Shown here one piece after another: positions 1 through 64,000 of a stretch of 64,000 nucleotides of DNA. Both the position numbers and the translations under genes were made by a program. Each line of letters starts with the position of its first letter. Position 1 is the first letter of the stretch. The DNA is from Microthrixaceae bacterium (GTDB taxonomy: Bacteria > Actinomycetota > Acidimicrobiia > Acidimicrobiales > VFJN01), in the NCBI GenBank assembly GCA_052386335.1, contig JBQTKH010000009.1:1842-65841 (forward strand), in the 5' to 3' direction. The notes below the pieces were generated by a model. It did not search any database, had not been told where the DNA came from, and saw nothing but the letters and a program-made list of their open reading frames with translations.

Positions 1-930
1 GCCGAGGCGAATCGGGCCGCCGAAGAGGCCGAGGCCGCGCTGGCGCAGGCCCAGGAGGCCATGGAGGCCAAGCGCGCCGAGATCGCCCTCCTGCGAGACG
101 AGATCCGTGACTTCGCCGTGCAGGCCTTCGTCCACCCGCCGTCCGACGACGCGATGGCGGCGCTCGACACGGCCGACCCGGGCGAGGCGGCGCAGAAGCG
201 TGCGCTCCTCGAGATGCGCAACACCAACGATGCCGATCTGCTCGATCGCCTCAAGGCGGCGGAGGAAGACCTCGAGGTCCAGCGCGAGCTCGCCAAGGCC
301 GCCTCCGACCGCGCCCAGGAGAAGCGCGCCGCCGCAGCCAACCGGCTGGGCGAGCTCAGCGCCGCGCGCGACACGCAGAAGGCCTATGCCGACCAGGTCG
401 AGGCCCGACTCGCTCGAGCGCTCGGTGAAGCGGCGGCCCTCGAGCAGTACGACGCAGAGCTCTCCGCCAAGATCGCCGCCGAGCAGGCCGAGCTCGCTCG
501 CCGGGCCCGCGCCTCGGGCGGTCGCTCCGGTGGCGGTGGTGGTGGCAGCACCTTCAACGGCTCGCTCTCCACCGTGTCATGCCCCACCGGCGGATCGATC
601 ACCGTGGCCAGCAGCATCGCCAGCGACACCCAGGCACTGCTCAACGCGGCGCCGTCGGACCTCAACCTGTGCGGGTGGGGCTGGCGCAGCTCGCAGCGCC
701 AGCAGGAGCTGTGGGACGCGCACGGCTGCGACAGCGGGTGCAGCGTGCCCACGGCACGCCCCGGCTCGTCGATGCACGAGCAGGGCCTGGCCATCGACTT
801 CACCTCGAGCGGCCAGACGATCCAGTCGCGCAGCCACCCCGCCTTCCGGTGGCTCGATGCCAACGCCGGCAGCTATGGGTTCCGAAACCTGCCGTCCGAG
901 CCGTGGCACTGGTCCACCAACGGCAACTGA
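1..930 (+). CDS. Coiled-coil protein with C-terminal M15B (VanY-like) D,D-carboxypeptidase domain; 5' end lies outside the window
   Basis: Ala/Glu-rich coiled coil, Gly linker, SMHEQGLAID (SxHxxGxAxD) and EPWHW zinc motifs; frame is open to base 1. Confidence 0.85.
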   Translation, partial: AEANRAAEEAEAALAQAQEAMEAKRAEIALLRDEIRDFAVQAFVHPPSDDAMAALDTADPGEAAQKRALLEMRNTNDADLLDRLKAAEEDLEVQRELAKAASDRAQEKRAAAANRLGELSAARDTQKAYADQVEARLARALGEAAALEQYDAELSAKIAAEQAELARRARASGGRSGGGGGGSTFNGSLSTVSCPTGGSITVASSIASDTQALLNAAPSDLNLCGWGWRSSQRQQELWDAHGCDSGCSVPTARPGSSMHEQGLAIDFTSSGQTIQSRSHPAFRWLDANAGSYGFRNLPSEPWHWSTNGN

Positions 931-950
931 TCGCCTGACGAGCGTAAGGG

Positions 951-1991
951 CTACTCGCCTCTGATCACGGCGGGGGAGTGGCGGAAGAACTGCTCCACGT
1001 CGCGCTCGTACTGGTAGGCGGTGCTGCTCGCCCCCACCAGCTTGCGGATCCGCAGCGCTTCCACGAAGTCGGCCACCGCGCCGGCGGAGGGGAACTGGTA
1101 GTCGACGCCGGCCTGCTTGAGGCGACGGTTGTCGACGCCGCGGCCGTGGCGGAGCAGGTCGAGCATCTCGCCCGGGAGCTCGATGCCGCCGAGCCGGGCG
1201 ATCGGTCCCGCGAGCAGGTTCATGCCGATCGGCGGGAGCGGGAAGGTTCGCTTGCCGCAGATGGCAGCCACTTCGCTCCATGGGAGCAGGCCGTCGCCGG
1301 CGACGTTGTAGACGCCCTGCAGCTGGGTTTCCAGCGCGAAGAGGATGGCCCGGACGACATCGGTCTCGTGCACGAACTGCAGCCTCGGGTCGTACCCGAA
1401 CACGTACGGCACGAGTGGCAGCTCGAGTGCCTTCACGAGCGGGGTGGTGATGTCGGGGCCGAGCACGTTCGCGAAGCGCAGCACGGCCACCGAGACGTGC
1501 GGGTTGTCGATCGCGAAGTCGCGCACGTAGCCCTCGACAGAGAGCAGGCTGCGCTCCACCATGCTCTTGGGCTGGGCGGCACGGCGGGACTCCTCGGAGA
1601 ACCACGTGGGGTCGCGCGGGTCGGCGCCGTAGACGAGGGTGGATGACTTCACGACGACGTCTCGCACGGTCGACTCGGGTGCCGATGCGGCTGCGAACAG
1701 GTTCATCGTGCCGATCACGTTGATCTCGTGGATCGAGCGCGACCGCATCTGCGTGGAGTCGACGACGAGGAACGTGTGCACGATCGTGTCGATCCGTGCG
1801 GCCTTCACGATGCGGGCGAGGATCGAGTAGCTCTCGTCACTGCGGACGTACTCGGTGCGCTCGAGCTGCACCTCGGGCTCGAAGCGGTCGAGACCGACGA
1901 TGACGTCGACCTCAGGGTCGGCTTCGAGCGCCTGGGCCACCCGGCCACCCCAGAAGGTGCCGAGCCCGGTGATGAGCACGCGCTTACCCAT
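951..1991 (-). CDS. NAD-dependent epimerase/dehydratase family protein
   Basis: N-terminal LITGLGTFWG, extended-SDR features (NVIGT, KSSTLVYG, QFVHETD); paired with the acyltransferase as in mycobacterial Rv0501/Rv0502. Confidence 0.85.
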   Translation of the reverse strand: MGKRVLITGLGTFWGGRVAQALEADPEVDVIVGLDRFEPEVQLERTEYVRSDESYSILARIVKAARIDTIVHTFLVVDSTQMRSRSIHEINVIGTMNLFAAASAPESTVRDVVVKSSTLVYGADPRDPTWFSEESRRAAQPKSMVERSLLSVEGYVRDFAIDNPHVSVAVLRFANVLGPDITTPLVKALELPLVPYVFGYDPRLQFVHETDVVRAILFALETQLQGVYNVAGDGLLPWSEVAAICGKRTFPLPPIGMNLLAGPIARLGGIELPGEMLDLLRHGRGVDNRRLKQAGVDYQFPSAGAVADFVEALRIRKLVGASSTAYQYERDVEQFFRHSPAVIRGE

Positions 1992-2987
1992 TCAACCGAA
2001 CCAGATCGATCTGCGGGAGCGGAGCATGTCGAAGAGTGCCTCCTGGATCTGCTGGCGGATCTCCTCGGCGACGTCCATGATGCGGCTGCGCGAGTACCGG
2101 GGCTGATCGGGCTCGACGTCGAGGTGCACCGGGGGGAGCACGCGGATCTTGATCTTGGCCGGAAAGGCCAGCATCCCCAGCGGGCCGAAGGCGAGCATGT
2201 TGGCCGTGATCGGCACGTACGGAACGCCGAGGAGCTTGGCGAGCTGTGGGCTCTTCCACAGTGTCGGCATGGCCTCTTCCGAGCCGATGACCGCGATCGG
2301 GATGATCGGCACGCCGGCGCGCATCGCGATCTGCACGAAGCCACCGCGTCCGAAGCGTCGGAGCTGGTAGCGCTCGTTGTAGGTCTTGCCGGTGCCCTTC
2401 GTGCCCTCGGGGAACACGAGGGCGAGCTGGTCCTGCTCGCGCAGGAGGCGGTAGGCGTTTTCGGGGTGGGCGAGCACGCCGCCTGCGCGCGACCACATGG
2501 TGCCGACCACGGGCATGCGCTTGAACATCTCGTCGGCCAGCCCGTAGACGGGACGTCCGAGCTCAGTCTCGATGCCGTGCATGATCGCGGGAGCATCCGA
2601 TGGGATGGCGCCGGCGTGGTTCGACACCAGCAGCGCACCACCGGTGGTGGGGATGTGCTCGAGGCCTTCCCACTCCACTCGGTGCCAGCTGCGGTAGAGC
2701 GGGTCGTAGATGCGACGGACGATCTCGCGGGTGTGCTCTGAGCGACCCCACTCGTCGACGTCGGAGCGGCGGGGGTCGTCGGGCTCCACGACGTCGGGGC
2801 GAGCTGGAACAGGGACGAGGGCGACCGAGTGCGTGTGCTCGCTGCGGAGATCAATGGTGGCGGGGCGGGCCTCGGTGACCTTCGTCGTCTTCTTGGTGAC
2901 CCCGGTCACCTTCGCCGCGTGGCCTCCCGAAGCACCGTTGGAAGCGGTGGCCTTCCTCGGCTTGGTGGGAGGCTTCGCGGGCGACAT
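1992..2987 (-). CDS. Lysophospholipid/PlsC-like acyltransferase
   Basis: SNHAGAIPSD (NHxxxxxD-like) and FPEGTKG motifs. Confidence 0.9.
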   Translation of the reverse strand: MSPAKPPTKPRKATASNGASGGHAAKVTGVTKKTTKVTEARPATIDLRSEHTHSVALVPVPARPDVVEPDDPRRSDVDEWGRSEHTREIVRRIYDPLYRSWHRVEWEGLEHIPTTGGALLVSNHAGAIPSDAPAIMHGIETELGRPVYGLADEMFKRMPVVGTMWSRAGGVLAHPENAYRLLREQDQLALVFPEGTKGTGKTYNERYQLRRFGRGGFVQIAMRAGVPIIPIAVIGSEEAMPTLWKSPQLAKLLGVPYVPITANMLAFGPLGMLAFPAKIKIRVLPPVHLDVEPDQPRYSRSRIMDVAEEIRQQIQEALFDMLRSRRSIWFG

Positions 2988-3011
2988 CGGGCCGATGCTA
3001 GCGGTCGCGCC

Positions 3012-4061
3012 CTACCAGCCGTCCTGGTCGTCGCGATCCTCGAGCCACCGCTGGCCGACCTCGCAGCTCGTCTGCACGGGACACCACCGGCATGGCGGGC
3101 CCGGGCGCAGCACGGGCTCACGCGCCTCGTGGCGCAGGGCCACGGCAGCCTCGATGCCGTGCACGACTCGCTCCACAGCGCTGAGCAGGAGGTCCTCGGA
3201 GACGTCCTCGTCCTGCAGGCGACCGCCGTCGAGGTAGTAGGTGGCGAGGAGGCGCGGCGGCACGCCGATGCGGAGCGTCTCGACGAGTGCGTAGAAGCGC
3301 AGGTCGTCGCGATGGCTCGGCGAGAACCCACCGGTCTTGAGGTCGATCAGCACCTTGCCGGCGCGGGTTCCCTCCGGGCGGCCGATCGTGAGGTCGACCT
3401 TGCCGGACAGCACGATCCGGTCGTCGCACAGATCCGCGCGCAGGCGGCTCTCGGGCACGGGTCGCCATCGCGCCTCGAGCGGCGGGAAGCACTCGAGGAA
3501 CATCGCCACCCGCTCGACGGCCTCGCCGTGCAGCTCCGCGCGCTCCCCTTCGCCGAGGCCACCGAGGTAGTCGGAGATGCGATCGCTGCTGGCGATGAGA
3601 CGGGCCAGCGCTTCGTCGACCAGCTGACCGGGTGGCGGGTCGCCGCGCCAGCTCACCGAGAGCTCGATGGCCTTGTGGGACACGACGCCGCGCGCGTTGG
3701 CGGCGTTCCACGCGAAGTCTTCGGCGTCGCGCGCGAGGAACAGGCCCTCGCAGCCGTGGATGGTGGCGAGCAGGTGCTTGCTGACCCACAGCGACTCGCC
3801 CTTCGGGAGGCGGTCGGCCAGGGGGCTCAGCCGGTCCTGCAGCTGGGTGCGGAGCTCGTTGCGCAAGCGGGGGTCGAACGCCGGACGCTCACCAGGTCGC
3901 GCGCCGAGCGCGGCGAGCACCTCGGCCTGCGCCGGGTTGAGACCGCGGGCGGTGGTCTCGGTGGTCTCGATCGTCTCGGTCGCCTCGCCCGACAGCTCCT
4001 GAGCGGGCTCGTCGGTGGCAGGTGCGACCTCGGCGAGCGGGTCGGGGTCAAGGAGCTCCAC
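3012..4061 (-). CDS. PD-(D/E)XK nuclease, RecB/Cas4-like, with probable Fe-S cysteines
   Basis: LSGKVDL...LIDLKTG motifs, N-terminal Cys (HGCEG) and C-terminal CRWCPVQTSC. Confidence 0.85.
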   Translation of the reverse strand: MELLDPDPLAEVAPATDEPAQELSGEATETIETTETTARGLNPAQAEVLAALGARPGERPAFDPRLRNELRTQLQDRLSPLADRLPKGESLWVSKHLLATIHGCEGLFLARDAEDFAWNAANARGVVSHKAIELSVSWRGDPPPGQLVDEALARLIASSDRISDYLGGLGEGERAELHGEAVERVAMFLECFPPLEARWRPVPESRLRADLCDDRIVLSGKVDLTIGRPEGTRAGKVLIDLKTGGFSPSHRDDLRFYALVETLRIGVPPRLLATYYLDGGRLQDEDVSEDLLLSAVERVVHGIEAAVALRHEAREPVLRPGPPCRWCPVQTSCEVGQRWLEDRDDQDGW

Positions 4062-4097
4062 GCGCCCATTGTCACACCTCGCGAGTTGACTGACGGG

Positions 4098-4424
4098 GTG
4101 GTCCAGTCGTCATCCCTCCGATTCGCTCGAGCTGTCCAAGTGCTCGGCACCGCGGCGCGGGCCCTGGGCTTGGTGGTGCCGGGCTTCCGGAGCCCGCCTC
4201 GTCTCATGGGCGTGCAGCGGTCGATCAAGCGGTGGTCCGGCGGGGCCACTATCGCCGTGGTGGTGCGGGATCGACCGTGGCCGGCGGTGCAGGCCGACCT
4301 GATCGAAGGTGTGATCGCCGCCAACGAGCTCATCAGCCCGGCTGCAGATCGGGCGCGTGCCGAGCTCTGGCGAGCCCTCGAGGCCGACGGCAACCCCGCC
4401 CCGGCGCGCGCCGCAGCGGCTTGA
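4098..4424 (+). CDS. Small hypothetical protein
   Basis: C-terminal part of ORF 2829..4424 from GTG 4098; protein-like sequence (FRSPPR...ADLIEGVIAAN). Confidence 0.6.
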   Translation: MVQSSSLRFARAVQVLGTAARALGLVVPGFRSPPRLMGVQRSIKRWSGGATIAVVVRDRPWPAVQADLIEGVIAANELISPAADRARAELWRALEADGNPAPARAAAA

Positions 4425-4441
4425 CCGGTACCGTCAGGTCG

Positions 4442-4744
4442 ATGCAGTCGTGGCGCCTGCTGGCCTCGAAGCTGGCCATCAACGAGGTGGATGTGGCGGT
4501 GGCCTACGCCGACGTCTTCGTCGTGCTGCGCGAGGGCGACGTTCGTCCCGGCCCCAACGATTGGGAGGCCACGGTGCGCTCGAGCGACCGCCAGCACCTG
4601 CCACCGGGCACCTATGAGCTCCGCGTCGACACGCCCGACGATCTCGTGCTCAGCGGCCACGCCATGCTGCGCTTCAGCGACGGCCACCAGCATCTGTTCC
4701 GAGGCGACGGCGAGCTCGGCGGCGTCGACGCTGCCTTAACCTGA
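4442..4744 (+). CDS. Small hypothetical beta-rich protein
   Basis: ATG at 4442, 17 nt after the previous stop; GC3-rich codons. Confidence 0.6.
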   Translation: MQSWRLLASKLAINEVDVAVAYADVFVVLREGDVRPGPNDWEATVRSSDRQHLPPGTYELRVDTPDDLVLSGHAMLRFSDGHQHLFRGDGELGGVDAALT

Positions 4745-4754
4745 CCGCACACCC

Positions 4755-4841
4755 GCCCGGGTGGCGCAACTGGTGGACGCGGAGGGCTTAAACCCCTCTG
4801 GCTCTGTAAGGGCTGTGCGGGTTCGACCCCCGCCCCGGGCA
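4755..4841 (+). tRNA. tRNA-Leu, anticodon TAA (reads UUA; bldA-equivalent); CCA not encoded
   Basis: Acceptor GCCCGGG/CCCGGGC+A, anticodon stem GAGGG/CCCTC with loop CTTAAAC, long variable arm, T-arm GCGGG-TTCGACC-CCCGC. Confidence 0.97.
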
Positions 4842-4844
4842 CTG
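4787..4844 (+). repeat. attL (3' half of the tRNA); core CTTAAACCCCTCTGGC
   Basis: 16-nt core identical to 10574..10589; both copies end in CCCCGGGCACTG. Confidence 0.9.
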
Positions 4845-4889
4845 CAAACACTGGCGTTTGGAAGACTCGATGAGGCGACCAGAAGTTCG

Positions 4890-4910
4890 TGCTAACGAAT
4901 TGCTAACGCA
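4890..4910 (+). promoter_or_regulatory. Putative integrase arm-type sites (left): TGCTAACGAA-TTGCTAACGCA
   Basis: 11-bp-period tandem repeat also found at 10436..10457. Confidence 0.7.
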
Positions 4911-4929
4911 CTTGCCACCCTGATCCGGC

Positions 4930-6051
4930 ATGCGGGGGCACGTGGCACGCCGGGGCAGCAGCTGGGGATACGTCATCGACGTCGCCCCCGACCCCGCCAC
5001 GGGCAAGCGCCGGCAGCGCACCAAGAGCGGGTTCGCGACCAAGGCAGCCGCCGAGGATGCGATGCGCAAGGCCATCGCCATCGGATCGTCCGCCGGTGGC
5101 GACGCGCAGAAGCTCGCCGACTACCTCGACGAGTGGCTCACGGCTGTCGAACCCCGCCTCCGGGGCACGACGGCGTCGAGCTACCGGATCGCCGTCGACC
5201 GCATCAAGGCCGGGCTCGGCGCCGTGAAGCTCCGTGACCTCACCCCGCTCATGATCGAGCGCTTCTACGCCGACCTCGTCCGAGAGGGCGGCAAGAGCGG
5301 CGACGGGCTCTCGGCCAAGACGGTTCGCAACACCCACGTGGTACTGCGCAAAGCCCTGGCCGACGGTGAGCGCCTCGAGTTGCTCGTTCGCAACCCCGCC
5401 GCCCGGGCCAAGCCGCCGACAGGGGAGCGCAAGGAGACACCGACCTGGACGGCCGCCCAGGTCACGACCTTCCTCTCGGGCGTGGAGGACGACCCGCTGT
5501 ACGCCCTGTGGGTTCTGCTCGCCACCACAGGGCTTCGCCGCGGTGAGGCGCTCGGGCTGCGCTGGAGCGATGTCGACCTCGACCGAGCAACCTTGTCGGT
5601 CAGCCAGACGATCACCACGGTGGACAACCAGATCGCCGTGACCCCGCCCAAGAGCGATCGCAGCCGTCGCCGCATCGGCCTCGACCCGGACACCGTTCGG
5701 GTCCTTCGGGACCATCAGCGGGACCAGGAGCGGGACCGCAAGCTCCTCGGGACTGCATCGGCCACGCTCGTGTTCGCCGAGCCAGATGGTGGTCCCGTCC
5801 ACCCAGACACCGTGACCCGTCGCTTCAAGCGTCTGGTTCGTCGTAGTGGTCTCCCGCCGCTGCGCGGCCCACACGACCTGCGCCACACGTGGGCCTCGCT
5901 CGCCCTCGCCGCGGGCGTCCACCCGAAGGTCGTGTCCGACCGCCTCGGCCACTCCACGATCGCGATCACGATCGACACCTACTCCCACGCCATCCCCAGC
6001 CTCGACGCCGAAGCCGCGTCCACCGTCGCCGCGCAGCTGTTCAGGAGATGA
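4930..6051 (+). CDS. int: Tyrosine recombinase/integrase (phage/ICE type)
   Basis: N-terminal arm-binding domain (RRQRTKSGFATK), TGLRRGE, HDLRH, LGHS and catalytic Tyr (DTYSH). Confidence 0.97.
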   Translation: MRGHVARRGSSWGYVIDVAPDPATGKRRQRTKSGFATKAAAEDAMRKAIAIGSSAGGDAQKLADYLDEWLTAVEPRLRGTTASSYRIAVDRIKAGLGAVKLRDLTPLMIERFYADLVREGGKSGDGLSAKTVRNTHVVLRKALADGERLELLVRNPAARAKPPTGERKETPTWTAAQVTTFLSGVEDDPLYALWVLLATTGLRRGEALGLRWSDVDLDRATLSVSQTITTVDNQIAVTPPKSDRSRRRIGLDPDTVRVLRDHQRDQERDRKLLGTASATLVFAEPDGGPVHPDTVTRRFKRLVRRSGLPPLRGPHDLRHTWASLALAAGVHPKVVSDRLGHSTIAITIDTYSHAIPSLDAEAASTVAAQLFRR

Positions 6052-6078
6052 CCATGCCCCAACGGGACCGCTTGACTT

Positions 6079-6119
6079 GTCTAGGCCCTCTTGACGCTTG
6101 TTGTCTAGGGGGACTAGAG
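6079..6119. promoter_or_regulatory. Two tandem palindromic operators GTCTAG-N5-CT(A/T)GA(C/G) upstream of hicAB
   Basis: GTCTAG-gccct-CTTGAC (6079..6095) and GTCTAG-gggga-CTAGAG (6103..6119), 24 bp apart, overlapping TTGACG. Confidence 0.65.
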
Positions 6120-6127
6120 GTAGGGTT

Positions 6128-6367
6128 GTGAAGCGCAAGGCACTCGAGAAGCAGCTTGCCAAGAAGGCCAGGGATGCGGGAACGACGTGGGAGTTCGTCC
6201 GAGAGGGCGCCAACCACTCCGTCTGGTCCTTCGGAGGGATGCTCATCACGATTCCACGCCACAACGACATCAACGAGCTGACGGCCAAGGGCATCCTTAA
6301 GGACGCCGACGAGGTCGCCGGGGCGGCCGCGGAAGCCAAGGCCAAGGAGGAGGAGGGCAAGTCATGA
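6128..6367 (+). CDS. hicA: HicA-family toxin (mRNA interferase)
   Basis: 79 aa, basic, REGANHSVW...TIPRHNDINELTAKGIL (GxH and P-x-H pattern); ATGA overlap with the next gene. Confidence 0.85.
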   Translation: MKRKALEKQLAKKARDAGTTWEFVREGANHSVWSFGGMLITIPRHNDINELTAKGILKDADEVAGAAAEAKAKEEEGKS

Positions 6368-6741
6368 CCAAGCTGTTTCAGGTCAAGGCACAGCAGTCCG
6401 GCGATTGGTGGGCGCTGAGCGTCGACGGGATGCCCGGCGTGCACTCCCAGGTCCGGGTCCTCGCCAAGGCGGAGTCTGCGATCAAGGAAGCAATCGCTTT
6501 GGTCCACGACTGGGACCCCGACGAGTTCGCCGTGGTCGTGAACCCCGAGCTCCCCGACGGAGTCCTCAGTCGAGTCATCGAGAGTCGGCAGATGATTGCG
6601 GATGCAGAGCGGCGGCAGCACGAAGCCGCCCACGCATCGCGCGAAGCGGCCAGGGCGCTGCTCGCATCGGGACTGAGTCAGCGTGATGCGGCACATGTCA
6701 TGGGCGTGTCGTTCCAGCGCGTCAACCAGCTCGTCGCGTGA
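6364..6741 (+). CDS. hicB: HicB-family antitoxin with C-terminal HTH
   Basis: WWALSVDGMPGVHSQ...EAIAL N-domain; GLSQRDAAHVMGVSFQRVNQL HTH. Confidence 0.85.
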   Translation: MTKLFQVKAQQSGDWWALSVDGMPGVHSQVRVLAKAESAIKEAIALVHDWDPDEFAVVVNPELPDGVLSRVIESRQMIADAERRQHEAAHASREAARALLASGLSQRDAAHVMGVSFQRVNQLVA

Positions 6742-6767
6742 ACCGCGTGTCGCCCTGGGACGCGCAT

Positions 6768-6807
6768 GTGGCCTGGCTCCCAGCGTCCGCTGGGGGGTCC
6801 AGGCCAC
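6768..6807. terminator. Long GC hairpin after hicB
   Basis: GTGGCCTGG...CCAGGCCAC outer arms with inner CCCAGCG/CGCTGGG stem; no U-tract. Confidence 0.5.
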
Positions 6808-7006
6808 TACTTCCATGGGCTGAACAGCCCTCGGCGCCTCTGAGGATATTGGTAAGGGCCCTCGAGAGGGAAGCGGTTGATCGGCCCGTCAGCTGCCGGA
6901 ATCGGAATCTGCGCGAAGCGCCGCCCGCTCAGCATCGATCGCCTGACGAGCCGCCTCGTAGGTGGCCCGGAACTCAGGGTCCCGCAGCTGGTCGGCGAGG
7001 TAACGC

Positions 7007-7255
7007 TCAGCACCCGTCGGCTTCCTGGTCATCGCATGAAAGTCCCTGCGACGCAGGATGCTGACCCTCGAGTAACCGCAGGAGCGCCGCGCGAGGCACT
7101 CGCAGGCTCCGTCCCAGCTCCAACACGGGTAGCCCGCTACGGCCGCCAGTCGCGCGCCACTCTCGGGCGAGGGCGTACGCCGTAGTGCGTCCGATCCGCA
7201 GGACCCGCGCCGCCTCCTCGACGGTCAAGGTCTGAGGTCCCGAGTCGAGTTCCAT
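7007..7255 (-). CDS. Excisionase-like HTH (HTH_17) protein
   Basis: TLTVEEAARVLRIGRTTAYALA...ELGRSLRVPRAAL pattern; inside the integrative element. Confidence 0.85.
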   Translation of the reverse strand: MELDSGPQTLTVEEAARVLRIGRTTAYALAREWRATGGRSGLPVLELGRSLRVPRAALLRLLEGQHPASQGLSCDDQEADGC

Positions 7256-7460
7256 GGATGTGCTCCCGTGTCGGCCGGTTCAACATCTGTAGGCCGCCCA
7301 GCGCCCCGAATCCTCGCGGACAAGGTCCCGAAATCCGGGCCGCGACGGTTAGTGCAATCGTCTGTGCAACGAACTGATCGTCAGGGGCCGAGATCGCAAA
7401 CTGATTTTGGGCAGACCTCCGGCCCGAGGTTGTCCCTCGGCGCTCGAAACGGGTGGCCGC

Positions 7461-7646
7461 TTAGCGGAGCGTGAAGAGGACGCCGAACGTCACCGCTAGC
7501 GCGATGGTCGCGATGACCAGCGCTCGGCAACGAACGACGAACACCGTCACGTCCTCAACCAGCGTCGTCAGTGCTCGAACGAGCGCTGTGAGCTGGCAGA
7601 CGTGACGAATCCATCGCTCCAGGCGGGGCAAGTGCTCATCGCACAT
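7461..7646 (-). CDS. Small protein (61 aa) with C-terminal hydrophobic helix
   Basis: GGAGGG RBS before ATG 7646; ALVIATIALAVTFGVLF segment. Confidence 0.45.
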   Translation of the reverse strand: MCDEHLPRLERWIRHVCQLTALVRALTTLVEDVTVFVVRCRALVIATIALAVTFGVLFTLR

Positions 7647-7818
7647 GAGCCCTCCCTGGGGTGACACGTTCGTGGCGAACATCGCCACAACGACAAGAGC
7701 CGCCCGCTGAGTCGGACGGCTCTGCAATTGCCGGCATCACCGGCGGCGGTCCCGGCCTAGGGCCAAAACCGCAGGTGGTCCACCCGTTCGGGCAGACCAC
7801 TCCGCAGATGAAGGTACT

Positions 7819-8352
7819 TCAGCGAAAGACTTGAGGCAACGATCTACCCCCCGGGCGTTGCGTCATCTCGGCGTTTCCGCAGGTCAAACCGCCTAACGGC
7901 TGCTTCATCATGGAGACCTGGAGCGTCCGATGGCTTGTCACATGCGCGCGTCGGAGGCGCTGGTAACAGGTTCGGCACGACTCGTCGGCTGGATAGACCA
8001 GAGGGTCGAGGCCACACCAACGGCACAGGCTGGCCTCCCGCCGACAGAAGTCGCACCGGCCATGGGGGTCAAGGTCCCACTGCCGCCCACATCCGATGCA
8101 CGTCGACAGAACCTCGGTTTCCCAAACGGGGTCATCCTCGGAGAGCGAAGGCGAGCCGACCTCGTACCAACGCTCGTCGTACTCGTCCTCCCAGTACCGC
8201 CCGTACCGATCCTCGTCCGGAAGGCACTCCTCCTCTCGCATCAACTCGGGCTCCTCCCACCCGTCGAGGTAGTCCCATTCGTCGTCGGCCGAGAGCCCGT
8301 CCAGTGGCGGTGGCTTCAGCGGGTGGAGGCCCGAGCTGCGGATGCGACTCAT
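7819..8352 (-). CDS. Hypothetical protein, acidic N-half plus four CxxC motifs
   Basis: D/E/W/Y-rich stretch followed by CIGC, CDFC, CRWC, CRTC. Confidence 0.55.
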   Translation of the reverse strand: MSRIRSSGLHPLKPPPLDGLSADDEWDYLDGWEEPELMREEECLPDEDRYGRYWEDEYDERWYEVGSPSLSEDDPVWETEVLSTCIGCGRQWDLDPHGRCDFCRREASLCRWCGLDPLVYPADESCRTCYQRLRRAHVTSHRTLQVSMMKQPLGGLTCGNAEMTQRPGGRSLPQVFR

Positions 8353-8437
8353 GCCAAATCCTCGCGCTGCGAGAGTGTGGACAACCCGGCGCGCAGCGCC
8401 GGGGCGGCGGACGTCATCGGGGAGGCAGAATCGATCG

Positions 8438-8848
8438 ATGAATCGTTTCGACGTGCGCCGGCTCGACCACACCGTCGATCTCGATGGCGAGATCGAGCAC
8501 TGGGACCTAGTCGTGCCCGTGATCGATGACCTGCCGCTTTCGGATCGGCTGCTGGATCGTGCTCTCGGAACCTTCGCCGTACTTGTGGGCCCGCCTTCAC
8601 GCCACTGGCTTGGCGAGCCCCAGGAGGATCCCTACGGCCCCAACGACGGCCGAGCAGAGGTGCTCACAGGAACCTGCGGTGAATCCGGCTGTTGTGGTGT
8701 GTTCGCTCGTATCACGATCGAAGGCGACCAGGTCACATGGGATGAGTTCGACGCGCGGGGAGTCCCGCCACTGCCAACCGGGCTTCGATTCGTCTTCGAC
8801 CGAATCGGCTATGAGGAGGCTCTCGACCAATTGGCGGGCTCGCAGTAG
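8438..8848 (+). CDS. Hypothetical protein (CGESGC...ITIEGDQVTW...FVFDRxxYEEAL type)
   Basis: GGAGG RBS upstream of ATG 8438; motif pattern I recall from uncharacterised actinobacterial proteins. Confidence 0.65.
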   Translation: MNRFDVRRLDHTVDLDGEIEHWDLVVPVIDDLPLSDRLLDRALGTFAVLVGPPSRHWLGEPQEDPYGPNDGRAEVLTGTCGESGCCGVFARITIEGDQVTWDEFDARGVPPLPTGLRFVFDRIGYEEALDQLAGSQ

Positions 8849-9271
8849 ACGTCTGCCGCCCCGGCGCAGCGCGCTGAGTGAGACCATCGAGAGCACTGGG
8901 CCATCGGTGTCACAGATTGGAACGCGGGACGGCGACTATTTGTTGGGCGGGTGGCCGAAGCCGTGGTACTCGGGACCGTGATCCGCGGCGATGGCGTCCG
9001 CTCGCTCCCGCGCCTCCTGAAGGTCTGCCCGCTCGTCGTCCGTCAGGGCCCGGCCGAGCAGAGTCGCAAGCCGTCGCGCGGCTTCATCAATGGACCACCC
9101 CGCCTTGACCATGTCCCCTGCAATCGACGCATGGAGCGGAACGTCGTTTGAGCCGCCTGCGTCACCCAGTCACCCCAGCAGGAGCCCACCCCTGGTTCGT
9201 CCACATCGCCGCAGGCGCCCCGGCCGTCAGCGCCGGGGCGGCAGAGGGGTGGCACGCCGATCAGGCAAAGT

Positions 9272-10018
9272 GTGACGATCGGAGCCTTGTCCCCCATCCC
9301 CGTGAGCCGTGGAGGCGTCGCCTGGCGCGGGCTCGCGGTCGACGCATCGGGGCTTCGCTATCAACCGCCGAGTCTTCGTTGGCGTCGCGCCTCACTGCTG
9401 CTCGAGCCCGCCGGTCTGTCAATCGTCCAGCGGTCGGGTGCGCGTGAATGCTTGTCTTGGGACACCGGCAACCGAGCCTGGCGATTGGTCGGGGAACAGG
9501 GCTCGCGGTCAAGCAGAGCCGGCATTCGTGTCTCGATCCAGCCGATCTCCGAGTCCGTCTGGGACCCGTCGTTCGACCTCCGAGAGACCTGGTTGCCCTC
9601 GACCTGGACAGTTCCCCCGCTGGAGGAGCTCCCGGCGCTGGTCGCCTTCCTCGTCGCGACTCCGGAGGCACGACAAGGCCTGGCCAACACGACGCGGACG
9701 ATCGGGTTGCTCGAGCAGCTGGCGACGAAGAGCTGGATTCGACCGCGTCCTCCGTCCGAGCCGATGCTTGGTGACAAACTCGATCTGTTCGTCGCTATCA
9801 ACCGCGTTCTCGACGCGATCGGATGGCGGCGCTTTGGCGGTCATCCAGTGCGTGGTGAAGCACTCCCTCGTCCCGGGGACATCGCCGCCCGGGCACGACT
9901 ACGTCTCATCAGTGGGGTGTCAGCCCGAGTCGATGACGAGGTTCTCATCCACGCTGTTGAGGCCCACCTTCAGGTGGGAGCGTGGCCCTTTGACGTCCTC
10001 GTCGACTCGGACCGCTGA
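9272..10018 (+). CDS. Hypothetical protein
   Basis: 248-aa ORF with balanced composition; no family recognised. Confidence 0.5.
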   Translation: MTIGALSPIPVSRGGVAWRGLAVDASGLRYQPPSLRWRRASLLLEPAGLSIVQRSGARECLSWDTGNRAWRLVGEQGSRSSRAGIRVSIQPISESVWDPSFDLRETWLPSTWTVPPLEELPALVAFLVATPEARQGLANTTRTIGLLEQLATKSWIRPRPPSEPMLGDKLDLFVAINRVLDAIGWRRFGGHPVRGEALPRPGDIAARARLRLISGVSARVDDEVLIHAVEAHLQVGAWPFDVLVDSDR

Positions 10019-10144
10019 CCTCAAAGCACTTCTCCCGCCCGGCGCAGTGCGCTAGCACCCGAGCCAGGGCGGATTCTGACCAGGGCCCGGTGGCCGTCTC
10101 CGAGCGGGCAGAATCTGAAGTGTGAACGTGCGCTCGACTTTGGC

Positions 10145-10384
10145 TTGGCTCACGTGGGCTGTCGTGGTAGCCGTTGGAGTCCTGGGGCCTGGGTGGGCAT
10201 GTACCTGGTGATGATCGCGTTCGCTCCGCTCATCATTTCAGGCGGCGAGGAGCAAGCGAGTCTTCGTGAGGGGGTCACGTGGTTCGTCGTGTGCATCGGC
10301 CTAGGGGCCGTCACTCTGTTCCTGACCTGGACCGCGTTTCGGTGGACGAAGCGACATCGGCCTTGGGTGGGCGAAACCGCCTAG
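10145..10384 (+). CDS. Small two-TM membrane protein
   Basis: Two hydrophobic segments; start uncertain. Confidence 0.4.
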   Translation: MAHVGCRGSRWSPGAWVGMYLVMIAFAPLIISGGEEQASLREGVTWFVVCIGLGAVTLFLTWTAFRWTKRHRPWVGETA

Positions 10385-10435
10385 CCAACAGCCATCCACC
10401 GCCCGAGCCTGCCGCTCGGTGCTGCGCACCGACTA

Positions 10436-10457
10436 TTGCTCACGGATTGCTAACGAA
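10436..10457 (+). promoter_or_regulatory. Putative integrase arm-type sites (right): TTGCTCACGGA-TTGCTAACGAA
   Basis: Matches the tandem at 4890..4910, ~115 bp inside attR. Confidence 0.7.
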
Positions 10458-10573
10458 CGCGGTCGAACTCGACGGTTCTGGCCGACACGCGCTGACATCG
10501 CCGTCCTGCGTTTGCCCAGGTCGGACGGCATTTCCTGGCATCGGTCGACACGGGCCGAACAGCCGTCCTCGGC

Positions 10574-10630
10574 CTTAAACCCCTCTGGCCCCTCGGGGCT
10601 GTGTGGGTTCGACTCCCACCCCGGGCACTG
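10574..10630 (+). repeat. attR: displaced, diverged 3' half of tRNA-Leu(TAA)
   Basis: CTTAAACCCCTCTGGC-CCCTCGGGGCTGT-GTGGG-TTCGACT-CCCAC-CCCGGGCACTG; no 5' half upstream. Confidence 0.9.
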
Positions 10631-10634
10631 GGAA

Positions 10635-10717
10635 GTCCGACCGCCTCGGCCACTCCACGATCGCCATCACGCCCGACGCCTACTCCCAGGCCGTCCCCAG
10701 CCTCGACGCCGACGCCG
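10635..10717 (+). pseudogene. Integrase C-terminal remnant
   Basis: Encodes SDRLGHSTIAITPDAYSQAVPSLDA; 7 mismatches in 83 nt against 5934..6016 by manual alignment. Confidence 0.9.
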
Positions 10718-10830
10718 AGGCGCTGCCGCCGGCGTGCTCAAGGGGCGGCGAGTGGGAGGCGATGCATGGCGACATGGCCGGGTTCTACGAGGTTCGAGTC
10801 ACCGGCGGCGGGATGAACCACCGGTTGGCT
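10715..10830 (+). pseudogene. Internal fragment of a probable RelE/Gp49-like toxin gene
   Basis: GGEWEAMHGDMAGFYEVRVTG...HRL resembles the RelE-fold 'G-x-YE-x-R...R' core; no start or end. Confidence 0.5.
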
Positions 10831-10835
10831 CGTGA

Positions 10836-11219
10836 TCAGAACATGCCGTTGTCGTTGGCGGAGAGCTCCGGAATGACTTGCAGCACGTCCCAGTGCTCCA
10901 CGACCTTGCCCTCGTCGTCGAAGCGGAAGATGTCGATTCCTGCGTAGTCGTGGTCGCCGGGCCACGTCTGGTGGCAGTGGAGGGCGACCAAGTCACCTTC
11001 CGCGACGGCGCGAACGAACTCGACTCGCTTCCCGGGGTACGCGCGGTCCATGCGCTCGAAGTACTCGATGAAGGCTTCCTTACCGTCGGCGACGTCGGGG
11101 TTGTGCTGTCGGTAGTCAGCCCCTGCGTACCGCTCGATGGCCTCGCGGGGCTTTGACTGGTTGAACATCAGATCGTAGAACGCCTGCGCGTTCGCCTTGT
11201 TGGTTTGGGGGTCCGTCAT
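10836..11219 (-). CDS. SnoaL-like/NTF2 family protein
   Basis: [37 protein letters not shown]. Confidence 0.9.
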
Positions 11220-11460
11220 GATCGGCTCAACCCCGAGCGCGGGTCGTTTCTGCCCGACGTGGCCTGTGTCGGTCCCTGCCCCCCGGCGCTGCGGCCGGCT
11301 GCGGCGACGGGATCGTCGCCCAGGGCCAGGCCGGCCTGTCGGCCCCGCTCAGCGATGTTCTCGGGGAGCAGGTACTCGGCCAGCTCCTCCGGCCCGGCGG
11401 CGTGGACCGGCCGCTCGTCGTAGTCGATCGGCAGCACGTTGGCGCGGTTGCCGTGACCGA

Positions 11461-11805
11461 TCAGCTCGGTAACGCGCTCGAGCGCGCCTTGGCCGCGAAC
11501 GCGGTCACGCTGATGCCCGCGACGAGCAGTGGCAGACCGATCGAGAACAGCGCGATCGTGCCGAGGCCGATCAACAGCAGTCCTGCCGACACCAGCGCCC
11601 CAACCCGGTGGATCGCGCTGCGGCGGGTGCCGTGCGCCGCAAGGGCTGCCGCCAGGCCGAGGATGACAAGCACCCACAGAAGTGAGCTGTCGCCCTGCGA
11701 GTCGATGAGCAGCGCGTATCCCACCGCGACGGATCCGGCGACTGCCGCCACCGCGGCGGGGAGGTAGTCCCACTCCCGTTCGCCGTGCGTTGCGCTCGTG
11801 GTCAC
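11461..11805 (-). CDS. Small multi-TM membrane protein
   Basis: Three to four hydrophobic segments in the C-terminal part of ORF 11461..12015. Confidence 0.55.
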   Translation of the reverse strand: MTTSATHGEREWDYLPAAVAAVAGSVAVGYALLIDSQGDSSLLWVLVILGLAAALAAHGTRRSAIHRVGALVSAGLLLIGLGTIALFSIGLPLLVAGISVTAFAAKARSSALPS

Positions 11806-11849
11806 GCGAACAGCCTGCCTGATCCACGCTGGTTCGCGCGGGCGAACGC

Positions 11850-12407
11850 TCAGGGGGCGGGCGGCGCCGTCAGCAGCTCGAGCAGCTTGGTGGTCGTGGA
11901 CCAGGTGCGGATCGTCATTCGCTGGTACTCGGCGGTGCCGGTGATCCGACTCAGGCGGCTCTCGGTGCGGCGCTCGCTCAGGCGTGCGAAGTACACGACT
12001 TCCCGACCCGCCCACGCCTGATCCACCCCGTCACGAAACGTCAGCGCCGCCATCGCGTCGCTGGTTGTGAGTGGAGCCTTCAGGAAGACCACGTCGGAGT
12101 GGTAGGTGTCGGGCTCGGCACCGAACCCCGTCGGCGCGTTGGTCACGATCGCGCGTAGCTGGGCCAGCGATCGCGCCACGACGACGAGCGGAACGCCGAA
12201 CCGCCCTTCGAGCATCGCTTCGAGGTCGCCCTCGAGCGCTCCGGCCCGCACATCCGACTCGAACAGCACGTTCCCCGACTGGATGTAGGTGCGGACAGCA
12301 CCGAACCCGGCGGCGTCGAACGCGTCGCGCAGGTCGGCCATCGAGATGATGTTGCGACCGCCGACGTTGATGCCGCGCAGCAGAGCGACGTATCGCTTGG
12401 ACTCCAT
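11850..12407 (-). CDS. DUF1697 family protein
   Basis: YVALLRGINVGG, TYIQSGN, TIRTWST signature. Confidence 0.95.
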   Translation of the reverse strand: MESKRYVALLRGINVGGRNIISMADLRDAFDAAGFGAVRTYIQSGNVLFESDVRAGALEGDLEAMLEGRFGVPLVVVARSLAQLRAIVTNAPTGFGAEPDTYHSDVVFLKAPLTTSDAMAALTFRDGVDQAWAGREVVYFARLSERRTESRLSRITGTAEYQRMTIRTWSTTTKLLELLTAPPAP

Positions 12408-12479
12408 GGTTCCCTCCCGGCCGCGCGTCGAGGACCAGTCGTACCGGTGCGCGTGCCCGCTAGCAACCCGATGCCTCGA

Positions 12480-13652
12480 TCAGGGTGGGTCGGGTCCGGG
12501 GTGGTCGGGGTGGTGGTTACGCCACTTGTTGTGGAAGCCGCACCCGAGGCGACCGTTGTTCTGGGTGGTGGGGCCGCCTCTGTGGGCTTCGTGGATGTGG
12601 TCGATCTCGGGCCGTTCGGGGACGTCGTCGCAGTAGGGGTGGAAGCAGGTGCGGTCGCGAACTTCGATGGCTCGGCGGAGCGCACCCCGGAAGAAGCGGC
12701 GGGTGGCGCCGACGTCGATGACCCGAGAGGGCCCGTCGAACACGATCCGTTCGATGTCGGCTTGGTCGAGCCAGCGCGCCGCGGTGCCCGGGGTGATGGT
12801 GGTGCGGTTGAACAGCTCCAACAAGGGTCCGGCAAAGGTCTCGTAGTCGACGAGCACCGTGAACAACGGCCGCGGGCGCTTCCCATCCGCGGGGGCGGTG
12901 CGGGCCCGGGTGGCCATCTCGACCAGGGCGTCGGCGCGGCGCTGCGCGGGTGTCCGTTGAAGGTCGACGATGAGCGGATCACGGCCGAAACGGGCTTTGG
13001 CCTCGGCCCAGTCAGCCTCGAACAGCTGCCGTTCGATCATCGACAAGGTGCCATGCACGATGTCACCGGAGATCGGGTCCAGGGTCATGCGCCCGAACCA
13101 CATCCCCCCGAAGGACTGGGACAGGTGGACCTCGCGGGCGGCGCGGTCGTCGTCGGCGCCTTGTTCGGCCCCATCAGGGTCGACGAACGCTTCCCAGAGG
13201 TCGCAGTGGCGTTTGAAGTCCACGAACCCCCGCGTGCGGGCCGAGTCCAACAGCGCCTTGTGATCAGTCTCGAACTGCGCCTTGGTGCGCGGTGTGCGCA
13301 CTCCCAACAGGGTGATCAGGTGGGTGCGGTCGATCTCCCCGGAGGCCCATGCTCCCTCGACCGCGGGCAGGGTGCGCAGGGCGCGGGCGTGGCGGATCCG
13401 TTGCCGGGTCGTCTGGATCGGCAACCGCTGCTCACGCGTCAACCACGCGGCACCCGACTTCGCGCCTGAGGCCTGCCAGACCCGGTCCGCGTCCCAGCGC
13501 GCCAACACCCGGGCTTCGGCCGCTTCGAGCTGACCGCGCAGGCGTTGCATCTGCAGGAGCGCGTCGGTCAGCTCCGAAGCGGTCATCCCGTCCGGGTCGA
13601 CCCGGCCGACAGCCGAGGACGCGGTATCGAGCAACGCAACGGCGTCGGCCAT
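12480..13652 (-). CDS. DUF222 + HNH endonuclease (13E12-repeat-like)
   Basis: RTPAQRRADALVEM, RAIEVRDRTCFHPYC, IDHIH..GGPT..NG..CGFHN; GAAGGAGG RBS before ATG 13652. Confidence 0.92.
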   Translation of the reverse strand: MADAVALLDTASSAVGRVDPDGMTASELTDALLQMQRLRGQLEAAEARVLARWDADRVWQASGAKSGAAWLTREQRLPIQTTRQRIRHARALRTLPAVEGAWASGEIDRTHLITLLGVRTPRTKAQFETDHKALLDSARTRGFVDFKRHCDLWEAFVDPDGAEQGADDDRAAREVHLSQSFGGMWFGRMTLDPISGDIVHGTLSMIERQLFEADWAEAKARFGRDPLIVDLQRTPAQRRADALVEMATRARTAPADGKRPRPLFTVLVDYETFAGPLLELFNRTTITPGTAARWLDQADIERIVFDGPSRVIDVGATRRFFRGALRRAIEVRDRTCFHPYCDDVPERPEIDHIHEAHRGGPTTQNNGRLGCGFHNKWRNHHPDHPGPDPP

Positions 13653-13739
13653 GACAGGTCCTCCTTCGGGCGACTCGCGATCTCGCACAAGAACGGGGAC
13701 CAGCAACCAGGTCCCGAAGGGGAACCCCCACAACGTACA

Positions 13740-13753
13740 CGAACTGGAGTTCG
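13740..13753. promoter_or_regulatory. LexA (SOS) box CGAAC-TGGA-GTTCG upstream of the DUF222-HNH gene
   Basis: Perfect actinobacterial CGAAC-N4-GTTCG, adjacent to a minus-strand -10 TACGTT (13732..13737). Confidence 0.8.
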
Positions 13754-13859
13754 TGTGCAACCCGAATCCAACATCTTCGTGCCCGCCAGACCGGCTGTTA
13801 GGCCGCGGAGAGCGCACGCGGGTCGCGTCAGGGACGAGAGGTCGACGACCGCATGCCAC

Positions 13860-14732
13860 TCAGGAGCGAGCGATGACCTCGTCGCCGTACTTGGCGAAGG
13901 CCTCGCGCTGGCCCTCGGGGTCGTAGGCGAGCGGCGGGATGATCACCCGGGTGACGCCGAGGTCGGCGAGCGCCTTGACCTCGTCGAGGGCCTTGCTGCC
14001 GAGCGCGCCGTTTCCGCCTGCGGTGATCTCGATCGCGTCGGGATCGCGGCCGTGCTCCACCGCGGTCGCGCGCATCACGGCGATCAGCTCGGCGAGGTCC
14101 TCGTGGCTGCCTCGGCCGGGGAAGAAGCCGTCGCCCAGGCGCCCGGCGCGCCGCGCCGCCGCCTTGCTGTGGCCGCCGATGACGATCGGCACCGTGGTCT
14201 GGATGGGCCGCGGTCGTGAGATGGCGTTCGTGAACGCGGAGTGCGTGCCCTGGTGCGTGGCCTGGTCTTGTGTCCAGAGCGCGCGCAGCGCGGCGATGTG
14301 GTCGTCGGTGCGGGCGCCGCGGTCGGCGAAGGAGATGCCGATCGCGTCGAACTCCTCCTCCAGCCATCCCACGCCGACGCCGAGCTCCACGCGCCCTCCC
14401 GAGAGGCGATCGAGCGTGGCGACCTCCTTGGCGAGGACGATCGGGTTGCGCTGCGGCAGGATCAGGATGCCGGTGCCGAGACGGATGGTGGAGGTCGCGG
14501 CCGCTACGTAGGTCAACCAGATGAGCGGGTCCGGGATGTCTGAGTCCTCCGGGCCGGGCATCCGGCCTGTGGGGCTGTAGGGGTAGGGCGACTTGTAGCC
14601 GGCCGGCACGATCGTGTGCTCGACGGTCCAGAGGGACTCGATGCCCCCGGCTTCCGCGGCCTGCGCAAGCGCGATCGCCCCCTCGGCATAGGCCATCGGC
14701 CCAACGTTTGCGAACGCAACCCCGAACCTCAT
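13860..14732 (-). CDS. LLM-class F420-dependent oxidoreductase (Rv2161c-like)
   Basis: WTVEH, LAKEVATLDRLSGGRVELGVGVGWLEEEF, IGGHS..AARRAGRLGDGF. Confidence 0.9.
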   Translation of the reverse strand: MRFGVAFANVGPMAYAEGAIALAQAAEAGGIESLWTVEHTIVPAGYKSPYPYSPTGRMPGPEDSDIPDPLIWLTYVAAATSTIRLGTGILILPQRNPIVLAKEVATLDRLSGGRVELGVGVGWLEEEFDAIGISFADRGARTDDHIAALRALWTQDQATHQGTHSAFTNAISRPRPIQTTVPIVIGGHSKAAARRAGRLGDGFFPGRGSHEDLAELIAVMRATAVEHGRDPDAIEITAGGNGALGSKALDEVKALADLGVTRVIIPPLAYDPEGQREAFAKYGDEVIARS

Positions 14733-14830
14733 GACGCTGTCTCCCTGGTCGTTCCGAGCTGAACCTATCGGCCGGCGTCGGGGCGAGCGCACGCCGGGTT
14801 TGTCCGATATGGCAGGATCCTGCACTCGCC

Positions 14831-14844
14831 GTGACGAATGTCAC
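14831..14844. promoter_or_regulatory. CRP/GlxR-like palindrome GTGA-N6-TCAC
   Basis: GTGACGAATGTCAC in the divergent intergenic region, 34 nt before the transporter operon. Confidence 0.45.
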
Positions 14845-14878
14845 CATGTTGGCGGGGTAGCTCGATCCGGGGGTCATC

Positions 14879-16582
14879 ATGCGGAAGTCGTCGATCCGGC
14901 TCTATGGGCCGTTTCTGGCCGTGGCGCTGCTGCAGGCGCTGTTCATCGCGGTTGCCCCCTCCAAGGCGCCCGACCGGTCCGCGGTGACCGCGGCGCTCGG
15001 CCCGCTCGGCAGCGAGGTGGGTGGCAGCGACGGGGGCGTGATCGACCCGGAGACCGGCCTGCTGATCGACCCGGAGACCGGCGAGCTGATCGACCCGCAG
15101 ACCGGGCGCGCCGTGTCGGGGGGCACCGGTGGCACCGGTGGCACAACCGGCGGAGGGACGACGGGGACGACCGGCACCGCGGGTGGTGTGGCCGGCGACA
15201 CCAGCCACTGCAAGAACGGCTTCCAGTTCGAGGTCCTGCTGCTCAACCCACCGTGCGTCCCGAAGTTCACGGGCAACAACGGTGGCGCGACGTACCGGGG
15301 CGTCACGGACAAGGAGATCAAGATCGTGATCTTTTCCACCGCGTCCAACGCCGCGGTGGACGCAGTGCTGGCGCCTCAGGGCTTGGCGGCATCGCCCGCC
15401 GAGCTCGACGCCATCTACGCCGCGCTCGAGAAGTTCGTCGAGAAGCGCTACGAGCTCTACGGACGCGAACTCAAGATCATCCGCTACACGGGGAACTGCG
15501 AGACCTCGCCCCCCACTGTCGCTGAGTGCAAGGAGTCAGCGCGCGAGGTGATCAAGATGAACCCGTTCCTCGTCGTGTTCGGCACACCGCTCTACGGCGA
15601 GGTGTTCGACGAGTTCGCCCGAGCGGGCATCCCCAGCGTGGGCGGCTGGCACTTCGACGACTCGTACTTCACGCAGCGCCGGCCCTATCGGTACGACGTG
15701 TTCATGGACGGGACCCGCACCGCCCGGATGGTCGGGGAGTACTACTGCAAGAAGATGGCCGGCAAGCCTGCCGACCACGCGGGTGTGGTGATCCACGACA
15801 CCATTCCCGGCGGTCGCCTCGCTCCGCGCAAGGTGGCCATCATCACCCCCGAGATCGACGCCAACGTCCGGGCTCAGCGCTACCTCATGGACATCATCTC
15901 CAAGTGCGATGGTGGCAAGCCCGTCGTGCCGATCACCTACGTGTCGGACATCGAGCGGGCCAACGAGCAGACCGAGGCCACCACGGCCACGCTCATCCGG
16001 GAGAAGGTCACCACGATCATCTGCCTGTGCGACCCGATCGCGCCGGCCTTCGCCACGGCCTACTACACCAAGCAGCACTACTTCCCCGAGCACCTGCTCT
16101 CCGGGAGCGGGCTGCTCGACTACGACCTCCTCGGGCGCCTCTACGAGCCGAACCAGTGGGAGCACGCGTTCGGGCCGAGCCATCTGTCCGAGCCGATCCC
16201 GTTCGGCCAGACCGACGCCTCAAGGGTGTGGCGTGACGTGGGCAACAGCGGTGAGCCGTGCAAGTCCTGCAACCTGCACACCGGCTACTTCGTGTTTGTG
16301 GCCGGTTTGTTGCAGGGCGCCGGACCGAACCTCAACCCGCTCACGATGGAGCAGGCCGTGATGGCATCCAAGCCTCAGGGAGGGTTCCCGGGAACGTCCC
16401 TCATCAAGTTCGGCCCGGGCGACTACACGGCCATCTCCGATGCTCGGGAGGTGTACTGGAGCAGCTCGGCGATCTCCAAGATCGACGGCAAGCCCGGTGC
16501 CTACATCTCGTTGAACAACGCCAAGCGCTACGAGATCGGGCAGTGGAACAACGAGATGGCAATCCCGGTGAAGTCCAAGTGA
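14879..16582 (+). CDS. Membrane-anchored ABC substrate-binding protein (type I/Liv-like fold)
   Basis: N-terminal TM, Gly/Thr linker, NGGATYRGVTDKEIKI motif, several Cys; first gene of a Liv-type operon. Confidence 0.75.
   Translation: MRKSSIRLYGPFLAVALLQALFIAVAPSKAPDRSAVTAALGPLGSEVGGSDGGVIDPETGLLIDPETGELIDPQTGRAVSGGTGGTGGTTGGGTTGTTGTAGGVAGDTSHCKNGFQFEVLLLNPPCVPKFTGNNGGATYRGVTDKEIKIVIFSTASNAAVDAVLAPQGLAASPAELDAIYAALEKFVEKRYELYGRELKIIRYTGNCETSPPTVAECKESAREVIKMNPFLVVFGTPLYGEVFDEFARAGIPSVGGWHFDDSYFTQRRPYRYDVFMDGTRTARMVGEYYCKKMAGKPADHAGVVIHDTIPGGRLAPRKVAIITPEIDANVRAQRYLMDIISKCDGGKPVVPITYVSDIERANEQTEATTATLIREKVTTIICLCDPIAPAFATAYYTKQHYFPEHLLSGSGLLDYDLLGRLYEPNQWEHAFGPSHLSEPIPFGQTDASRVWRDVGNSGEPCKSCNLHTGYFVFVAGLLQGAGPNLNPLTMEQAVMASKPQGGFPGTSLIKFGPGDYTAISDAREVYWSSSAISKIDGKPGAYISLNNAKRYEIGQWNNEMAIPVKSK
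15041..15106 (+). repeat. 3 x 24-bp coding repeat (IDPETG/IDPQTG)
   Basis: ATCGACCCGGAGACCGGC at 15041 and 15065, variant at 15089. Confidence 0.85.
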
Positions 16583-16583
16583 C

Positions 16584-19061
16584 ATGACCGACACACTGAT
16601 CGCTCCTGTACCAGAGGCCGAGACCTTCGGGAGCGGCGGCCGTCGCCGGCGGCCGTCGCCCGAAGTCCTCCTGGAACCGATGCGTCGCGCCTTCGCCCTC
16701 CCCTACATCGGGTCGGTCCTCAAGGTGGTCGTCGGCTACATCGTGCTCGTCGAGGGCGTGATCCAAGTCGTCTTCGGGCGAATCGACGTGCCTTGGGTCG
16801 ACATCTCGCTCATCGAGCGCGGCTTCGGTGACTACGCCGTCCCGCGGGAGATCTTCATCGGCGGGGCGGTGATCGGCAGCCTCTACGCCCTCGGCGGGAT
16901 GGGTCTCATCCTCGTGTATCGGGCCAACCGCATCATCAACTTCGCCCAGGCCCAGCTCGGGGCCGTGCCGGCGGTCGCCGCGTTGCTGCTCATCGCGCTC
17001 AAGGGCTGGAACTACTACCTGGTGCTCCCGGTGCTGATCGGTGGCGCGATCCTGCTGGGCGCGCTCGTCGAGGTCGGGCCCGTTCGACGTCTGAGCAAGG
17101 CGCCTCGCCTCATCCTCACGGTCGCCACGATCGGCATCTCCTTCGTCCTCCTCGTTGCCGAGTTCCTGGTCAAGGTGGTGCTGTCCGACGATCTCCTCGA
17201 GACCGCGCGGACGGAGTTCCCCACGCCGTTCTCGAGCTTCACGTTCACCGTCGGCATCACGCGGTTCAGCGGCAACCACATCGCGACCGTCATCGTCGTG
17301 GCGGTGGTGGTGGGTGCGCTCGGCGCCTTCTTCAAGTACACCGACATGGGCATCGCGGTTCGGGCGTCGGCCGAGAACGGCGACCGGGCGGCACTCGTGG
17401 GCATCCCCGTCAAGCGAGTCTCCACCGTCGTCTGGGTGATCGCCGCGGTGATGTCCGCGATCTGTGTCTTCCTCCGAGCGCCGCTCGTGGGCATCCCGCT
17501 CACCGGGTTCACCGGTCCCGCTGTGCTCCTGCTCGGCCTCGCCACCGCGGTGATCGCTCGGATGGACAGTCTTCCCACCGCGCTCTTCGCGGGCATGTTC
17601 ATCGGCTGTGTCGACCGCGCCGCGGTGTTCGCCACGAGCGCGCCCTCGATCGCCTATGCCTCGATGACCGTGGTGATCCTGATCGCGCTCCTCGTGCAAA
17701 AGGGCGTTGGCGCACGGGCGTTCGACGGTGACACCTCCTCGTGGCAGGCCGTGAAGGAGGTCCGCCCCATCCCGCTCGAGCTGCGCAATCTGCCGGAGGT
17801 CGTCCGAGCCAAGACCGCCGTGTTCGCCGCGGCGGGCGGCCTGATCGTGGGAGCGCCGTTCCTCCTCGGCGACCTGCAGACCGGCTCGGCCACCCGGATG
17901 GTCATCTTCGCGATGGTGGGCGTGTCGCTGGTGATCCTCACCGGGTGGGCCGGCCAGATCTCGCTCGGACAGTGGGCGTTGTCGGGGATCGGCTCGATGA
18001 TCGCGGGCGGCCTGGCCGCGAACCACCACTGGGACTTCTTCGCCACGCTGATCGTGGCGGGCATCGCGGGTGCCGCGGTCGCGGTGCTCGTCGGCCTGCC
18101 CGCATTGCGGATCCAGGGCCTCTTCCTCGCGGTGACGACGCTCGCCTTCGCCTTCACCGTGGAGAACTTCTTCCTCTCCGAGCGGTACTTCGGTGCCCTG
18201 CTCCCGAAGGACAACACCTTCGTGGAACGACCGATCCTCTACGGGGCGGTCGACATCGACACCGACTCGAGGATCGGGTTCTTCACGCTCAAGGCGGATG
18301 CCAAGTACTACTACCTCACCCTGGTCTTCCTGGGGCTCGCGATGGCCCTGGCGCGCTCCCTGCGCAAGAACCGATCGGGCCGCGTGTTCATCGGCGTGCG
18401 CGACAACGGCAAGGTGATGCAGGCATTTGGCGTGAACCTGGCCCGCACGCGCCTCGCGGCCTTCGCCATCTCCGGCTTCATTGCCGCGGTGGCCGGTGCG
18501 CTGTTCTCCTATCAGCAGCGCAGCGTCGATGCCTCCACCTACTCGCCGCAGACGTCGATCCTCATCTTCACGATGACGATCATCGGTGGGATCGGTTCAC
18601 TCGCGGGAGCGATCATCGGTGCGGTCTACGTGGTGGGCATCCCGCTGATGCCCGGGCTGCGCGAGATCGACAACATCGAGCTGCTCTCCAGCGGTCTCGG
18701 CTTGCTCTTCTTGCTGCTCTTCCTGCCTGGTGGTCTGGCCGAGGGCTTCTACCGCGCCCGAGACACGTTCCTGCGCAAGGTGGCGGCGACGCACAACATC
18801 CACGTGCCGAGCCTGGTGGCCGACTCCCTCGTCACCGAAGACCTCGGTCAGCAGATCGCGGTCGGTGCCGACCTCACCGCCACCCCCGAACTCGAGGACC
18901 GCGAGGTGCTCGTGGCGAAGGTGGAGGCGCTCGAGCAGCGCCTGGCCGAGCTCGAGACGAGCGCGACGGCGAGCAACGGCCACGGTCCACACGCCAACGG
19001 CGCGAACGGTGCCGGGGACAGACCACGTCGGGTGCGCCGACCGAAGGGAGGTGCCTCGTGA
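16584..19061 (+). CDS. Fused LivH-LivM-type ABC permease
   Basis: GLILVYRANRIINFAQ, GIAVRASAEN, GWAGQISLGQ, LPALRIQGLFLAVTTLAF. Confidence 0.92.
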   Translation: MTDTLIAPVPEAETFGSGGRRRRPSPEVLLEPMRRAFALPYIGSVLKVVVGYIVLVEGVIQVVFGRIDVPWVDISLIERGFGDYAVPREIFIGGAVIGSLYALGGMGLILVYRANRIINFAQAQLGAVPAVAALLLIALKGWNYYLVLPVLIGGAILLGALVEVGPVRRLSKAPRLILTVATIGISFVLLVAEFLVKVVLSDDLLETARTEFPTPFSSFTFTVGITRFSGNHIATVIVVAVVVGALGAFFKYTDMGIAVRASAENGDRAALVGIPVKRVSTVVWVIAAVMSAICVFLRAPLVGIPLTGFTGPAVLLLGLATAVIARMDSLPTALFAGMFIGCVDRAAVFATSAPSIAYASMTVVILIALLVQKGVGARAFDGDTSSWQAVKEVRPIPLELRNLPEVVRAKTAVFAAAGGLIVGAPFLLGDLQTGSATRMVIFAMVGVSLVILTGWAGQISLGQWALSGIGSMIAGGLAANHHWDFFATLIVAGIAGAAVAVLVGLPALRIQGLFLAVTTLAFAFTVENFFLSERYFGALLPKDNTFVERPILYGAVDIDTDSRIGFFTLKADAKYYYLTLVFLGLAMALARSLRKNRSGRVFIGVRDNGKVMQAFGVNLARTRLAAFAISGFIAAVAGALFSYQQRSVDASTYSPQTSILIFTMTIIGGIGSLAGAIIGAVYVVGIPLMPGLREIDNIELLSSGLGLLFLLLFLPGGLAEGFYRARDTFLRKVAATHNIHVPSLVADSLVTEDLGQQIAVGADLTATPELEDREVLVAKVEALEQRLAELETSATASNGHGPHANGANGAGDRPRRVRRPKGGAS

Positions 19062-22033
19062 GCAACGCCAGCCGTGACCGGCGCTTGATGGCCGCAACGG
19101 GCGGGGCGAGCGCCCTTCCCCTGATCATCCTGTTTGCCTTGAACATGGTCGACGAGCTCGACCAGGTCACCTTCGGCGTGGTGGCCCCGAACATCCGCGA
19201 CACGTTCGGCACGAGCGAGCAGGCGATCACATCGATCGCCGGGATCACCGGCGCGATCGTGATCATGCTGGCGGTACCGATCGGCGTGCTCGCCGACCGG
19301 TACAACCGGGTGCGGATGGCCGGGGTCGCCGCACTCGCGTGGGCGGTCATGGGGGTGTTCACCGGCATCTCGGGGTTCATCGGGGCGATCGGCCTGCTCG
19401 TGATCGCGCGCTTCGGCGCGGGCATCGGACGGCTGATGAACGAGCCGGTCCACGTCGGGCTGCTCGCCGACTACTACCCGCCGCAGCAGCACGGGAGGAT
19501 CTTCAGCATCCATCGCATGGCCAACCCCATCGGTGGGCTCTTCGTGCTCGCGGGTGGTGTGCTCGCCGACCTGGTCGGGTGGCGCTTCGGCTTCATGCTC
19601 ATGGCGATCCCCACCGTGGTGGCCGTCATGTTCCTCTCGCGGCTCAGCGAGCCGGTGCGGGGGGCGTCGTTGGACATGGGTCTGGCGCAGTCTGCCGACG
19701 AGCAGGCCGCGAACATCCCGATCAGCGAGGGCTACCGACGCCTCAAGGCCATCCCCACCCTCAAGCGAGCGTGGTGGGCTGGTGCGCTCATCGGGGCGAG
19801 CATCGTGCCGATCGCGGTCTTCTTCAACTTCTTCTTCGAGAACGTCTACAACGTCACGAGCATCACCGCTCGAGCCGCGATCACGATGCTCTACTCGGTC
19901 GGTCAGATCTTCGCCTTCGTCTGGGGCTACCGGAAGTCCACCGAGCTGCTGATGGCGGGGGAGACGCCGCTGCTGGGCGAGTACGCCGGGCGTCTGCTGA
20001 TCCTGTCGGGCCTCGCACTCGTCGTCATGGCGTCGGCCCCGTGGATCGGCGTGTCGATCGCGTTCGTGTTCATCGTCGGCCTCTTCGGCGCGTTCAACAG
20101 CTTCGCGCTGCCGCTCCTCGTGGCGGTGGCGCCACCTCGGCTGCGGTCGCAGGCGTTGGGCTACTTCGTGTTCTTCATCGGCCTCGGCGGCATCACCGGC
20201 GCGGTGGTGGTGGGCGGTATCGGTGAGAACCAGGGCTACCGGTACGCCATCAACATCCTGTCGATCCTGCTGGTCATCGCTGGGCTGATCTACCGGAGCA
20301 CGAAGACCTTCATCCGGCGAGATGCCGACCAAGCGTTCAAGACCCTCATGGTCGAGGCAGGGTTGCGCGGCGAGCAGCAGGGGGGCGTGGCTGGCGCGCT
20401 CCTCACCTGCAAGGACGTCGAGGTGGCCTACGACCAGGTGCAGGTCCTCTTCGGGGTGGACCTCGACATCCGGCCCGGCGAGTGCGTCGCCCTCCTCGGC
20501 ACCAACGGTGCAGGCAAGTCCACCCTCCTCAAGGCCATCAGCGGGCTCGTCGACCCGATCGGCGGTGCCATCTTCTTCGACGGCACCGACATCACCCACA
20601 CCGACGGTGTCGGCACGGCCAAGGCGGGCATCGTCCAGGTGCCGGGCGGCAAGGCCGTGTTCCCCACCCTCACGGTGGCCGAGCACCTTCGCGTGGCCGG
20701 GTGGCTCTACCGTGACGACCCCGACTACCTCAAGCAGGCCAACGAGGAGGTGCTCGAGCTCTTCCCGCGCCTCCGTGAGCGGATCGACCAGATGGCGGGC
20801 AACCTGTCGGGCGGCGAGCAGCAGATGCTGGCCCTCGGGATGGCGTTCATCGCCAAGCCCAAGCTGCTGATGATCGACGAGCTCTCCCTTGGCCTCGCGC
20901 CCACGATCGTGGAGCAGCTCCTCGAGATCGTGCGCAAGATCCAAGCCACGGGCACGGCGATCATCCTCGTGGAGCAGTCGATCAACGTCGCCCTCACCGT
21001 GGCCGATCGCGCCTACTTCATGGAGAAGGGCGAGGTGCGCTTCCAGGGCTCCACCGTCGAGCTGCTCGAGCGCGACGACATCGTGCGATCGGTGTTCCTC
21101 CAAGGGGCGTCGATGGCAACGGGTGCGGGCGGCACCAAGGTGGCGGCCGCAGCCACGCGGAAGGCTCCGGTCGAGCTGGTTCCCCTCCTCGAGCTCACGG
21201 GGGTGACGAAGCGCTTCGGCGGCATCCGAGCAGTGGACGACACGAGCTTCACCCTGCACCAAGGGGAGATCCTCGGTCTGATCGGTCCCAACGGCGCGGG
21301 CAAGACGACGATCTTCGACCTCGTGTCCGGCTTCCTGATCCCCGACGGGGGCCGCATCGTGCTGAGCGGCGAGGACATCACCGAGATGGCGCCCGACGCG
21401 CGTGCCTGGATGGGCCTCGGTCGGTCGTTCCAGGACGCCCGCCTCGTGCCGTCGCTCACCGTCGCCGAGAACGTGGCCATCGGCCTCGAGCGGCACCTCG
21501 ACGTGCGTGACCACGTGGCATCCGCACTGGCCCTGCCGGGCGTGGTGCGGCTCGAAGAGGACGTCGCCTGGACCGTCGACGACCTCATCGAGATGATGAA
21601 CCTGGGCGCCTTCCGCGACAAGTTCGTGCGCGAGCTCTCGACCGGTTCGCGCCGGATCGTCGATCTCGCGATGTGCATCGCGCACGACCCGCTCGTGCTG
21701 CTCCTCGATGAGCCGAGCTCAGGGATCGCGCAAGCCGAGACCGAGGCCTTGGGGCCCCTCCTCGAGCAGATCCAGACCGAGACGGGGTGCGCCCTGCTGG
21801 TCATCGAGCACGACATGCCGCTGATCACCTCGGTGTCCGATCGCATGATCGCCCTCGAGCTCGGGCATCCGATCGTGGAGGGCACTCCCGAGGAGGTCAC
21901 CACGAACGCTCGGGTGGTGTCGTCGTACCTGGGCGGTGACCTGGCCGTGATCAACCGCTCCGGTCGAGTGGCCCCTGCCGCGAAGCCCGCTGCCAAGCGG
22001 CGCGCCCCGCTGAAGGCCGAGGAGCTGGTGTGA
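19058..22033 (+). CDS. MFS transporter fused to two ABC ATPase domains (LivF then LivG type)
   Basis: GTG 19058 overlaps the previous stop; MFS motif GVLADRYNR; GTNGAGKS/LSGGEQQ/IDE, then GPNGAGKT/LSTG/LDE/EH, all in one frame. Confidence 0.9.
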   Translation: MSNASRDRRLMAATGGASALPLIILFALNMVDELDQVTFGVVAPNIRDTFGTSEQAITSIAGITGAIVIMLAVPIGVLADRYNRVRMAGVAALAWAVMGVFTGISGFIGAIGLLVIARFGAGIGRLMNEPVHVGLLADYYPPQQHGRIFSIHRMANPIGGLFVLAGGVLADLVGWRFGFMLMAIPTVVAVMFLSRLSEPVRGASLDMGLAQSADEQAANIPISEGYRRLKAIPTLKRAWWAGALIGASIVPIAVFFNFFFENVYNVTSITARAAITMLYSVGQIFAFVWGYRKSTELLMAGETPLLGEYAGRLLILSGLALVVMASAPWIGVSIAFVFIVGLFGAFNSFALPLLVAVAPPRLRSQALGYFVFFIGLGGITGAVVVGGIGENQGYRYAINILSILLVIAGLIYRSTKTFIRRDADQAFKTLMVEAGLRGEQQGGVAGALLTCKDVEVAYDQVQVLFGVDLDIRPGECVALLGTNGAGKSTLLKAISGLVDPIGGAIFFDGTDITHTDGVGTAKAGIVQVPGGKAVFPTLTVAEHLRVAGWLYRDDPDYLKQANEEVLELFPRLRERIDQMAGNLSGGEQQMLALGMAFIAKPKLLMIDELSLGLAPTIVEQLLEIVRKIQATGTAIILVEQSINVALTVADRAYFMEKGEVRFQGSTVELLERDDIVRSVFLQGASMATGAGGTKVAAAATRKAPVELVPLLELTGVTKRFGGIRAVDDTSFTLHQGEILGLIGPNGAGKTTIFDLVSGFLIPDGGRIVLSGEDITEMAPDARAWMGLGRSFQDARLVPSLTVAENVAIGLERHLDVRDHVASALALPGVVRLEEDVAWTVDDLIEMMNLGAFRDKFVRELSTGSRRIVDLAMCIAHDPLVLLLDEPSSGIAQAETEALGPLLEQIQTETGCALLVIEHDMPLITSVSDRMIALELGHPIVEGTPEEVTTNARVVSSYLGGDLAVINRSGRVAPAAKPAAKRRAPLKAEELV

Positions 22034-23085
22034 TGCGCCGACTGGGCACACTGGTCTGCGGCTCGGCCGCGGTTCTCGGCGGCCTCGTGGCCGCCGGTGT
22101 CCCGGCGCTGGCCGGATCGGCACAGACCCTCGACGACGCCGGCTGGTGGTGGCGCGTGAAGCAGGGTCCGGTCGCCCCCGTCGCGCCGGCCCCGCCAACC
22201 ACCTCCGAGGATCAGCTGATGGTCCAGGGCGCACCAGACGGCGAGGAGGGCGCCACGGCCATTGCTGCGGTGCGCTTCACCCTGAACGAGGGCGACGGCA
22301 GCCCCATCCTCACGCTGAAGGTGGCCCCCAACGGCGATTCCGGAGGTGCCGACGCGATCCTCATCGCCTGCCAGGCCGGGGCGGCCTGGAGCGGTGGCAC
22401 CGGGCCTCAGCAGTGGGAGGGCGCGCCCCTCGTCGACTGCAGCCAGTCGGTGCAGGGGCAGCGCTCGTCCGACGGCGCCACGTGGGTCTTCCCCGTTGCC
22501 TCGTTGCAGTTCAACGATCAGATCAACGTCGTCCTCGTTCCCGGCAAGAACCCCACGCTTCCCGAGGGCGCGAACGCGTCGGTGTTCCAGCTCGTCTTCG
22601 AGCGACCCACTGCGGCGTCGATCACCACCACCGATGGCACCGCGTCCGAGGACTTCGGGGGCGGTGGCGACTTCGGAGGCGGCTTCGGCACCACGGGGTA
22701 CGACTCGACGTTTCCTGATTCGTCCTTCACGGATCCGGCGGTCGGCCCCTCGACGTTCAGCACCCCACCGGTGCAGCCCGCGCTCCCACCGGAGAACGTG
22801 GGCACCTCCGCCATCGCCCCTCGGGTGCAGGCGCGCACCCCGGTGCCGACGCAGGCCATCAGCAACGATCGACCTGGCGGAGCCCGTGCGCTGGGCTTCC
22901 TCGTGCTGCTGCTCAGCGGAGCGGGGAGCTGGTGGTTCTCGCAGCAGGCGGCTCCGGCGCCGCGCAAGCTCGGTCGGTTCGCCGGGGTCCCCATCGCTGG
23001 TGGCCCCCCGCCGCCCGAGCCACAGGTGGGTGGCTTGGGCCGGTTCGCCCGTACCCGTTCGTCAGCGCCCCGCCGACTGAGCTGA
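22030..23085 (+). CDS. Secreted, C-terminally anchored hypothetical protein
   Basis: Signal peptide, beta-rich domain with two Cys, G/P/T-rich stalk, TM, basic tail; GTGA coupling to the previous gene. Confidence 0.75.
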   Translation: MMRRLGTLVCGSAAVLGGLVAAGVPALAGSAQTLDDAGWWWRVKQGPVAPVAPAPPTTSEDQLMVQGAPDGEEGATAIAAVRFTLNEGDGSPILTLKVAPNGDSGGADAILIACQAGAAWSGGTGPQQWEGAPLVDCSQSVQGQRSSDGATWVFPVASLQFNDQINVVLVPGKNPTLPEGANASVFQLVFERPTAASITTTDGTASEDFGGGGDFGGGFGTTGYDSTFPDSSFTDPAVGPSTFSTPPVQPALPPENVGTSAIAPRVQARTPVPTQAISNDRPGGARALGFLVLLLSGAGSWWFSQQAAPAPRKLGRFAGVPIAGGPPPPEPQVGGLGRFARTRSSAPRRLS

Positions 23086-23104
23086 GCAGCCCAGCCCGAG
23101 GCGG

Positions 23105-23998
23105 TCAGGTCTGCAGTGGTAGGACGACGTCCGCGACCTCGCGGAGGTGAACGTCCCAGTCGGGCGGTTCCATGACGGGCACCACCACGAACTTCGACCC
23201 GCCCGCGTCGATGTGCTTCTCGATCATCGCTCGCAGCCCATCGAGGCCTGAGGCCACGACTGCACCCGGGTCGATCCCGGGCCGTCGCCGGGCGATGCCC
23301 GCCGCCACGATGTCGGGGATCGGGCCGTCGACGTACGGGATGAGCGCCCCGAAGTGCTCAGGGTCGATCTTGCGGTCGGCCTCTGCGGCGTGCTGCTGGA
23401 TCACGCCGATCCCCGAGCGCACGTCGTCTGCGGTGCAGAACGACGGCAGCCATCCATCCGCCAGGCGACCACAGCGCCGGAGCTCGGAGGGCGCGATGCC
23501 GCCGAGCCAGATCTCGAGCGGGTCCTGGTGGGGGAGCGGCCGCACCTCGGCAGCCTCGTAGTGGTGGAAGCGGCCGTCGTGGTCCACCTGCTCGCCCGCC
23601 CAGAAGCGACGGAGCAGTGGGAGGGTCTCGTCGAAGCGGGCGGCCCGCTCGGTTCGCTCCACGCCGAAGGCCTGCTGCTCGGCCGGGTCGACGGCACCGA
23701 GGCCGAACGCGGGCAAGAGGCGACCGTGTGAGAGGCGGTCGAGGGTGGCCAGCTCCTTGGCCAGCAGCATCGGGTTGCGGCCCGGGACCACGAGCACGGA
23801 GAAGCCGAACTTGATGCGCGTGGTGAGCCCGGCGGCCACGCCGAGCGCCACGATCGGATCGGGACAGTCTCCGGTGACGCGCTCGGAGAGCCACAGCGAG
23901 TCGAACCCGAGGCGTTCGAGACCGGTCACGAGCGCTGCGAAGCGGTCGGGGTCAGTCGAGGCGCGGGTGCCGAGCCCGTAGCCGATGCGCACCTTCAT
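23105..23998 (-). CDS. LLM-class (F420-type) oxidoreductase
   Basis: MKVRIGYGLG, FDSLWLSER, LAKELATLDRLS, GRLADGWLPSF. Confidence 0.9.
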   Translation of the reverse strand: MKVRIGYGLGTRASTDPDRFAALVTGLERLGFDSLWLSERVTGDCPDPIVALGVAAGLTTRIKFGFSVLVVPGRNPMLLAKELATLDRLSHGRLLPAFGLGAVDPAEQQAFGVERTERAARFDETLPLLRRFWAGEQVDHDGRFHHYEAAEVRPLPHQDPLEIWLGGIAPSELRRCGRLADGWLPSFCTADDVRSGIGVIQQHAAEADRKIDPEHFGALIPYVDGPIPDIVAAGIARRRPGIDPGAVVASGLDGLRAMIEKHIDAGGSKFVVVPVMEPPDWDVHLREVADVVLPLQT

Positions 23999-24042
23999 GC
24001 GGGCAGCCTGCCACGCCGGTAGCGGGGGCATAGGTTCTCGCC

Positions 24043-24816
24043 ATGAGCACGATCGATCTGACAGCCCCGTTCCGTCTCGATGGCCGCGTGGTGGTGGTGA
24101 CGGGAGCGTCGAGTGGTCTCGGCGACCGGTTCGCGCGGGTGCTCCACGCCGCAGGCGCCACCGTGGTTGCAGCGGCGCGTCGCACCGAACGACTCGAGGC
24201 ACTCGCAGTCGACCTCGATGATCGCCTCATCCCTGTGACCTGTGACGTGTCGGTCGACGCGGACTGCGAGCGGTTGATCACCGAGGCCATCGCGATCGAC
24301 GGCCACCTCGACGTGCTGGTCAACAACGCGGGCATCGGGACGCAGGTGCCCGCCGAACACGAACCGATCGGCGACTTCCGAGGTGTCGTCGACGTCAACC
24401 TCAACGCGCTCTTCCTGCTCAGCCAGCTCGCTGGGCGCCACATGATCGAGCGACGGTCCGGGTCGATCGTGAACCTGGCGTCGGTGCTGGGCCTCGTGGC
24501 GTCCACGCCGATCAAGCAGGCGTCGTACTGCGCCACCAAGGGCGCCGTCGTCAACCTCACTCGGGAGCTCGGCGCCCAGTGGGCCCGCAAGGGCATCCGG
24601 GTGAACGCGCTGGCGCCTGGCTGGTTCCGCTCCGAGATGACCGAGCTCATGTTCTCCGATCCCGGTGCCAACGACTTCATGACCCGAAACTGCCCGATGG
24701 GGCGGGCGGGCGAGCCACATGAGCTCGATGGAGCGCTCCTGTTCCTGGCCAGCGATGCCAGCAGCTACATGACGGGCCAGACTCTCACGATCGACGGCGG
24801 GTGGGTGGCGCGCTAG
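24043..24816 (+). CDS. SDR family oxidoreductase
   Basis: TGASSGLG, NNAG, YCATK, VNALAPG. Confidence 0.95.
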   Translation: MSTIDLTAPFRLDGRVVVVTGASSGLGDRFARVLHAAGATVVAAARRTERLEALAVDLDDRLIPVTCDVSVDADCERLITEAIAIDGHLDVLVNNAGIGTQVPAEHEPIGDFRGVVDVNLNALFLLSQLAGRHMIERRSGSIVNLASVLGLVASTPIKQASYCATKGAVVNLTRELGAQWARKGIRVNALAPGWFRSEMTELMFSDPGANDFMTRNCPMGRAGEPHELDGALLFLASDASSYMTGQTLTIDGGWVAR

Positions 24817-24842
24817 CCAGGACGCTGTTGAACAACGGCGTC

Positions 24843-25754
24843 CTAGTGCCCTGCCGGGCGGACGAGGATTTGTGGTCGCGTGACGGCCAAGACCGCAAGC
24901 CCACCCAGCACGAGCAGGATGCCGACGAGGGCCGCTGCGGTGAGCTGCTCGTTCAGGAGCACGACCGCCAGCAGCGCGGCCGTGAGGGGCTCGGCAAGGG
25001 AGAGGGTTGTCGCAGTGGCCACGGTGACGCCGGGGATCCCGCGCCCGAACAGGAGGTAGGCCAGCGCGAGGCTGACCACGCCGAGCCACAGCGCTGCGGC
25101 TGCTCCTTGCAGGTTGAGCAGCGGCTGTACGCCCGCGATGAGACCGAGCGGCAGGAGCAGGGTGGCGCTGAGCGCGAACACCCACGTCATCACGAGGTCA
25201 GGGTCGTGCCGCTCGATGAGCGACTTGGAGGACACCGCGAACGTGGCATAGCCAAGGCCAGCCCCGAGCGCGAGCACGAGGCCGCGTGGATCGACCGGAT
25301 CGCCTCCGCTGTCGGTCGTGGCCAGCAGCGCGACGCCGGTCAGCGCCAGGCCAGTCGCAACCGCCCAGCGGCGACCGGGTCGCTCGCCGCGCACGAGCCA
25401 ACCCAGCGCGCCACCCCAGATGGGGCCGGACCCGATCCCCACGACCGTGCCGATCGCGACGCCAGCGAGGCGGACGCCGCCGAAGAAGCTGAGCTGGAAG
25501 GCCGCCGCCGTCAGGGCGGCGAGGATGAGCGGTCGTCGCTCGATGTCCCGTGCCCCGGTGAGCAGCCGACCCCGTCCGATCGCGACGGCGAGCAGCACGA
25601 GGGCGCCCAGAACGTTGCGAGTGGCCCCGAACGCGATCGCGCTCGCGTCGTCCGGGCCGAGGGCCTGTGCCGTGCCGGTGGTTCCCCAGCAGACCGAGGC
25701 GCCGATGACGAGGAGCCGGGCGCGCCCCCCGCTCGCCGGTGCGTGAGTGGGCAC
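24843..25754 (-). CDS. EamA/DMT family transporter
   Basis: WGTTGTAQ, GVAIGTVVGIGSGP, TLSLAEPLTA; about 10 TM. Confidence 0.9.
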   Translation of the reverse strand: MPTHAPASGGRARLLVIGASVCWGTTGTAQALGPDDASAIAFGATRNVLGALVLLAVAIGRGRLLTGARDIERRPLILAALTAAAFQLSFFGGVRLAGVAIGTVVGIGSGPIWGGALGWLVRGERPGRRWAVATGLALTGVALLATTDSGGDPVDPRGLVLALGAGLGYATFAVSSKSLIERHDPDLVMTWVFALSATLLLPLGLIAGVQPLLNLQGAAAALWLGVVSLALAYLLFGRGIPGVTVATATTLSLAEPLTAALLAVVLLNEQLTAAALVGILLVLGGLAVLAVTRPQILVRPAGH

Positions 25755-25761
25755 GGAGCAG

Positions 25762-26667
25762 CTAGAGCAGGCCGCGCAGGAACTCGCGGGTGCGGTGCCG
25801 GTCGTCGGCCTCGGCCGCGAAGTCCACGGCGAGGAAGTCCTCCACGCCCGCGACTCGGAAGCGCTCGATCCCGGACTGGACCTCGTCCTCTGTGCCGATG
25901 ATGGCGAGGTCGCCCGGGCCCTGGAGACCCTCGCGGTCGAGCATCGCCCGATACGACGGGAGGTAGCCGTACATCTGGAACACGATGGCGGCCCTCGCCC
26001 TCGCCCCGGCGACGTCGCTCGTGACGCACACCGGTACGCCTGCCACGATCCGAGGCTCGGCCCGACCGTGCTTGTCCGCGGAGGCATGCAGCGTGGGGAC
26101 GATGTGGCCGCTGATCGTCTGCGGACCGGTCATCCAGGTGATCGTGCCGTCGGCCATCTCCCCGGTGAGCTCGAGCATCTTCGGCCCGAGCGCCGCGACG
26201 AGGATCGGGCAAGGCTGCGCGCCGGGCACGTCGATCGTGACGGAGGTGCGGTAGGTCTCGCCCGTGAAGGCGACATTGCCGTCGTGGATGAGCGGGCCGA
26301 GGATCGAGAGGTACTCCCGCATGTGGCGCAGGGGCTTGTCGAAGCTCATCCCCATGATCTGCTCGATCACCATCTGGTGCGACAGGCCGATGCCCAGCGT
26401 GAAGTGGCCGCCCGTGAGCGCGTTCGCGGTGAGCGCCTGCTGCGCCAGCATCATCGGATGGCGTGGGTAGGTCGGCACGACCGCTGTGCCCACCTCGAGG
26501 GCGGGAACCTCGCGTCCGATCACGCCCGCGACGGTGATGGCGTCGGCCCCGAAGATCTGGGGGAGCCAGAACGACGGGAACCCCTCGGCCGCCGCGAGAT
26601 GAGCGGCGGCGACGAGCCCGTCGATCCCGTCGGTGGCCGTGTCCCCTGCGAAGATCCCGATGCGCAT
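25762..26667 (-). CDS. LLM-class F420-dependent oxidoreductase
   Basis: GTAVVPTYPRHP, FTLGIGLSH, AALGPKML..ADGTITW, YGYLPSYRAML. Confidence 0.9.
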   Translation of the reverse strand: MRIGIFAGDTATDGIDGLVAAAHLAAAEGFPSFWLPQIFGADAITVAGVIGREVPALEVGTAVVPTYPRHPMMLAQQALTANALTGGHFTLGIGLSHQMVIEQIMGMSFDKPLRHMREYLSILGPLIHDGNVAFTGETYRTSVTIDVPGAQPCPILVAALGPKMLELTGEMADGTITWMTGPQTISGHIVPTLHASADKHGRAEPRIVAGVPVCVTSDVAGARARAAIVFQMYGYLPSYRAMLDREGLQGPGDLAIIGTEDEVQSGIERFRVAGVEDFLAVDFAAEADDRHRTREFLRGLL

Positions 26668-26737
26668 GAGGCTGACCCTACTGACGTCCTGAGGATCAAG
26701 TTCGCTCGTCGCGACCTCCGCCTGTGACCATGGACGG

Positions 26738-28345
26738 GTGCTACAGGTCCGCGAGCTCGCAGTGGAGGTGGGTGGCTCCGTCATCATGGACGGCGTCAGC
26801 TTCTCCATCCGCGCCCGCGACAAGGTGGGGCTGGTGGGGCGCAACGGTGCCGGCAAGACCAGCCTGCTGAAGGTGCTCGGGGGTGGCACCGACCCGTTCG
26901 CGGGCGTCGTGCACCGCACCGGAGGCCTCGGCTACCTCCCACAGGATCCCAAGATCGAGGGCGTCGACGACAGCACCACCGCCATCCGGCACATCCTGTC
27001 CGGGCGCGGCTTCGACGAAGCGATGACCCGACTAGAGAAGCTGCGCCTCCAGATGGAGGAGGACCCCTCCGAGCGGGCGGTGGATCGCTTCACCCGCGCC
27101 GAGGAGACGTTCAACAACGAGGGTGGCTACGCCGCCGAGGCTGAGGTGCACCGCATCTCGGCGGGGCTGGGCCTCGATGCCGATCGCCTCGACCTACCGA
27201 TCAGCGCGCTTTCGGGTGGGCAGCGTCGACGCGTCGAGATCGCCCGCATCCTGTTCGCGGGTAGCGACGTGCTGCTCCTCGACGAGCCCACGAACCACCT
27301 CGACAGCGACGCCAAGGAGTGGCTGCTCAGCTTCATGCGGGCCTACCGCGGCGCTCTGCTCGTGATCAGCCACGACCTCGACCTGCTCGACGAGGCCATC
27401 ACCCGCGTGCTGCACCTCGACCGGTACGACGACGCCAGCCTCGGCACGATGGAGGAGTACAAGGGCACCTACAGCCAGTACCTCGTGGCCCGCGAGAAGG
27501 ACGAGATCCGCCTGGCCAAGGTCGCGCAGCGGCAGGCCAAGGAGATCGACCGCCTGCAGACCCTCGTCGACCGCTTCGGGGCGAAGGCGTCGAAGGCGTC
27601 GATGGCCCACAGCATCGAGAAGCGCATCGTGCGGCTCGAGTCCACGGCGGTCGAGGCATCGAAGGGCAACCGCTCGGTGCACGTGCGGTTCCCTCCGCCG
27701 CCGCAGTCAGGCCGCGTCGCCCTCGAAGGAGCTGACCTCGCGGTGCACTACGGCGACCTCGAGGTGTTCCGCGACGTCGACTTCGCGGTGGAGCGTGGCG
27801 AGCGGCTCCTCATCATGGGGCTCAACGGTGCGGGCAAGACCAGCCTCCTGCGCGTCCTCGCCGGCGAGCTTCAAGCCACCGCGGGCTCGTTCCACCTGGG
27901 TCACAACGTGGTGGCCGGCTACTACGCACAGGAGCACGAGGGCATCCACGCCGGTCGCACGATCCTCGAGCACCTCCGCGAGCAGGTGCCCCAAGCACCC
28001 GATCCGATGCTGCGCTCGATCGTGGGGGCCATGGGCCTCACCGGCGACAAGGTGCACCAGGACGCCGGCACGCTCTCGGGCGGCGAGAAGACCAAGCTCG
28101 CGCTCGGGATCCTCGTAGCCGGCCGCCACAACCTGCTCCTGCTCGACGAGCCCACGAACAACCTCGACCCTGGCTCCCGCGTGGCGGTGGCCGAGGGGTT
28201 GCGTGGCTGGCCCGGCTCGATCGTGCTCGTCAGCCACGACGCCCAGTTCGTGCGCGACCTCGAGCCGAACAAGGTGCTCCTGATGCCCGACGGCACCCTC
28301 GACCACTGGGCCGACAGCTACCTCGACCTCGTCGAGCTCGCCTAG
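26738..28345 (+). CDS. ABC-F family ATPase
   Basis: Two NBDs (GRNGAGKT/LSGGQ/LDEPTNHLD; GLNGAGKT/LSGGE/LDEPTNNLD), no TM. Confidence 0.95.
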   Translation: MLQVRELAVEVGGSVIMDGVSFSIRARDKVGLVGRNGAGKTSLLKVLGGGTDPFAGVVHRTGGLGYLPQDPKIEGVDDSTTAIRHILSGRGFDEAMTRLEKLRLQMEEDPSERAVDRFTRAEETFNNEGGYAAEAEVHRISAGLGLDADRLDLPISALSGGQRRRVEIARILFAGSDVLLLDEPTNHLDSDAKEWLLSFMRAYRGALLVISHDLDLLDEAITRVLHLDRYDDASLGTMEEYKGTYSQYLVAREKDEIRLAKVAQRQAKEIDRLQTLVDRFGAKASKASMAHSIEKRIVRLESTAVEASKGNRSVHVRFPPPPQSGRVALEGADLAVHYGDLEVFRDVDFAVERGERLLIMGLNGAGKTSLLRVLAGELQATAGSFHLGHNVVAGYYAQEHEGIHAGRTILEHLREQVPQAPDPMLRSIVGAMGLTGDKVHQDAGTLSGGEKTKLALGILVAGRHNLLLLDEPTNNLDPGSRVAVAEGLRGWPGSIVLVSHDAQFVRDLEPNKVLLMPDGTLDHWADSYLDLVELA

Positions 28346-28457
28346 CCCCAACGACCGTTAGTCGTGACCGACTGCTGCGATCCCGGCGGGACCTAGCCGG
28401 AGTGCGGTCCCGCCGGACAGGCGGAGGCAGGAGCGCAGCGACGCCCGGAGCCGCATG

Positions 28458-30089
<1,632 letters not shown>

Positions 30090-30124
30090 ACCCCTAACGC
30101 TAGGGGCCGCTCTACCGTGGGGTC
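30090..30124. promoter_or_regulatory. Back-to-back leaderless promoters
   Basis: Minus-strand TAGCGT (30097..30102) 7 nt from GTG 30089; plus-strand TACCGT (30113..30118) 6 nt from ATG 30125. Confidence 0.65.
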
Positions 30125-31504
30125 ATGTCCGCTGACGAGTTCCGCTTGGAGCACGACACGATGGGCGAGGTGCAGGTTCCCGCCTGGGCCCGCTGGGGTG
30201 CGCAGACGCAGCGGGCGGTCGACAACTTCCCGGTGTCGGGCCTGCGGGTCGAGCGATCGCTGATCAGCGCGCTCGCCGCGCTCAAGGGCCGCGCCGCCCT
30301 CGTCAACCATGAGCTGGGCGTGATCGCCGACGACGTTGCACAGGCGATCCACGATGCCGCCGTGGAGGTGGTGCAGGGGAGATGGGACGAGCACTTTCCC
30401 GTCGACGTGTTCCAGACCGGCTCCGGCACCTCGACCAACATGAACATGAACGAGGTGCTCGCCAACCTCGCGTCTGAGCGGCTCGGTCGACCGGTGCACC
30501 CGAACGACGAGGTGAACGCCTCGCAGTCGTCCAACGACGTGTTCCCGTCCGCCATCCACCTCGCCGCGGTGCGCGACACCTCGGAGGGCCTGCTCCCTGC
30601 CCTTGACCACCTCCGGGCGACGTTGCAGGACCAGGCTGACCGCAACGCCGCGGTGGTGAAGGCGGGCCGGACCCACCTCATGGACGCCACGCCGGTGACC
30701 CTCGGCCAGGAGCTGGGTGGCTACGCGGCCCAGGTGCGCGACGCTGCTGATCGCCTGCGCGCGGCGCTGCCCCGGGTGGGACAGTTGCCCCTCGGCGGCA
30801 CGGCCGTGGGTACCGGACTCAACGCGCCGGTGGGCTTCGGTGCCGCGGTGGCCGGCCACCTGGCTGCGGGATTCGGCCTCCCGCTGTCGGAGGCGCCCGA
30901 CCACTTCGCTGCCCAGGGCGCGCGCGACGAGCTGGTGGGCCTCTCGGGCGACCTTCGCGTGCTGGCCGTCGCGCTGCTGAAGATCGCCAACGACCTGCGC
31001 TGGATGGCGTCGGGCCCGAAGACCGGCCTGGCCGAGATCCGTCTGCCCGACCTGCAGCCCGGCTCGTCGATCATGCCCGGCAAGGTGAACCCGGTGATCC
31101 CCGAGGCGGTGAGCCAGGTGGTGGCCCAGGTGTACGGCAACGACGCAGCGGTGGCCTTCGCCGGAAGCCAGGGCAACTTCGAGCTCAACGTGTACCTGCC
31201 GGTGATCGCCCGCAACCTGCTCGAATCGATCCGCCTGCTGACCAACGTGAGCCGCTTGTTCGCCGACCGGTGCATCGCCGGCATCGAGCCCGACGTCGAG
31301 CGCATGCGGCGCTATGCCGAAGCCACCCCCCAGGCTGCGACCGCCCTCAACCCGCTCCTCGGCTACGAGCGCGTCGCCGAGCTCGTCAAGGAATCAGCCA
31401 AGACCGGCAAGAGCATCCGCACGCTCGCGGTAGAGCACGGCCTGGTCCCCGAATCAGAGATCGACGAGGTCCTCAACCTCCTCCGCCTCACCCGTGGCGG
31501 TTGA
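30125..31504 (+). CDS. fumC: Class II fumarate hydratase
   Basis: [30 protein letters not shown]. Confidence 0.95.
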
Positions 31505-31509
31505 TTCGC

Positions 31510-31998
31510 TCAGCCGGCCGCGGCGGAGCCGGCGTAGGGCGACGGGTCGCTGTCGACCGGGATCAGCGGCGCCGACCAGCTCAGGTTCTTGGCCAGCGCG
31601 TTGGCGACGTTGCGCCACTCCATCGGGTCCCAGCCCTCGGCGATCGCGGCCACGTGGAGGTCGCCGCGGATGTGCATGAACGCGGGGAGCTCGTTGAGGC
31701 CGAGGGCCTTGACTGCGGTGCGGTCGGGGTCGGCAAAGGTGAGCTGCTTGTCGGCCCACGGCCCGAGGAACTGGCGGGCTTCCTCGGCGGTGCCGGTGAC
31801 GAGGAACGCCGCGTAGCAGTCGCCGCCGTTGAAGTGGTTGAGGATCCGTCCGGCGGTGTCGAGCAGCCAGGAGCTCTCGTTGGTGAACGGGTCAAGCACC
31901 ACCACAGCGAGCTGGAAGGTGGTGAGCCAGCCGGAGATCGGACGGGCCTCGCCGTTGATCGGCGTCAGCGTGAGGTCGGCAGGGGGGTCGGTCGCCAC
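31510..31998 (-). CDS. Hypothetical protein, possibly redoxin-like fold without CxxC
   Basis: FADPDRTAVKALGL..LPAFMHIR resembles the C-terminal half of a redoxin. Confidence 0.6.
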   Translation of the reverse strand: MATDPPADLTLTPINGEARPISGWLTTFQLAVVVLDPFTNESSWLLDTAGRILNHFNGGDCYAAFLVTGTAEEARQFLGPWADKQLTFADPDRTAVKALGLNELPAFMHIRGDLHVAAIAEGWDPMEWRNVANALAKNLSWSAPLIPVDSDPSPYAGSAAAG

Positions 31999-32101
31999 GG
32001 CCGCAGACGGTAGCGCGGTACCTTCACCGCGAGCAGATTCCGAGGCCGCCGCGAGCGGGTCTCTAGCGCACCCTCGCCGGCGACAGCGGTAGCGTCGGCG
32101 G

Positions 32102-32926
32102 GTGCACCCGATCGAGCGACTCCGCTACGTCGCCCGTGCCTCGGGCGCCGATCAGGCGCTGCTCGTCCGGGAGACGGCCCATGCGCTCGCCGCCTTCCAG
32201 GACGACCCGGCTGGTCTCGTGGCGGCGTGTCGCCGGATCGTCGATCGCCATCCGACGTCCGCGCCGCTGTGGTGGCTCTGCGCCCGCGTGCTCACCTCGC
32301 CCGACGGTCAGCGGGAGGCGTGGCAGGCCGTCGACGACATCGACCGTGACTGCACGCCCTCCGAGCTCGGGCTGGCCCTCACCCAGGACGCAACCGCCTG
32401 CGTGATCGGCTGGCCGGAGCTCGTGGGCGAGGCCTTGCCACGGCGCGGGGATGTGGAGGTGCTCGCGGTCGACGCCCTCGGCGAGGGGAACGGGCTGGTG
32501 CGGCGGCTCACGCAGGCCGGGATCGACGCCGTCGACGTGCCCGTGTCCGGCCTCGGCGCGGCGGTCGGCGCGTCCGATGTGCTGCTCCTCGAGGCGGTGG
32601 CGCTCGGTCCCGCCGGGTTCGTCGCGGTGAGCGGGTCGCTCGCGGCGGCCACCGTGGCTCGCCACCACGAGGTGCCCGTGTGGCTGGTGGCCGGTGTGGG
32701 GCGACTGCTGCCGGCCCGGATGTGGGATGCCCTGGCCAGTCGACGCGCCGCGCACGCCGCCGATCCCTGGGATCTCGACGAGGAGATCGTGCCCATCGGC
32801 CTCGTCGACCAGGTGTGCGGACCGGCCGGCCTCGAGGCGCCGGAGCTCGCCCTCCGCAGGATCGACTGCCCCGTCGCGCCCGAGCTGTTCGACACGGGCA
32901 ACGCCCCCGGCACCTACAGGCGCTAG
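32102..32926 (+). CDS. Hypothetical protein, eIF2B/MtnA-like fold suspected
   Basis: RHPTSAPL, EGNGLVRRL, DVLLLEAVAL, GSLAAATVARHHEVPVWLV. Confidence 0.6.
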   Translation: MHPIERLRYVARASGADQALLVRETAHALAAFQDDPAGLVAACRRIVDRHPTSAPLWWLCARVLTSPDGQREAWQAVDDIDRDCTPSELGLALTQDATACVIGWPELVGEALPRRGDVEVLAVDALGEGNGLVRRLTQAGIDAVDVPVSGLGAAVGASDVLLLEAVALGPAGFVAVSGSLAAATVARHHEVPVWLVAGVGRLLPARMWDALASRRAAHAADPWDLDEEIVPIGLVDQVCGPAGLEAPELALRRIDCPVAPELFDTGNAPGTYRR

Positions 32927-32937
32927 ACCATCACGCC

Positions 32938-33396
32938 ATGTCCCGTCGCGATCAGATCCGCATGTCCGACACCGAGATCGACGAGTTCCTCGCCGGTCGT
33001 CACACGATGAACGTCGCCTCGTTCAACCATGACGGAACGATCCACCTCGTGGCCATGTGGTACGCCATGATCGACGGCGACGCCGTGTTCTGGACCTTCG
33101 GCAAGAGCCAGAAGATCAAGAACCTCCAGCGCGATCCCCGCACCACGGTCCTCGTGGAGGCGGGCGACGAGTACAGCGAGCTCATCGGCGTGGAGATCGT
33201 GGGCCAGGCCACCGTGCTCACCGACCACGACGACATCATGGAGATCGGCGAGGCTGTCTACGCGCGCTACTTCGGCGAGGTCACCGACGAGGTGCGGCCC
33301 TTCGTGGAGCTCACCGGGGCCAAGCGCTTCGGGGTGCGCGTGAAGGCCGACCGAGTGGTCAGCTGGGACCACAAGAAGCTCGACGGCGCCTACTAG
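32938..33396 (+). CDS. Pyridoxamine 5'-phosphate oxidase-like (PPOX, probably F420) protein
   Basis: HLVAMWY, KSQKIKNLQRDPR, VVSWDHKKL. Confidence 0.9.
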   Translation: MSRRDQIRMSDTEIDEFLAGRHTMNVASFNHDGTIHLVAMWYAMIDGDAVFWTFGKSQKIKNLQRDPRTTVLVEAGDEYSELIGVEIVGQATVLTDHDDIMEIGEAVYARYFGEVTDEVRPFVELTGAKRFGVRVKADRVVSWDHKKLDGAY

Positions 33397-34079
33397 CTCT
33401 CGCCGAGGTGCGTGCGGAGGAAGCCGACGGTCTGCTGCCACGCGGCGAGTGACGCTTCGGCGTCGTAGACCTCGGGGCGGGTGTCGTTGAAGAAGGCGTG
33501 GTCGACGCCGGGGTGGACCACGATCTCGACTTCCTTGCCGAGACCCTGGAGCGTGCTCGCCAGCTCGCGCGCCGCCGCGGGGGTGAAGAACGCGTCGTTC
33601 TCCGCGTAGTGGCCGAGCACGGCCGCCTCCATGTGGTCCCACTGTGGTTGCGCGTCGGGCCACGGGATGAGCCCGTACCAGGGCACGCACGCGGCCACCT
33701 TGTCGGGGCGGCGCGTCGCGGCGACGAGTGCGAGCCCGCCGCCCATGCAGAACCCGGTGACGCCCACCCGATCGGAGTCGGCGCGTGACGACACGAGCTC
33801 GATCGCCCCAGAGAGGTCCTTCGCGGCCTGGGCCATGTTGAGGGCCATCATCAGCTTGCCGGCCTCATCGGGCTCGGTGGTCGACTGGCCGTGGTACAGG
33901 TCGGGCGCCAGCGCGAGGAACCCCTCGGCCGCGAACCGCTCGCACACGTCGGTGATGTGGGGCACGAGCCCCCACCACTCCTGGATCACCACCAGCGGCA
34001 GCGGGTTGGGGCCGGTGGGGGTGCCCAAGTAGCCGGACGCGGTGCCACCGTTCGACGGGAACTCGATGATCTCACCCAT
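33393..34079 (-). CDS. Dienelactone hydrolase family
   Basis: IQEWWGL, APDLY, GFCMGG, HAF. Confidence 0.95.
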   Translation of the reverse strand: MGEIIEFPSNGGTASGYLGTPTGPNPLPLVVIQEWWGLVPHITDVCERFAAEGFLALAPDLYHGQSTTEPDEAGKLMMALNMAQAAKDLSGAIELVSSRADSDRVGVTGFCMGGGLALVAATRRPDKVAACVPWYGLIPWPDAQPQWDHMEAAVLGHYAENDAFFTPAAARELASTLQGLGKEVEIVVHPGVDHAFFNDTRPEVYDAEASLAAWQQTVGFLRTHLGES

Positions 34080-34090
34080 GAGACCGGACC

Positions 34091-34942
34091 CTACCCAGCC
34101 GCCGCGGCGAGCGCGGTTTGGCGGAGGCGGGAGATCATCATCGGGTACTCCTCGGGGATCGGCTCGTTGAGCCGTGCCGCCATGTGAACGAACATCCAGC
34201 GGTCGAACGTGTCACCGAGCGGGCGGCCGCCCGTTCGCTGGTAGGTGCGCACGTAGCGGTCGGTGAGGATCCCCCGGCCCGCGGTAGTGAGGATGCGGAA
34301 GAACGCGGGGGTGCCTGGTGGGAGCTCCCCGTGTCGGTGGAGGAGGTCGGTGCGTGCGACGTCGGCGATCGGGTCGCCACGCGTGGCGTGTCCCCAGTCG
34401 ATCACGGTCGGGGAATCCCAGGATCCCAGCATGTTGCCCAGGTGGAAGTCGCCGTGGCACAGACGGTCACCATCGGGAAGCCGCTCGAGCACCCGGATGG
34501 CCACGTCTTTCAGGTCCTCAGGCAGCGGCTCCGCCGCGATGATCCGTGCTCGAAGCTCGACCTTCAGCTCTGGTAGCGCTTCTGGGGCCGCGTCCCGATG
34601 CAGGCCGGCGTGCACCTCGGCCAGCACTCGGGCTGCGGTGAACAGACGGAGGGGCTGGCGCTGGATCAGCGCGAGGAGGTCGTGGCCATCGATGCGCTCC
34701 ATGACGAGCCCGGGCCGTCCGTCGACGGTCACGAGTTCGAGCACGGTCGGGGCGAGGGGTGCCAACCTGCTGCCGTCGTGCGAGACGGCGGCCCGCGCCT
34801 GGTTCAGGATGCGACACACCGCGGCCTCTCGCTCAGCGCGCGGTCGGTCGGAGGCGTGGCGCATCAGCTTCAGCACCGTGCCGTCGGGTCGCAGGTACAC
34901 GTGGGCCTCGCGACCCTCCGCCAGAAGCTCGAGCCCCTCCAT
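34091..34942 (-). CDS. APH-like phosphotransferase
   Basis: CHGDFHLGN, IDW, GDPIADVA. Confidence 0.9.
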   Translation of the reverse strand: MEGLELLAEGREAHVYLRPDGTVLKLMRHASDRPRAEREAAVCRILNQARAAVSHDGSRLAPLAPTVLELVTVDGRPGLVMERIDGHDLLALIQRQPLRLFTAARVLAEVHAGLHRDAAPEALPELKVELRARIIAAEPLPEDLKDVAIRVLERLPDGDRLCHGDFHLGNMLGSWDSPTVIDWGHATRGDPIADVARTDLLHRHGELPPGTPAFFRILTTAGRGILTDRYVRTYQRTGGRPLGDTFDRWMFVHMAARLNEPIPEEYPMMISRLRQTALAAAAG

Positions 34943-35001
34943 GGGTCGCAGGCTAGGCGCGGGCTCAGATCGAGCACCCGAGCCAGCTCCCCCGGGGGCG
35001 G

Positions 35002-35901
35002 TCAGGCCTCAGCGGTGAGCGCGGTGATCGCGGCTTGGATCGCGAGCACCCGGCGAGCCTCTTCCACGTGGAGGTTCTCGATCATGCGACCGTCGACCGT
35101 GACGACGCCGCGCCCGTCGGCTTCGGCCTCCTCGAAGGCCGCGATGATGCGACCGGCCTTGTCGACCTCGTCGTCGGTGGGTGCGAACGCTGCGTTGCAC
35201 GGTTCGACCTGGCTCGGGTGGATGAGCGTCTTGCCGTCGAAGCCCATCTCGCGACCCTGACGGCACTCCGCCGCGAAGCCGGCGTCGTCCTTGATGTCGT
35301 TGTAGACGCCGTCGAGGATCACCTTGCCGGTGGCCCGCGCGGCCAGCAGGCACAGCCCGAGGCCGCTGAGCAGCGGTGCCCGGCCCGGCACGTGGGAGGC
35401 GTGGAGCTCCTTGGCGAGGTCGTTCGTGCCCATCACGAGCACGGTGAGCCGCTCGGAGGACGAGCAGATCTCCTCGGCCCGGAACATGGCGATCGGCGTC
35501 TCGAGCATCGCCCAGACGCGGGTGTGGTCGGGCGCCCCGCCGGCGTCGAGGGCCTTGGCGATCTGGTGCACGTCGTCGGCCGAGTTGATCTTCGGGACGA
35601 CGACTGCCGCGGGGCCCGCCGCCGCGATCGCTCGCAGGTCGTCGTCGTGCCACGGCGTGCCGATGCCGTTGGCTCGGATGGCGATCTCACGCCCGCCGTA
35701 GAGCCCGGAGGTGGCCGCGGCGCACACGCGCTCGCGCGCCTCGGGCTTGGCATCGGGGGCGACGGCGTCCTCGAGGTCGAGGATGAGCGCGTCGGCGGGG
35801 ATGGTCTGGGCCTTCTCGAGCGCACGCTCGTTGGCGCCGGGCATGTAGAGCACGGAGCGGCGCGGGCGCAGGAGCCCGTCGCCAGCGGCGGGCATCCTCA
35901 T
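35002..35901 (-). CDS. CitE/HpcH-family CoA ester lyase (malyl-CoA thioesterase Mcl2-like)
   Basis: [33 protein letters not shown]. Confidence 0.85.
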
Positions 35902-36959
35902 GCCTCCAACGCCGCGTAGACCTTGGCGAGCTCAGGGTCGCGGGCGGCGAGCCGATCGGCCAGCTCGAGCATCACGAGGCACTGCTTCACCGAGGCGTCG
36001 TCTTCCATCTTGCCGTTGAGCATCACCGCTCCCGTGCCGTCGCCCATCGCCGCGACCACCTCGCGCGCGTGGCGCACATCGGCGGGGTCGGGCGAGAAGA
36101 CGCGCTTGGCGATCTCGATCTGCGCGGGGTGCAGGCTCCACGCGCCGACGCAACCGAGGAGGAACGCGTTGCGGAACTGGTCCTCGCAGGCGACCGTGTC
36201 CTTGATGTCACCGAACGGGCCGTAGTAGGCGAAGATCCCGTTCGACGCGCAGGCGTCCACCATGCGGGCGACCGTGTAGTGCCACAGGTCCTGCTGGTAC
36301 GTGGCCCGCGGTGCCTCGATGTCGCCGCCCGGCGGGTCCTCCCGCACGAGGTAGCCGGGGTGGCCGCCGCCCACGCGGGTGGTCTTCATGCGCCGGTTGG
36401 CGGCCAGGTCGGCGGGCCCGAGCGACAGCCCCTGCATGCGGGGCGACGCTGCGCAGATCTCCTCCACGTTGGCCACGCCGCGGGCCGTCTCGAGGATCGC
36501 GTGGACGAGGATCGGCCGCTGCAGCCGTGCCTTGGCTTCGAGCTGCGCGAGCAGCCGGTCGACGTAGTGGATGTCCTCTGGCCCTTCGACCTTCGGGATC
36601 ATGATGACGTCGAGCTTGTCGCCGACCTCGAGCACCGCGGTGGTGAGGTCGTCGAGGCCCCAAGGTGAGTCGAGCGAGTTGACGCGCGTCCACAGCTGCG
36701 TCTCGCCGATCTTCCAGGCCGTGCCCACCTCCACCAGCCCGGCGCGGGCCGCCTCCTTGTCGGTGGACGGCACGCCGTCTTCGAGGTTGGCCAACAGCAC
36801 ATCGACGGTGGGCGCGATGTCCGGGACCTTGGCGACCATCTTGGCGTTCGATGGCGGGAAGAAGTGGATCACCCGCGACGGTCGCGCCGGGATCTCGCGC
36901 ACCGGATCGGGAGCGCCGACCGCGAGCGGACGGAAGAAGTCCTTGGGGGAGCGCATCAC
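35898..36959 (-). CDS. CitE/HpcH-family lyase (malyl-CoA/beta-methylmalyl-CoA lyase-like)
   Basis: [33 protein letters not shown]. Confidence 0.85.
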
Positions 36960-38560
36960 GTGGCCGCCTTCACCAGGTTGCGGGCGATGACCTTGAGGCA
37001 GAGGATCTCATCGGCGCCCTCGAAGATCGACAGGACGCGTGCGTCAACGTAGTAGCGGCTCACGTCGTACTCCTCTGCGAAGCCCATCCCGCCATGGATC
37101 TGCATGGCCTCCCGGGTGACCCACTCGGCGGCCTTGCACACGTACGCCTTGACCATCGCGGCCTCGAGCATGCCGTGGCCCTTGGCCATCAGCCGGGCCA
37201 CGGCGTAGGACGACTGGCGCGCGGCCTGGATCGTGATGGCCATGCGAGCGAGCTTCACCTTGGTGAGCTGCAGGTCGGCGAGCGGCGCGCCGAACACGAT
37301 GCGGTCGTCCGCGTACTGCCGGGCTGCTTCATAGGCGGCCTGCATCACCCCGACGGCACGCGCGGCCGTCTGCAGGCGGCCGTTCTCGAAGCCGGCCATC
37401 TGGAGGTAGAAGCCCTGGCCGAGGCCGGCCTCGCCTCCGACGAGGTTCTCGTCGGCGACGAACCAGCCCTCGAAGGAGATCTCATACGAGTGCATCCCGC
37501 GATAGCCGATCGTGTCGATCGGCCGGCCCTCCATGCGACCGCCCCCGGGTGCGCCCCCGTCGTCGCCGGCGGCCTGGTCGAGCACGAAGCCGTGGCCCTC
37601 GCCGCGCGCCTTCGGGACGACGAACATCGACAGGCCCCGGTGCGTCTTGCTGCGGTCGGGGTCGGTGCGGGCGAGGAGCATGAGCACATCGGCGCGGGCG
37701 CCGAAGGTGCACCACGTCTTCACACCGTTGATCAGCCATCCGCCGTCGACCTTGGTGGCGGTGGTCTTCACGCCGGCCACGTCGGAGCCGAAGTCGGGCT
37801 CGGTGACGGCCACCGCGTTCATGATCTCGGCCGTAGCCAACCGCGGGAGGATGCGCTGCTTCTGTTCCTCCGTGCCGCCCTTCACGAGCGCTCTCGTGAG
37901 GATCTCGGGGCGGGTGATGAGCGAGCCGCCGGCGCCGAGCGAACCGCGTGACAGCTCCTCGGTGGCGACCACCATGCCGATGTACTCGGACTCGCCGCCG
38001 CTTCCGTATCCGCCGTACTCCTCGGGGATCGACAGCCCGAAGGCGCCCATCTCACCGAGGCCGCTGATGATGTCCTCGGGGATGTCGCCGTTGGTGCGGT
38101 GGATGTGCTCCGCAATCGGCTTGAGCTTGTCCTCGGCGAAGCGGCGGAAGGTGTCCTGCACGAGCTCGAAGTCGTCGTCCAGGTGGCGGGGGCCCTCCTT
38201 CCCGGCGATGCCGGCAAGGAACCCAGGGTCACGGAACGTCCCGCAGAACGCCCGAGCGCCGTCGAGCGCGCCCGTGTCGACGCCCCACGCGCCCTCGCGC
38301 CCGTAGAGCCGAGCGGCGAGATCGCCGACCGCGTCGGCCACGAAGGCGCAGGTGATGGCAGCTTCGAGGTCGCCCTTGGCGCCGTAGTCGAGCATGGCGG
38401 ACGCGGTCTCCACGGCGGCCGCGGCATGGGCCAGGTCGTAGGCCAGGGACTGGTCGACGTCGGGGCCGGGCCCCTTCGCGAGCGTCTGGGCTCCGGCGTG
38501 GACGACACGTCGGGCAAGCTCGACGACCTCGGCGGCAGCGGTCAGATCAGGGGTCGACAT
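36956..38560 (-). CDS. Acyl-CoA dehydrogenase, (2S)-methylsuccinyl-CoA dehydrogenase-like
   Basis: Long N-extension, [41 protein letters not shown]. Confidence 0.8.
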
Positions 38561-38659
38561 GCCCCGGAGGTTACCGATGGGTCCGATCCGGCACGGAATC
38601 GCCCGTCATGTGACGGCATCGAGCGCCGAAGGCCACGGCGGGGACACTAGAAACGAACC

Positions 38660-39409
38660 ATGCTGGACGTCGACACCGTTGCCACCGTCCTCGACGTGCT
38701 CCGTCCCGAGCGGGAAGCGTTGCTCGCCACGCTCGCAAGCCTCGACGCGGGTGCCTGGGCTGCACCCACCGAGTGTCCGGCGTACAGCGTGAAGGGCGTC
38801 GCCGCGCACATCCTGGGTGACGACCTGAGCCTGTTGAGCCGCCAGCGCGATGGCGCCGAGAACGGGCTCCTTCAGGTCGCCGCTGAGATGCCCGGCGCCG
38901 ACTTCCGGGCTCTCCTCGACACGTTCAACGACCGCTGGGTCGCGGCATCCAAGTTCCTGAGCACCGACCTCGTCATCGAGCTCCTGCGCCTCACCGGCGA
39001 GTGGACCGCCGCCTACTACGAGGAAGTCGACCCTGCGGCCCCAGGAGAGCCGGTCGGGTTCTTCGGGGCGCAAGGCTCCAGCTCGCCCTTCTGGCATGCC
39101 ATCGCTCGCGAGTACGTCGAGCGATGGGTGCACCACTCACAGATCCGGCGGGCGGTCGGGCTTGGCTCGCTCAATGACCGCATGTTCCTCACCGTTGGCA
39201 CCGAAGTCGTCGCCGCGGCAGCTCGAGTGGAACCAAGGATCCTGAGCGGCCCGGACGGCACCTGGGCACTGGGTTCTGTCGTGCTCGGGTCCGCCCATCA
39301 GGCTGCCAACATCCTCACCCGAGCACACACCCGCGCTGAGATCCAACGCCTGGTCACCGGGCCGTCCGACGCGGTGGAGCTCCTCGCCACCCTCGCCGCA
39401 CGGAGCTGA
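38660..39409 (+). CDS. MDMPI/DinB-like (maleylpyruvate isomerase N-terminal) protein
   Basis: PTECPAYSVKGVAAH, EYVERWVHHSQIRRAV. Confidence 0.85.
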   Translation: MLDVDTVATVLDVLRPEREALLATLASLDAGAWAAPTECPAYSVKGVAAHILGDDLSLLSRQRDGAENGLLQVAAEMPGADFRALLDTFNDRWVAASKFLSTDLVIELLRLTGEWTAAYYEEVDPAAPGEPVGFFGAQGSSSPFWHAIAREYVERWVHHSQIRRAVGLGSLNDRMFLTVGTEVVAAAARVEPRILSGPDGTWALGSVVLGSAHQAANILTRAHTRAEIQRLVTGPSDAVELLATLAARS

Positions 39410-39485
39410 CGCCGACAGCGAACCGCCGCGGGCAGCCGAGCCGCAAGACGTACCCGCCCGCGTTCGCGCGTAGCCTGCGCACTCG

Positions 39486-40673
39486 ATGCAAGGGGCAACC
39501 GCGTACGACCCGTGGGCGGCCGGCGTCATCGCCGATCCGTATCCGTTCTATGAGGACTTGCGGGCTCGCGGGGGTTGCATCCCGATCGCGGGGCGCGACA
39601 TGTGGGTGGTGCCCCGCTACGACGACGTCGTCGGTGTTCTCCGCGACCCGGTGACCTTCACGTCCAGCGCGGGGGTCAGCCGGCAACCAGCGCCAAAGCC
39701 AAGCGGTTGGATCGGGGAGGACCCACCCACCCACACCGAGACCCGACGGTTGGCGCAGCCTGTCCTGTCCCGCGCTGGGCTGGCCCACCACGAGACGACG
39801 CTCGAGGATGGCGTCGACGCGCTGGTGAGCGAGTGGGTTCACGCCGGGGGTGGGGATGTGGTGCCCCTCGCCAATCAGATCGCAACTGCTGCGGTCTGTC
39901 GCATCATCGGTCTTCCCGAGGCCCTCGACGACATGGTGGCCATGTCCGAGGAGGTGTTCCGGGACATCTCCGCCGTGGACCTCCCGACGCGGGATGGCCC
40001 CACCGAGGCACAGTTCGCGGTGGGCTTCCCAGCCAGCGAGTTCATCGAGGGTGCCCGCCATTCCGGTGAGGTGCCGGCCGACACCATCGTGGCCACCGTC
40101 ATCGAGCACGCCGGCGAACGGATCGGTCTGAGCGAGCTGGATGGTCTTGGACGCGTGGCTTACGCCATGACGCTGATCGGTCCAGGGATCGAGACCACGC
40201 GCACGATGTTGAGCCACGCCATCGGGCTGGCCGCGCGGCACCCCGACCAGTGGTCCCTGGTGGTGGACGGCACGGTGCCGCCGGACGCCTACGTGAACGA
40301 GGTCTTGCGGTTCGAGGCTCCCATCCAAGGGTTCTTCCGCGGCACGTCGCGGGCTGCTGATCTCGCCGGCACGGCGCTGCCCGTCGGGGCCCGACTGCTG
40401 TGTCTGTTCGGCTCGGCCAACCGCGACGAACGGCAGTTTGATCGCCCGGACGTGTTCGACCCGGGGCGGGACGACGCTGGTGGTCACCTCTCCTTCGGCT
40501 TCGGCATCCATCGCTGCGTTGGCGCCTGGCTGGCCCTGGCCGAGGGCATCGCGGCTGTGCAGTCGCTGGCCAGGCGGGTGGCCGAGTTTGAGATCGTCGA
40601 GTCTGTCCGCCAGCCCGACGTGGCGCTGTTGCGGAGCTGGCAACGCCTCGAGGTCAGCGTGACGTCCCGCTGA
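39486..40673 (+). CDS. Cytochrome P450
   Basis: DPYPFY, DPPTH, EVLR, SANRD, FGFGIHRCVG. Confidence 0.95.
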   Translation: MQGATAYDPWAAGVIADPYPFYEDLRARGGCIPIAGRDMWVVPRYDDVVGVLRDPVTFTSSAGVSRQPAPKPSGWIGEDPPTHTETRRLAQPVLSRAGLAHHETTLEDGVDALVSEWVHAGGGDVVPLANQIATAAVCRIIGLPEALDDMVAMSEEVFRDISAVDLPTRDGPTEAQFAVGFPASEFIEGARHSGEVPADTIVATVIEHAGERIGLSELDGLGRVAYAMTLIGPGIETTRTMLSHAIGLAARHPDQWSLVVDGTVPPDAYVNEVLRFEAPIQGFFRGTSRAADLAGTALPVGARLLCLFGSANRDERQFDRPDVFDPGRDDAGGHLSFGFGIHRCVGAWLALAEGIAAVQSLARRVAEFEIVESVRQPDVALLRSWQRLEVSVTSR

Positions 40674-41442
40674 CGGGAGGTTCTGTCCTCGTTGCAGCAA
40701 TGGTGCCCTTGAGGGGATCGCGGCGGGTGATGCAGTAGCGGTGGCCCGATGGGTCGCGCAGCACGGTCCAGAGCACTTCTTCGATCTCCACCTCCGCACC
40801 GGCAGCGACATGGTCGGCCACGACGTCGTCGACTTGCTCCCCGGCGGCCAAGTCCAGGTGACCCGTTGTCGGACCGTCACTCTGGTCGAGGCGTTGGAAC
40901 AGCAGTCGCATTGGCATGCCGTCGGGGCGAGCGAGGCTCGTGAACTCCGGCCGGACCGTCGAGGTCGTGGCGGGCCAGCCGAGCAGCCCGGCCCAGAAGC
41001 GCACCTCAGCGTCGAGGTGGTCCGAGGCGATGTCGAGGCACACCTGATCGAGTCTGCTCATCGCTCCGCTCGGACCAGCAACGGGGGCGGACGGCGTGGC
41101 CTCGCCATGCCAGTCGACGATGCACCACGTATGACCGCCAGGTGACCGCAGGACGTGGACAGGATCATCGTCGAGCAGCGTCGCTCCGAGATCGATCGCG
41201 TCGTCGACCAGACGTGGGATCTCGTCGGTGTGGAGATCCAGGTGCGTGCCACCGCGTCCATGGTCGACTCGCTGCACTCGGATGTGTGGATTGCCCTCGC
41301 CCGGAAGCAGGGCTGCAAACTGCCCGCGGTCTCCCCGGGTTGGCGAACGGGTGGTGCCCGTCACCCGCTGCCAGAAGTCCGTCGCGACACCAACGGTGGC
41401 TTCCGGGCGGTCGATGAACACCGTCAGCCAGCGCACAGTCAT
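40654..41442 (-). CDS. Tandem VOC/glyoxalase-like protein
   Basis: Two HLDL...LR(S/D)P(G/S)GH repeats. Confidence 0.9.
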   Translation of the reverse strand: MTVRWLTVFIDRPEATVGVATDFWQRVTGTTRSPTRGDRGQFAALLPGEGNPHIRVQRVDHGRGGTHLDLHTDEIPRLVDDAIDLGATLLDDDPVHVLRSPGGHTWCIVDWHGEATPSAPVAGPSGAMSRLDQVCLDIASDHLDAEVRFWAGLLGWPATTSTVRPEFTSLARPDGMPMRLLFQRLDQSDGPTTGHLDLAAGEQVDDVVADHVAAGAEVEIEEVLWTVLRDPSGHRYCITRRDPLKGTIAATRTEPPVSGTSR

Positions 41443-41499
41443 GCGGCGAGGCTACGAGCACCCCGGGATGCCTGCGGCGAGGGGAGCGCTGGCCGATGT

Positions 41500-42279
41500 C
41501 TAAGAACCGGCTGACAAGGAGTTGAGCACCGCGACCTCTGGGAACGTCGCCGGCGCGCCGTAGCCGTGCTCAACCAGCCAGCGGATCGCCATCAAGCTTC
41601 GCAACGACCAGTACGCGCGGATCACGTCGAACTCGACGTCCCCGCCGTAGCCCGCGGCGACATCGTCGAGGTGCTCCTCGTGTGCGAGCGTCAGGCTGGC
41701 GAGGTCATACATCGCATCGCCCTGACCACCCTCGGACCAGTCCACGACGCCGCTCACCTCGTCACCGTCGACGAACACATGAACGATCTGCAGGTCGCCG
41801 TGGATGAACACCGGCGTCCATGGCCGCAGCGCCGCCTCCGCGACCCGACGATTGCGCCTGACAACCTCGGCGGACACGACATCGTTGGCGACGAGCCACT
41901 CACACTCCGAGTCGAGCAGTGGCGGGAATCCGACCGTGCCCCGACTGCTGAGAGCGGGCTGCTGCTGACACTGGCTGCTGGGCCAGGGCGGCAGCGAAGC
42001 GTCGTGCAGTGTGCGGACGGCGGCACCCGCTGCAACCCACGCCGCCGAAGATGCATGCGACGGCTCGTTCAGCACGCCGAGTGCCGTTCCAGGAACTGCC
42101 GCGAGGGCGAGCACCGGAGGCTTGCGCCAAAGGATCTCCGGGGTGGGGATGGGTGCCCTCGCCATGACCTCGAGCTCTCGGTCGATGCGCGCTTGGTCCG
42201 TGTCGATCTTCAGGAACACCTCGCCGACGCGCAGCGTCACGCGCTCCGAATGCGCGACAACGACCTCGATCTCCCGCAT
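41500..42279 (-). CDS. APH-like phosphotransferase
   Basis: FIHGDLQIVH, VVDW, GDAMYDLA. Confidence 0.9.
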   Translation of the reverse strand: MREIEVVVAHSERVTLRVGEVFLKIDTDQARIDRELEVMARAPIPTPEILWRKPPVLALAAVPGTALGVLNEPSHASSAAWVAAGAAVRTLHDASLPPWPSSQCQQQPALSSRGTVGFPPLLDSECEWLVANDVVSAEVVRRNRRVAEAALRPWTPVFIHGDLQIVHVFVDGDEVSGVVDWSEGGQGDAMYDLASLTLAHEEHLDDVAAGYGGDVEFDVIRAYWSLRSLMAIRWLVEHGYGAPATFPEVAVLNSLSAGS

Positions 42280-42519
42280 GCTGTCGATCATTGCCGCGGG
42301 CCACCGACCGCGCCGAGGAGTTTGAGTGGCGCGAGCGGGTGCGGGCGTGGTTCCAGCACGTCGTGCGCATCGAGACGGCGCGCTGCTCAAACCGGAGCAT
42401 CCGGCATCGCCGCACTAAGCCTGCGGGATATTGAGCGCGCGATAGGAAACGGCCGTGGGCCAGGCTGAGCGGAGCTCGTGAGCTTCGCTGCGCTTGGTCA
42501 GCATGGGAGGGGGTCCAGG

Positions 42520-43209
42520 ATGGGCGTGAGAAACGGTGATGGTGGCGGGTTCGTCGTCATGCTTTCGGATGGCACCGTTGCGTTGCGTCCGTGGTCGCGT
42601 GAAGACGCCTGGTTCATGACGGAGGCGAACGCGGACCCCGACATCCAGCGCTACAACGGGGCGCTCGATCGCTTCGGGTATCCCGCGCCATCGATGTCGG
42701 CCAGGGATGCCGAGCGGGTCATCGCGGAGTTCGACGCGAGTTGGAAGGCGTTCGAAACAACGGGAACTCCCGGGCCGGGCGCGGCCTTCGCGATCGTTGA
42801 TGCCACCTCCGGGGACCTGCTCGGATGCTGCGGTCTCGATGACTGGTCGGAGACCGACGTCGTCCAGTTCGGATACTGGATCAGCCCGCATGCGCGAGGA
42901 CGTGGTCGCGCTACGCGAGCGGCGACGCTTCTCACGCGCTGGCTGTTCGAGTTGGGAGCTGCTCGCGTGGTCTTGAAGATCGTCGAGGGAAACGCCGCGT
43001 CAGCGGCGGTCGCTCGGCGTGCGGGGTTCGTCCACGAGGGAACGATGCGTTCGCATGGCGTCTGGCAAGGCGAGCGATGCGACGTCATGTTATTCGCTGC
43101 GCTCGCGATCGAATGGACTCCCAGCGTTCGCGAGGAAGGTTCGCGCCGACCCGGGTTCCGGCCAGAGCGATCGGTGGGACCGCCAGCAACGGTCCGCTTT
43201 GGCGACTAG
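42520..43209 (+). CDS. GNAT N-acetyltransferase (RimJ/RimL type)
   Basis: FGYWISPHARGRG, NAASAAVARRAGFVHEG. Confidence 0.9.
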   Translation: MGVRNGDGGGFVVMLSDGTVALRPWSREDAWFMTEANADPDIQRYNGALDRFGYPAPSMSARDAERVIAEFDASWKAFETTGTPGPGAAFAIVDATSGDLLGCCGLDDWSETDVVQFGYWISPHARGRGRATRAATLLTRWLFELGAARVVLKIVEGNAASAAVARRAGFVHEGTMRSHGVWQGERCDVMLFAALAIEWTPSVREEGSRRPGFRPERSVGPPATVRFGD

Positions 43210-43883
43210 GAACGTTCGGCGCCGTCCCTGCGGGCGAGCTCGCTCCGCCGCCAACCTTCCGGGGTATCGCAGACGACGACACCGCGAGTGCGGAGCTGCT
43301 GAAGTTGCCGGGTGACGTCGATGTCGGCCGGGTGTTCGTCGCTCGGGTCGTACAACGCGAGGCGGGTCGCCGCGAGGGAGAGGGGCACGACGACCGGTAC
43401 TCGACCTGCGAAGCGCTCGACACATGAGGTGGCCGTCGCGGCTACGCACGCCGACAGCCAGAAGCCCGAGATGATCACGGCGTCGACCTGGCCCACCATT
43501 GCCTCGGTTGCGTCGACGAAGCCTTGACAGGAACCAGCGTCCATGGACGTCTTTGTCACCACAAGTGCGCCTGGCGGAGGGGCCAACCGCTGGTCCCAGA
43601 CGCAATCGTCGCCCGTAGGGTCACTGCACAGCCGAGCGAGCGGGTGGTCGAGGTCTCCGTCGCTGAACTGCCCAGGCGCGTACAGCGACCTGATCCACAC
43701 CGTTGGACCTGAATGGGCAGCAACGAAGGTAGCGAGCCGCTCGACGGTCTCGAGGATCACGCTGAACTGATTGGCAGGGTGGATCTGCCCGATCCGCCCG
43801 GTCGGGTCAGTGAACGCGCGCACAGGGTCGACCACGACAAGGCCGAACCGGTCGGTCTGGCGACCCAGCTGCGTCTCCGCCAC
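43206..43883 (-). CDS. Isochorismatase-like cysteine hydrolase
   Basis: LVVVD, VVTK, SGFWLSACVAATA (D-K-C triad). Confidence 0.75.
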   Translation of the reverse strand: MAETQLGRQTDRFGLVVVDPVRAFTDPTGRIGQIHPANQFSVILETVERLATFVAAHSGPTVWIRSLYAPGQFSDGDLDHPLARLCSDPTGDDCVWDQRLAPPPGALVVTKTSMDAGSCQGFVDATEAMVGQVDAVIISGFWLSACVAATATSCVERFAGRVPVVVPLSLAATRLALYDPSDEHPADIDVTRQLQQLRTRGVVVCDTPEGWRRSELARRDGAERS

Positions 43884-44022
43884 GAACGCGACCGTAGGCC
43901 AGCGCTGGACGCCGAGGAGGTTCCAGCCGGCACCAGGTCCACCGGGTCGCCACCGACTTCCAGCCTGCGCAACCGTCTGGCGACGTGGTGTCGACGGTCG
44001 CGGGATTCGAGACCGGTGAATG

Positions 44023-44356
44023 CTACGGCGTCGAGTGGCCGTCGGTTTCGTGATGGATGTGGGCGTGTTGGCCGTCGCGGTTCAAGATCATGATGAGCTC
44101 GGCCGGGCCGCCGATGGCTGCGAATGCGTGTGGCGTCATGGTGCGGAACTCGGCAGCTTCGCCGGCCTCGACGAGGATCTCGCGGTCGCCGAGCGACAGG
44201 CGCACTCGCCCGTCGAGGACGAAGAACCAGTCGTGACCGGGGTGGACCCGTTGCTGTGGCTTTCTGCGTGTCGGTTCGAGTCGCATCTTGATCGCGATGG
44301 CATTGCCGGTCGGCCGGCTCAGCCTCCAGGTCGTGCGCTTGCCCGAGGTGCTCGGT
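44023..44356 (-). pseudogene. XRE-cupin regulator lacking its N-terminal HTH
   Basis: Cupin HPGHDWFFVLDG...AEFRTMTPH; in-frame TGA just upstream at ~44360. Confidence 0.7.
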
Positions 44357-45620
44357 GATCACTCGGCGGGTGCTTGCCGCCACCGGTCTGGTCGACGAGC
44401 TCCCCGACATCGACGGCCTTGCCGAACACTGGGGCGGCGACGTCATCCATTGCCCGTTCTGTCACGGCTTCGAGGTCCGGGACCGGCGCATCGTCCAGAT
44501 CGTCACCCACCCGATGGGTCTCCATCCCGCCGGGTTGTTCCGTCAGCTGAGCGCCCGGTTCACGCTGGTGCTGCACGACGGCGTCTACGCCGACAACTCC
44601 GCGGTCGGGGCCATGCGAGCCGCCGGGGTGGACGTCGTCGACGGTCGCGTCCAGAGCATCGTCACGGGCGCGGACGGGCACCTCGGGGCGGTCGAGCTGA
44701 CCGACGGCGCCCGCATCGAGGCCGACGCGGTCGTGGTCGGCACCCGGTTCCGGGTGCGCGCCGAACCCTTCGCATCGCTCGGTCTCCAGCCAGCGGAGCA
44801 CCCGACCGGACTCGGCGATTTCGTCGAGACGGACGCGACGGGGGCGACGGCAGTTCCGGGGCTCTACGCGGCTGGCAACGTGACCGACCCCAGCCAACAG
44901 GTGCTGCAGGCCGCCGCCGACGGCAGTCGAGTCGGCGGCATGATCAGCTTCAGCCTCGCCGACGAGGACATCCAGGCCGCCGCCCGACCATCGGCCAACG
45001 AGGCCGACTGGGATCACCGCTACGGGGGCGACCAGATGTGGAGCGGCAATCCGAACGGCACGCTCGTCAGCGAGATCAACGGCCTCAGCCCCGGCCGCGC
45101 CCTTGACGTCGGCGCTGGCGAGGGCGGCGACGCGCTCTGGCTGGCCGAACAGGGGTGGAGCGTGACCGCGACGGACATCTCACCGCGGGCGCTGGCTCGC
45201 GTCGCGGCGGAGGTCGAGCGCCGCGGCGCAAACGTCGAGTGCCGGCATGCGGATGCGAACGCCCTCGACGCCTTCGAGGTCGGAGCGTTCGAGCTCGTGT
45301 CGGCCCAGTACGCATCGATCCCCCGCACTCCCGACCAGCGCGCCGTCCGCAACCTGATGAACGCGGTCGCTCCCGGCGGCACACTGCTCGTGGTCAGCCA
45401 CGACCTCGAGCCCATGCGTGAACCCATCGACGCGCTCGCCCACAGTCGTCCCTTCGACCCGGACGCCTACGTGCGGGTCGATGAGTTTGCAGCCGCGTTG
45501 GGCAGCTCACTGGCATGGGACATCGAAGTCCACGAAACGCGACCCCGACCGGCCGGAGCCGCCTCCGCCGCCCACCACGTCGACGACGTCGTGCTGCGGG
45601 CCCGACGCCGCGCCAGCTGA
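44355..45620 (+). pseudogene. TrxB-like oxidoreductase-SAM methyltransferase fusion, 5' truncated
   Basis: Starts at the ATG motif (VLAATG), CPFCHG, GLYAAGN, then LDVGAGEG; no N-terminal GxGxxG FAD motif. Confidence 0.75.
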
Positions 45621-45682
45621 CGAGACCCCGCGTTCGATGCATGACCCATGCCAGACGTCGGCTCGGCGATGCGGTTCTCGCG

Positions 45683-46270
45683 TCAGCGTGCTTGTGCGAC
45701 CTCGGTGTGGTCGGAAGTGCGCGGGGTGAGGAGCCCGGCGACGAGGAACCCGATGGCACCGAACATGGCGAGGGTTCCGATGATCGCGAGCACCGTCTCT
45801 CTGACGGTCCACGTATCGCCGATCAGCAGGCTGTAGACGACGTAGGAGATGACGAAGACCCCAGCAAGGATGGCGCCGATCCTCAGTCGACGGTGTCGGA
45901 GCTCGGAGTCCGGGACCCGGAGAGCGCGGGCGAGGGTGGTGCGCTGAGTGACGGCGAACGCCACGGCGGCGACGATGAGGACCATGCCGGGGCCGACGCC
46001 GGTCATCACGCTGGCGAACCCGGCGGCGGCCAGAACGCCGATGGTGATGTTGATGGCGATGGCGCTGTGCTGTTCGGTCATGATTCGCTCCAGGTGGTAC
46101 CGGGGGATGGTGATGGCGAGATCGAGGCTGGTGCGGGCCCATGCCGCCCGCGCGCCGCGGTCGGCGGCCAAGTCCGCGAAGTGCTGCACGAGGTCGTCTC
46201 CGTACTCGCGGCGGAAGGCGCTTGGGTAAAGGCGGACCAGCGACGGGTACAGCCGGTGTGCGCCGGCCAT
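45683..46270 (-). CDS. PadR-associated membrane protein
   Basis: LYPSAFRREYGD N-terminal motif plus four TM. Confidence 0.8.
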   Translation of the reverse strand: MAGAHRLYPSLVRLYPSAFRREYGDDLVQHFADLAADRGARAAWARTSLDLAITIPRYHLERIMTEQHSAIAINITIGVLAAAGFASVMTGVGPGMVLIVAAVAFAVTQRTTLARALRVPDSELRHRRLRIGAILAGVFVISYVVYSLLIGDTWTVRETVLAIIGTLAMFGAIGFLVAGLLTPRTSDHTEVAQAR

Positions 46271-46272
46271 GG

Positions 46273-46623
46273 TCAGGACAGACCCGGGCGCAAGTTGGCC
46301 CTCGTCATCCGCACAAGCCCGGCAAGCCGGTTGGCCTCCGCCGTGCACACGCGCTCACCCAAGCCGGTGAGACGGTAGTAACGACGACGCTGGTCATCGC
46401 CTGGCGCCGGAGGGCGGGCAAGCTCCTCGGCGAGGCCTTGGTCGACGAGGCGCTTCAGCGTTCCGTAGAGGGTGGCGGGCCCCATCCTCACGATCCCGTT
46501 GGAGGAGTCCTCGACCGCTTGCATGATCGCGTAGCCGTGACGCTCCCCGTCGGTGAGGGCGACGAGCACGTGGAGCTGCGCCTGCGGCAACGGGAGGAAC
46601 GAGGATGGGTCGGGGAGCTCCAT
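46273..46623 (-). CDS. PadR family transcriptional regulator
   Basis: HGYAI, GPATLYGTLKRL, RRRYYRLTGLG. Confidence 0.95.
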   Translation of the reverse strand: MELPDPSSFLPLPQAQLHVLVALTDGERHGYAIMQAVEDSSNGIVRMGPATLYGTLKRLVDQGLAEELARPPAPGDDQRRRYYRLTGLGERVCTAEANRLAGLVRMTRANLRPGLS

Positions 46624-46630
46624 GGCTCTT

Positions 46631-46666
46631 CTCTATCATATTGAGATATAGTGTCAAGCGATAGAG
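46631..46666. promoter_or_regulatory. AT-rich inverted repeat, putative PadR operator/promoter
   Basis: CTCTATC...GATAGAG enclosing minus-strand TTGACA and TATGAT. Confidence 0.4.
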
Positions 46667-46831
46667 CGCGAGTCGGGGACGAGCGGATGTGACATCGGCC
46701 CCACCCGCTGGTTCACCTGGAACTGACCCCGCGCGCCCACGCCGGCGGCTCGTCGTAGTTGGTTGCCTCGGCGGCTCTCTCCTAGCGTCACGGGTGTTCC
46801 ACGGCTGCCCATGCAGGAGACGCTCGCCTCG

Positions 46832-47350
46832 ATGACCACGCATGATCGTCCCTTCGGTCGTCACCTCGAAGACTTCACCGTCGGCGACGTCTACAAGCAC
46901 TGGCCCGGCAAGACGATCACCGAGTACGACGACCATCTGTTCTGCATGATCACGATGAACCACCACCCGTTGCACACCAACGCCTGGTTCGCGGAGAACG
47001 AGACCGTGCAGGGCACGAACGTGGTGGTCGGCAACCTCGTGTACTCGCTCGTGCTCGGCATGAGCGTGCCCGACGTGAGCGGGGCTGCCATCGCCAACCT
47101 CGAGATCGAGTCGCTCCTCCATCCCAAGCCCACGTTCCACGGCGACACCATCTACGCCGTCACCCAGGTGCTCGACGTGAAGGAGACCTCCAAGGGCGAC
47201 CGCGGGATCGTCACCGTGGAGACCAAGGGCGTCAACCAGCGCGGCGAAGAGGTCTGCTACTTCCGGCGCAAGCTGATGGTGTGGAAGCGCGACCATGCGC
47301 CGCACCGGGCCTTCCCCTCCGACGACGCCTCGATCTTCAGCGGCGAGTGA
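46832..47350 (+). CDS. MaoC family dehydratase
   Basis: GRHLEDF, TITEYDD..F..ITMNHHPLH, PTFHGDT. Confidence 0.9.
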   Translation: MTTHDRPFGRHLEDFTVGDVYKHWPGKTITEYDDHLFCMITMNHHPLHTNAWFAENETVQGTNVVVGNLVYSLVLGMSVPDVSGAAIANLEIESLLHPKPTFHGDTIYAVTQVLDVKETSKGDRGIVTVETKGVNQRGEEVCYFRRKLMVWKRDHAPHRAFPSDDASIFSGE

Positions 47351-48144
47351 GGTCGGTGCGGCGCGGGACCCGGCGTGCGTTGCTGAGCGCGGCCGCTGTG
47401 CCCGTCGTGGCGGTGGCGGTGCTCGGCGCCGAGGTGCAGCTGGCGCGCATCGGTCCCGACCTGCCTGACGACACGCCGCTCGATCACGACGGGCACGTCG
47501 GTGGTGCCGGCCCCGCGCTGCGGATGGTGTGGCTGGGCGACTCCACCGCTGCCGGCGTCGGTGCCAGCTCCGCTCGCCTCGCGATCCCGAGGCGCGTCGC
47601 CGCCGAGCTCGATCGCCCGGTCGAGCTCACGAACCTCGCGGTGTCCGGCGCCCGGGTCCGCGACGTCGTCGACGACCAGCTGCCGCGCCTCGATGCCCTC
47701 CGGCCCGACGTCGTGCTCGTCAGCATCGGCGCGAACGACGTGACCCACCTCACCTCCCGAGCGGACTTCCGCCGCACCTATGAGCGCATGCTCACCGCCA
47801 TCCCCGACGATGCGCTGATCGTGCTGCTCGGCGTGCCGGACATGGGCGCGCCCACACGACTCGCCCAACCGCTGCGGGCGATCGCCGGGCTCCGAGGTCG
47901 CCAGCTCGACGAGGTGGTGCGGACGCTGGCGGGCGACCACGACGCCGAGTACGTCGACATCGCGGGGGAGACCGGGCCCACGATGCGGTCGGACACCGCC
48001 CGGTACTTTGCCGCCGACCGCTATCACCCGAGCGACGACGGCTATGCCCTCTGGGCGGCTGCCGTGCTCGAGGTGCTCGAGGCGGTCCAGGTGCTCGAGC
48101 CCCCGCGCCCGGCCGACAAGGCGGTGGTCGATGCCGGTCGATGA
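47347..48144 (+). CDS. SGNH/GDSL hydrolase
   Basis: LGDS, IGAND, DRYHP. Confidence 0.92.
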   Translation: MRSVRRGTRRALLSAAAVPVVAVAVLGAEVQLARIGPDLPDDTPLDHDGHVGGAGPALRMVWLGDSTAAGVGASSARLAIPRRVAAELDRPVELTNLAVSGARVRDVVDDQLPRLDALRPDVVLVSIGANDVTHLTSRADFRRTYERMLTAIPDDALIVLLGVPDMGAPTRLAQPLRAIAGLRGRQLDEVVRTLAGDHDAEYVDIAGETGPTMRSDTARYFAADRYHPSDDGYALWAAAVLEVLEAVQVLEPPRPADKAVVDAGR

Positions 48145-48880
48145 CGTGGCCGCTCGTGGGTTCGAGGCCGGCGCCGCCGCCTACGAGGCTGCCCGGCCGG
48201 GGTATCCCGACGACGCCGTCGCGGTCCTGCGGGACGAGGTGGGCATCGGCCTGGGGACCACGGTCGTCGACCTGGCCGCGGGAACCGGCAAGCTGACACG
48301 GCGGCTCGTCGAGCTGGGCGCGTCGGTCACTGCCGTCGAGCCGGTCGCCGGGATGCGTCACCAGCTCGCCAGCGTGCTTCCCGACGTCACGATCCTCGAC
48401 GGCACAGCGGAGCAGATCCCGCTGGGTGACGCGTCAGCCGACGTGGTCACCGTCGCGCAGGCCTTTCACTGGTTCGACGCGCCGGCGGCCCTCGACGAGG
48501 TGGCGCGCGTGCTTCGTCCCGGCGGCTCCCTGGTGCTCCTCTGGAACGAGCGTGACGAATCCACCCCGTGGGTCGCCGAGATGAGCCGGCTCATCGCGTG
48601 GCACGAGCGAACCGTCTCCCGGTACCAGCACGTGAGCTGGCCCGACATCGTCGCCGCGTCCGGTCGATACTCACCGCTGAACGACCGAACCATCCGTTGG
48701 GACCAGCCGATGACGCGCGAGCTGCTCGCGGAGCGCGTGCGGTCCATCAGCTACATCGCAGCGATGCCCATCCCTCAGCGCGAGAAGCTCGCCGCGGAGG
48801 TCACCTACCTGGCTCGCCGCATGGAGGAGCCCTTCCCCATGCCGTATGTCTGTCGCGTCCAGTGGGCGAGCCTGATCTGA
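48131..48880 (+). CDS. Class I SAM-dependent methyltransferase
   Basis: YEAARPGYP, DLAAGTGK, AQAFHWF. Confidence 0.92.
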   Translation: MPVDDVAARGFEAGAAAYEAARPGYPDDAVAVLRDEVGIGLGTTVVDLAAGTGKLTRRLVELGASVTAVEPVAGMRHQLASVLPDVTILDGTAEQIPLGDASADVVTVAQAFHWFDAPAALDEVARVLRPGGSLVLLWNERDESTPWVAEMSRLIAWHERTVSRYQHVSWPDIVAASGRYSPLNDRTIRWDQPMTRELLAERVRSISYIAAMPIPQREKLAAEVTYLARRMEEPFPMPYVCRVQWASLI

Positions 48881-49734
48881 GCCGATCCGCCGCCCTGCTC
48901 GCCTGGTGGCAGGGTCGGCGTCGAGACCTGCCGTGGCGCGCGACGCGCGACCCCTGGGCGGTGCTGGTGTGCGAGGTGATGGCACAGCAGACGCAGGTGG
49001 CGCGCGTGGCCGAGCGCTGGGCACCGTTTCTCGAACGGTTCCCGACCGCGACGGCGTGCGCTGACGCACCCATCGCAGAGGTGCTCCGCTGGTGGACGGG
49101 GATGGGCTACAACCGCCGGGCGCTCAACCTCCACCGTGCCGCCACCGTGGTGGTGGCACGTCACGGCGGCGAGCTGCCGGATGACCTCGACGCGCTGCTC
49201 GCCCTGCCCGGCGTCGGCCCGTACACGGCACGCGCAGTACTGGCCTTCGCATTCGAGGACGATCACGCCATCGTCGACACCAACACGGCAAGGGTGCTCG
49301 CTCGATGGGAGGGGCACCGGCTGACGTCCCGCGCGGCACAAGCGGCGGCCGATGAGGCGCTGCCCGCAGGTTCGTCGTGGGCGTGGAACCAGGCGATGCT
49401 CGATCTCGGCGCGACGGTGTGCACGCGGCGGTCTCCAACCTGCACCCTCTGCCCGGTGGTCGAGTGGTGCGGCTGGACCGGCGCCGGCAACCCGCTCCCA
49501 GACCCAGCCGATGGGTCGGCGGGAGTCTCAGTGGGTCAACCCCGCTTCGCCGGGAGCGACCGAGAGGGCCGCGGGCGTCTCGTCGAGGCGCTGCGAGCGG
49601 GTGCCGTTGAGCTCGCCGACGTGCCAGCGCGGGCCGGCTGGCCCGACGATCCGGCGCGGGCCCACCGCGTCGCCGCGCGCCTGGTTGCGGACGGCCTGGC
49701 CACGAGCGACGGGGCGCGCCTCCGCCTGCCCTGA
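48862..49734 (+). CDS. mutY: A/G-specific adenine glycosylase
   Basis: RDLPWR, EVMAQQT, LPGVGPYTA, VDTN, C-x6-C-x2-C-x5-C; start uncertain. Confidence 0.92.
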   Translation: MGEPDLSRSAALLAWWQGRRRDLPWRATRDPWAVLVCEVMAQQTQVARVAERWAPFLERFPTATACADAPIAEVLRWWTGMGYNRRALNLHRAATVVVARHGGELPDDLDALLALPGVGPYTARAVLAFAFEDDHAIVDTNTARVLARWEGHRLTSRAAQAAADEALPAGSSWAWNQAMLDLGATVCTRRSPTCTLCPVVEWCGWTGAGNPLPDPADGSAGVSVGQPRFAGSDREGRGRLVEALRAGAVELADVPARAGWPDDPARAHRVAARLVADGLATSDGARLRLP

Positions 49735-49749
49735 ACGACCGCTGGGGGC

Positions 49750-50622
49750 TCAGTCCGTCACGAACTCGACGATGAGCTCGTTCACGATCTCGGGTCGCTC
49801 GAGCTGGAGGAAGTGGCCCGCGTCGTCGACGACCTCCATGCGCGAGCCGTCGCTCGTGAGGAACCCGCGGGCGGCCTCCGCGAGCTCGAGGCCGAGGCAG
49901 CCGTCGTCGCGTCCGTGGAGGTACAGCATCGGCTGGCTGGTGATCTCGCCGCCCTTGGCCTGCACCGCATCGAGGGCGGGATCGACGCCGACGTTGCTGA
50001 GCATGGCGCGGTAGTAGCCGAGCGCGGCGCCGAGGTTGGCCGGGTCGCGCAGCGCGTCCTTCACATGCACCAGGTCCTCCGTGGCGTCGTAGCCCGGGGA
50101 CCAGTCGGCCCACAGGCCATCGATGTAGGCGAAGTCGTTCATGCCCACGACCATGTCGGCCAGCGCGTGCTGGAAGAAGAACATGTACCAGGAGCGCTTC
50201 AGCTGCGCGTAGCTCATGAACCCGCCGGCGACCGCGCCCGCCGGCGGCACGGCGAGGGTGACGACGCGCTGCCAGCGCTCGGGCTCGTGGTTGGCCGCGA
50301 TGTAGGCGGCCATCGCACCCCAGTCGTGGCCGATGACCACGGCGGAGCCGTCGCCGCCGAGCGCGTCGTGGAGCGCGCAGGCGTCGAGCCCGAGCACCGC
50401 GCTCTGGTAGCGACCGTCGGTCGGCACTGACGTCGGCGCATAACCACGCATGAAGGGTGCCACCGCGTGGTAGCCCGCGTCGGCGAGTGCAGGCAGCAGG
50501 TGACGCCACGTCCACGCCGAGTCGGGGAACCCGTGCAGGCAGAGCGCCAAAGGTCCCGTCCCAGCCTCGAGGTAGCCGAACGTCATCCCGTTTGCATCGA
50601 CCTGACCGTTGGTGATCGTCAT
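49750..50622 (-). CDS. Alpha/beta hydrolase (epoxide hydrolase-like)
   Basis: HGFPD, GHDWG, AGHF. Confidence 0.92.
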   Translation of the reverse strand: MTITNGQVDANGMTFGYLEAGTGPLALCLHGFPDSAWTWRHLLPALADAGYHAVAPFMRGYAPTSVPTDGRYQSAVLGLDACALHDALGGDGSAVVIGHDWGAMAAYIAANHEPERWQRVVTLAVPPAGAVAGGFMSYAQLKRSWYMFFFQHALADMVVGMNDFAYIDGLWADWSPGYDATEDLVHVKDALRDPANLGAALGYYRAMLSNVGVDPALDAVQAKGGEITSQPMLYLHGRDDGCLGLELAEAARGFLTSDGSRMEVVDDAGHFLQLERPEIVNELIVEFVTD

Positions 50623-50666
50623 GGCCGCGCACCGTAGTGCTCGCGCTCGCGAGCGTGGTGCTCACC

Positions 50667-50687
50667 GACGTGTGTGAGACACACGTC
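50667..50687. promoter_or_regulatory. Perfect palindrome GACGTGTGT-GAG-ACACACGTC between divergent genes
   Basis: 9-bp perfect arms in the intergenic region. Confidence 0.5.
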
Positions 50688-50753
50688 ACACGCCGGACAC
50701 CCCCCGGCAATCCGCCAGTAGCCTTTGGGACTCAGCTGGACCCGGGGGGAACA

Positions 50754-51596
50754 CTGCTCAACGTCAGCTTCTTCGGGGTGCGGGGGTCCACCCCGTGCCC
50801 GTGCGACGCCAATCGCCGGTACGGAGGCAACACGTCCTGCGTGGCGTTGGAATCACCCGATCACGCACCAATCGTGCTCGACCTCGGGACCGGGCTGCGC
50901 TTCTGGGGCGAGACGCTCGACCCCGCGCAGGCGTTCGTCGGGTCGGCACTGGTCACGCACATCCATTGGGACCACGTGCAAGGCCTCCCGTTCTTCACTC
51001 CCGTGCTGCAGCCGGGTGCCCAGTTCGACGTGTACGGCCCACCCCAACCCGAGCACGGCTCCCTCGAGACGGCCTTCAACCACCTGATGCGGCCGCCCTA
51101 CTTCCCGGTCACCACCAAGGAGCTGCTCGGCGACATCCGCTTCCACGACGCCTGGAACGAGGACCTCGAGCTCGATGGCGCCAAGGTGAAGGCGCGCTCG
51201 GTGCCCCACGTGGGCAGCACGAGCGGGTACCGCGTCGAGATGGGAGGTACGAGCGTCGCCTACATCTCGGACCATCAGATGCCGGCCGACGGCACGTGCT
51301 CGATCACCGATGAGGTGCTCGAGCTGTGCGACGGCGTCGACCTCCTGATCCACGACGCGCAGTACACCGAAGACGAGTTCACCGCGAAGGCCACGTGGGG
51401 CCACTGCACCCCCGACTACGCGGTGCACGTCGCCAAGGAGTCGGGCGCTCGTCGGCTGGTGCTGTTCCACCACGACCCCACCCATCACGATGGCGCCGTC
51501 GATGCCATCCTCGCCCACGCGAAGCGCCTCGCGGGGGGCTCGACGATCGACGAGGTCATCGCTGCTCACGAGGGCCTTGTCATCTCCAACACCTGA
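50754..51596 (+). CDS. MBL-fold metallo-hydrolase
   Basis: GVRGS, GGNTSC, THIHWDH, LFHHDP; start uncertain (CTG 50754 or an upstream GTG). Confidence 0.9.
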   Translation: MLNVSFFGVRGSTPCPCDANRRYGGNTSCVALESPDHAPIVLDLGTGLRFWGETLDPAQAFVGSALVTHIHWDHVQGLPFFTPVLQPGAQFDVYGPPQPEHGSLETAFNHLMRPPYFPVTTKELLGDIRFHDAWNEDLELDGAKVKARSVPHVGSTSGYRVEMGGTSVAYISDHQMPADGTCSITDEVLELCDGVDLLIHDAQYTEDEFTAKATWGHCTPDYAVHVAKESGARRLVLFHHDPTHHDGAVDAILAHAKRLAGGSTIDEVIAAHEGLVISNT

Positions 51597-51616
51597 CGAC
51601 CGGTAGCGTCCCGTCG

Positions 51617-52105
51617 ATGAGCGTGCCGATCCCCTTCGACTCCGCGACCTACCGTCAGGTGCTCGGCCACTTCCCCACGGGCGTCACCGTGATCACGGCC
51701 GTGGCTGACGACGGACCCGTCGGGCTGGCGGTGGGCTCCTTCACGTCTGTGTCCCTCGACCCGCCCCTCGTGGCGTTCTTCCCGGGTTCGGGGTCGTCGT
51801 CGTGGCCGAAGATCGAGCGCGCCGGCTCGTTCTGCGTGAACATCTTGGGCGACGACCAGGAGGACGTCTGCCGGCGCTTCGCCTCGAAGGACGACGACAA
51901 GTTCGGGGGCCTCGGGTGGGACGCGGCGGGCTCTGGGAGCCCGCGGATCTCGGGCGCCATCGCGTGGATCGACTGTGACATCGAGTCCGTCACCGCCGCC
52001 GGGGACCACTTCTGCGTGATGGGCCGCGTGCGCGACCTCGGCGTCGGACACGACGGCGGCCCGCTCGTGTTCTTCCGCGGCGGCTACGGCCGCTTCGCGG
52101 TGTAG
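51617..52105 (+). CDS. Flavin reductase family protein
   Basis: FPTGVTVIT, SFTSVSLDPPLV, AGDH. Confidence 0.95.
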   Translation: MSVPIPFDSATYRQVLGHFPTGVTVITAVADDGPVGLAVGSFTSVSLDPPLVAFFPGSGSSSWPKIERAGSFCVNILGDDQEDVCRRFASKDDDKFGGLGWDAAGSGSPRISGAIAWIDCDIESVTAAGDHFCVMGRVRDLGVGHDGGPLVFFRGGYGRFAV

Positions 52106-52109
52106 TCGC

Positions 52110-52631
52110 GTGCCCATCTACGCCCTCGGGTCCGTTGAGCCCCAGATCGACCCGACGGCCTACATCCACCCCGACGCCGTCGTGATCGGGGAGGTGACGA
52201 TCGGTGCGGAGGCGTCCGTGTGGCCCGGCGCCGTGCTGCGTGGCGATCCCGGTGGCATCGTGATCGGCGCCCGCACGTCGGTGCAGGACGGAACAGTCGT
52301 GCACACGACGCCCTTCCATCCCACGATCGTGGGCATGGAGTGCGTCGTCGGCCACAACGTCCATCTCGAGGGCTGCACCATCGGGGATGGATCGCTCATC
52401 GGCTCAGGCGCGATCGTGCTCAACGGTGCCGTGGTGGAACCGGAAGCGCTCGTCGGAGCGGGCGCGCTCGTATCGGGGAGCATGGTGGTGCCGAGTCGGG
52501 CCATGGCCCTCGGCGTTCCTGCCACCATCAAGCCCGACTCGGTGCGACCCGACCTGCACATCGCCCCGGGGATGCGCGTCTACGTCGAGCGCGGACGCAC
52601 CTATCGCGAGCAGCTTCGGCGCCTCGACTGA
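52110..52631 (+). CDS. Gamma-carbonic anhydrase family protein
   Basis: Hexapeptide repeats, LRGD, VQD..VH, GH..HL. Confidence 0.92.
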   Translation: MPIYALGSVEPQIDPTAYIHPDAVVIGEVTIGAEASVWPGAVLRGDPGGIVIGARTSVQDGTVVHTTPFHPTIVGMECVVGHNVHLEGCTIGDGSLIGSGAIVLNGAVVEPEALVGAGALVSGSMVVPSRAMALGVPATIKPDSVRPDLHIAPGMRVYVERGRTYREQLRRLD

Positions 52632-52649
52632 GTCGGGACGGCGATCCCC

Positions 52650-55037
52650 TCAGACGGCGGCGGGCTCGGGCGTCAGCTCGAGAAGTGTGACCAGGCCGTC
52701 CATGGCGCGCTGGCGTGCCCATGCGGCGACGAACGCATCGTCGCTCAGGTACACGAGCTGGTGGTGCTCCGCTGCCTCGAGCACGACGTCGAGGAGATCC
52801 CACGTCCGGTCCGCAGGCACCCGTGCCAGCACCTCGTCGAGCACGACGGGAACCGGGTCGCCAGTCGGCCCTGCACTCGACGCGGTCTCCAGATGCGCGA
52901 GCAGCTGCTGACGGATCTCGGCGATCACGGCGGGGTCGCTGCTCCCGTCGTGACCTGTCTGGCTGAGCTCGAGGGCGGCGACGCGCCGCTCGAGCGCCGC
53001 ATGGCGATCGGCAAGACGAGCCGCGTCGCCACCACGGCGTGCGCAGGCGAGCTGCTCGAGCAGGTCCTTGCGGCGGATCTCGAGCTCAGGGATGTCGGGT
53101 GTCTTGGCCTCGGCAGCGGTGACGGACGCCCACTCTGGACGCCGCAGCTCCGCGGCTGACTGCTGCAGCTCCTGGAGCTCGGCGTCGAGCTCGGCGCGGG
53201 GCCGAGCGGCTTCACGGGCGGCTTCGCGCTCGGCGGCTCGGGCGATGGCCCAGTCGAGCGCGCCAGCGCGGGCATCGAGCGCGCCGGCGTCGAACCCGAG
53301 CTCGAGGAGCAGCCCGTCGAGCCGCGCCGCGATTTCCTCGACGTCGGCTTCGGCTGCCGCGAGGCGTGTCTGCGCGCGCGCGACCGCACCCAGCTCACAC
53401 TGGCGAGCGACTGCCTCGGGCACCGCTCCGAGCTCGTTGAGGTGGTCATCGCCGAGCTCGAAGGGAGCGATGGCGTCGAGCACGGCTTGCCGGGCCGCGG
53501 CAACTGCGGGCTCGGCTTCGCCGTGCAGCTCGTCCCGGAGCAGCTCGATCTCCTCTGCGGTGTCTCCGAGGTCGCGCAGCGCAGTGCTGTACGCGTCGAT
53601 CTCGGTGCGCAGCGCCATCGCTCGATCCAGCTCCGCGGCTCCCACCAGCTCGTGCCAGCTTGCGATGGCCGAGCGGTGCTCGGCCATCGTCGTCACCACG
53701 AGCGACCTCAGCTCAGGATCGACGCTGGCTTCGACACGACGGATGTGGAACCCGAGGTAGGTGGTGGCATCGGCCAGCTCCAGCGCTGCGAGCTCCGCCC
53801 GGCTGGCCGACCGCAGTCGACGCTTGGGGCGGACGATGCCGCTGATGGTTGCGACTCCCGCGATGATCACGCCCACGGGGATGATCGGGAGCAGGCTGAG
53901 CGCACCGACCACGGTCAGCGCCGCGCCGAGCACGGCTCCAGAGATGCCGGGAAGGCGGACGGCGGCTGCCGCGCGCTCGGCGGCTTCCAGCTCAGCATGG
54001 GCGACCTCGATCGCCTCGATGAGCTGGGGCGCGGGACCCATCTCGTCGACCTCGACGCCGCCGAGCGAGACCTGCAGCTGGCGGAGCGCCCTCGTCGCAT
54101 CGGCCGCCCGATCGGCGGCGCACCACAGCGGCGCCTGCTCATGCAACCCAAGCTCGGCCACGATCGGGTCAGATGGGGCTGGCAGCTTGGACACCGACAG
54201 CGATTGCAGCCGGTGGTCGAGCGACGCATGAGCGCTCACGGCCTGCCGGAGCGCGCCGATCAGCTCGTCGAGGTCGGTGGGTGCTTCGCCGGGGATCGCC
54301 GCCAGTCGCTCGCACTCCGGCGGCGCGAGGCGCGCTCGGCCGTCGAGGTCCGTCACGAGGGCGGCGACCGCGTCGAGAGCGTCGCTCCACGCCTGCACCA
54401 GGGCACGGGCGGCGTCGGCGGAGGCCAGGAGGTTGCGGTCCGAGTCGATGCTCGCGGTACCCGCATCGATGGCGGCGACCTCGGCCCGAACCCGCTCGAG
54501 CTGCGCGAGCACGAGTGCGTACTCGCGTCGGGCCACGCCATCGTGTGCGGCTCGCAGATCGCGCTCGAGCTGCTCGAGGGCCACCTGGAGCGCGTGAACA
54601 GCGTGCTCCTCGGCGAGGGCGGCATCGAGCTCAGCGGTGAGCTCCTCGAGCGCGACCCGTGCCTCTCGAAGCTCGGGGGGCTCATTGGCGCGCATCGCGC
54701 GCGTGCGCGCGCCGAGGTCCTCCGAGCTGAGAACGATCAGGGAGCGGACGGCGACTGGATCGGCGCTCAGGCTGCCCAGGGGGTCCGGAGCAGGGGAGCC
54801 GTCCGCATAGCGAGCGTTGAGACGACCGTCGGCCGCCTGGACGGTCAGGTGGCGGCCCTGGCCATCGGTCATGTGGAGCTGGGTCCGCTCGCGCCCGGCG
54901 CCGGCCGAGCTCAGGATGCTCTCGCTGAGCGCCAGTCGCTCGGCGGTCCCCAAACCGCACAGCATCGTGAGCGAGGGGTGGAAGCGGACGTGAAGGTCGC
55001 CCTCTGGGTCATGCAAGGTCAGCTCGTCGAACTGCAC
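52650..55037 (-). CDS. SMC/YhaN-like coiled-coil protein with central TM hairpin and degenerate ATPase head
   Basis: N-terminal beta head, long coiled coils, two central hydrophobic helices, C-terminal PVVLDE...QLVYLS; GAAGGAG RBS. Confidence 0.75.
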   Translation of the reverse strand: MQFDELTLHDPEGDLHVRFHPSLTMLCGLGTAERLALSESILSSAGAGRERTQLHMTDGQGRHLTVQAADGRLNARYADGSPAPDPLGSLSADPVAVRSLIVLSSEDLGARTRAMRANEPPELREARVALEELTAELDAALAEEHAVHALQVALEQLERDLRAAHDGVARREYALVLAQLERVRAEVAAIDAGTASIDSDRNLLASADAARALVQAWSDALDAVAALVTDLDGRARLAPPECERLAAIPGEAPTDLDELIGALRQAVSAHASLDHRLQSLSVSKLPAPSDPIVAELGLHEQAPLWCAADRAADATRALRQLQVSLGGVEVDEMGPAPQLIEAIEVAHAELEAAERAAAAVRLPGISGAVLGAALTVVGALSLLPIIPVGVIIAGVATISGIVRPKRRLRSASRAELAALELADATTYLGFHIRRVEASVDPELRSLVVTTMAEHRSAIASWHELVGAAELDRAMALRTEIDAYSTALRDLGDTAEEIELLRDELHGEAEPAVAAARQAVLDAIAPFELGDDHLNELGAVPEAVARQCELGAVARAQTRLAAAEADVEEIAARLDGLLLELGFDAGALDARAGALDWAIARAAEREAAREAARPRAELDAELQELQQSAAELRRPEWASVTAAEAKTPDIPELEIRRKDLLEQLACARRGGDAARLADRHAALERRVAALELSQTGHDGSSDPAVIAEIRQQLLAHLETASSAGPTGDPVPVVLDEVLARVPADRTWDLLDVVLEAAEHHQLVYLSDDAFVAAWARQRAMDGLVTLLELTPEPAAV

Positions 55038-55145
55038 GCGGTCTCCTTCGGTTGCCGCTGTTGCATCGGCACTCGGAGCCCCGACCTGTAGCCCTTGTAG
55101 GTCGTTTGAACTAGTGGCTCGACCCCGACAACGGGGACAAACGGG

Positions 55146-55544
55146 TCACGCCCCGCTGTCGAGCCAGGCGAGACTGGAAATCGGGAGGTTTCGGACGATC
55201 GCGAAGACGGCAGCCACCGCGATGAGCACTCCAGGCGCCCACCGAGGAAGCGCCAACGTGCGGGTCGGGCGACCGATCGCCGCTCGCACCCAGCGCCACC
55301 AGATGATGGCCCCGATGGGCACGGCGGCCACGAGCAGGAGGTTGTGATCGAGCGCGTCGCCGACGTTGCCCCTGGTGAGCGCGTGCAGCCCGCGGAGGGT
55401 GCCGCAGGCGGGGCAATCGATGCCCAACAGCGCCCTGGTGGGGCAGGTGGGGTACAGGCCGCCCTCGGCGGGGTCGACCAGCGCGAGCAGCGCGCACCCG
55501 GCCACCGCGCTCATGGCGAGCGACGCCTGGCTCGTGCGCTCCAT
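55146..55544 (-). CDS. DUF2752 membrane protein
   Basis: CP...GIDCPACGTLR, F.IVRN. Confidence 0.9.
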   Translation of the reverse strand: MERTSQASLAMSAVAGCALLALVDPAEGGLYPTCPTRALLGIDCPACGTLRGLHALTRGNVGDALDHNLLLVAAVPIGAIIWWRWVRAAIGRPTRTLALPRWAPGVLIAVAAVFAIVRNLPISSLAWLDSGA

Positions 55545-55654
55545 CCCCCAACGGTACGCCCCATCGGCGGGTCGCGTTCGCCGATCTCACTGGCCAGCAC
55601 GTGGGGTGACACCAGTAAGTTGACCGGCGGGTCAAGCGGGGAGAGCGGCGACAC

Positions 55655-57451
55655 ATGCCCGAGGGCACGACGAAGGTGAGCACCGGGTGGCCGCTGATCG
55701 TCGCGGCCTGCCGCACGCGGTGGGTCGGGCTGCTCATGGGCGTGCTGGTCGGGCTGGGCTGGACGGCCGGCAAGGTGAGCGTGGGCATGCTCGTGCAGCG
55801 CGCCGTCGATCAGGGCATCGAGGCCGACGACATGCCAGCCCTTCGGCAGTGGGCGCTCGTGATCGCCGGCGTGGCGCTCGTCGTGGGCTGCTTCACGGGG
55901 CTGCGTCGCTACGCCGCGTTCCGCGAGGCGCGGTGGGTGGAAGCCGACCTGCGCGAGCGCCTGTTCGCGCACCTCCAGCGCCTCCACTTCGCGTACCACG
56001 ATCACGCGCAGACGGGTCAGCTGATGAGTCGCGCCAACACCGACCTCCAGCAGATCCAGGCGTTCGTCGTGATGATCCCCCTCACGATCTCGAACTCGGT
56101 GACGGTCCTCGCGGTGACGGTGATCCTCCTGCGGACCGACCCGCTGCTCACCGTGCTCGCGCTCGGCAGCCTGCCGTTCCTGAACGTGCTCGCCACCCGC
56201 TTCTCCCGGCGGTTGCACCCTGCGGTGCTCGGGATCCAGCAGGAGTCCGCCGAGCTGGCCGCGGTGGTCGAGGAGACCGTCGCCGGGGTGCGGGTCGTGA
56301 AGGGCTTCGGCGCGGAACGGGTGCAAGCGGCTCGCCTTCGGGTGGAGGCCGACGACGTCTACGAGCGCTCGATGGAGGCGGCTCGGGTCAGGGCCCGCTT
56401 CCTGCCCGCCCTCGAGCTGCTTCCCAACGTCGGGCTCATCGCCACCCTCGGCTACGGCGGGCACCAGGTGATCGACGGTGGTCTCACCCTCGGTGAGCTC
56501 GTGGGCTTCAACGTGTACGTGGTGATGCTCATCTGGCCGCTTCGCATGCTCGGCATGATCTTGGCCCAGGCCCAGCGGGCCGCAGCCTCAGCGGAGCGGG
56601 TGCGGGAGGTGCTGGAGACGGCGCCTGTGATCGCCGACTCGATCGGGGGTGCGCCGCTCCCGCCAGCCGGACCGTCGGGAGGTCGCGGCGACGTCACCTT
56701 CGAGGACGTGCGGTTCTCGTACGGGCCGGGCCTGCCGAACGTGCTCGACGGGTTCGACCTCGTCGTGCCGGCCGGACAGTCGGTCGCGCTGGTCGGTGCG
56801 ACCGGGAGCGGCAAGAGCACGGTCGCGCGCCTGATCCCTCGCTTCTACGACGCCATCGACGGGCGGGTGCTGGTGGACGGGATCGACGTGCGCGAGGTGC
56901 GTCTGCGCGAGCTGCGCAAGGCCATCGGGATCGTGTTCGAGGAGACCTTCCTCTTCTCGGAGTCGATCGGCGCCAACATCGCCTTCGCCGACCCCGATGC
57001 GCCGATGGAAGCGATCGTCCGCGCCGCGCGGCTTGCGGGCGCCCACGAGTTCATCGAGGCGTTGCCCGATGGCTACGCCACGGCGATCGGCGAGCGCGGC
57101 TACTCCTTGTCGGGCGGCCAGCGACAGCGCATCGCGATCGCCCGAGCGATCCTCGCGGACCCACGCATCCTCATCCTCGACGATGCCACCTCGTCCGTTG
57201 ATCCGACCAAGGAGCACGAGATCCGCGACGCCCTGGCCGAGGTCATGCGCGACCGCACCACCATCGTCATCGCGCACCGCCCCGCCACGATCGCGCTGGC
57301 CGACCGCGTCGTGCTGCTCGGTGGCGGCCGAGTGCTGGCCGATGGCACCCACCACGACCTGCTCGCGACGAACGATGCCTACCGCGAGGTGCTCGCCTCG
57401 GCGTCGCATCGCGACACGCATCCGGTGGTCGATCTCGAGGACGTGCGCTGA
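55655..57451 (+). CDS. ABC exporter (TMD+NBD), subunit 1
   Basis: TGQLMSRA, GATGSGKS, LSGGQRQR, LDDATSSVD (degenerate site). Confidence 0.95.
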   Translation: MPEGTTKVSTGWPLIVAACRTRWVGLLMGVLVGLGWTAGKVSVGMLVQRAVDQGIEADDMPALRQWALVIAGVALVVGCFTGLRRYAAFREARWVEADLRERLFAHLQRLHFAYHDHAQTGQLMSRANTDLQQIQAFVVMIPLTISNSVTVLAVTVILLRTDPLLTVLALGSLPFLNVLATRFSRRLHPAVLGIQQESAELAAVVEETVAGVRVVKGFGAERVQAARLRVEADDVYERSMEAARVRARFLPALELLPNVGLIATLGYGGHQVIDGGLTLGELVGFNVYVVMLIWPLRMLGMILAQAQRAAASAERVREVLETAPVIADSIGGAPLPPAGPSGGRGDVTFEDVRFSYGPGLPNVLDGFDLVVPAGQSVALVGATGSGKSTVARLIPRFYDAIDGRVLVDGIDVREVRLRELRKAIGIVFEETFLFSESIGANIAFADPDAPMEAIVRAARLAGAHEFIEALPDGYATAIGERGYSLSGGQRQRIAIARAILADPRILILDDATSSVDPTKEHEIRDALAEVMRDRTTIVIAHRPATIALADRVVLLGGGRVLADGTHHDLLATNDAYREVLASASHRDTHPVVDLEDVR

Positions 57452-57452
57452 C

Positions 57453-59255
57453 ATGTGGATGCAAGGGGGCGTCGACGAAGCCGATCGTCTCGATGCTGAA
57501 GCAGCGCGTCACCTGTTGCGTCGTGCCTTCTCGATGCTCCGCCCATACCGCCGGGCGATGGTCGGGGCGCTCTGCATGGTCGTGCTGTGGACGGCGACGA
57601 CGCTCGCGGGCCCGTTCCTCGTCCGCCACGGGATCGACCAGGGGATCAAGGCCGATGACGGCGGTGCCCTCGACGCAGCGGTCATCGGGTATGTCGTCGT
57701 TGCGGTCATCTCGTTCGTCACGTACCGCTTCCAGGTGCTGCTGATCAGCCGAATCGGCGAAGCGTTCCTGCGCGATCTCCGGGTGCGCGTGTTCGACCAC
57801 CTCCAGCGGCTCTCGATGCCGTTCTACGACCGCGAGAAGGCCGGCGTGATCGTCTCCCGCATGACGAGCGACGTCGACTCGATGCAAGAGCTGGTGCAGA
57901 TGGGGCTGCTCATGTTCGTGAGCAACGGGTTGCTCCTGATGGTGTCGATCGTCGTCTTGGCGGCCGTGTCGTGGAAGCTCCTCGTGCTCTCGGTCGTGAG
58001 CCTGCCGGTGGTGGTGGTCGCCAGCATCCGGTTCCAGCGGGCGTCGAACGTCGCCTACCTCGACGTGCGCGATGGCATCGGGAGCACGCTCTCCCACCTC
58101 CAGGAGGGGCTCGCCGGGGTGCGCGTCGTGCAGGCCTTCGGCCGGGAGGAGGTGGAGTCGGCTCGCTTCCGGAGAGGGAGCCGCCGCCTCTACGACGCCC
58201 ACATGCGGTCAGTGAAGATCTCGGCCTGGTACCTGCCGGTGATCGAGGTCGCCGGGCTGCTCTCGACGGCGATCGCGGTGGGTGTGGGTGGCTGGTGGGT
58301 CCACACCGGCGAGCTCACCGTGGGCACGGTGACGTTCTTCGTGCTGACGCTCTCGAACCTCTTCGAGCCCGTGCAGCAGCTCTCGCAGCTGTTCAACATC
58401 GTCCAGTCAGCCGGTGCCTCGCTCAACAAGCTCTTCGGCCTGCTCGACACGCCGGTCGACGTCCCGGAGCGCCCCGGTGCGGTGGACCTGCCCGAGCGCG
58501 GCGAGATCACCGTCGACCATGTCGACTTCGCCTACGCGAGCGGCGCGCCGGTGCTCCGCGACGTGTCCCTCACCATCCCCGTCGGGGCGCGCATCGCCCT
58601 GGTGGGACCCACCGGAGCGGGCAAGTCCACCCTGGCCAAGCTCATCGCACGGCTCTACGACCCAACCGCCGGCACCGTGCGGTACGCCGGGATCGACCTT
58701 CGTGATGCAACGCGGAGATCGCTTCGCCAACGGGTAGTGGTCGTGCCCCAGGAAGGGTTCCTCTTCAACGGCACCGTCCTCGACAACGTGCGGTTGGCTC
58801 GCGAGGGCGCCACCGACGTCGACGTGCTTGCTGCGCTTCGAGCCATCGGGGTCGACGAGCGCTTCGCCGAGCTGCCCGACGGGCTCTCCACGGAGGTGCA
58901 GGAGCGAGGCTCGCGGTTCTCAGCCGGCGAGAAGCAGCTCGTCTCGCTCGCCCGTGCTGCGCTCGCCGATCCGGCGGTGCTGGTGCTCGACGAAGCCACC
59001 TCCAGCCTCGATCCGGGCACCGAGGTGATCGTGGAGCGGGCCATGGCCAAGCTCATGGAGGGCCGCACCGTGATCATCATCGCCCACCGCCTCTCCACAG
59101 CCGAGCGAGCCGATCTGGTGGGGGTGGTCGCCGAGGGGCAGCTGCTCGAGCTGGGCACCCACGCCGAGCTCGTGGCCGAGGGCGGCCGCTACGCCGACCT
59201 GTTCGCCACCTGGTCAGGTGGGATCGGCGGGCCGGAATTGTTACCATCGTCGTAG
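57453..59255 (+). CDS. ABC exporter (TMD+NBD), subunit 2
   Basis: SRMTSDV, GPTGAGKS, FSAGEKQ, LDEATSSLD, IAHRLST. Confidence 0.95.
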   Translation: MWMQGGVDEADRLDAEAARHLLRRAFSMLRPYRRAMVGALCMVVLWTATTLAGPFLVRHGIDQGIKADDGGALDAAVIGYVVVAVISFVTYRFQVLLISRIGEAFLRDLRVRVFDHLQRLSMPFYDREKAGVIVSRMTSDVDSMQELVQMGLLMFVSNGLLLMVSIVVLAAVSWKLLVLSVVSLPVVVVASIRFQRASNVAYLDVRDGIGSTLSHLQEGLAGVRVVQAFGREEVESARFRRGSRRLYDAHMRSVKISAWYLPVIEVAGLLSTAIAVGVGGWWVHTGELTVGTVTFFVLTLSNLFEPVQQLSQLFNIVQSAGASLNKLFGLLDTPVDVPERPGAVDLPERGEITVDHVDFAYASGAPVLRDVSLTIPVGARIALVGPTGAGKSTLAKLIARLYDPTAGTVRYAGIDLRDATRRSLRQRVVVVPQEGFLFNGTVLDNVRLAREGATDVDVLAALRAIGVDERFAELPDGLSTEVQERGSRFSAGEKQLVSLARAALADPAVLVLDEATSSLDPGTEVIVERAMAKLMEGRTVIIIAHRLSTAERADLVGVVAEGQLLELGTHAELVAEGGRYADLFATWSGGIGGPELLPSS

Positions 59256-59297
59256 GAGAAATCCCCTCGCACCATGCTCCGCCCCGAAAGGCGCCTG

Positions 59298-60698
59298 ATG
59301 GCAGTCACCGATCTGGACCTCTCGAAGTACAAGCTCGGTTGGAGCGACGCCGAGGACTACGTCTTCAAGCCCAAGAAGGGCCTGAACGAGGACATCATCC
59401 GCGAGATGAGCTGGATGAAGGGCGAGCCCGACTGGATGCTCGAGTTCCGCCTCCGTGCCTACCGTGCCTTCCTCAAGCGGCCCATGCCGAAGTGGGGCGG
59501 CGACATGTCGGAGATCTACCTCGACGACATCTACTACTACATCAAGCCCACCGCGGGTGGGGTCGTCGACCAGTGGGACGAGCTGCCCGACGCCATCAAG
59601 AACACCTACGAGAAGCTCGGCATCCCCGAGGCCGAGCGCAAGTACCTCGCCGGCGTCACCGCCCAGTACGAGTCCGAGGTGGTGTTCCACCGCAACCGCG
59701 AGGACCTCGAGCGTCAGGGCGTCATCTTCTGCGACATGGACACCGCGCTCAAGGAGTACCCCGAGCTCGTCAAGCAGTACTGGGCCAAGATCATCCCGCC
59801 CAACGACAACAAGTTCGCGTCGCTCAACAGCTCGGTGTGGTCGGGCGGCTCGTTCATCTACGTGCCGCCGGGTGTCGAGGTGGACATGCCGCTCCAGGCC
59901 TACTTCCGCATCAACGCGGAGAACATGGGCCAGTTCGAGCGCACGCTGATCATCGCGGACGAGGGCTCCAAGGTGCACTACATCGAGGGCTGCTCGGCCC
60001 CCGTGTACACCACCGACTCGCTGCACTCCGCGGTCGTCGAGATCGTCGTGAAGCCGTCTGCTCGCGTCACGTACACGACGATCCAGAACTGGTCGAACAA
60101 CGTCTTCAACCTCGTCACCAAGCGGGCTCGGGTCGAGGCCGAGGGCCACATGGAGTGGATCGACGGCAACATCGGCAGCCGCCTCACGATGAAGTACCCG
60201 GCCGTGTACATGGTGGGCCCGAAGGCTTCGGGCGAGGTGCTCTCGGTGGCCTACGCCGGCGCCGGCCAGCACCAGGACGCCGGCGCCAAGATGGTGCACG
60301 CCGCCCCGGAGACCACCTCCAAGATCGTCTCCAAGTCGATCTCGAAGGACGGCGGTCGCACCAGCTACCGCGGGCTGGTCCGAGTCGAAGACGACGCCTA
60401 CGGCTGCAAGAGCCACGTGCAGTGCGACGCCCTCATCCTCGACGAGGAGTCCATCAGCGACACCTTCCCCTACATGGAGGTCGGTGCTCGTGACGCGGTC
60501 GTGGGCCACGAGGCCACCGTGTCCAAGGTGGCCGACGAGCAGCTCTTCTACCTGATGAGCCGTGGCCTCTCCAACGAGCAGGCCATGGGCATGATCGTGA
60601 ACGGGTTCATCGAGCCCGTCACCCGCACCCTGCCCATGGAGTACGCGGTCGAGTGGAGCCGCCTCATCGAGCTCCAGATGGAAGGCTCCGTCGGCTGA
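59298..60698 (+). CDS. sufB: Fe-S cluster assembly protein SufB
   Basis: [42 protein letters not shown]. Confidence 0.97.
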
Positions 60699-62787
60699 GG
60701 GCCGCACCGAACTGGTTGGTCCACGCGGTCAGGAGCTCGTGCACCACCAGGTCGGCTGGGTGTCGCCCCCACGCGGCATCGAGGGCGCGACGCCGCTGGT
60801 CCGCCCATCGCTCATCGCTCCAGGTGGTCGTGGCGTTCACGATCGCCGCAGCTCGATCGGCTCGAGCGACAGCGTCGGTGCCGTCGTAGCGGATCGCTCC
60901 GGAGGCCAGGTAGTCGGAGCCGTTCAGGGACCGGGCCAGGACGAGAGAACCCGACGCCATGGCCTCGATTGGGGAGATAGGCATCCCGAGCACGTGGTCC
61001 ACGCCGTGCGTGTGCAGGTAGATGCCAGCCCGCGCGGTGAGCTCTGCCGCCTCCCCATAGCCGAGGTCGGTGACGATCTCTACGGGCGATCCCAGCTCCT
61101 GGGCGCGCTGGATCAGCTCCTCGACCTTGTGCTCCGCCTGGTAGGCGTGACCCACGCCCAGTACGAACCGGAAGTCCGGGCAGCGACGTGCGGTCAGGAA
61201 GAACGTGTCGAGGTCCTTCGTGAGCAGCCCCGCGGAGAGCCTGACGACGAGGGTTCGGTCCTTGTCCGCCGTTGGCGAGATGCGTTCGGGGTCGAACCCC
61301 ACCGGGTGCGCCGTGACGTTCGGGTGGTCCTCGAGTCCGCCCATCATGTGTGGGAAGAGATGCAGCGCGACGCCGGGATCGCGCGCGAGCTCGGCGATCA
61401 CCTCGTCGTTGTGGTCGAACCCATGGCATCGGACGGCGTGCGGGATGCCAAGTGAGCGAGTCACCTCTCGGTGATCACGACCGACGTGGAGCCAGTGAGT
61501 CAGGACGAGGTTGGGCCGGAAGTCGGCGATGTGCTCGGCGAGGTCGCCGCGGCGCCAGGTCACCCCCGGCTCGTAGGCGGCGGCAACGCCTTCGTCAGAC
61601 CACACCTCCACCTCCGCGCCCAGGGCCCGGAGTCCGACGATGTCTGCCTGGATGTAGGTCTCGGTCACCTGAGGGAAGTGCCACTCCGACACCAGGACCC
61701 GAAGCCCGGCGGCCGGCTGGCCGATCACACGCCGCCGGATCGCGTGAAACGCGGGTCCCCACGGCTCCCGGGACGAGATTCGGTCGGGACGGGTGCCGTC
61801 GTAGACCTGACCGATGCGAGGGATGCGCGCCGGCGGCGTCAGGGCGTTGAGGCGAATCACGAGGTCCCAGTCGGCGAGCCGCGGGAGCGATTCGTCGAAG
61901 GGGGCGAGGCCCGGGCCCGATCCGTCACCGAGCTGTTCGAGCAGGGTCCGGCGGACGAGGACCGTCCCGAGGTCGATGAAGTTGGCATCGGCGAGCTCGG
62001 ACAGCGGGTTCAGCGTGTTCCGGACGTACTGCGGGGGTGACCCGCTGTCGAGGACGAGCTGCTGATCGAAGGCCCAACCGGCTGCGGGTGGCAGGCCGTC
62101 GACGGCGTCGGCCAACCTCGACGGAAGCCACCAGTTGTCCGAGTCGAGGAAGGCGACCAGGGCTCCCGCGCACTCGCGCAGTCCCCGGTTGCGAGCCACC
62201 GAGGCGCCCGAGGGGTCGATCCGAACGACACGGATTCGAGGGTCGTCGAGATCGATCCCGAGCACCAGGCTGACGGGCACAACACTTCCGTCATCGACGA
62301 TGACGAGCTCCCAGCCCTGGTAGGTCTGGGCCAGAACGGACCTGACTGCCTGACGCAGCTGCTCTGGTCGGTCGCGCACGGGGACGACGATCGAGACGAG
62401 GGGGCCATCCGTCGCCGATCCATCCGCCCCCGAGGTGGCGACATGCTCGACCAACGCACCCATCGTCGTGCCGATGCGGTCCCAGGACTCGTGTGCGAGG
62501 TTCTCGCGGGCGGTCAGGTCATGACGGACGTTGGCCAGCTCAAGCGTCAGCACGTGCACGGCATGACGCAGAAGCTGCATGTCATGTCGGAGCGAGTCGC
62601 GCTCCGCAGCGTGCTCCGACGCCAGCTGGTGCGTCGAGCGCTGGGTGAGGTCGACGTGCTCACGGAGGAGGACGAACTGCTCCATCGTCGCTGCGGGATG
62701 TCGAAGGATCCGAGCGACGACGCGCCTCAGCCGGCGAGGCATCGCGCCCAACCGAGTGGTGCGATCGTCAGGCTCGGGGTCAGGCAC
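60664..62787 (-). CDS. Multidomain glycosyltransferase (coiled coil + GT2 + GT-B-like)
   Basis: VSIVVP, IVDDGS, ARNRGL, FLDSD; C-terminal ETYI and [13 protein letters not shown]. Confidence 0.85.
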
Positions 62788-62838
62788 GATGGGTACGGTA
62801 GCGGCAGCCCGTGGCCACCTCACCGAGAGGCGCGTCGG

Positions 62839-63036
62839 TCAGCCGAGCTCGTCGTCGAAGACGTCTTCGATCTTGCAGGCGAACAGACGAGCGATGCGAA
62901 AGGCGAGGGGGAGGCTCGGGTCGTACTTGCCGGTCTCCAGCGCGTTCACCGTCTGACGGCTGACATCGAGCGCGTCGGCCAGATCGGCCTGACTCCAGTC
63001 GCGCTCGGCGCGGAAGACCTTGAGCCGGTTCTTCAT
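62839..63036 (-). CDS. Small XRE/Cro-CI HTH regulator
   Basis: SQADLA..VSRQTVNALETGKYDPSLPLAF. Confidence 0.95.
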   Translation of the reverse strand: MKNRLKVFRAERDWSQADLADALDVSRQTVNALETGKYDPSLPLAFRIARLFACKIEDVFDDELG

Positions 63037-63461
63037 TCGTTGGACTCGCCTGGTTCGGAGCGACCCCTGGCGAAGGCCATGCCGACCATCAGGCCGACGC
63101 CAGTCACCAGCAGCGTGACTCCGGGACGGACCCGAATGGAGTCGTCGAGAAGCCAGATCACGTAGGCGCCAACGCCATACGCGAGCACGATGGAGGTGGC
63201 GATCATCGCGGCTCTCCCCGCCAGCTCGCGCTCAATCCCCTCTCGGCGCGCGTCGAGCCAGAGGATCCCGAACGAGGTGCACCCCGCTAGCGCAGTCACC
63301 AGTGGCGCACTTCCTCCGTCGCTCGGCCATCCGAGCGCGGTGTCCACTCGAACCGCCGCGATCAGGGCGACGAGGTTGAACACGCGCACCGCCTTCCTGC
63401 GCCGTCGGCCCCGCACTCGGCGGGCTCGGTTGGCGGCGATCACCTCGTCGGGGCTGGTCAT
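63033..63461 (-). CDS. Membrane protein co-transcribed with the XRE regulator
   Basis: About four TM; ATGA overlap with the XRE gene. Confidence 0.65.
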   Translation of the reverse strand: MTSPDEVIAANRARRVRGRRRRKAVRVFNLVALIAAVRVDTALGWPSDGGSAPLVTALAGCTSFGILWLDARREGIERELAGRAAMIATSIVLAYGVGAYVIWLLDDSIRVRPGVTLLVTGVGLMVGMAFARGRSEPGESNE

Positions 63462-63502
63462 CGAACGCGACTGCGGCAGGGGATGAGCATGCCGACAGTC
63501 TG

Positions 63503-63537
63503 CAAGCAGACTTGTCAATCTGTCAAGGAAGCTTGTC
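63503..63537. promoter_or_regulatory. Two CAAG-N4-CTTG operators over minus-strand TTGACA boxes
   Basis: CAAGcagaCTTGTC (63503) and CAAGgaagCTTGTC (63524), 21 bp apart. Confidence 0.6.
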
Positions 63538-63588
63538 TTATAGGTCGGCTGCCGCAGCAATGAACACCACTGGTGGCACACTGGCGGC

Positions 63589-63939
63589 GTGCCGATGCGT
63601 GAGGACTGCAAGTACTTCGAGAGCCGGACCTACGGGAACGGCGAGACCGTTCGGAAGTGCGATCTCGACCTCGCGCCCGAGGCGCCGTGGCGGTGCCCGG
63701 AGAACTGCCCCAAGTTCACCAGGCGCCTTGCGGATGTGAACTGGAGCCACGGCACGCTCGTCACGCCGCCCACCCCCGACGAGCCGCTCGACGCGCTGGA
63801 CCGTGACGACGGCTCCGTGGCGGCCGTGCTCGATGAGGCCGAGGACTACATCAACTCGATCGGCGCCCAGGTCCTGGCCGACCTGGCCAAGGAGCAGTCG
63901 TCGGGCGGACGTCTCAAGCGGCTGTTCCGCCGCAAGTAG
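63589..63939 (+). CDS. Hypothetical protein with four-Cys N-terminal domain
   Basis: CKYFESRTY...KCDLDLAPEAPWRCPENC; strong GC3 bias. Confidence 0.75.
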   Translation: MPMREDCKYFESRTYGNGETVRKCDLDLAPEAPWRCPENCPKFTRRLADVNWSHGTLVTPPTPDEPLDALDRDDGSVAAVLDEAEDYINSIGAQVLADLAKEQSSGGRLKRLFRRK

Positions 63940-63940
63940 C

Positions 63941-63968
63941 AACCAACGTCTGTTCACAGACGTTGGTT
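63941..63968. terminator. Perfect 12-bp hairpin, probable bidirectional terminator
   Basis: AACCAACGTCTG-TTCA-CAGACGTTGGTT directly after the stop codon. Confidence 0.55.
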
Positions 63969-64000
63969 GGTTGGTTGGGGGGTTGGGGGGGTTCGCCGGT

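Follow-up and report, generated by a model that had tools for sequence, protein, structure and literature searches.

A Liv-type ABC importer operon with a Spinster-like MFS domain fused to its paired ATPases in a Microthrixaceae bacterium

The operon described here is best read as encoding an ABC importer in which an MFS domain and two Liv-type ATPases form one protein; the importer is assigned to a subfamily seen chiefly in Actinomycetota. It lies in a window of 64,000 nucleotides, the whole stretch of DNA that was analysed, from a Microthrixaceae bacterium. On balance, we lean towards a fuller reading, in which an importer of the HAAT (LivHMGF) type holds a tethered, probably active Spns-like carrier beside it. 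The HAAT family is here taken to be TC 3.A.1.4. The importer is assigned to the LivHMGF type because its permeases match BPD_transp_2, its NBDs are of the LivF and LivG types, and its binding protein is predicted to have the LivJ fold. Four genes make up the operon, encoding a binding protein (14879-16582, 567 aa), a LivH-LivM fusion (16584-19061, 825 aa), the MFS domain with its LivF-type and LivG-type NBDs (19058-22033, 991 aa), and a single-pass membrane protein, P4 (22030-23085, 351 aa). Their coordinates and translations describe a translationally coupled unit, with a 1-nt gap followed by two 4-nt overlaps. The first-pass annotation, made from the letters alone, had proposed this four-gene arrangement, and the ORFs lie exactly where it had placed them, all on the + strand, as are all the parts of the four proteins given below.

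The third protein carries the central feature of the operon. It had been described as a single ORF of about 990 residues, with an MFS domain followed by two ATPases bearing Walker motifs, and the domain search recovered MFS_1, a LivF/UrtE-type NBD and a LivG/UrtD-type NBD within this one frame. The Spinster-like MFS domain (19058..20317, residues 1 to about 420) matches MFS_1 (PF07690) from residue 26 onwards, with 121.6 bits against a cut-off of 33.4. A linker of about 26 residues (20318..20395), where the fusion has its junction, joins TM12 to the first NBD. NBD1 (20396..21106, residues 447-683) is of the LivF/UrtE type, its best NCBIfam stretches being 447-683 for LivF and 449-674 for UrtE. 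NBD2 (21182..22033, residues 709-962) is of the LivG/UrtD type, with both NCBIfam models covering 709-960, and ends in a BCA_ABC_TP_C tail (PF12399 at 939-961, 26.5 bits against a cut-off of 25.5) and a basic C-terminus. Walker A, signature and Walker B are readable in the translation of both NBDs. Over 118 homologues, mean column conservation is 0.88 in NBD1 and 0.84 in NBD2, falling to 0.47 in the linker.

The fusion is a real and recurrent architecture. Contigs from runs X1, X3 and X4, which represent three studies and one of which may be the source sample of the window, bridge the junction at 20300-20400 with 0, 0 and 2 differences. Both PF07690 and PF00005 are found in all 120 of the best homologues listed, at 52-100% identity. 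The host genome holds four full MFS-LivF-LivG paralogues and one MFS-LivF form, and in each of these two architectures the MFS domain invariably comes immediately before the LivF-type NBD, on its N-terminal side. In a sample of the class, 15 of 121 genomes gave a full-length match and 15 of 121 an MFS-LivF match; in a sample of the phylum, a junction-spanning match was found in 40 of 401 genomes, two of which (G369 and G197) are unpublished. The fusion is conserved and common in genomes of the Acidimicrobiia type, where similar architectures had been mentioned at first pass. A frameshift or an assembly chimera is ruled out: the fusion appears in separately made assemblies, some of whose contigs reach 2-3 Mb, and identical contigs from three studies bridge it; with these surveys against it and no point found in its favour, we give this explanation practically no weight. 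MFS-only proteins of about 435 aa, with 50-63% identity, also occur, and may be split forms encoded beside an NBD gene. A metagenome scan with P0135 for such a split form returned two fused loci only.

The permease (16584..19061) is a single protein with two BPD_transp_2 halves, as the claim of a LivH-LivM fusion had it. PF02653 scores 170.5 bits against a cut-off of 26.8 in two stretches, a LivH-like half (residues 92-377, nt 16857-17714) and a LivM-like half (residues 416-722, nt 17829-18749). Hydropathy shows an N-terminal extension with one further hydrophobic stretch; beyond the second half lies a C-terminal tail about 100 residues long. The NCBIfam models LivM, UrtC, LivH and UrtB all fall far under their cut-offs on this protein (UrtB 55 bits against 250, UrtC 74 against 296), and a sequence search of the PDB found no solved relative of it. 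Compared with E. coli LivJ/K-LivHMGF, the operon shares the BPD_transp_2 pair, the LivF and LivG ATPases with the BCA_ABC_TP_C tail, and, by prediction, the LivJ fold. It differs in having a single fused permease and a single fused ATPase protein, the latter in the order F then G; an MFS domain and a single-pass subunit are added, the permease falls far below every equivalog cut-off, and the binding protein stands outside Pfam and is probably anchored by a TM helix. With UrtABCDE, the likeness lies in the ATPases, as UrtD and UrtE give the top NBD scores of 306 and 304 bits, each summing the two NBDs, whereas UrtB and UrtC are far under cut-off and no model marks the binding protein as UrtA-like.

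The binding protein (14879..16582) is predicted to be a very divergent member of the LivJ fold, and its nature is judged from that predicted fold. It consists of a conserved N-terminal hydrophobic helix without a lipobox (residues 1-31), a linker rich in Gly, Thr and Asp (residues 32-104), and a two-lobe binding domain of the LivJ type (residues 105-567). The helix and linker are kept in 13 of the 13 homologues inspected, and probably tether the protein to the membrane, the helix remaining uncleaved and the linker flexible. Described at first pass as Cys-rich and anchored, the protein has a probable anchoring helix, but with 10 Cys in the binding domain is only moderately rich in cysteine. Searches of Pfam, even at E 10, and of the NCBIfam models gave no matches, and the PDB returned nothing to the sequence or to a profile of 64 homologues. 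Foldseek matched the AF2 model of residues 105-567 (pLDDT 96, pTM 0.93) to periplasmic binding proteins of type I, with E of about 1e-13 and 11-16% identity. The nearest folds, 4evs, 4eyg, 4n03 and 4n0q, are binders of aromatic acids, fatty acids and amino acids; they share the two-lobe type I fold at a target-normalised TM-score of about 0.66-0.73, but are about 100 residues smaller and show no match in sequence, even by profile.

The fourth protein, P4 (22030..23085), had been taken for a secreted, stalked protein. The signal peptide and the low-complexity stalk are present, but so are a single TM helix at residues 284-304 and a conserved tail on the cytoplasmic side, and the protein is not simply secreted. 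An alignment of 29 homologues gives its parts in order as the signal peptide, a GWW motif, a beta-sandwich, the stalk, the TM helix and a cytoplasmic GG(L/I)GRFAR motif. Its ectodomain (residues 33-202, nt 22126-22635) was modelled by AF2 as a beta-sandwich with a pLDDT above 90 for most of its length. P4 has no Pfam match, PF24517 included, even at E 10. Foldseek relates the ectodomain to the CBM96-type modules 8wab (8e-5) and 7vbo (5e-4), and the Atlas names CBM96 at a score of only 0.81. The modelled sandwich aligns with these modules at a target-normalised TM of 0.49-0.55 and 12-13% identity; unlike them, P4 is predicted to be a membrane-anchored subunit of a transporter.

The Spinster likeness of the MFS domain, suggested at first pass, is upheld by several lines of evidence. 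Its best solved relatives are HnSpns (6e8j), at E 5e-15, and human SPNS1, at E 1e-13, the alignments lying in the N-domain; 6e8j, 9boi and SPNS2 are among the PDB matches, and the nearest free-standing proteins outside the fused family are annotated as 'spinster family MFS transporter'. In a tree of the domain, all fused MFS sequences form one clade, sister to five free Spns-type proteins. The fused domains conserve D32/E33/D35, D80-R81-x-x-R84, R118, R125 and D138, and many residues are invariant across the 118 close homologues. In a set of 35 fused domains whose identity falls as low as 26%, the motif A residues D80, R81 and R84 are kept, as are R118, D138 and D35; motif A, located between TM2 and TM3, is invariant in 35 of 35. 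Motif A, R118, D138 and D35 align with D87-R91, R122, D142 and D41 of HnSpns. The TM1 Asp, motif A, the TM4 Arg and the charge-relay Asp of 'DYYPP' are thus shared with the Spns carriers HnSpns (6e8j), SPNS1 and SPNS2. PMC9440201 describes a protonation-switch Glu, E129, on TM4 of HnSpns, paired with R42 on TM1. The position of E129 is Arg125 here, and of the 35 fused domains 31 have Arg there, 3 have Gln and 1 has Glu; the Arg that follows the TM1 Asp is Gln in the group of the window. Since the switch Glu has become Arg in 31 of 35, proton coupling of the Spns type is not assured. The fused domains further differ from Spns carriers in an extra Asp-Glu one turn earlier in TM1, in a weakly conserved C-terminal half without significant similarity, and in being joined to ABC ATPases. 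The invariance of motif A, the charge-relay Asp and the TM4 Arg118 across deep divergence is expected of a domain that cycles, and on these residues the MFS domain is probably a working carrier. Additionally, free-standing members of the family that are more distant, at 32-34% identity, are encoded apart from liv genes in all three loci fetched, which suggests that the module can also serve as a stand-alone carrier.

Judged by comparison of operons, the MFS domain is an add-on to the ABC importer rather than a core part of it, because orthologous and paralogous operons occur without it. It is missing from 48 of 85 related operons with tandem NBDs, and among the operons that lack it are the orthologous L006 and L014, which fall within the window's own well-supported clade. 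The NBD tree holds 8 changes of MFS state, at least 4 of them forced by supported branches. The first-pass annotation had named absence of the fusion in relatives as a point against its reading; some close relatives do lack the fusion, and many have it. Where the fused MFS domain occurs, a LivH-LivM permease and a binding protein are always encoded beside it.

The operon is flanked by two genes of the F420 type, as had been noted. An F420-dependent LLM-class oxidoreductase (13860..14825, - strand) is divergent from it, and a second LLM-class oxidoreductase (23105..24202, - strand) is convergent with it; both match Bac_luciferase, and TIGR03619 is above its cut-off in both (278 bits against 167, and 170.9 against 166.9). 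Orthologues of the first flank the operon in L002, L005, L011 and L012, and those of the second in L002, L005, L008, L011, L012 and L014. In L002, L011 and L012 the LLM flanks run in the same direction as the operon. A look for inverted repeats bordering the inverted block found none of note. The transporter may be linked to these enzymes, and its substrate may feed them, on the basis of synteny limited to relatives that are fairly close.

The subfamily follows a plan in which two permeases make one protein and two ATPases another, LivF then LivG, often with a single-pass protein with a CBM-like ectodomain next in the operon. In this paralogue, and in a sizeable minority of relatives, a 12-TM, presumably Spinster-derived MFS domain is fused N-terminal to the LivF-type ATPase. 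As the ATPases must dock beneath LivH-LivM, the MFS domain would be held beside the importer in the membrane. Most likely it would act there as an alternating-access carrier for the same compound or a related one. As to direction, we infer that it could offer a second, gradient-driven route, or remove a product or counter-substrate, and the state of the ATPase dimer may gate it.

Other explanations share part of this evidence. The MFS domain may no longer transport, and may instead be a transceptor-like sensor or regulator in the membrane, reporting substrate or membrane state to the ATPases; its optional presence among orthologues, the weakly conserved C-domain, the exchange of the switch Glu for Arg and the short linker to NBD1 would all suit this role. 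We hold it to be unlikely, though worth keeping in view, given the deep invariance of motif A, the charge-relay Asp and Arg118 and the existence of free-standing family members. Still less probable is an ATP-driven MFS pump energised directly by the ATPases, an idea drawn by analogy from ArsB-ArsA and BioY-BioMN. A covalent link to LivF in two architectures and the loss of the Spns proton-switch residue would favour it, but the LivH-LivM permease and binding protein always alongside are the canonical partners of both NBDs, operons lacking the MFS domain are otherwise identical in parts, and we know of no coupling helix for an ABC NBD in MFS folds. In ArsA-ArsB and BioY-BioMN, too, an ATPase module is paired with a carrier able to function by itself, but as separate subunits and without a second complete ABC permease; in the present system, the carrier is attached to ATPases that belong to an importer already complete. 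An ordinary branched-chain amino acid importer, with the MFS domain as evolutionary baggage of no consequence, accounts for the Liv-type permease and ATPase matches and for the loss of the MFS domain in several lineages. We find this similarly hard to credit, as the binding protein is so remote from solved LivJ-type proteins and its nearest folds bind mixed ligands, the LivH, LivM, UrtB and UrtC equivalog models fall so far short, and purifying selection at the functional motifs of the MFS domain is strong.

The boldest reading goes beyond a tethered carrier to a covalent primary-secondary transporter hybrid, in which the ABC dimer and the Spns-like carrier exert control on one another. Binding or hydrolysis of ATP would then gate the MFS domain or drive it, or else the state of the MFS domain would license ATP hydrolysis. 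We regard this as speculative and doubtful. Of the interpretation offered at first pass, the fusion, the Spinster likeness and the F420-type flanks stand; its coupling of carrier and importer into one machine does not go beyond inference, and the lipid or amphiphile substrate that it suggested is a possibility. Were the hybrid reading true, a single complex would run import together with export, or two sources of energy, as one obligatorily coupled cycle, and energy coupling of this sort is not known from either superfamily. A literature search found no functional study of an MFS-Liv ATPase fusion, in agreement with the first-pass remark, and passages of PMC3924187 and PMC11130926 make no mention of such a fusion; an entry in TCDB or in an InterPro architecture table may exist.

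The two largest superfamilies of transporters, MFS and ABC, are regarded as separate in mechanism. In this operon, a whole MFS domain shares one protein with the ATPases of an ABC importer that is itself complete. Several paralogues per genome retain this design, and of the genomes sampled from this phylum, a major one in soil and water, roughly one in ten has it. If the two parts communicate, they would represent a new coupling principle together with a system in which to study it, for which the sister operons without the MFS domain would be natural controls. Even without coupling, the operon brings forward three unannotated pieces, a new family of predicted LivJ-fold binding proteins, a fused LivFG ATPase and a CBM-like single-pass subunit, for which present annotations offer no more than 'MFS transporter' or 'hypothetical protein'.

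The operon comprises four plus-strand genes separated by one 1-nt gap and two 4-nt overlaps, and they are therefore translationally coupled. Gene 1 (14879-16582) encodes a binding protein and gene 4 (22030-23085) a fourth protein; both were defined from the ORF listing and translation, and neither matched any Pfam family, even at E 10. Gene 2 (16584-19061) encodes a LivHM permease, in which Pfam and NCBIfam recognize BPD_transp_2 twice: residues 92-377 form a LivH-like half and residues 416-722 a LivM-like half. Gene 3 (19058-22033) encodes an MFS domain followed by two nucleotide-binding domains (NBDs), as assigned by Pfam and NCBIfam. The Pfam MFS_1 domain starts at residue 26, the LivF/UrtE-type NBD (NBD1) spans residues 447-683, and the LivG/UrtD-type NBD (NBD2), with its BCA_ABC_TP_C tail, spans residues 709-962. 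GC content is 66-72% throughout, without a compositional break. With these ORFs and domains, the four-gene layout described by the first-pass annotation is correct, and the refinements concern the binding protein and the fourth protein.

The MFS-ATPase fusion is real. Contigs from public sequencing runs of three studies, among which the source sample may be included, cover the MFS-NBD junction (nt 20300-20400) with 0 differences over 492 nt (X1), 0 over 142 nt (X3) and 2 over 151 nt (X4). In a 5.8-billion-protein collection, all 120 of the best homologues listed contain both PF07690 and PF00005, at 52-100% identity, mostly 95-100% coverage and 950-1100 aa in length. Their sources are NCBI, JGI and ENA assemblies, with some contigs of 1-3 Mb. 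The genome that the window comes from (4.24 Mb, 88% complete) encodes four full MFS-LivF-LivG paralogues, at 100, 55, 50 and 44% identity. Junction contigs, listed homologues and own-genome paralogues all oppose an assembly or frameshift artefact, to which we give virtually no chance. The third paralogue (L083; G000:C245:15116-18061) is full-length with a single in-frame TGA, which may be explained by a sequencing error, by recoding or by decay to a pseudogene. Two LivF-LivG proteins in the same genome lack MFS, and it also has numerous livF/livG pairs of the ordinary split kind. A second architecture lies on its contig C132 (L093), in the order LivHM, LivG, Peripla_BP_6 binding protein, about 1.7 kb, and an MFS-LivF protein of 756 aa with a single NBD. 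Fusion homologues are labelled 'MFS transporter' by NCBI and 'ABC-type branched-subunit amino acid transport system ATPase component/MFS family permease' by JGI, so the JGI names indicate that database annotators have already met the architecture. In the full-text literature that our search covered, an MFS-Liv ATPase fusion is nowhere described.

The MFS domain is a module added onto a pre-existing operon type. We compared 85 tandem-NBD places, namely five own-genome paralogues and, among species-representative genomes, the best 80 of the 490 relatives confirmed there, excluding the window's own copy. MFS is present in 31, absent from 48 and cut by contig ends in 5; L083, likewise with MFS, was counted apart. 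In every fused form the MFS lies directly N-terminal to the LivF-type NBD. In the MFS-less forms the NBD gene begins at the LivHM stop or at most a few hundred bases away from it, a layout seen in the ORF listings of two related loci, L006 and L014, and no MFS-like sequence was found in the flanking DNA available. MFS-less forms also occur under the titles Frankiales, Mycobacteriales, Chloroflexota, Dormibacterota and Acidobacteriota. On a quick maximum-likelihood tree built from the NBD pair (83 rows; 34 with MFS, 45 without, 4 unknown), the presence of MFS must change 8 times, and well-supported branches force at least 4 of these changes. The window's own supported clade of 15 rows includes 11 with MFS, 2 without (L006, L014) and 2 unknown. 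Against five free Spinster-type proteins, the 35 fused MFS domains group as a single clade (SH-aLRT 99), whose internal branching conflicts with the NBD tree. Loci L005, L009, L010 and L015 are in conflict between the two trees; the MFS tree places L009 with L016, L018 and L019, and L010 with L069. Such conflict suggests module exchange or gene conversion among paralogues. The pattern would fit one origin of the MFS fusion, followed by losses and exchange among paralogues, a history taken as a lead since both trees come from quick searches that included no AU test.

The fusion is unevenly distributed. In a class sample of 121 genomes, with six candidates scored per genome, a full-length match was found in 15 and an MFS-LivF match in 15. 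In a phylum sample, a match across the MFS-LivF junction was found in 40 of 401 genomes (38 of 399 without the unpublished G369 and G197), with positives clustered in a few families (10/10, 11/21 and 3/19). The nearest loci are titled Acidimicrobiales, Acidimicrobiaceae, Microthrixaceae and, once, Nitriliruptorales. The MFS domain alone retrieved 152 clusters at E<=1e-30 from 1.84 billion 50%-identity representatives. Among the best 150 of these, two Walker A motifs occur in 16 and one in 23, 67 are of 395-560 aa without Walker A, 36 are shorter than 395 aa, and 8 are longer without the motif.

The binding protein is predicted to adopt a type I two-lobe fold at residues 105-567 (pLDDT 96). Neither its sequence nor a 64-member profile matched a PDB chain. 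Its closest structural neighbours bind 4-hydroxybenzoate/vanillate, fatty acid or Leu/Ile/Val, at an identity of 11-16% that is no guide to the ligand here. All 13 homologues inspected have a conserved N-terminal hydrophobic helix ('MRKS..LY.PF.A.A..QA...') that lacks a lipobox and leads into a long linker rich in Gly, Thr and Asp; the helix is probably a retained membrane anchor. In the fourth protein, a signal peptide and the GWW motif after it lead into a beta-sandwich ectodomain that holds two conserved Cys; a variable stalk then connects to a TM helix, and the cytoplasmic C-terminus carries the conserved motif GG(L/I)GRFAR, which could dock on a cytoplasmic partner. The ectodomain models well and is similar in structure to CBM96-type chondroitin sulfate and alginate modules; an Atlas lead agrees weakly. 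Of the 31 operons with MFS, 13 have a homologue after the NBD gene, as do 8 of the 48 MFS-less ones, so the fourth protein is not tied to MFS. A looser threshold gives homologues in 29 loci, which with the window's copy represent an unannotated family.

The operon is flanked on both sides by F420-dependent LLM-class oxidoreductases (13860-14825 and 23105-24202), with a third (25762-26919) further downstream and an EamA carrier (24843-26087) between two LLM genes. The three paralogues, all on the minus strand, belong to different TIGR subfamilies and lie within 13 kb. LLM orthologues flank the operon in six related loci (L002, L005, L008, L011, L012 and L014), and are co-directional with the transporter in L002, L011, L012 and L014. 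Relative to the LLM genes, the entire transporter block lies inverted in the window, L005 and L008, with no inverted repeats found at its ends. The relatives with LLM flanks share 77-88% NBD identity, so the synteny may be inherited, and it is weak evidence of a functional link with the transporter. Two genes upstream of the operon, beyond the flanking LLM gene, lies a DUF222 protein (12480-13859, minus), of a kind often seen among actinobacterial HNH-type repeat proteins. Also upstream of the operon, small ORFs extend to about 11 kb behind a gene for a tyrosine integrase (4930-6051, plus) that has an Arm DNA-binding domain, and this region may be an integrated element. Downstream, a class I (Fe-S type) fumarase (28458-30089, minus) and a class II fumarase (30125-31504, plus) stand divergently, back to back.

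The first-pass annotation read the MFS as Spinster-like, and its ancestry bears this out. The N-half aligns with the bacterial Spinster (Spns) homologue HnSpns (6e8j; E 5e-15), human SPNS1 (1e-13) and SPNS2 (1e-4). NCBIfam gives only weak, sub-cut-off matches to anion:cation and aromatic-acid symporter models. The nearest free-standing proteins outside the fused family share 26-32% identity; several of them bear the name 'spinster family MFS transporter'. PMC9440201 describes as functional in HnSpns D87-R91 (motif A), R122 (TM4 Arg), D142 (the charge-relay Asp in 'DYYPP') and D41 (TM1 Asp), with Glu129 as the protonation-switch residue. Carried over through HMMER and 40-sequence alignments, the first four become D80-R84, R118, D138 and, by register, D35 or D32, and are kept in essentially all fused MFS domains. 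Glu129, however, becomes Arg125 (Arg in 31 of 35 fused domains, Gln in 3, Glu in 1). TM1 carries an additional Asp-Glu one turn earlier, and at the position after the TM1 Asp, where Spns has Arg, the window's group has Gln and many other fused domains have Arg. With Spinster ancestry and a defining Spns feature replaced, the domain is, judged from its sequence, Spns-derived and not a Spns member.

That the MFS is a sensor or regulator without transport is unlikely; the replaced switch Glu speaks for this reading, and the retention of the other functional Spns residues speaks against it. Free-standing relatives in the same MFS family (32-34% identity) are remote from liv genes in all three loci inspected, so the module can exist by itself as a protein of carrier type. 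At L109 (6724-9543), in a genome from another family of the same phylum, a free-standing member of the fused MFS family is directly followed by a second MFS gene, beside tatC. An ordinary importer of branched-chain amino acids, with the MFS as inert baggage, appears improbable. Mean conservation over 118 of the 120 homologues (P0003 plus P0006-P0124, with two partial proteins left out for length) is 0.60 for MFS, 0.88 for NBD1 and 0.84 for NBD2, and many charged MFS residues are invariant. Equally little credence goes to an MFS driven directly by the ATPases, a reading for which the direct fusion to the LivF-type NBD speaks.

From the observed anatomy, its conservation and its modularity, we infer all the functional steps. 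The reading we prefer, with a confidence only somewhat better than even, is a complete importer with a carrier beside it. The core would be a complete binding-protein-dependent ABC importer, whose LivF ATPase would carry a tethered, Spns-derived and still conformationally active carrier. This carrier would act beside the importer, and the state of the NBD may gate it.
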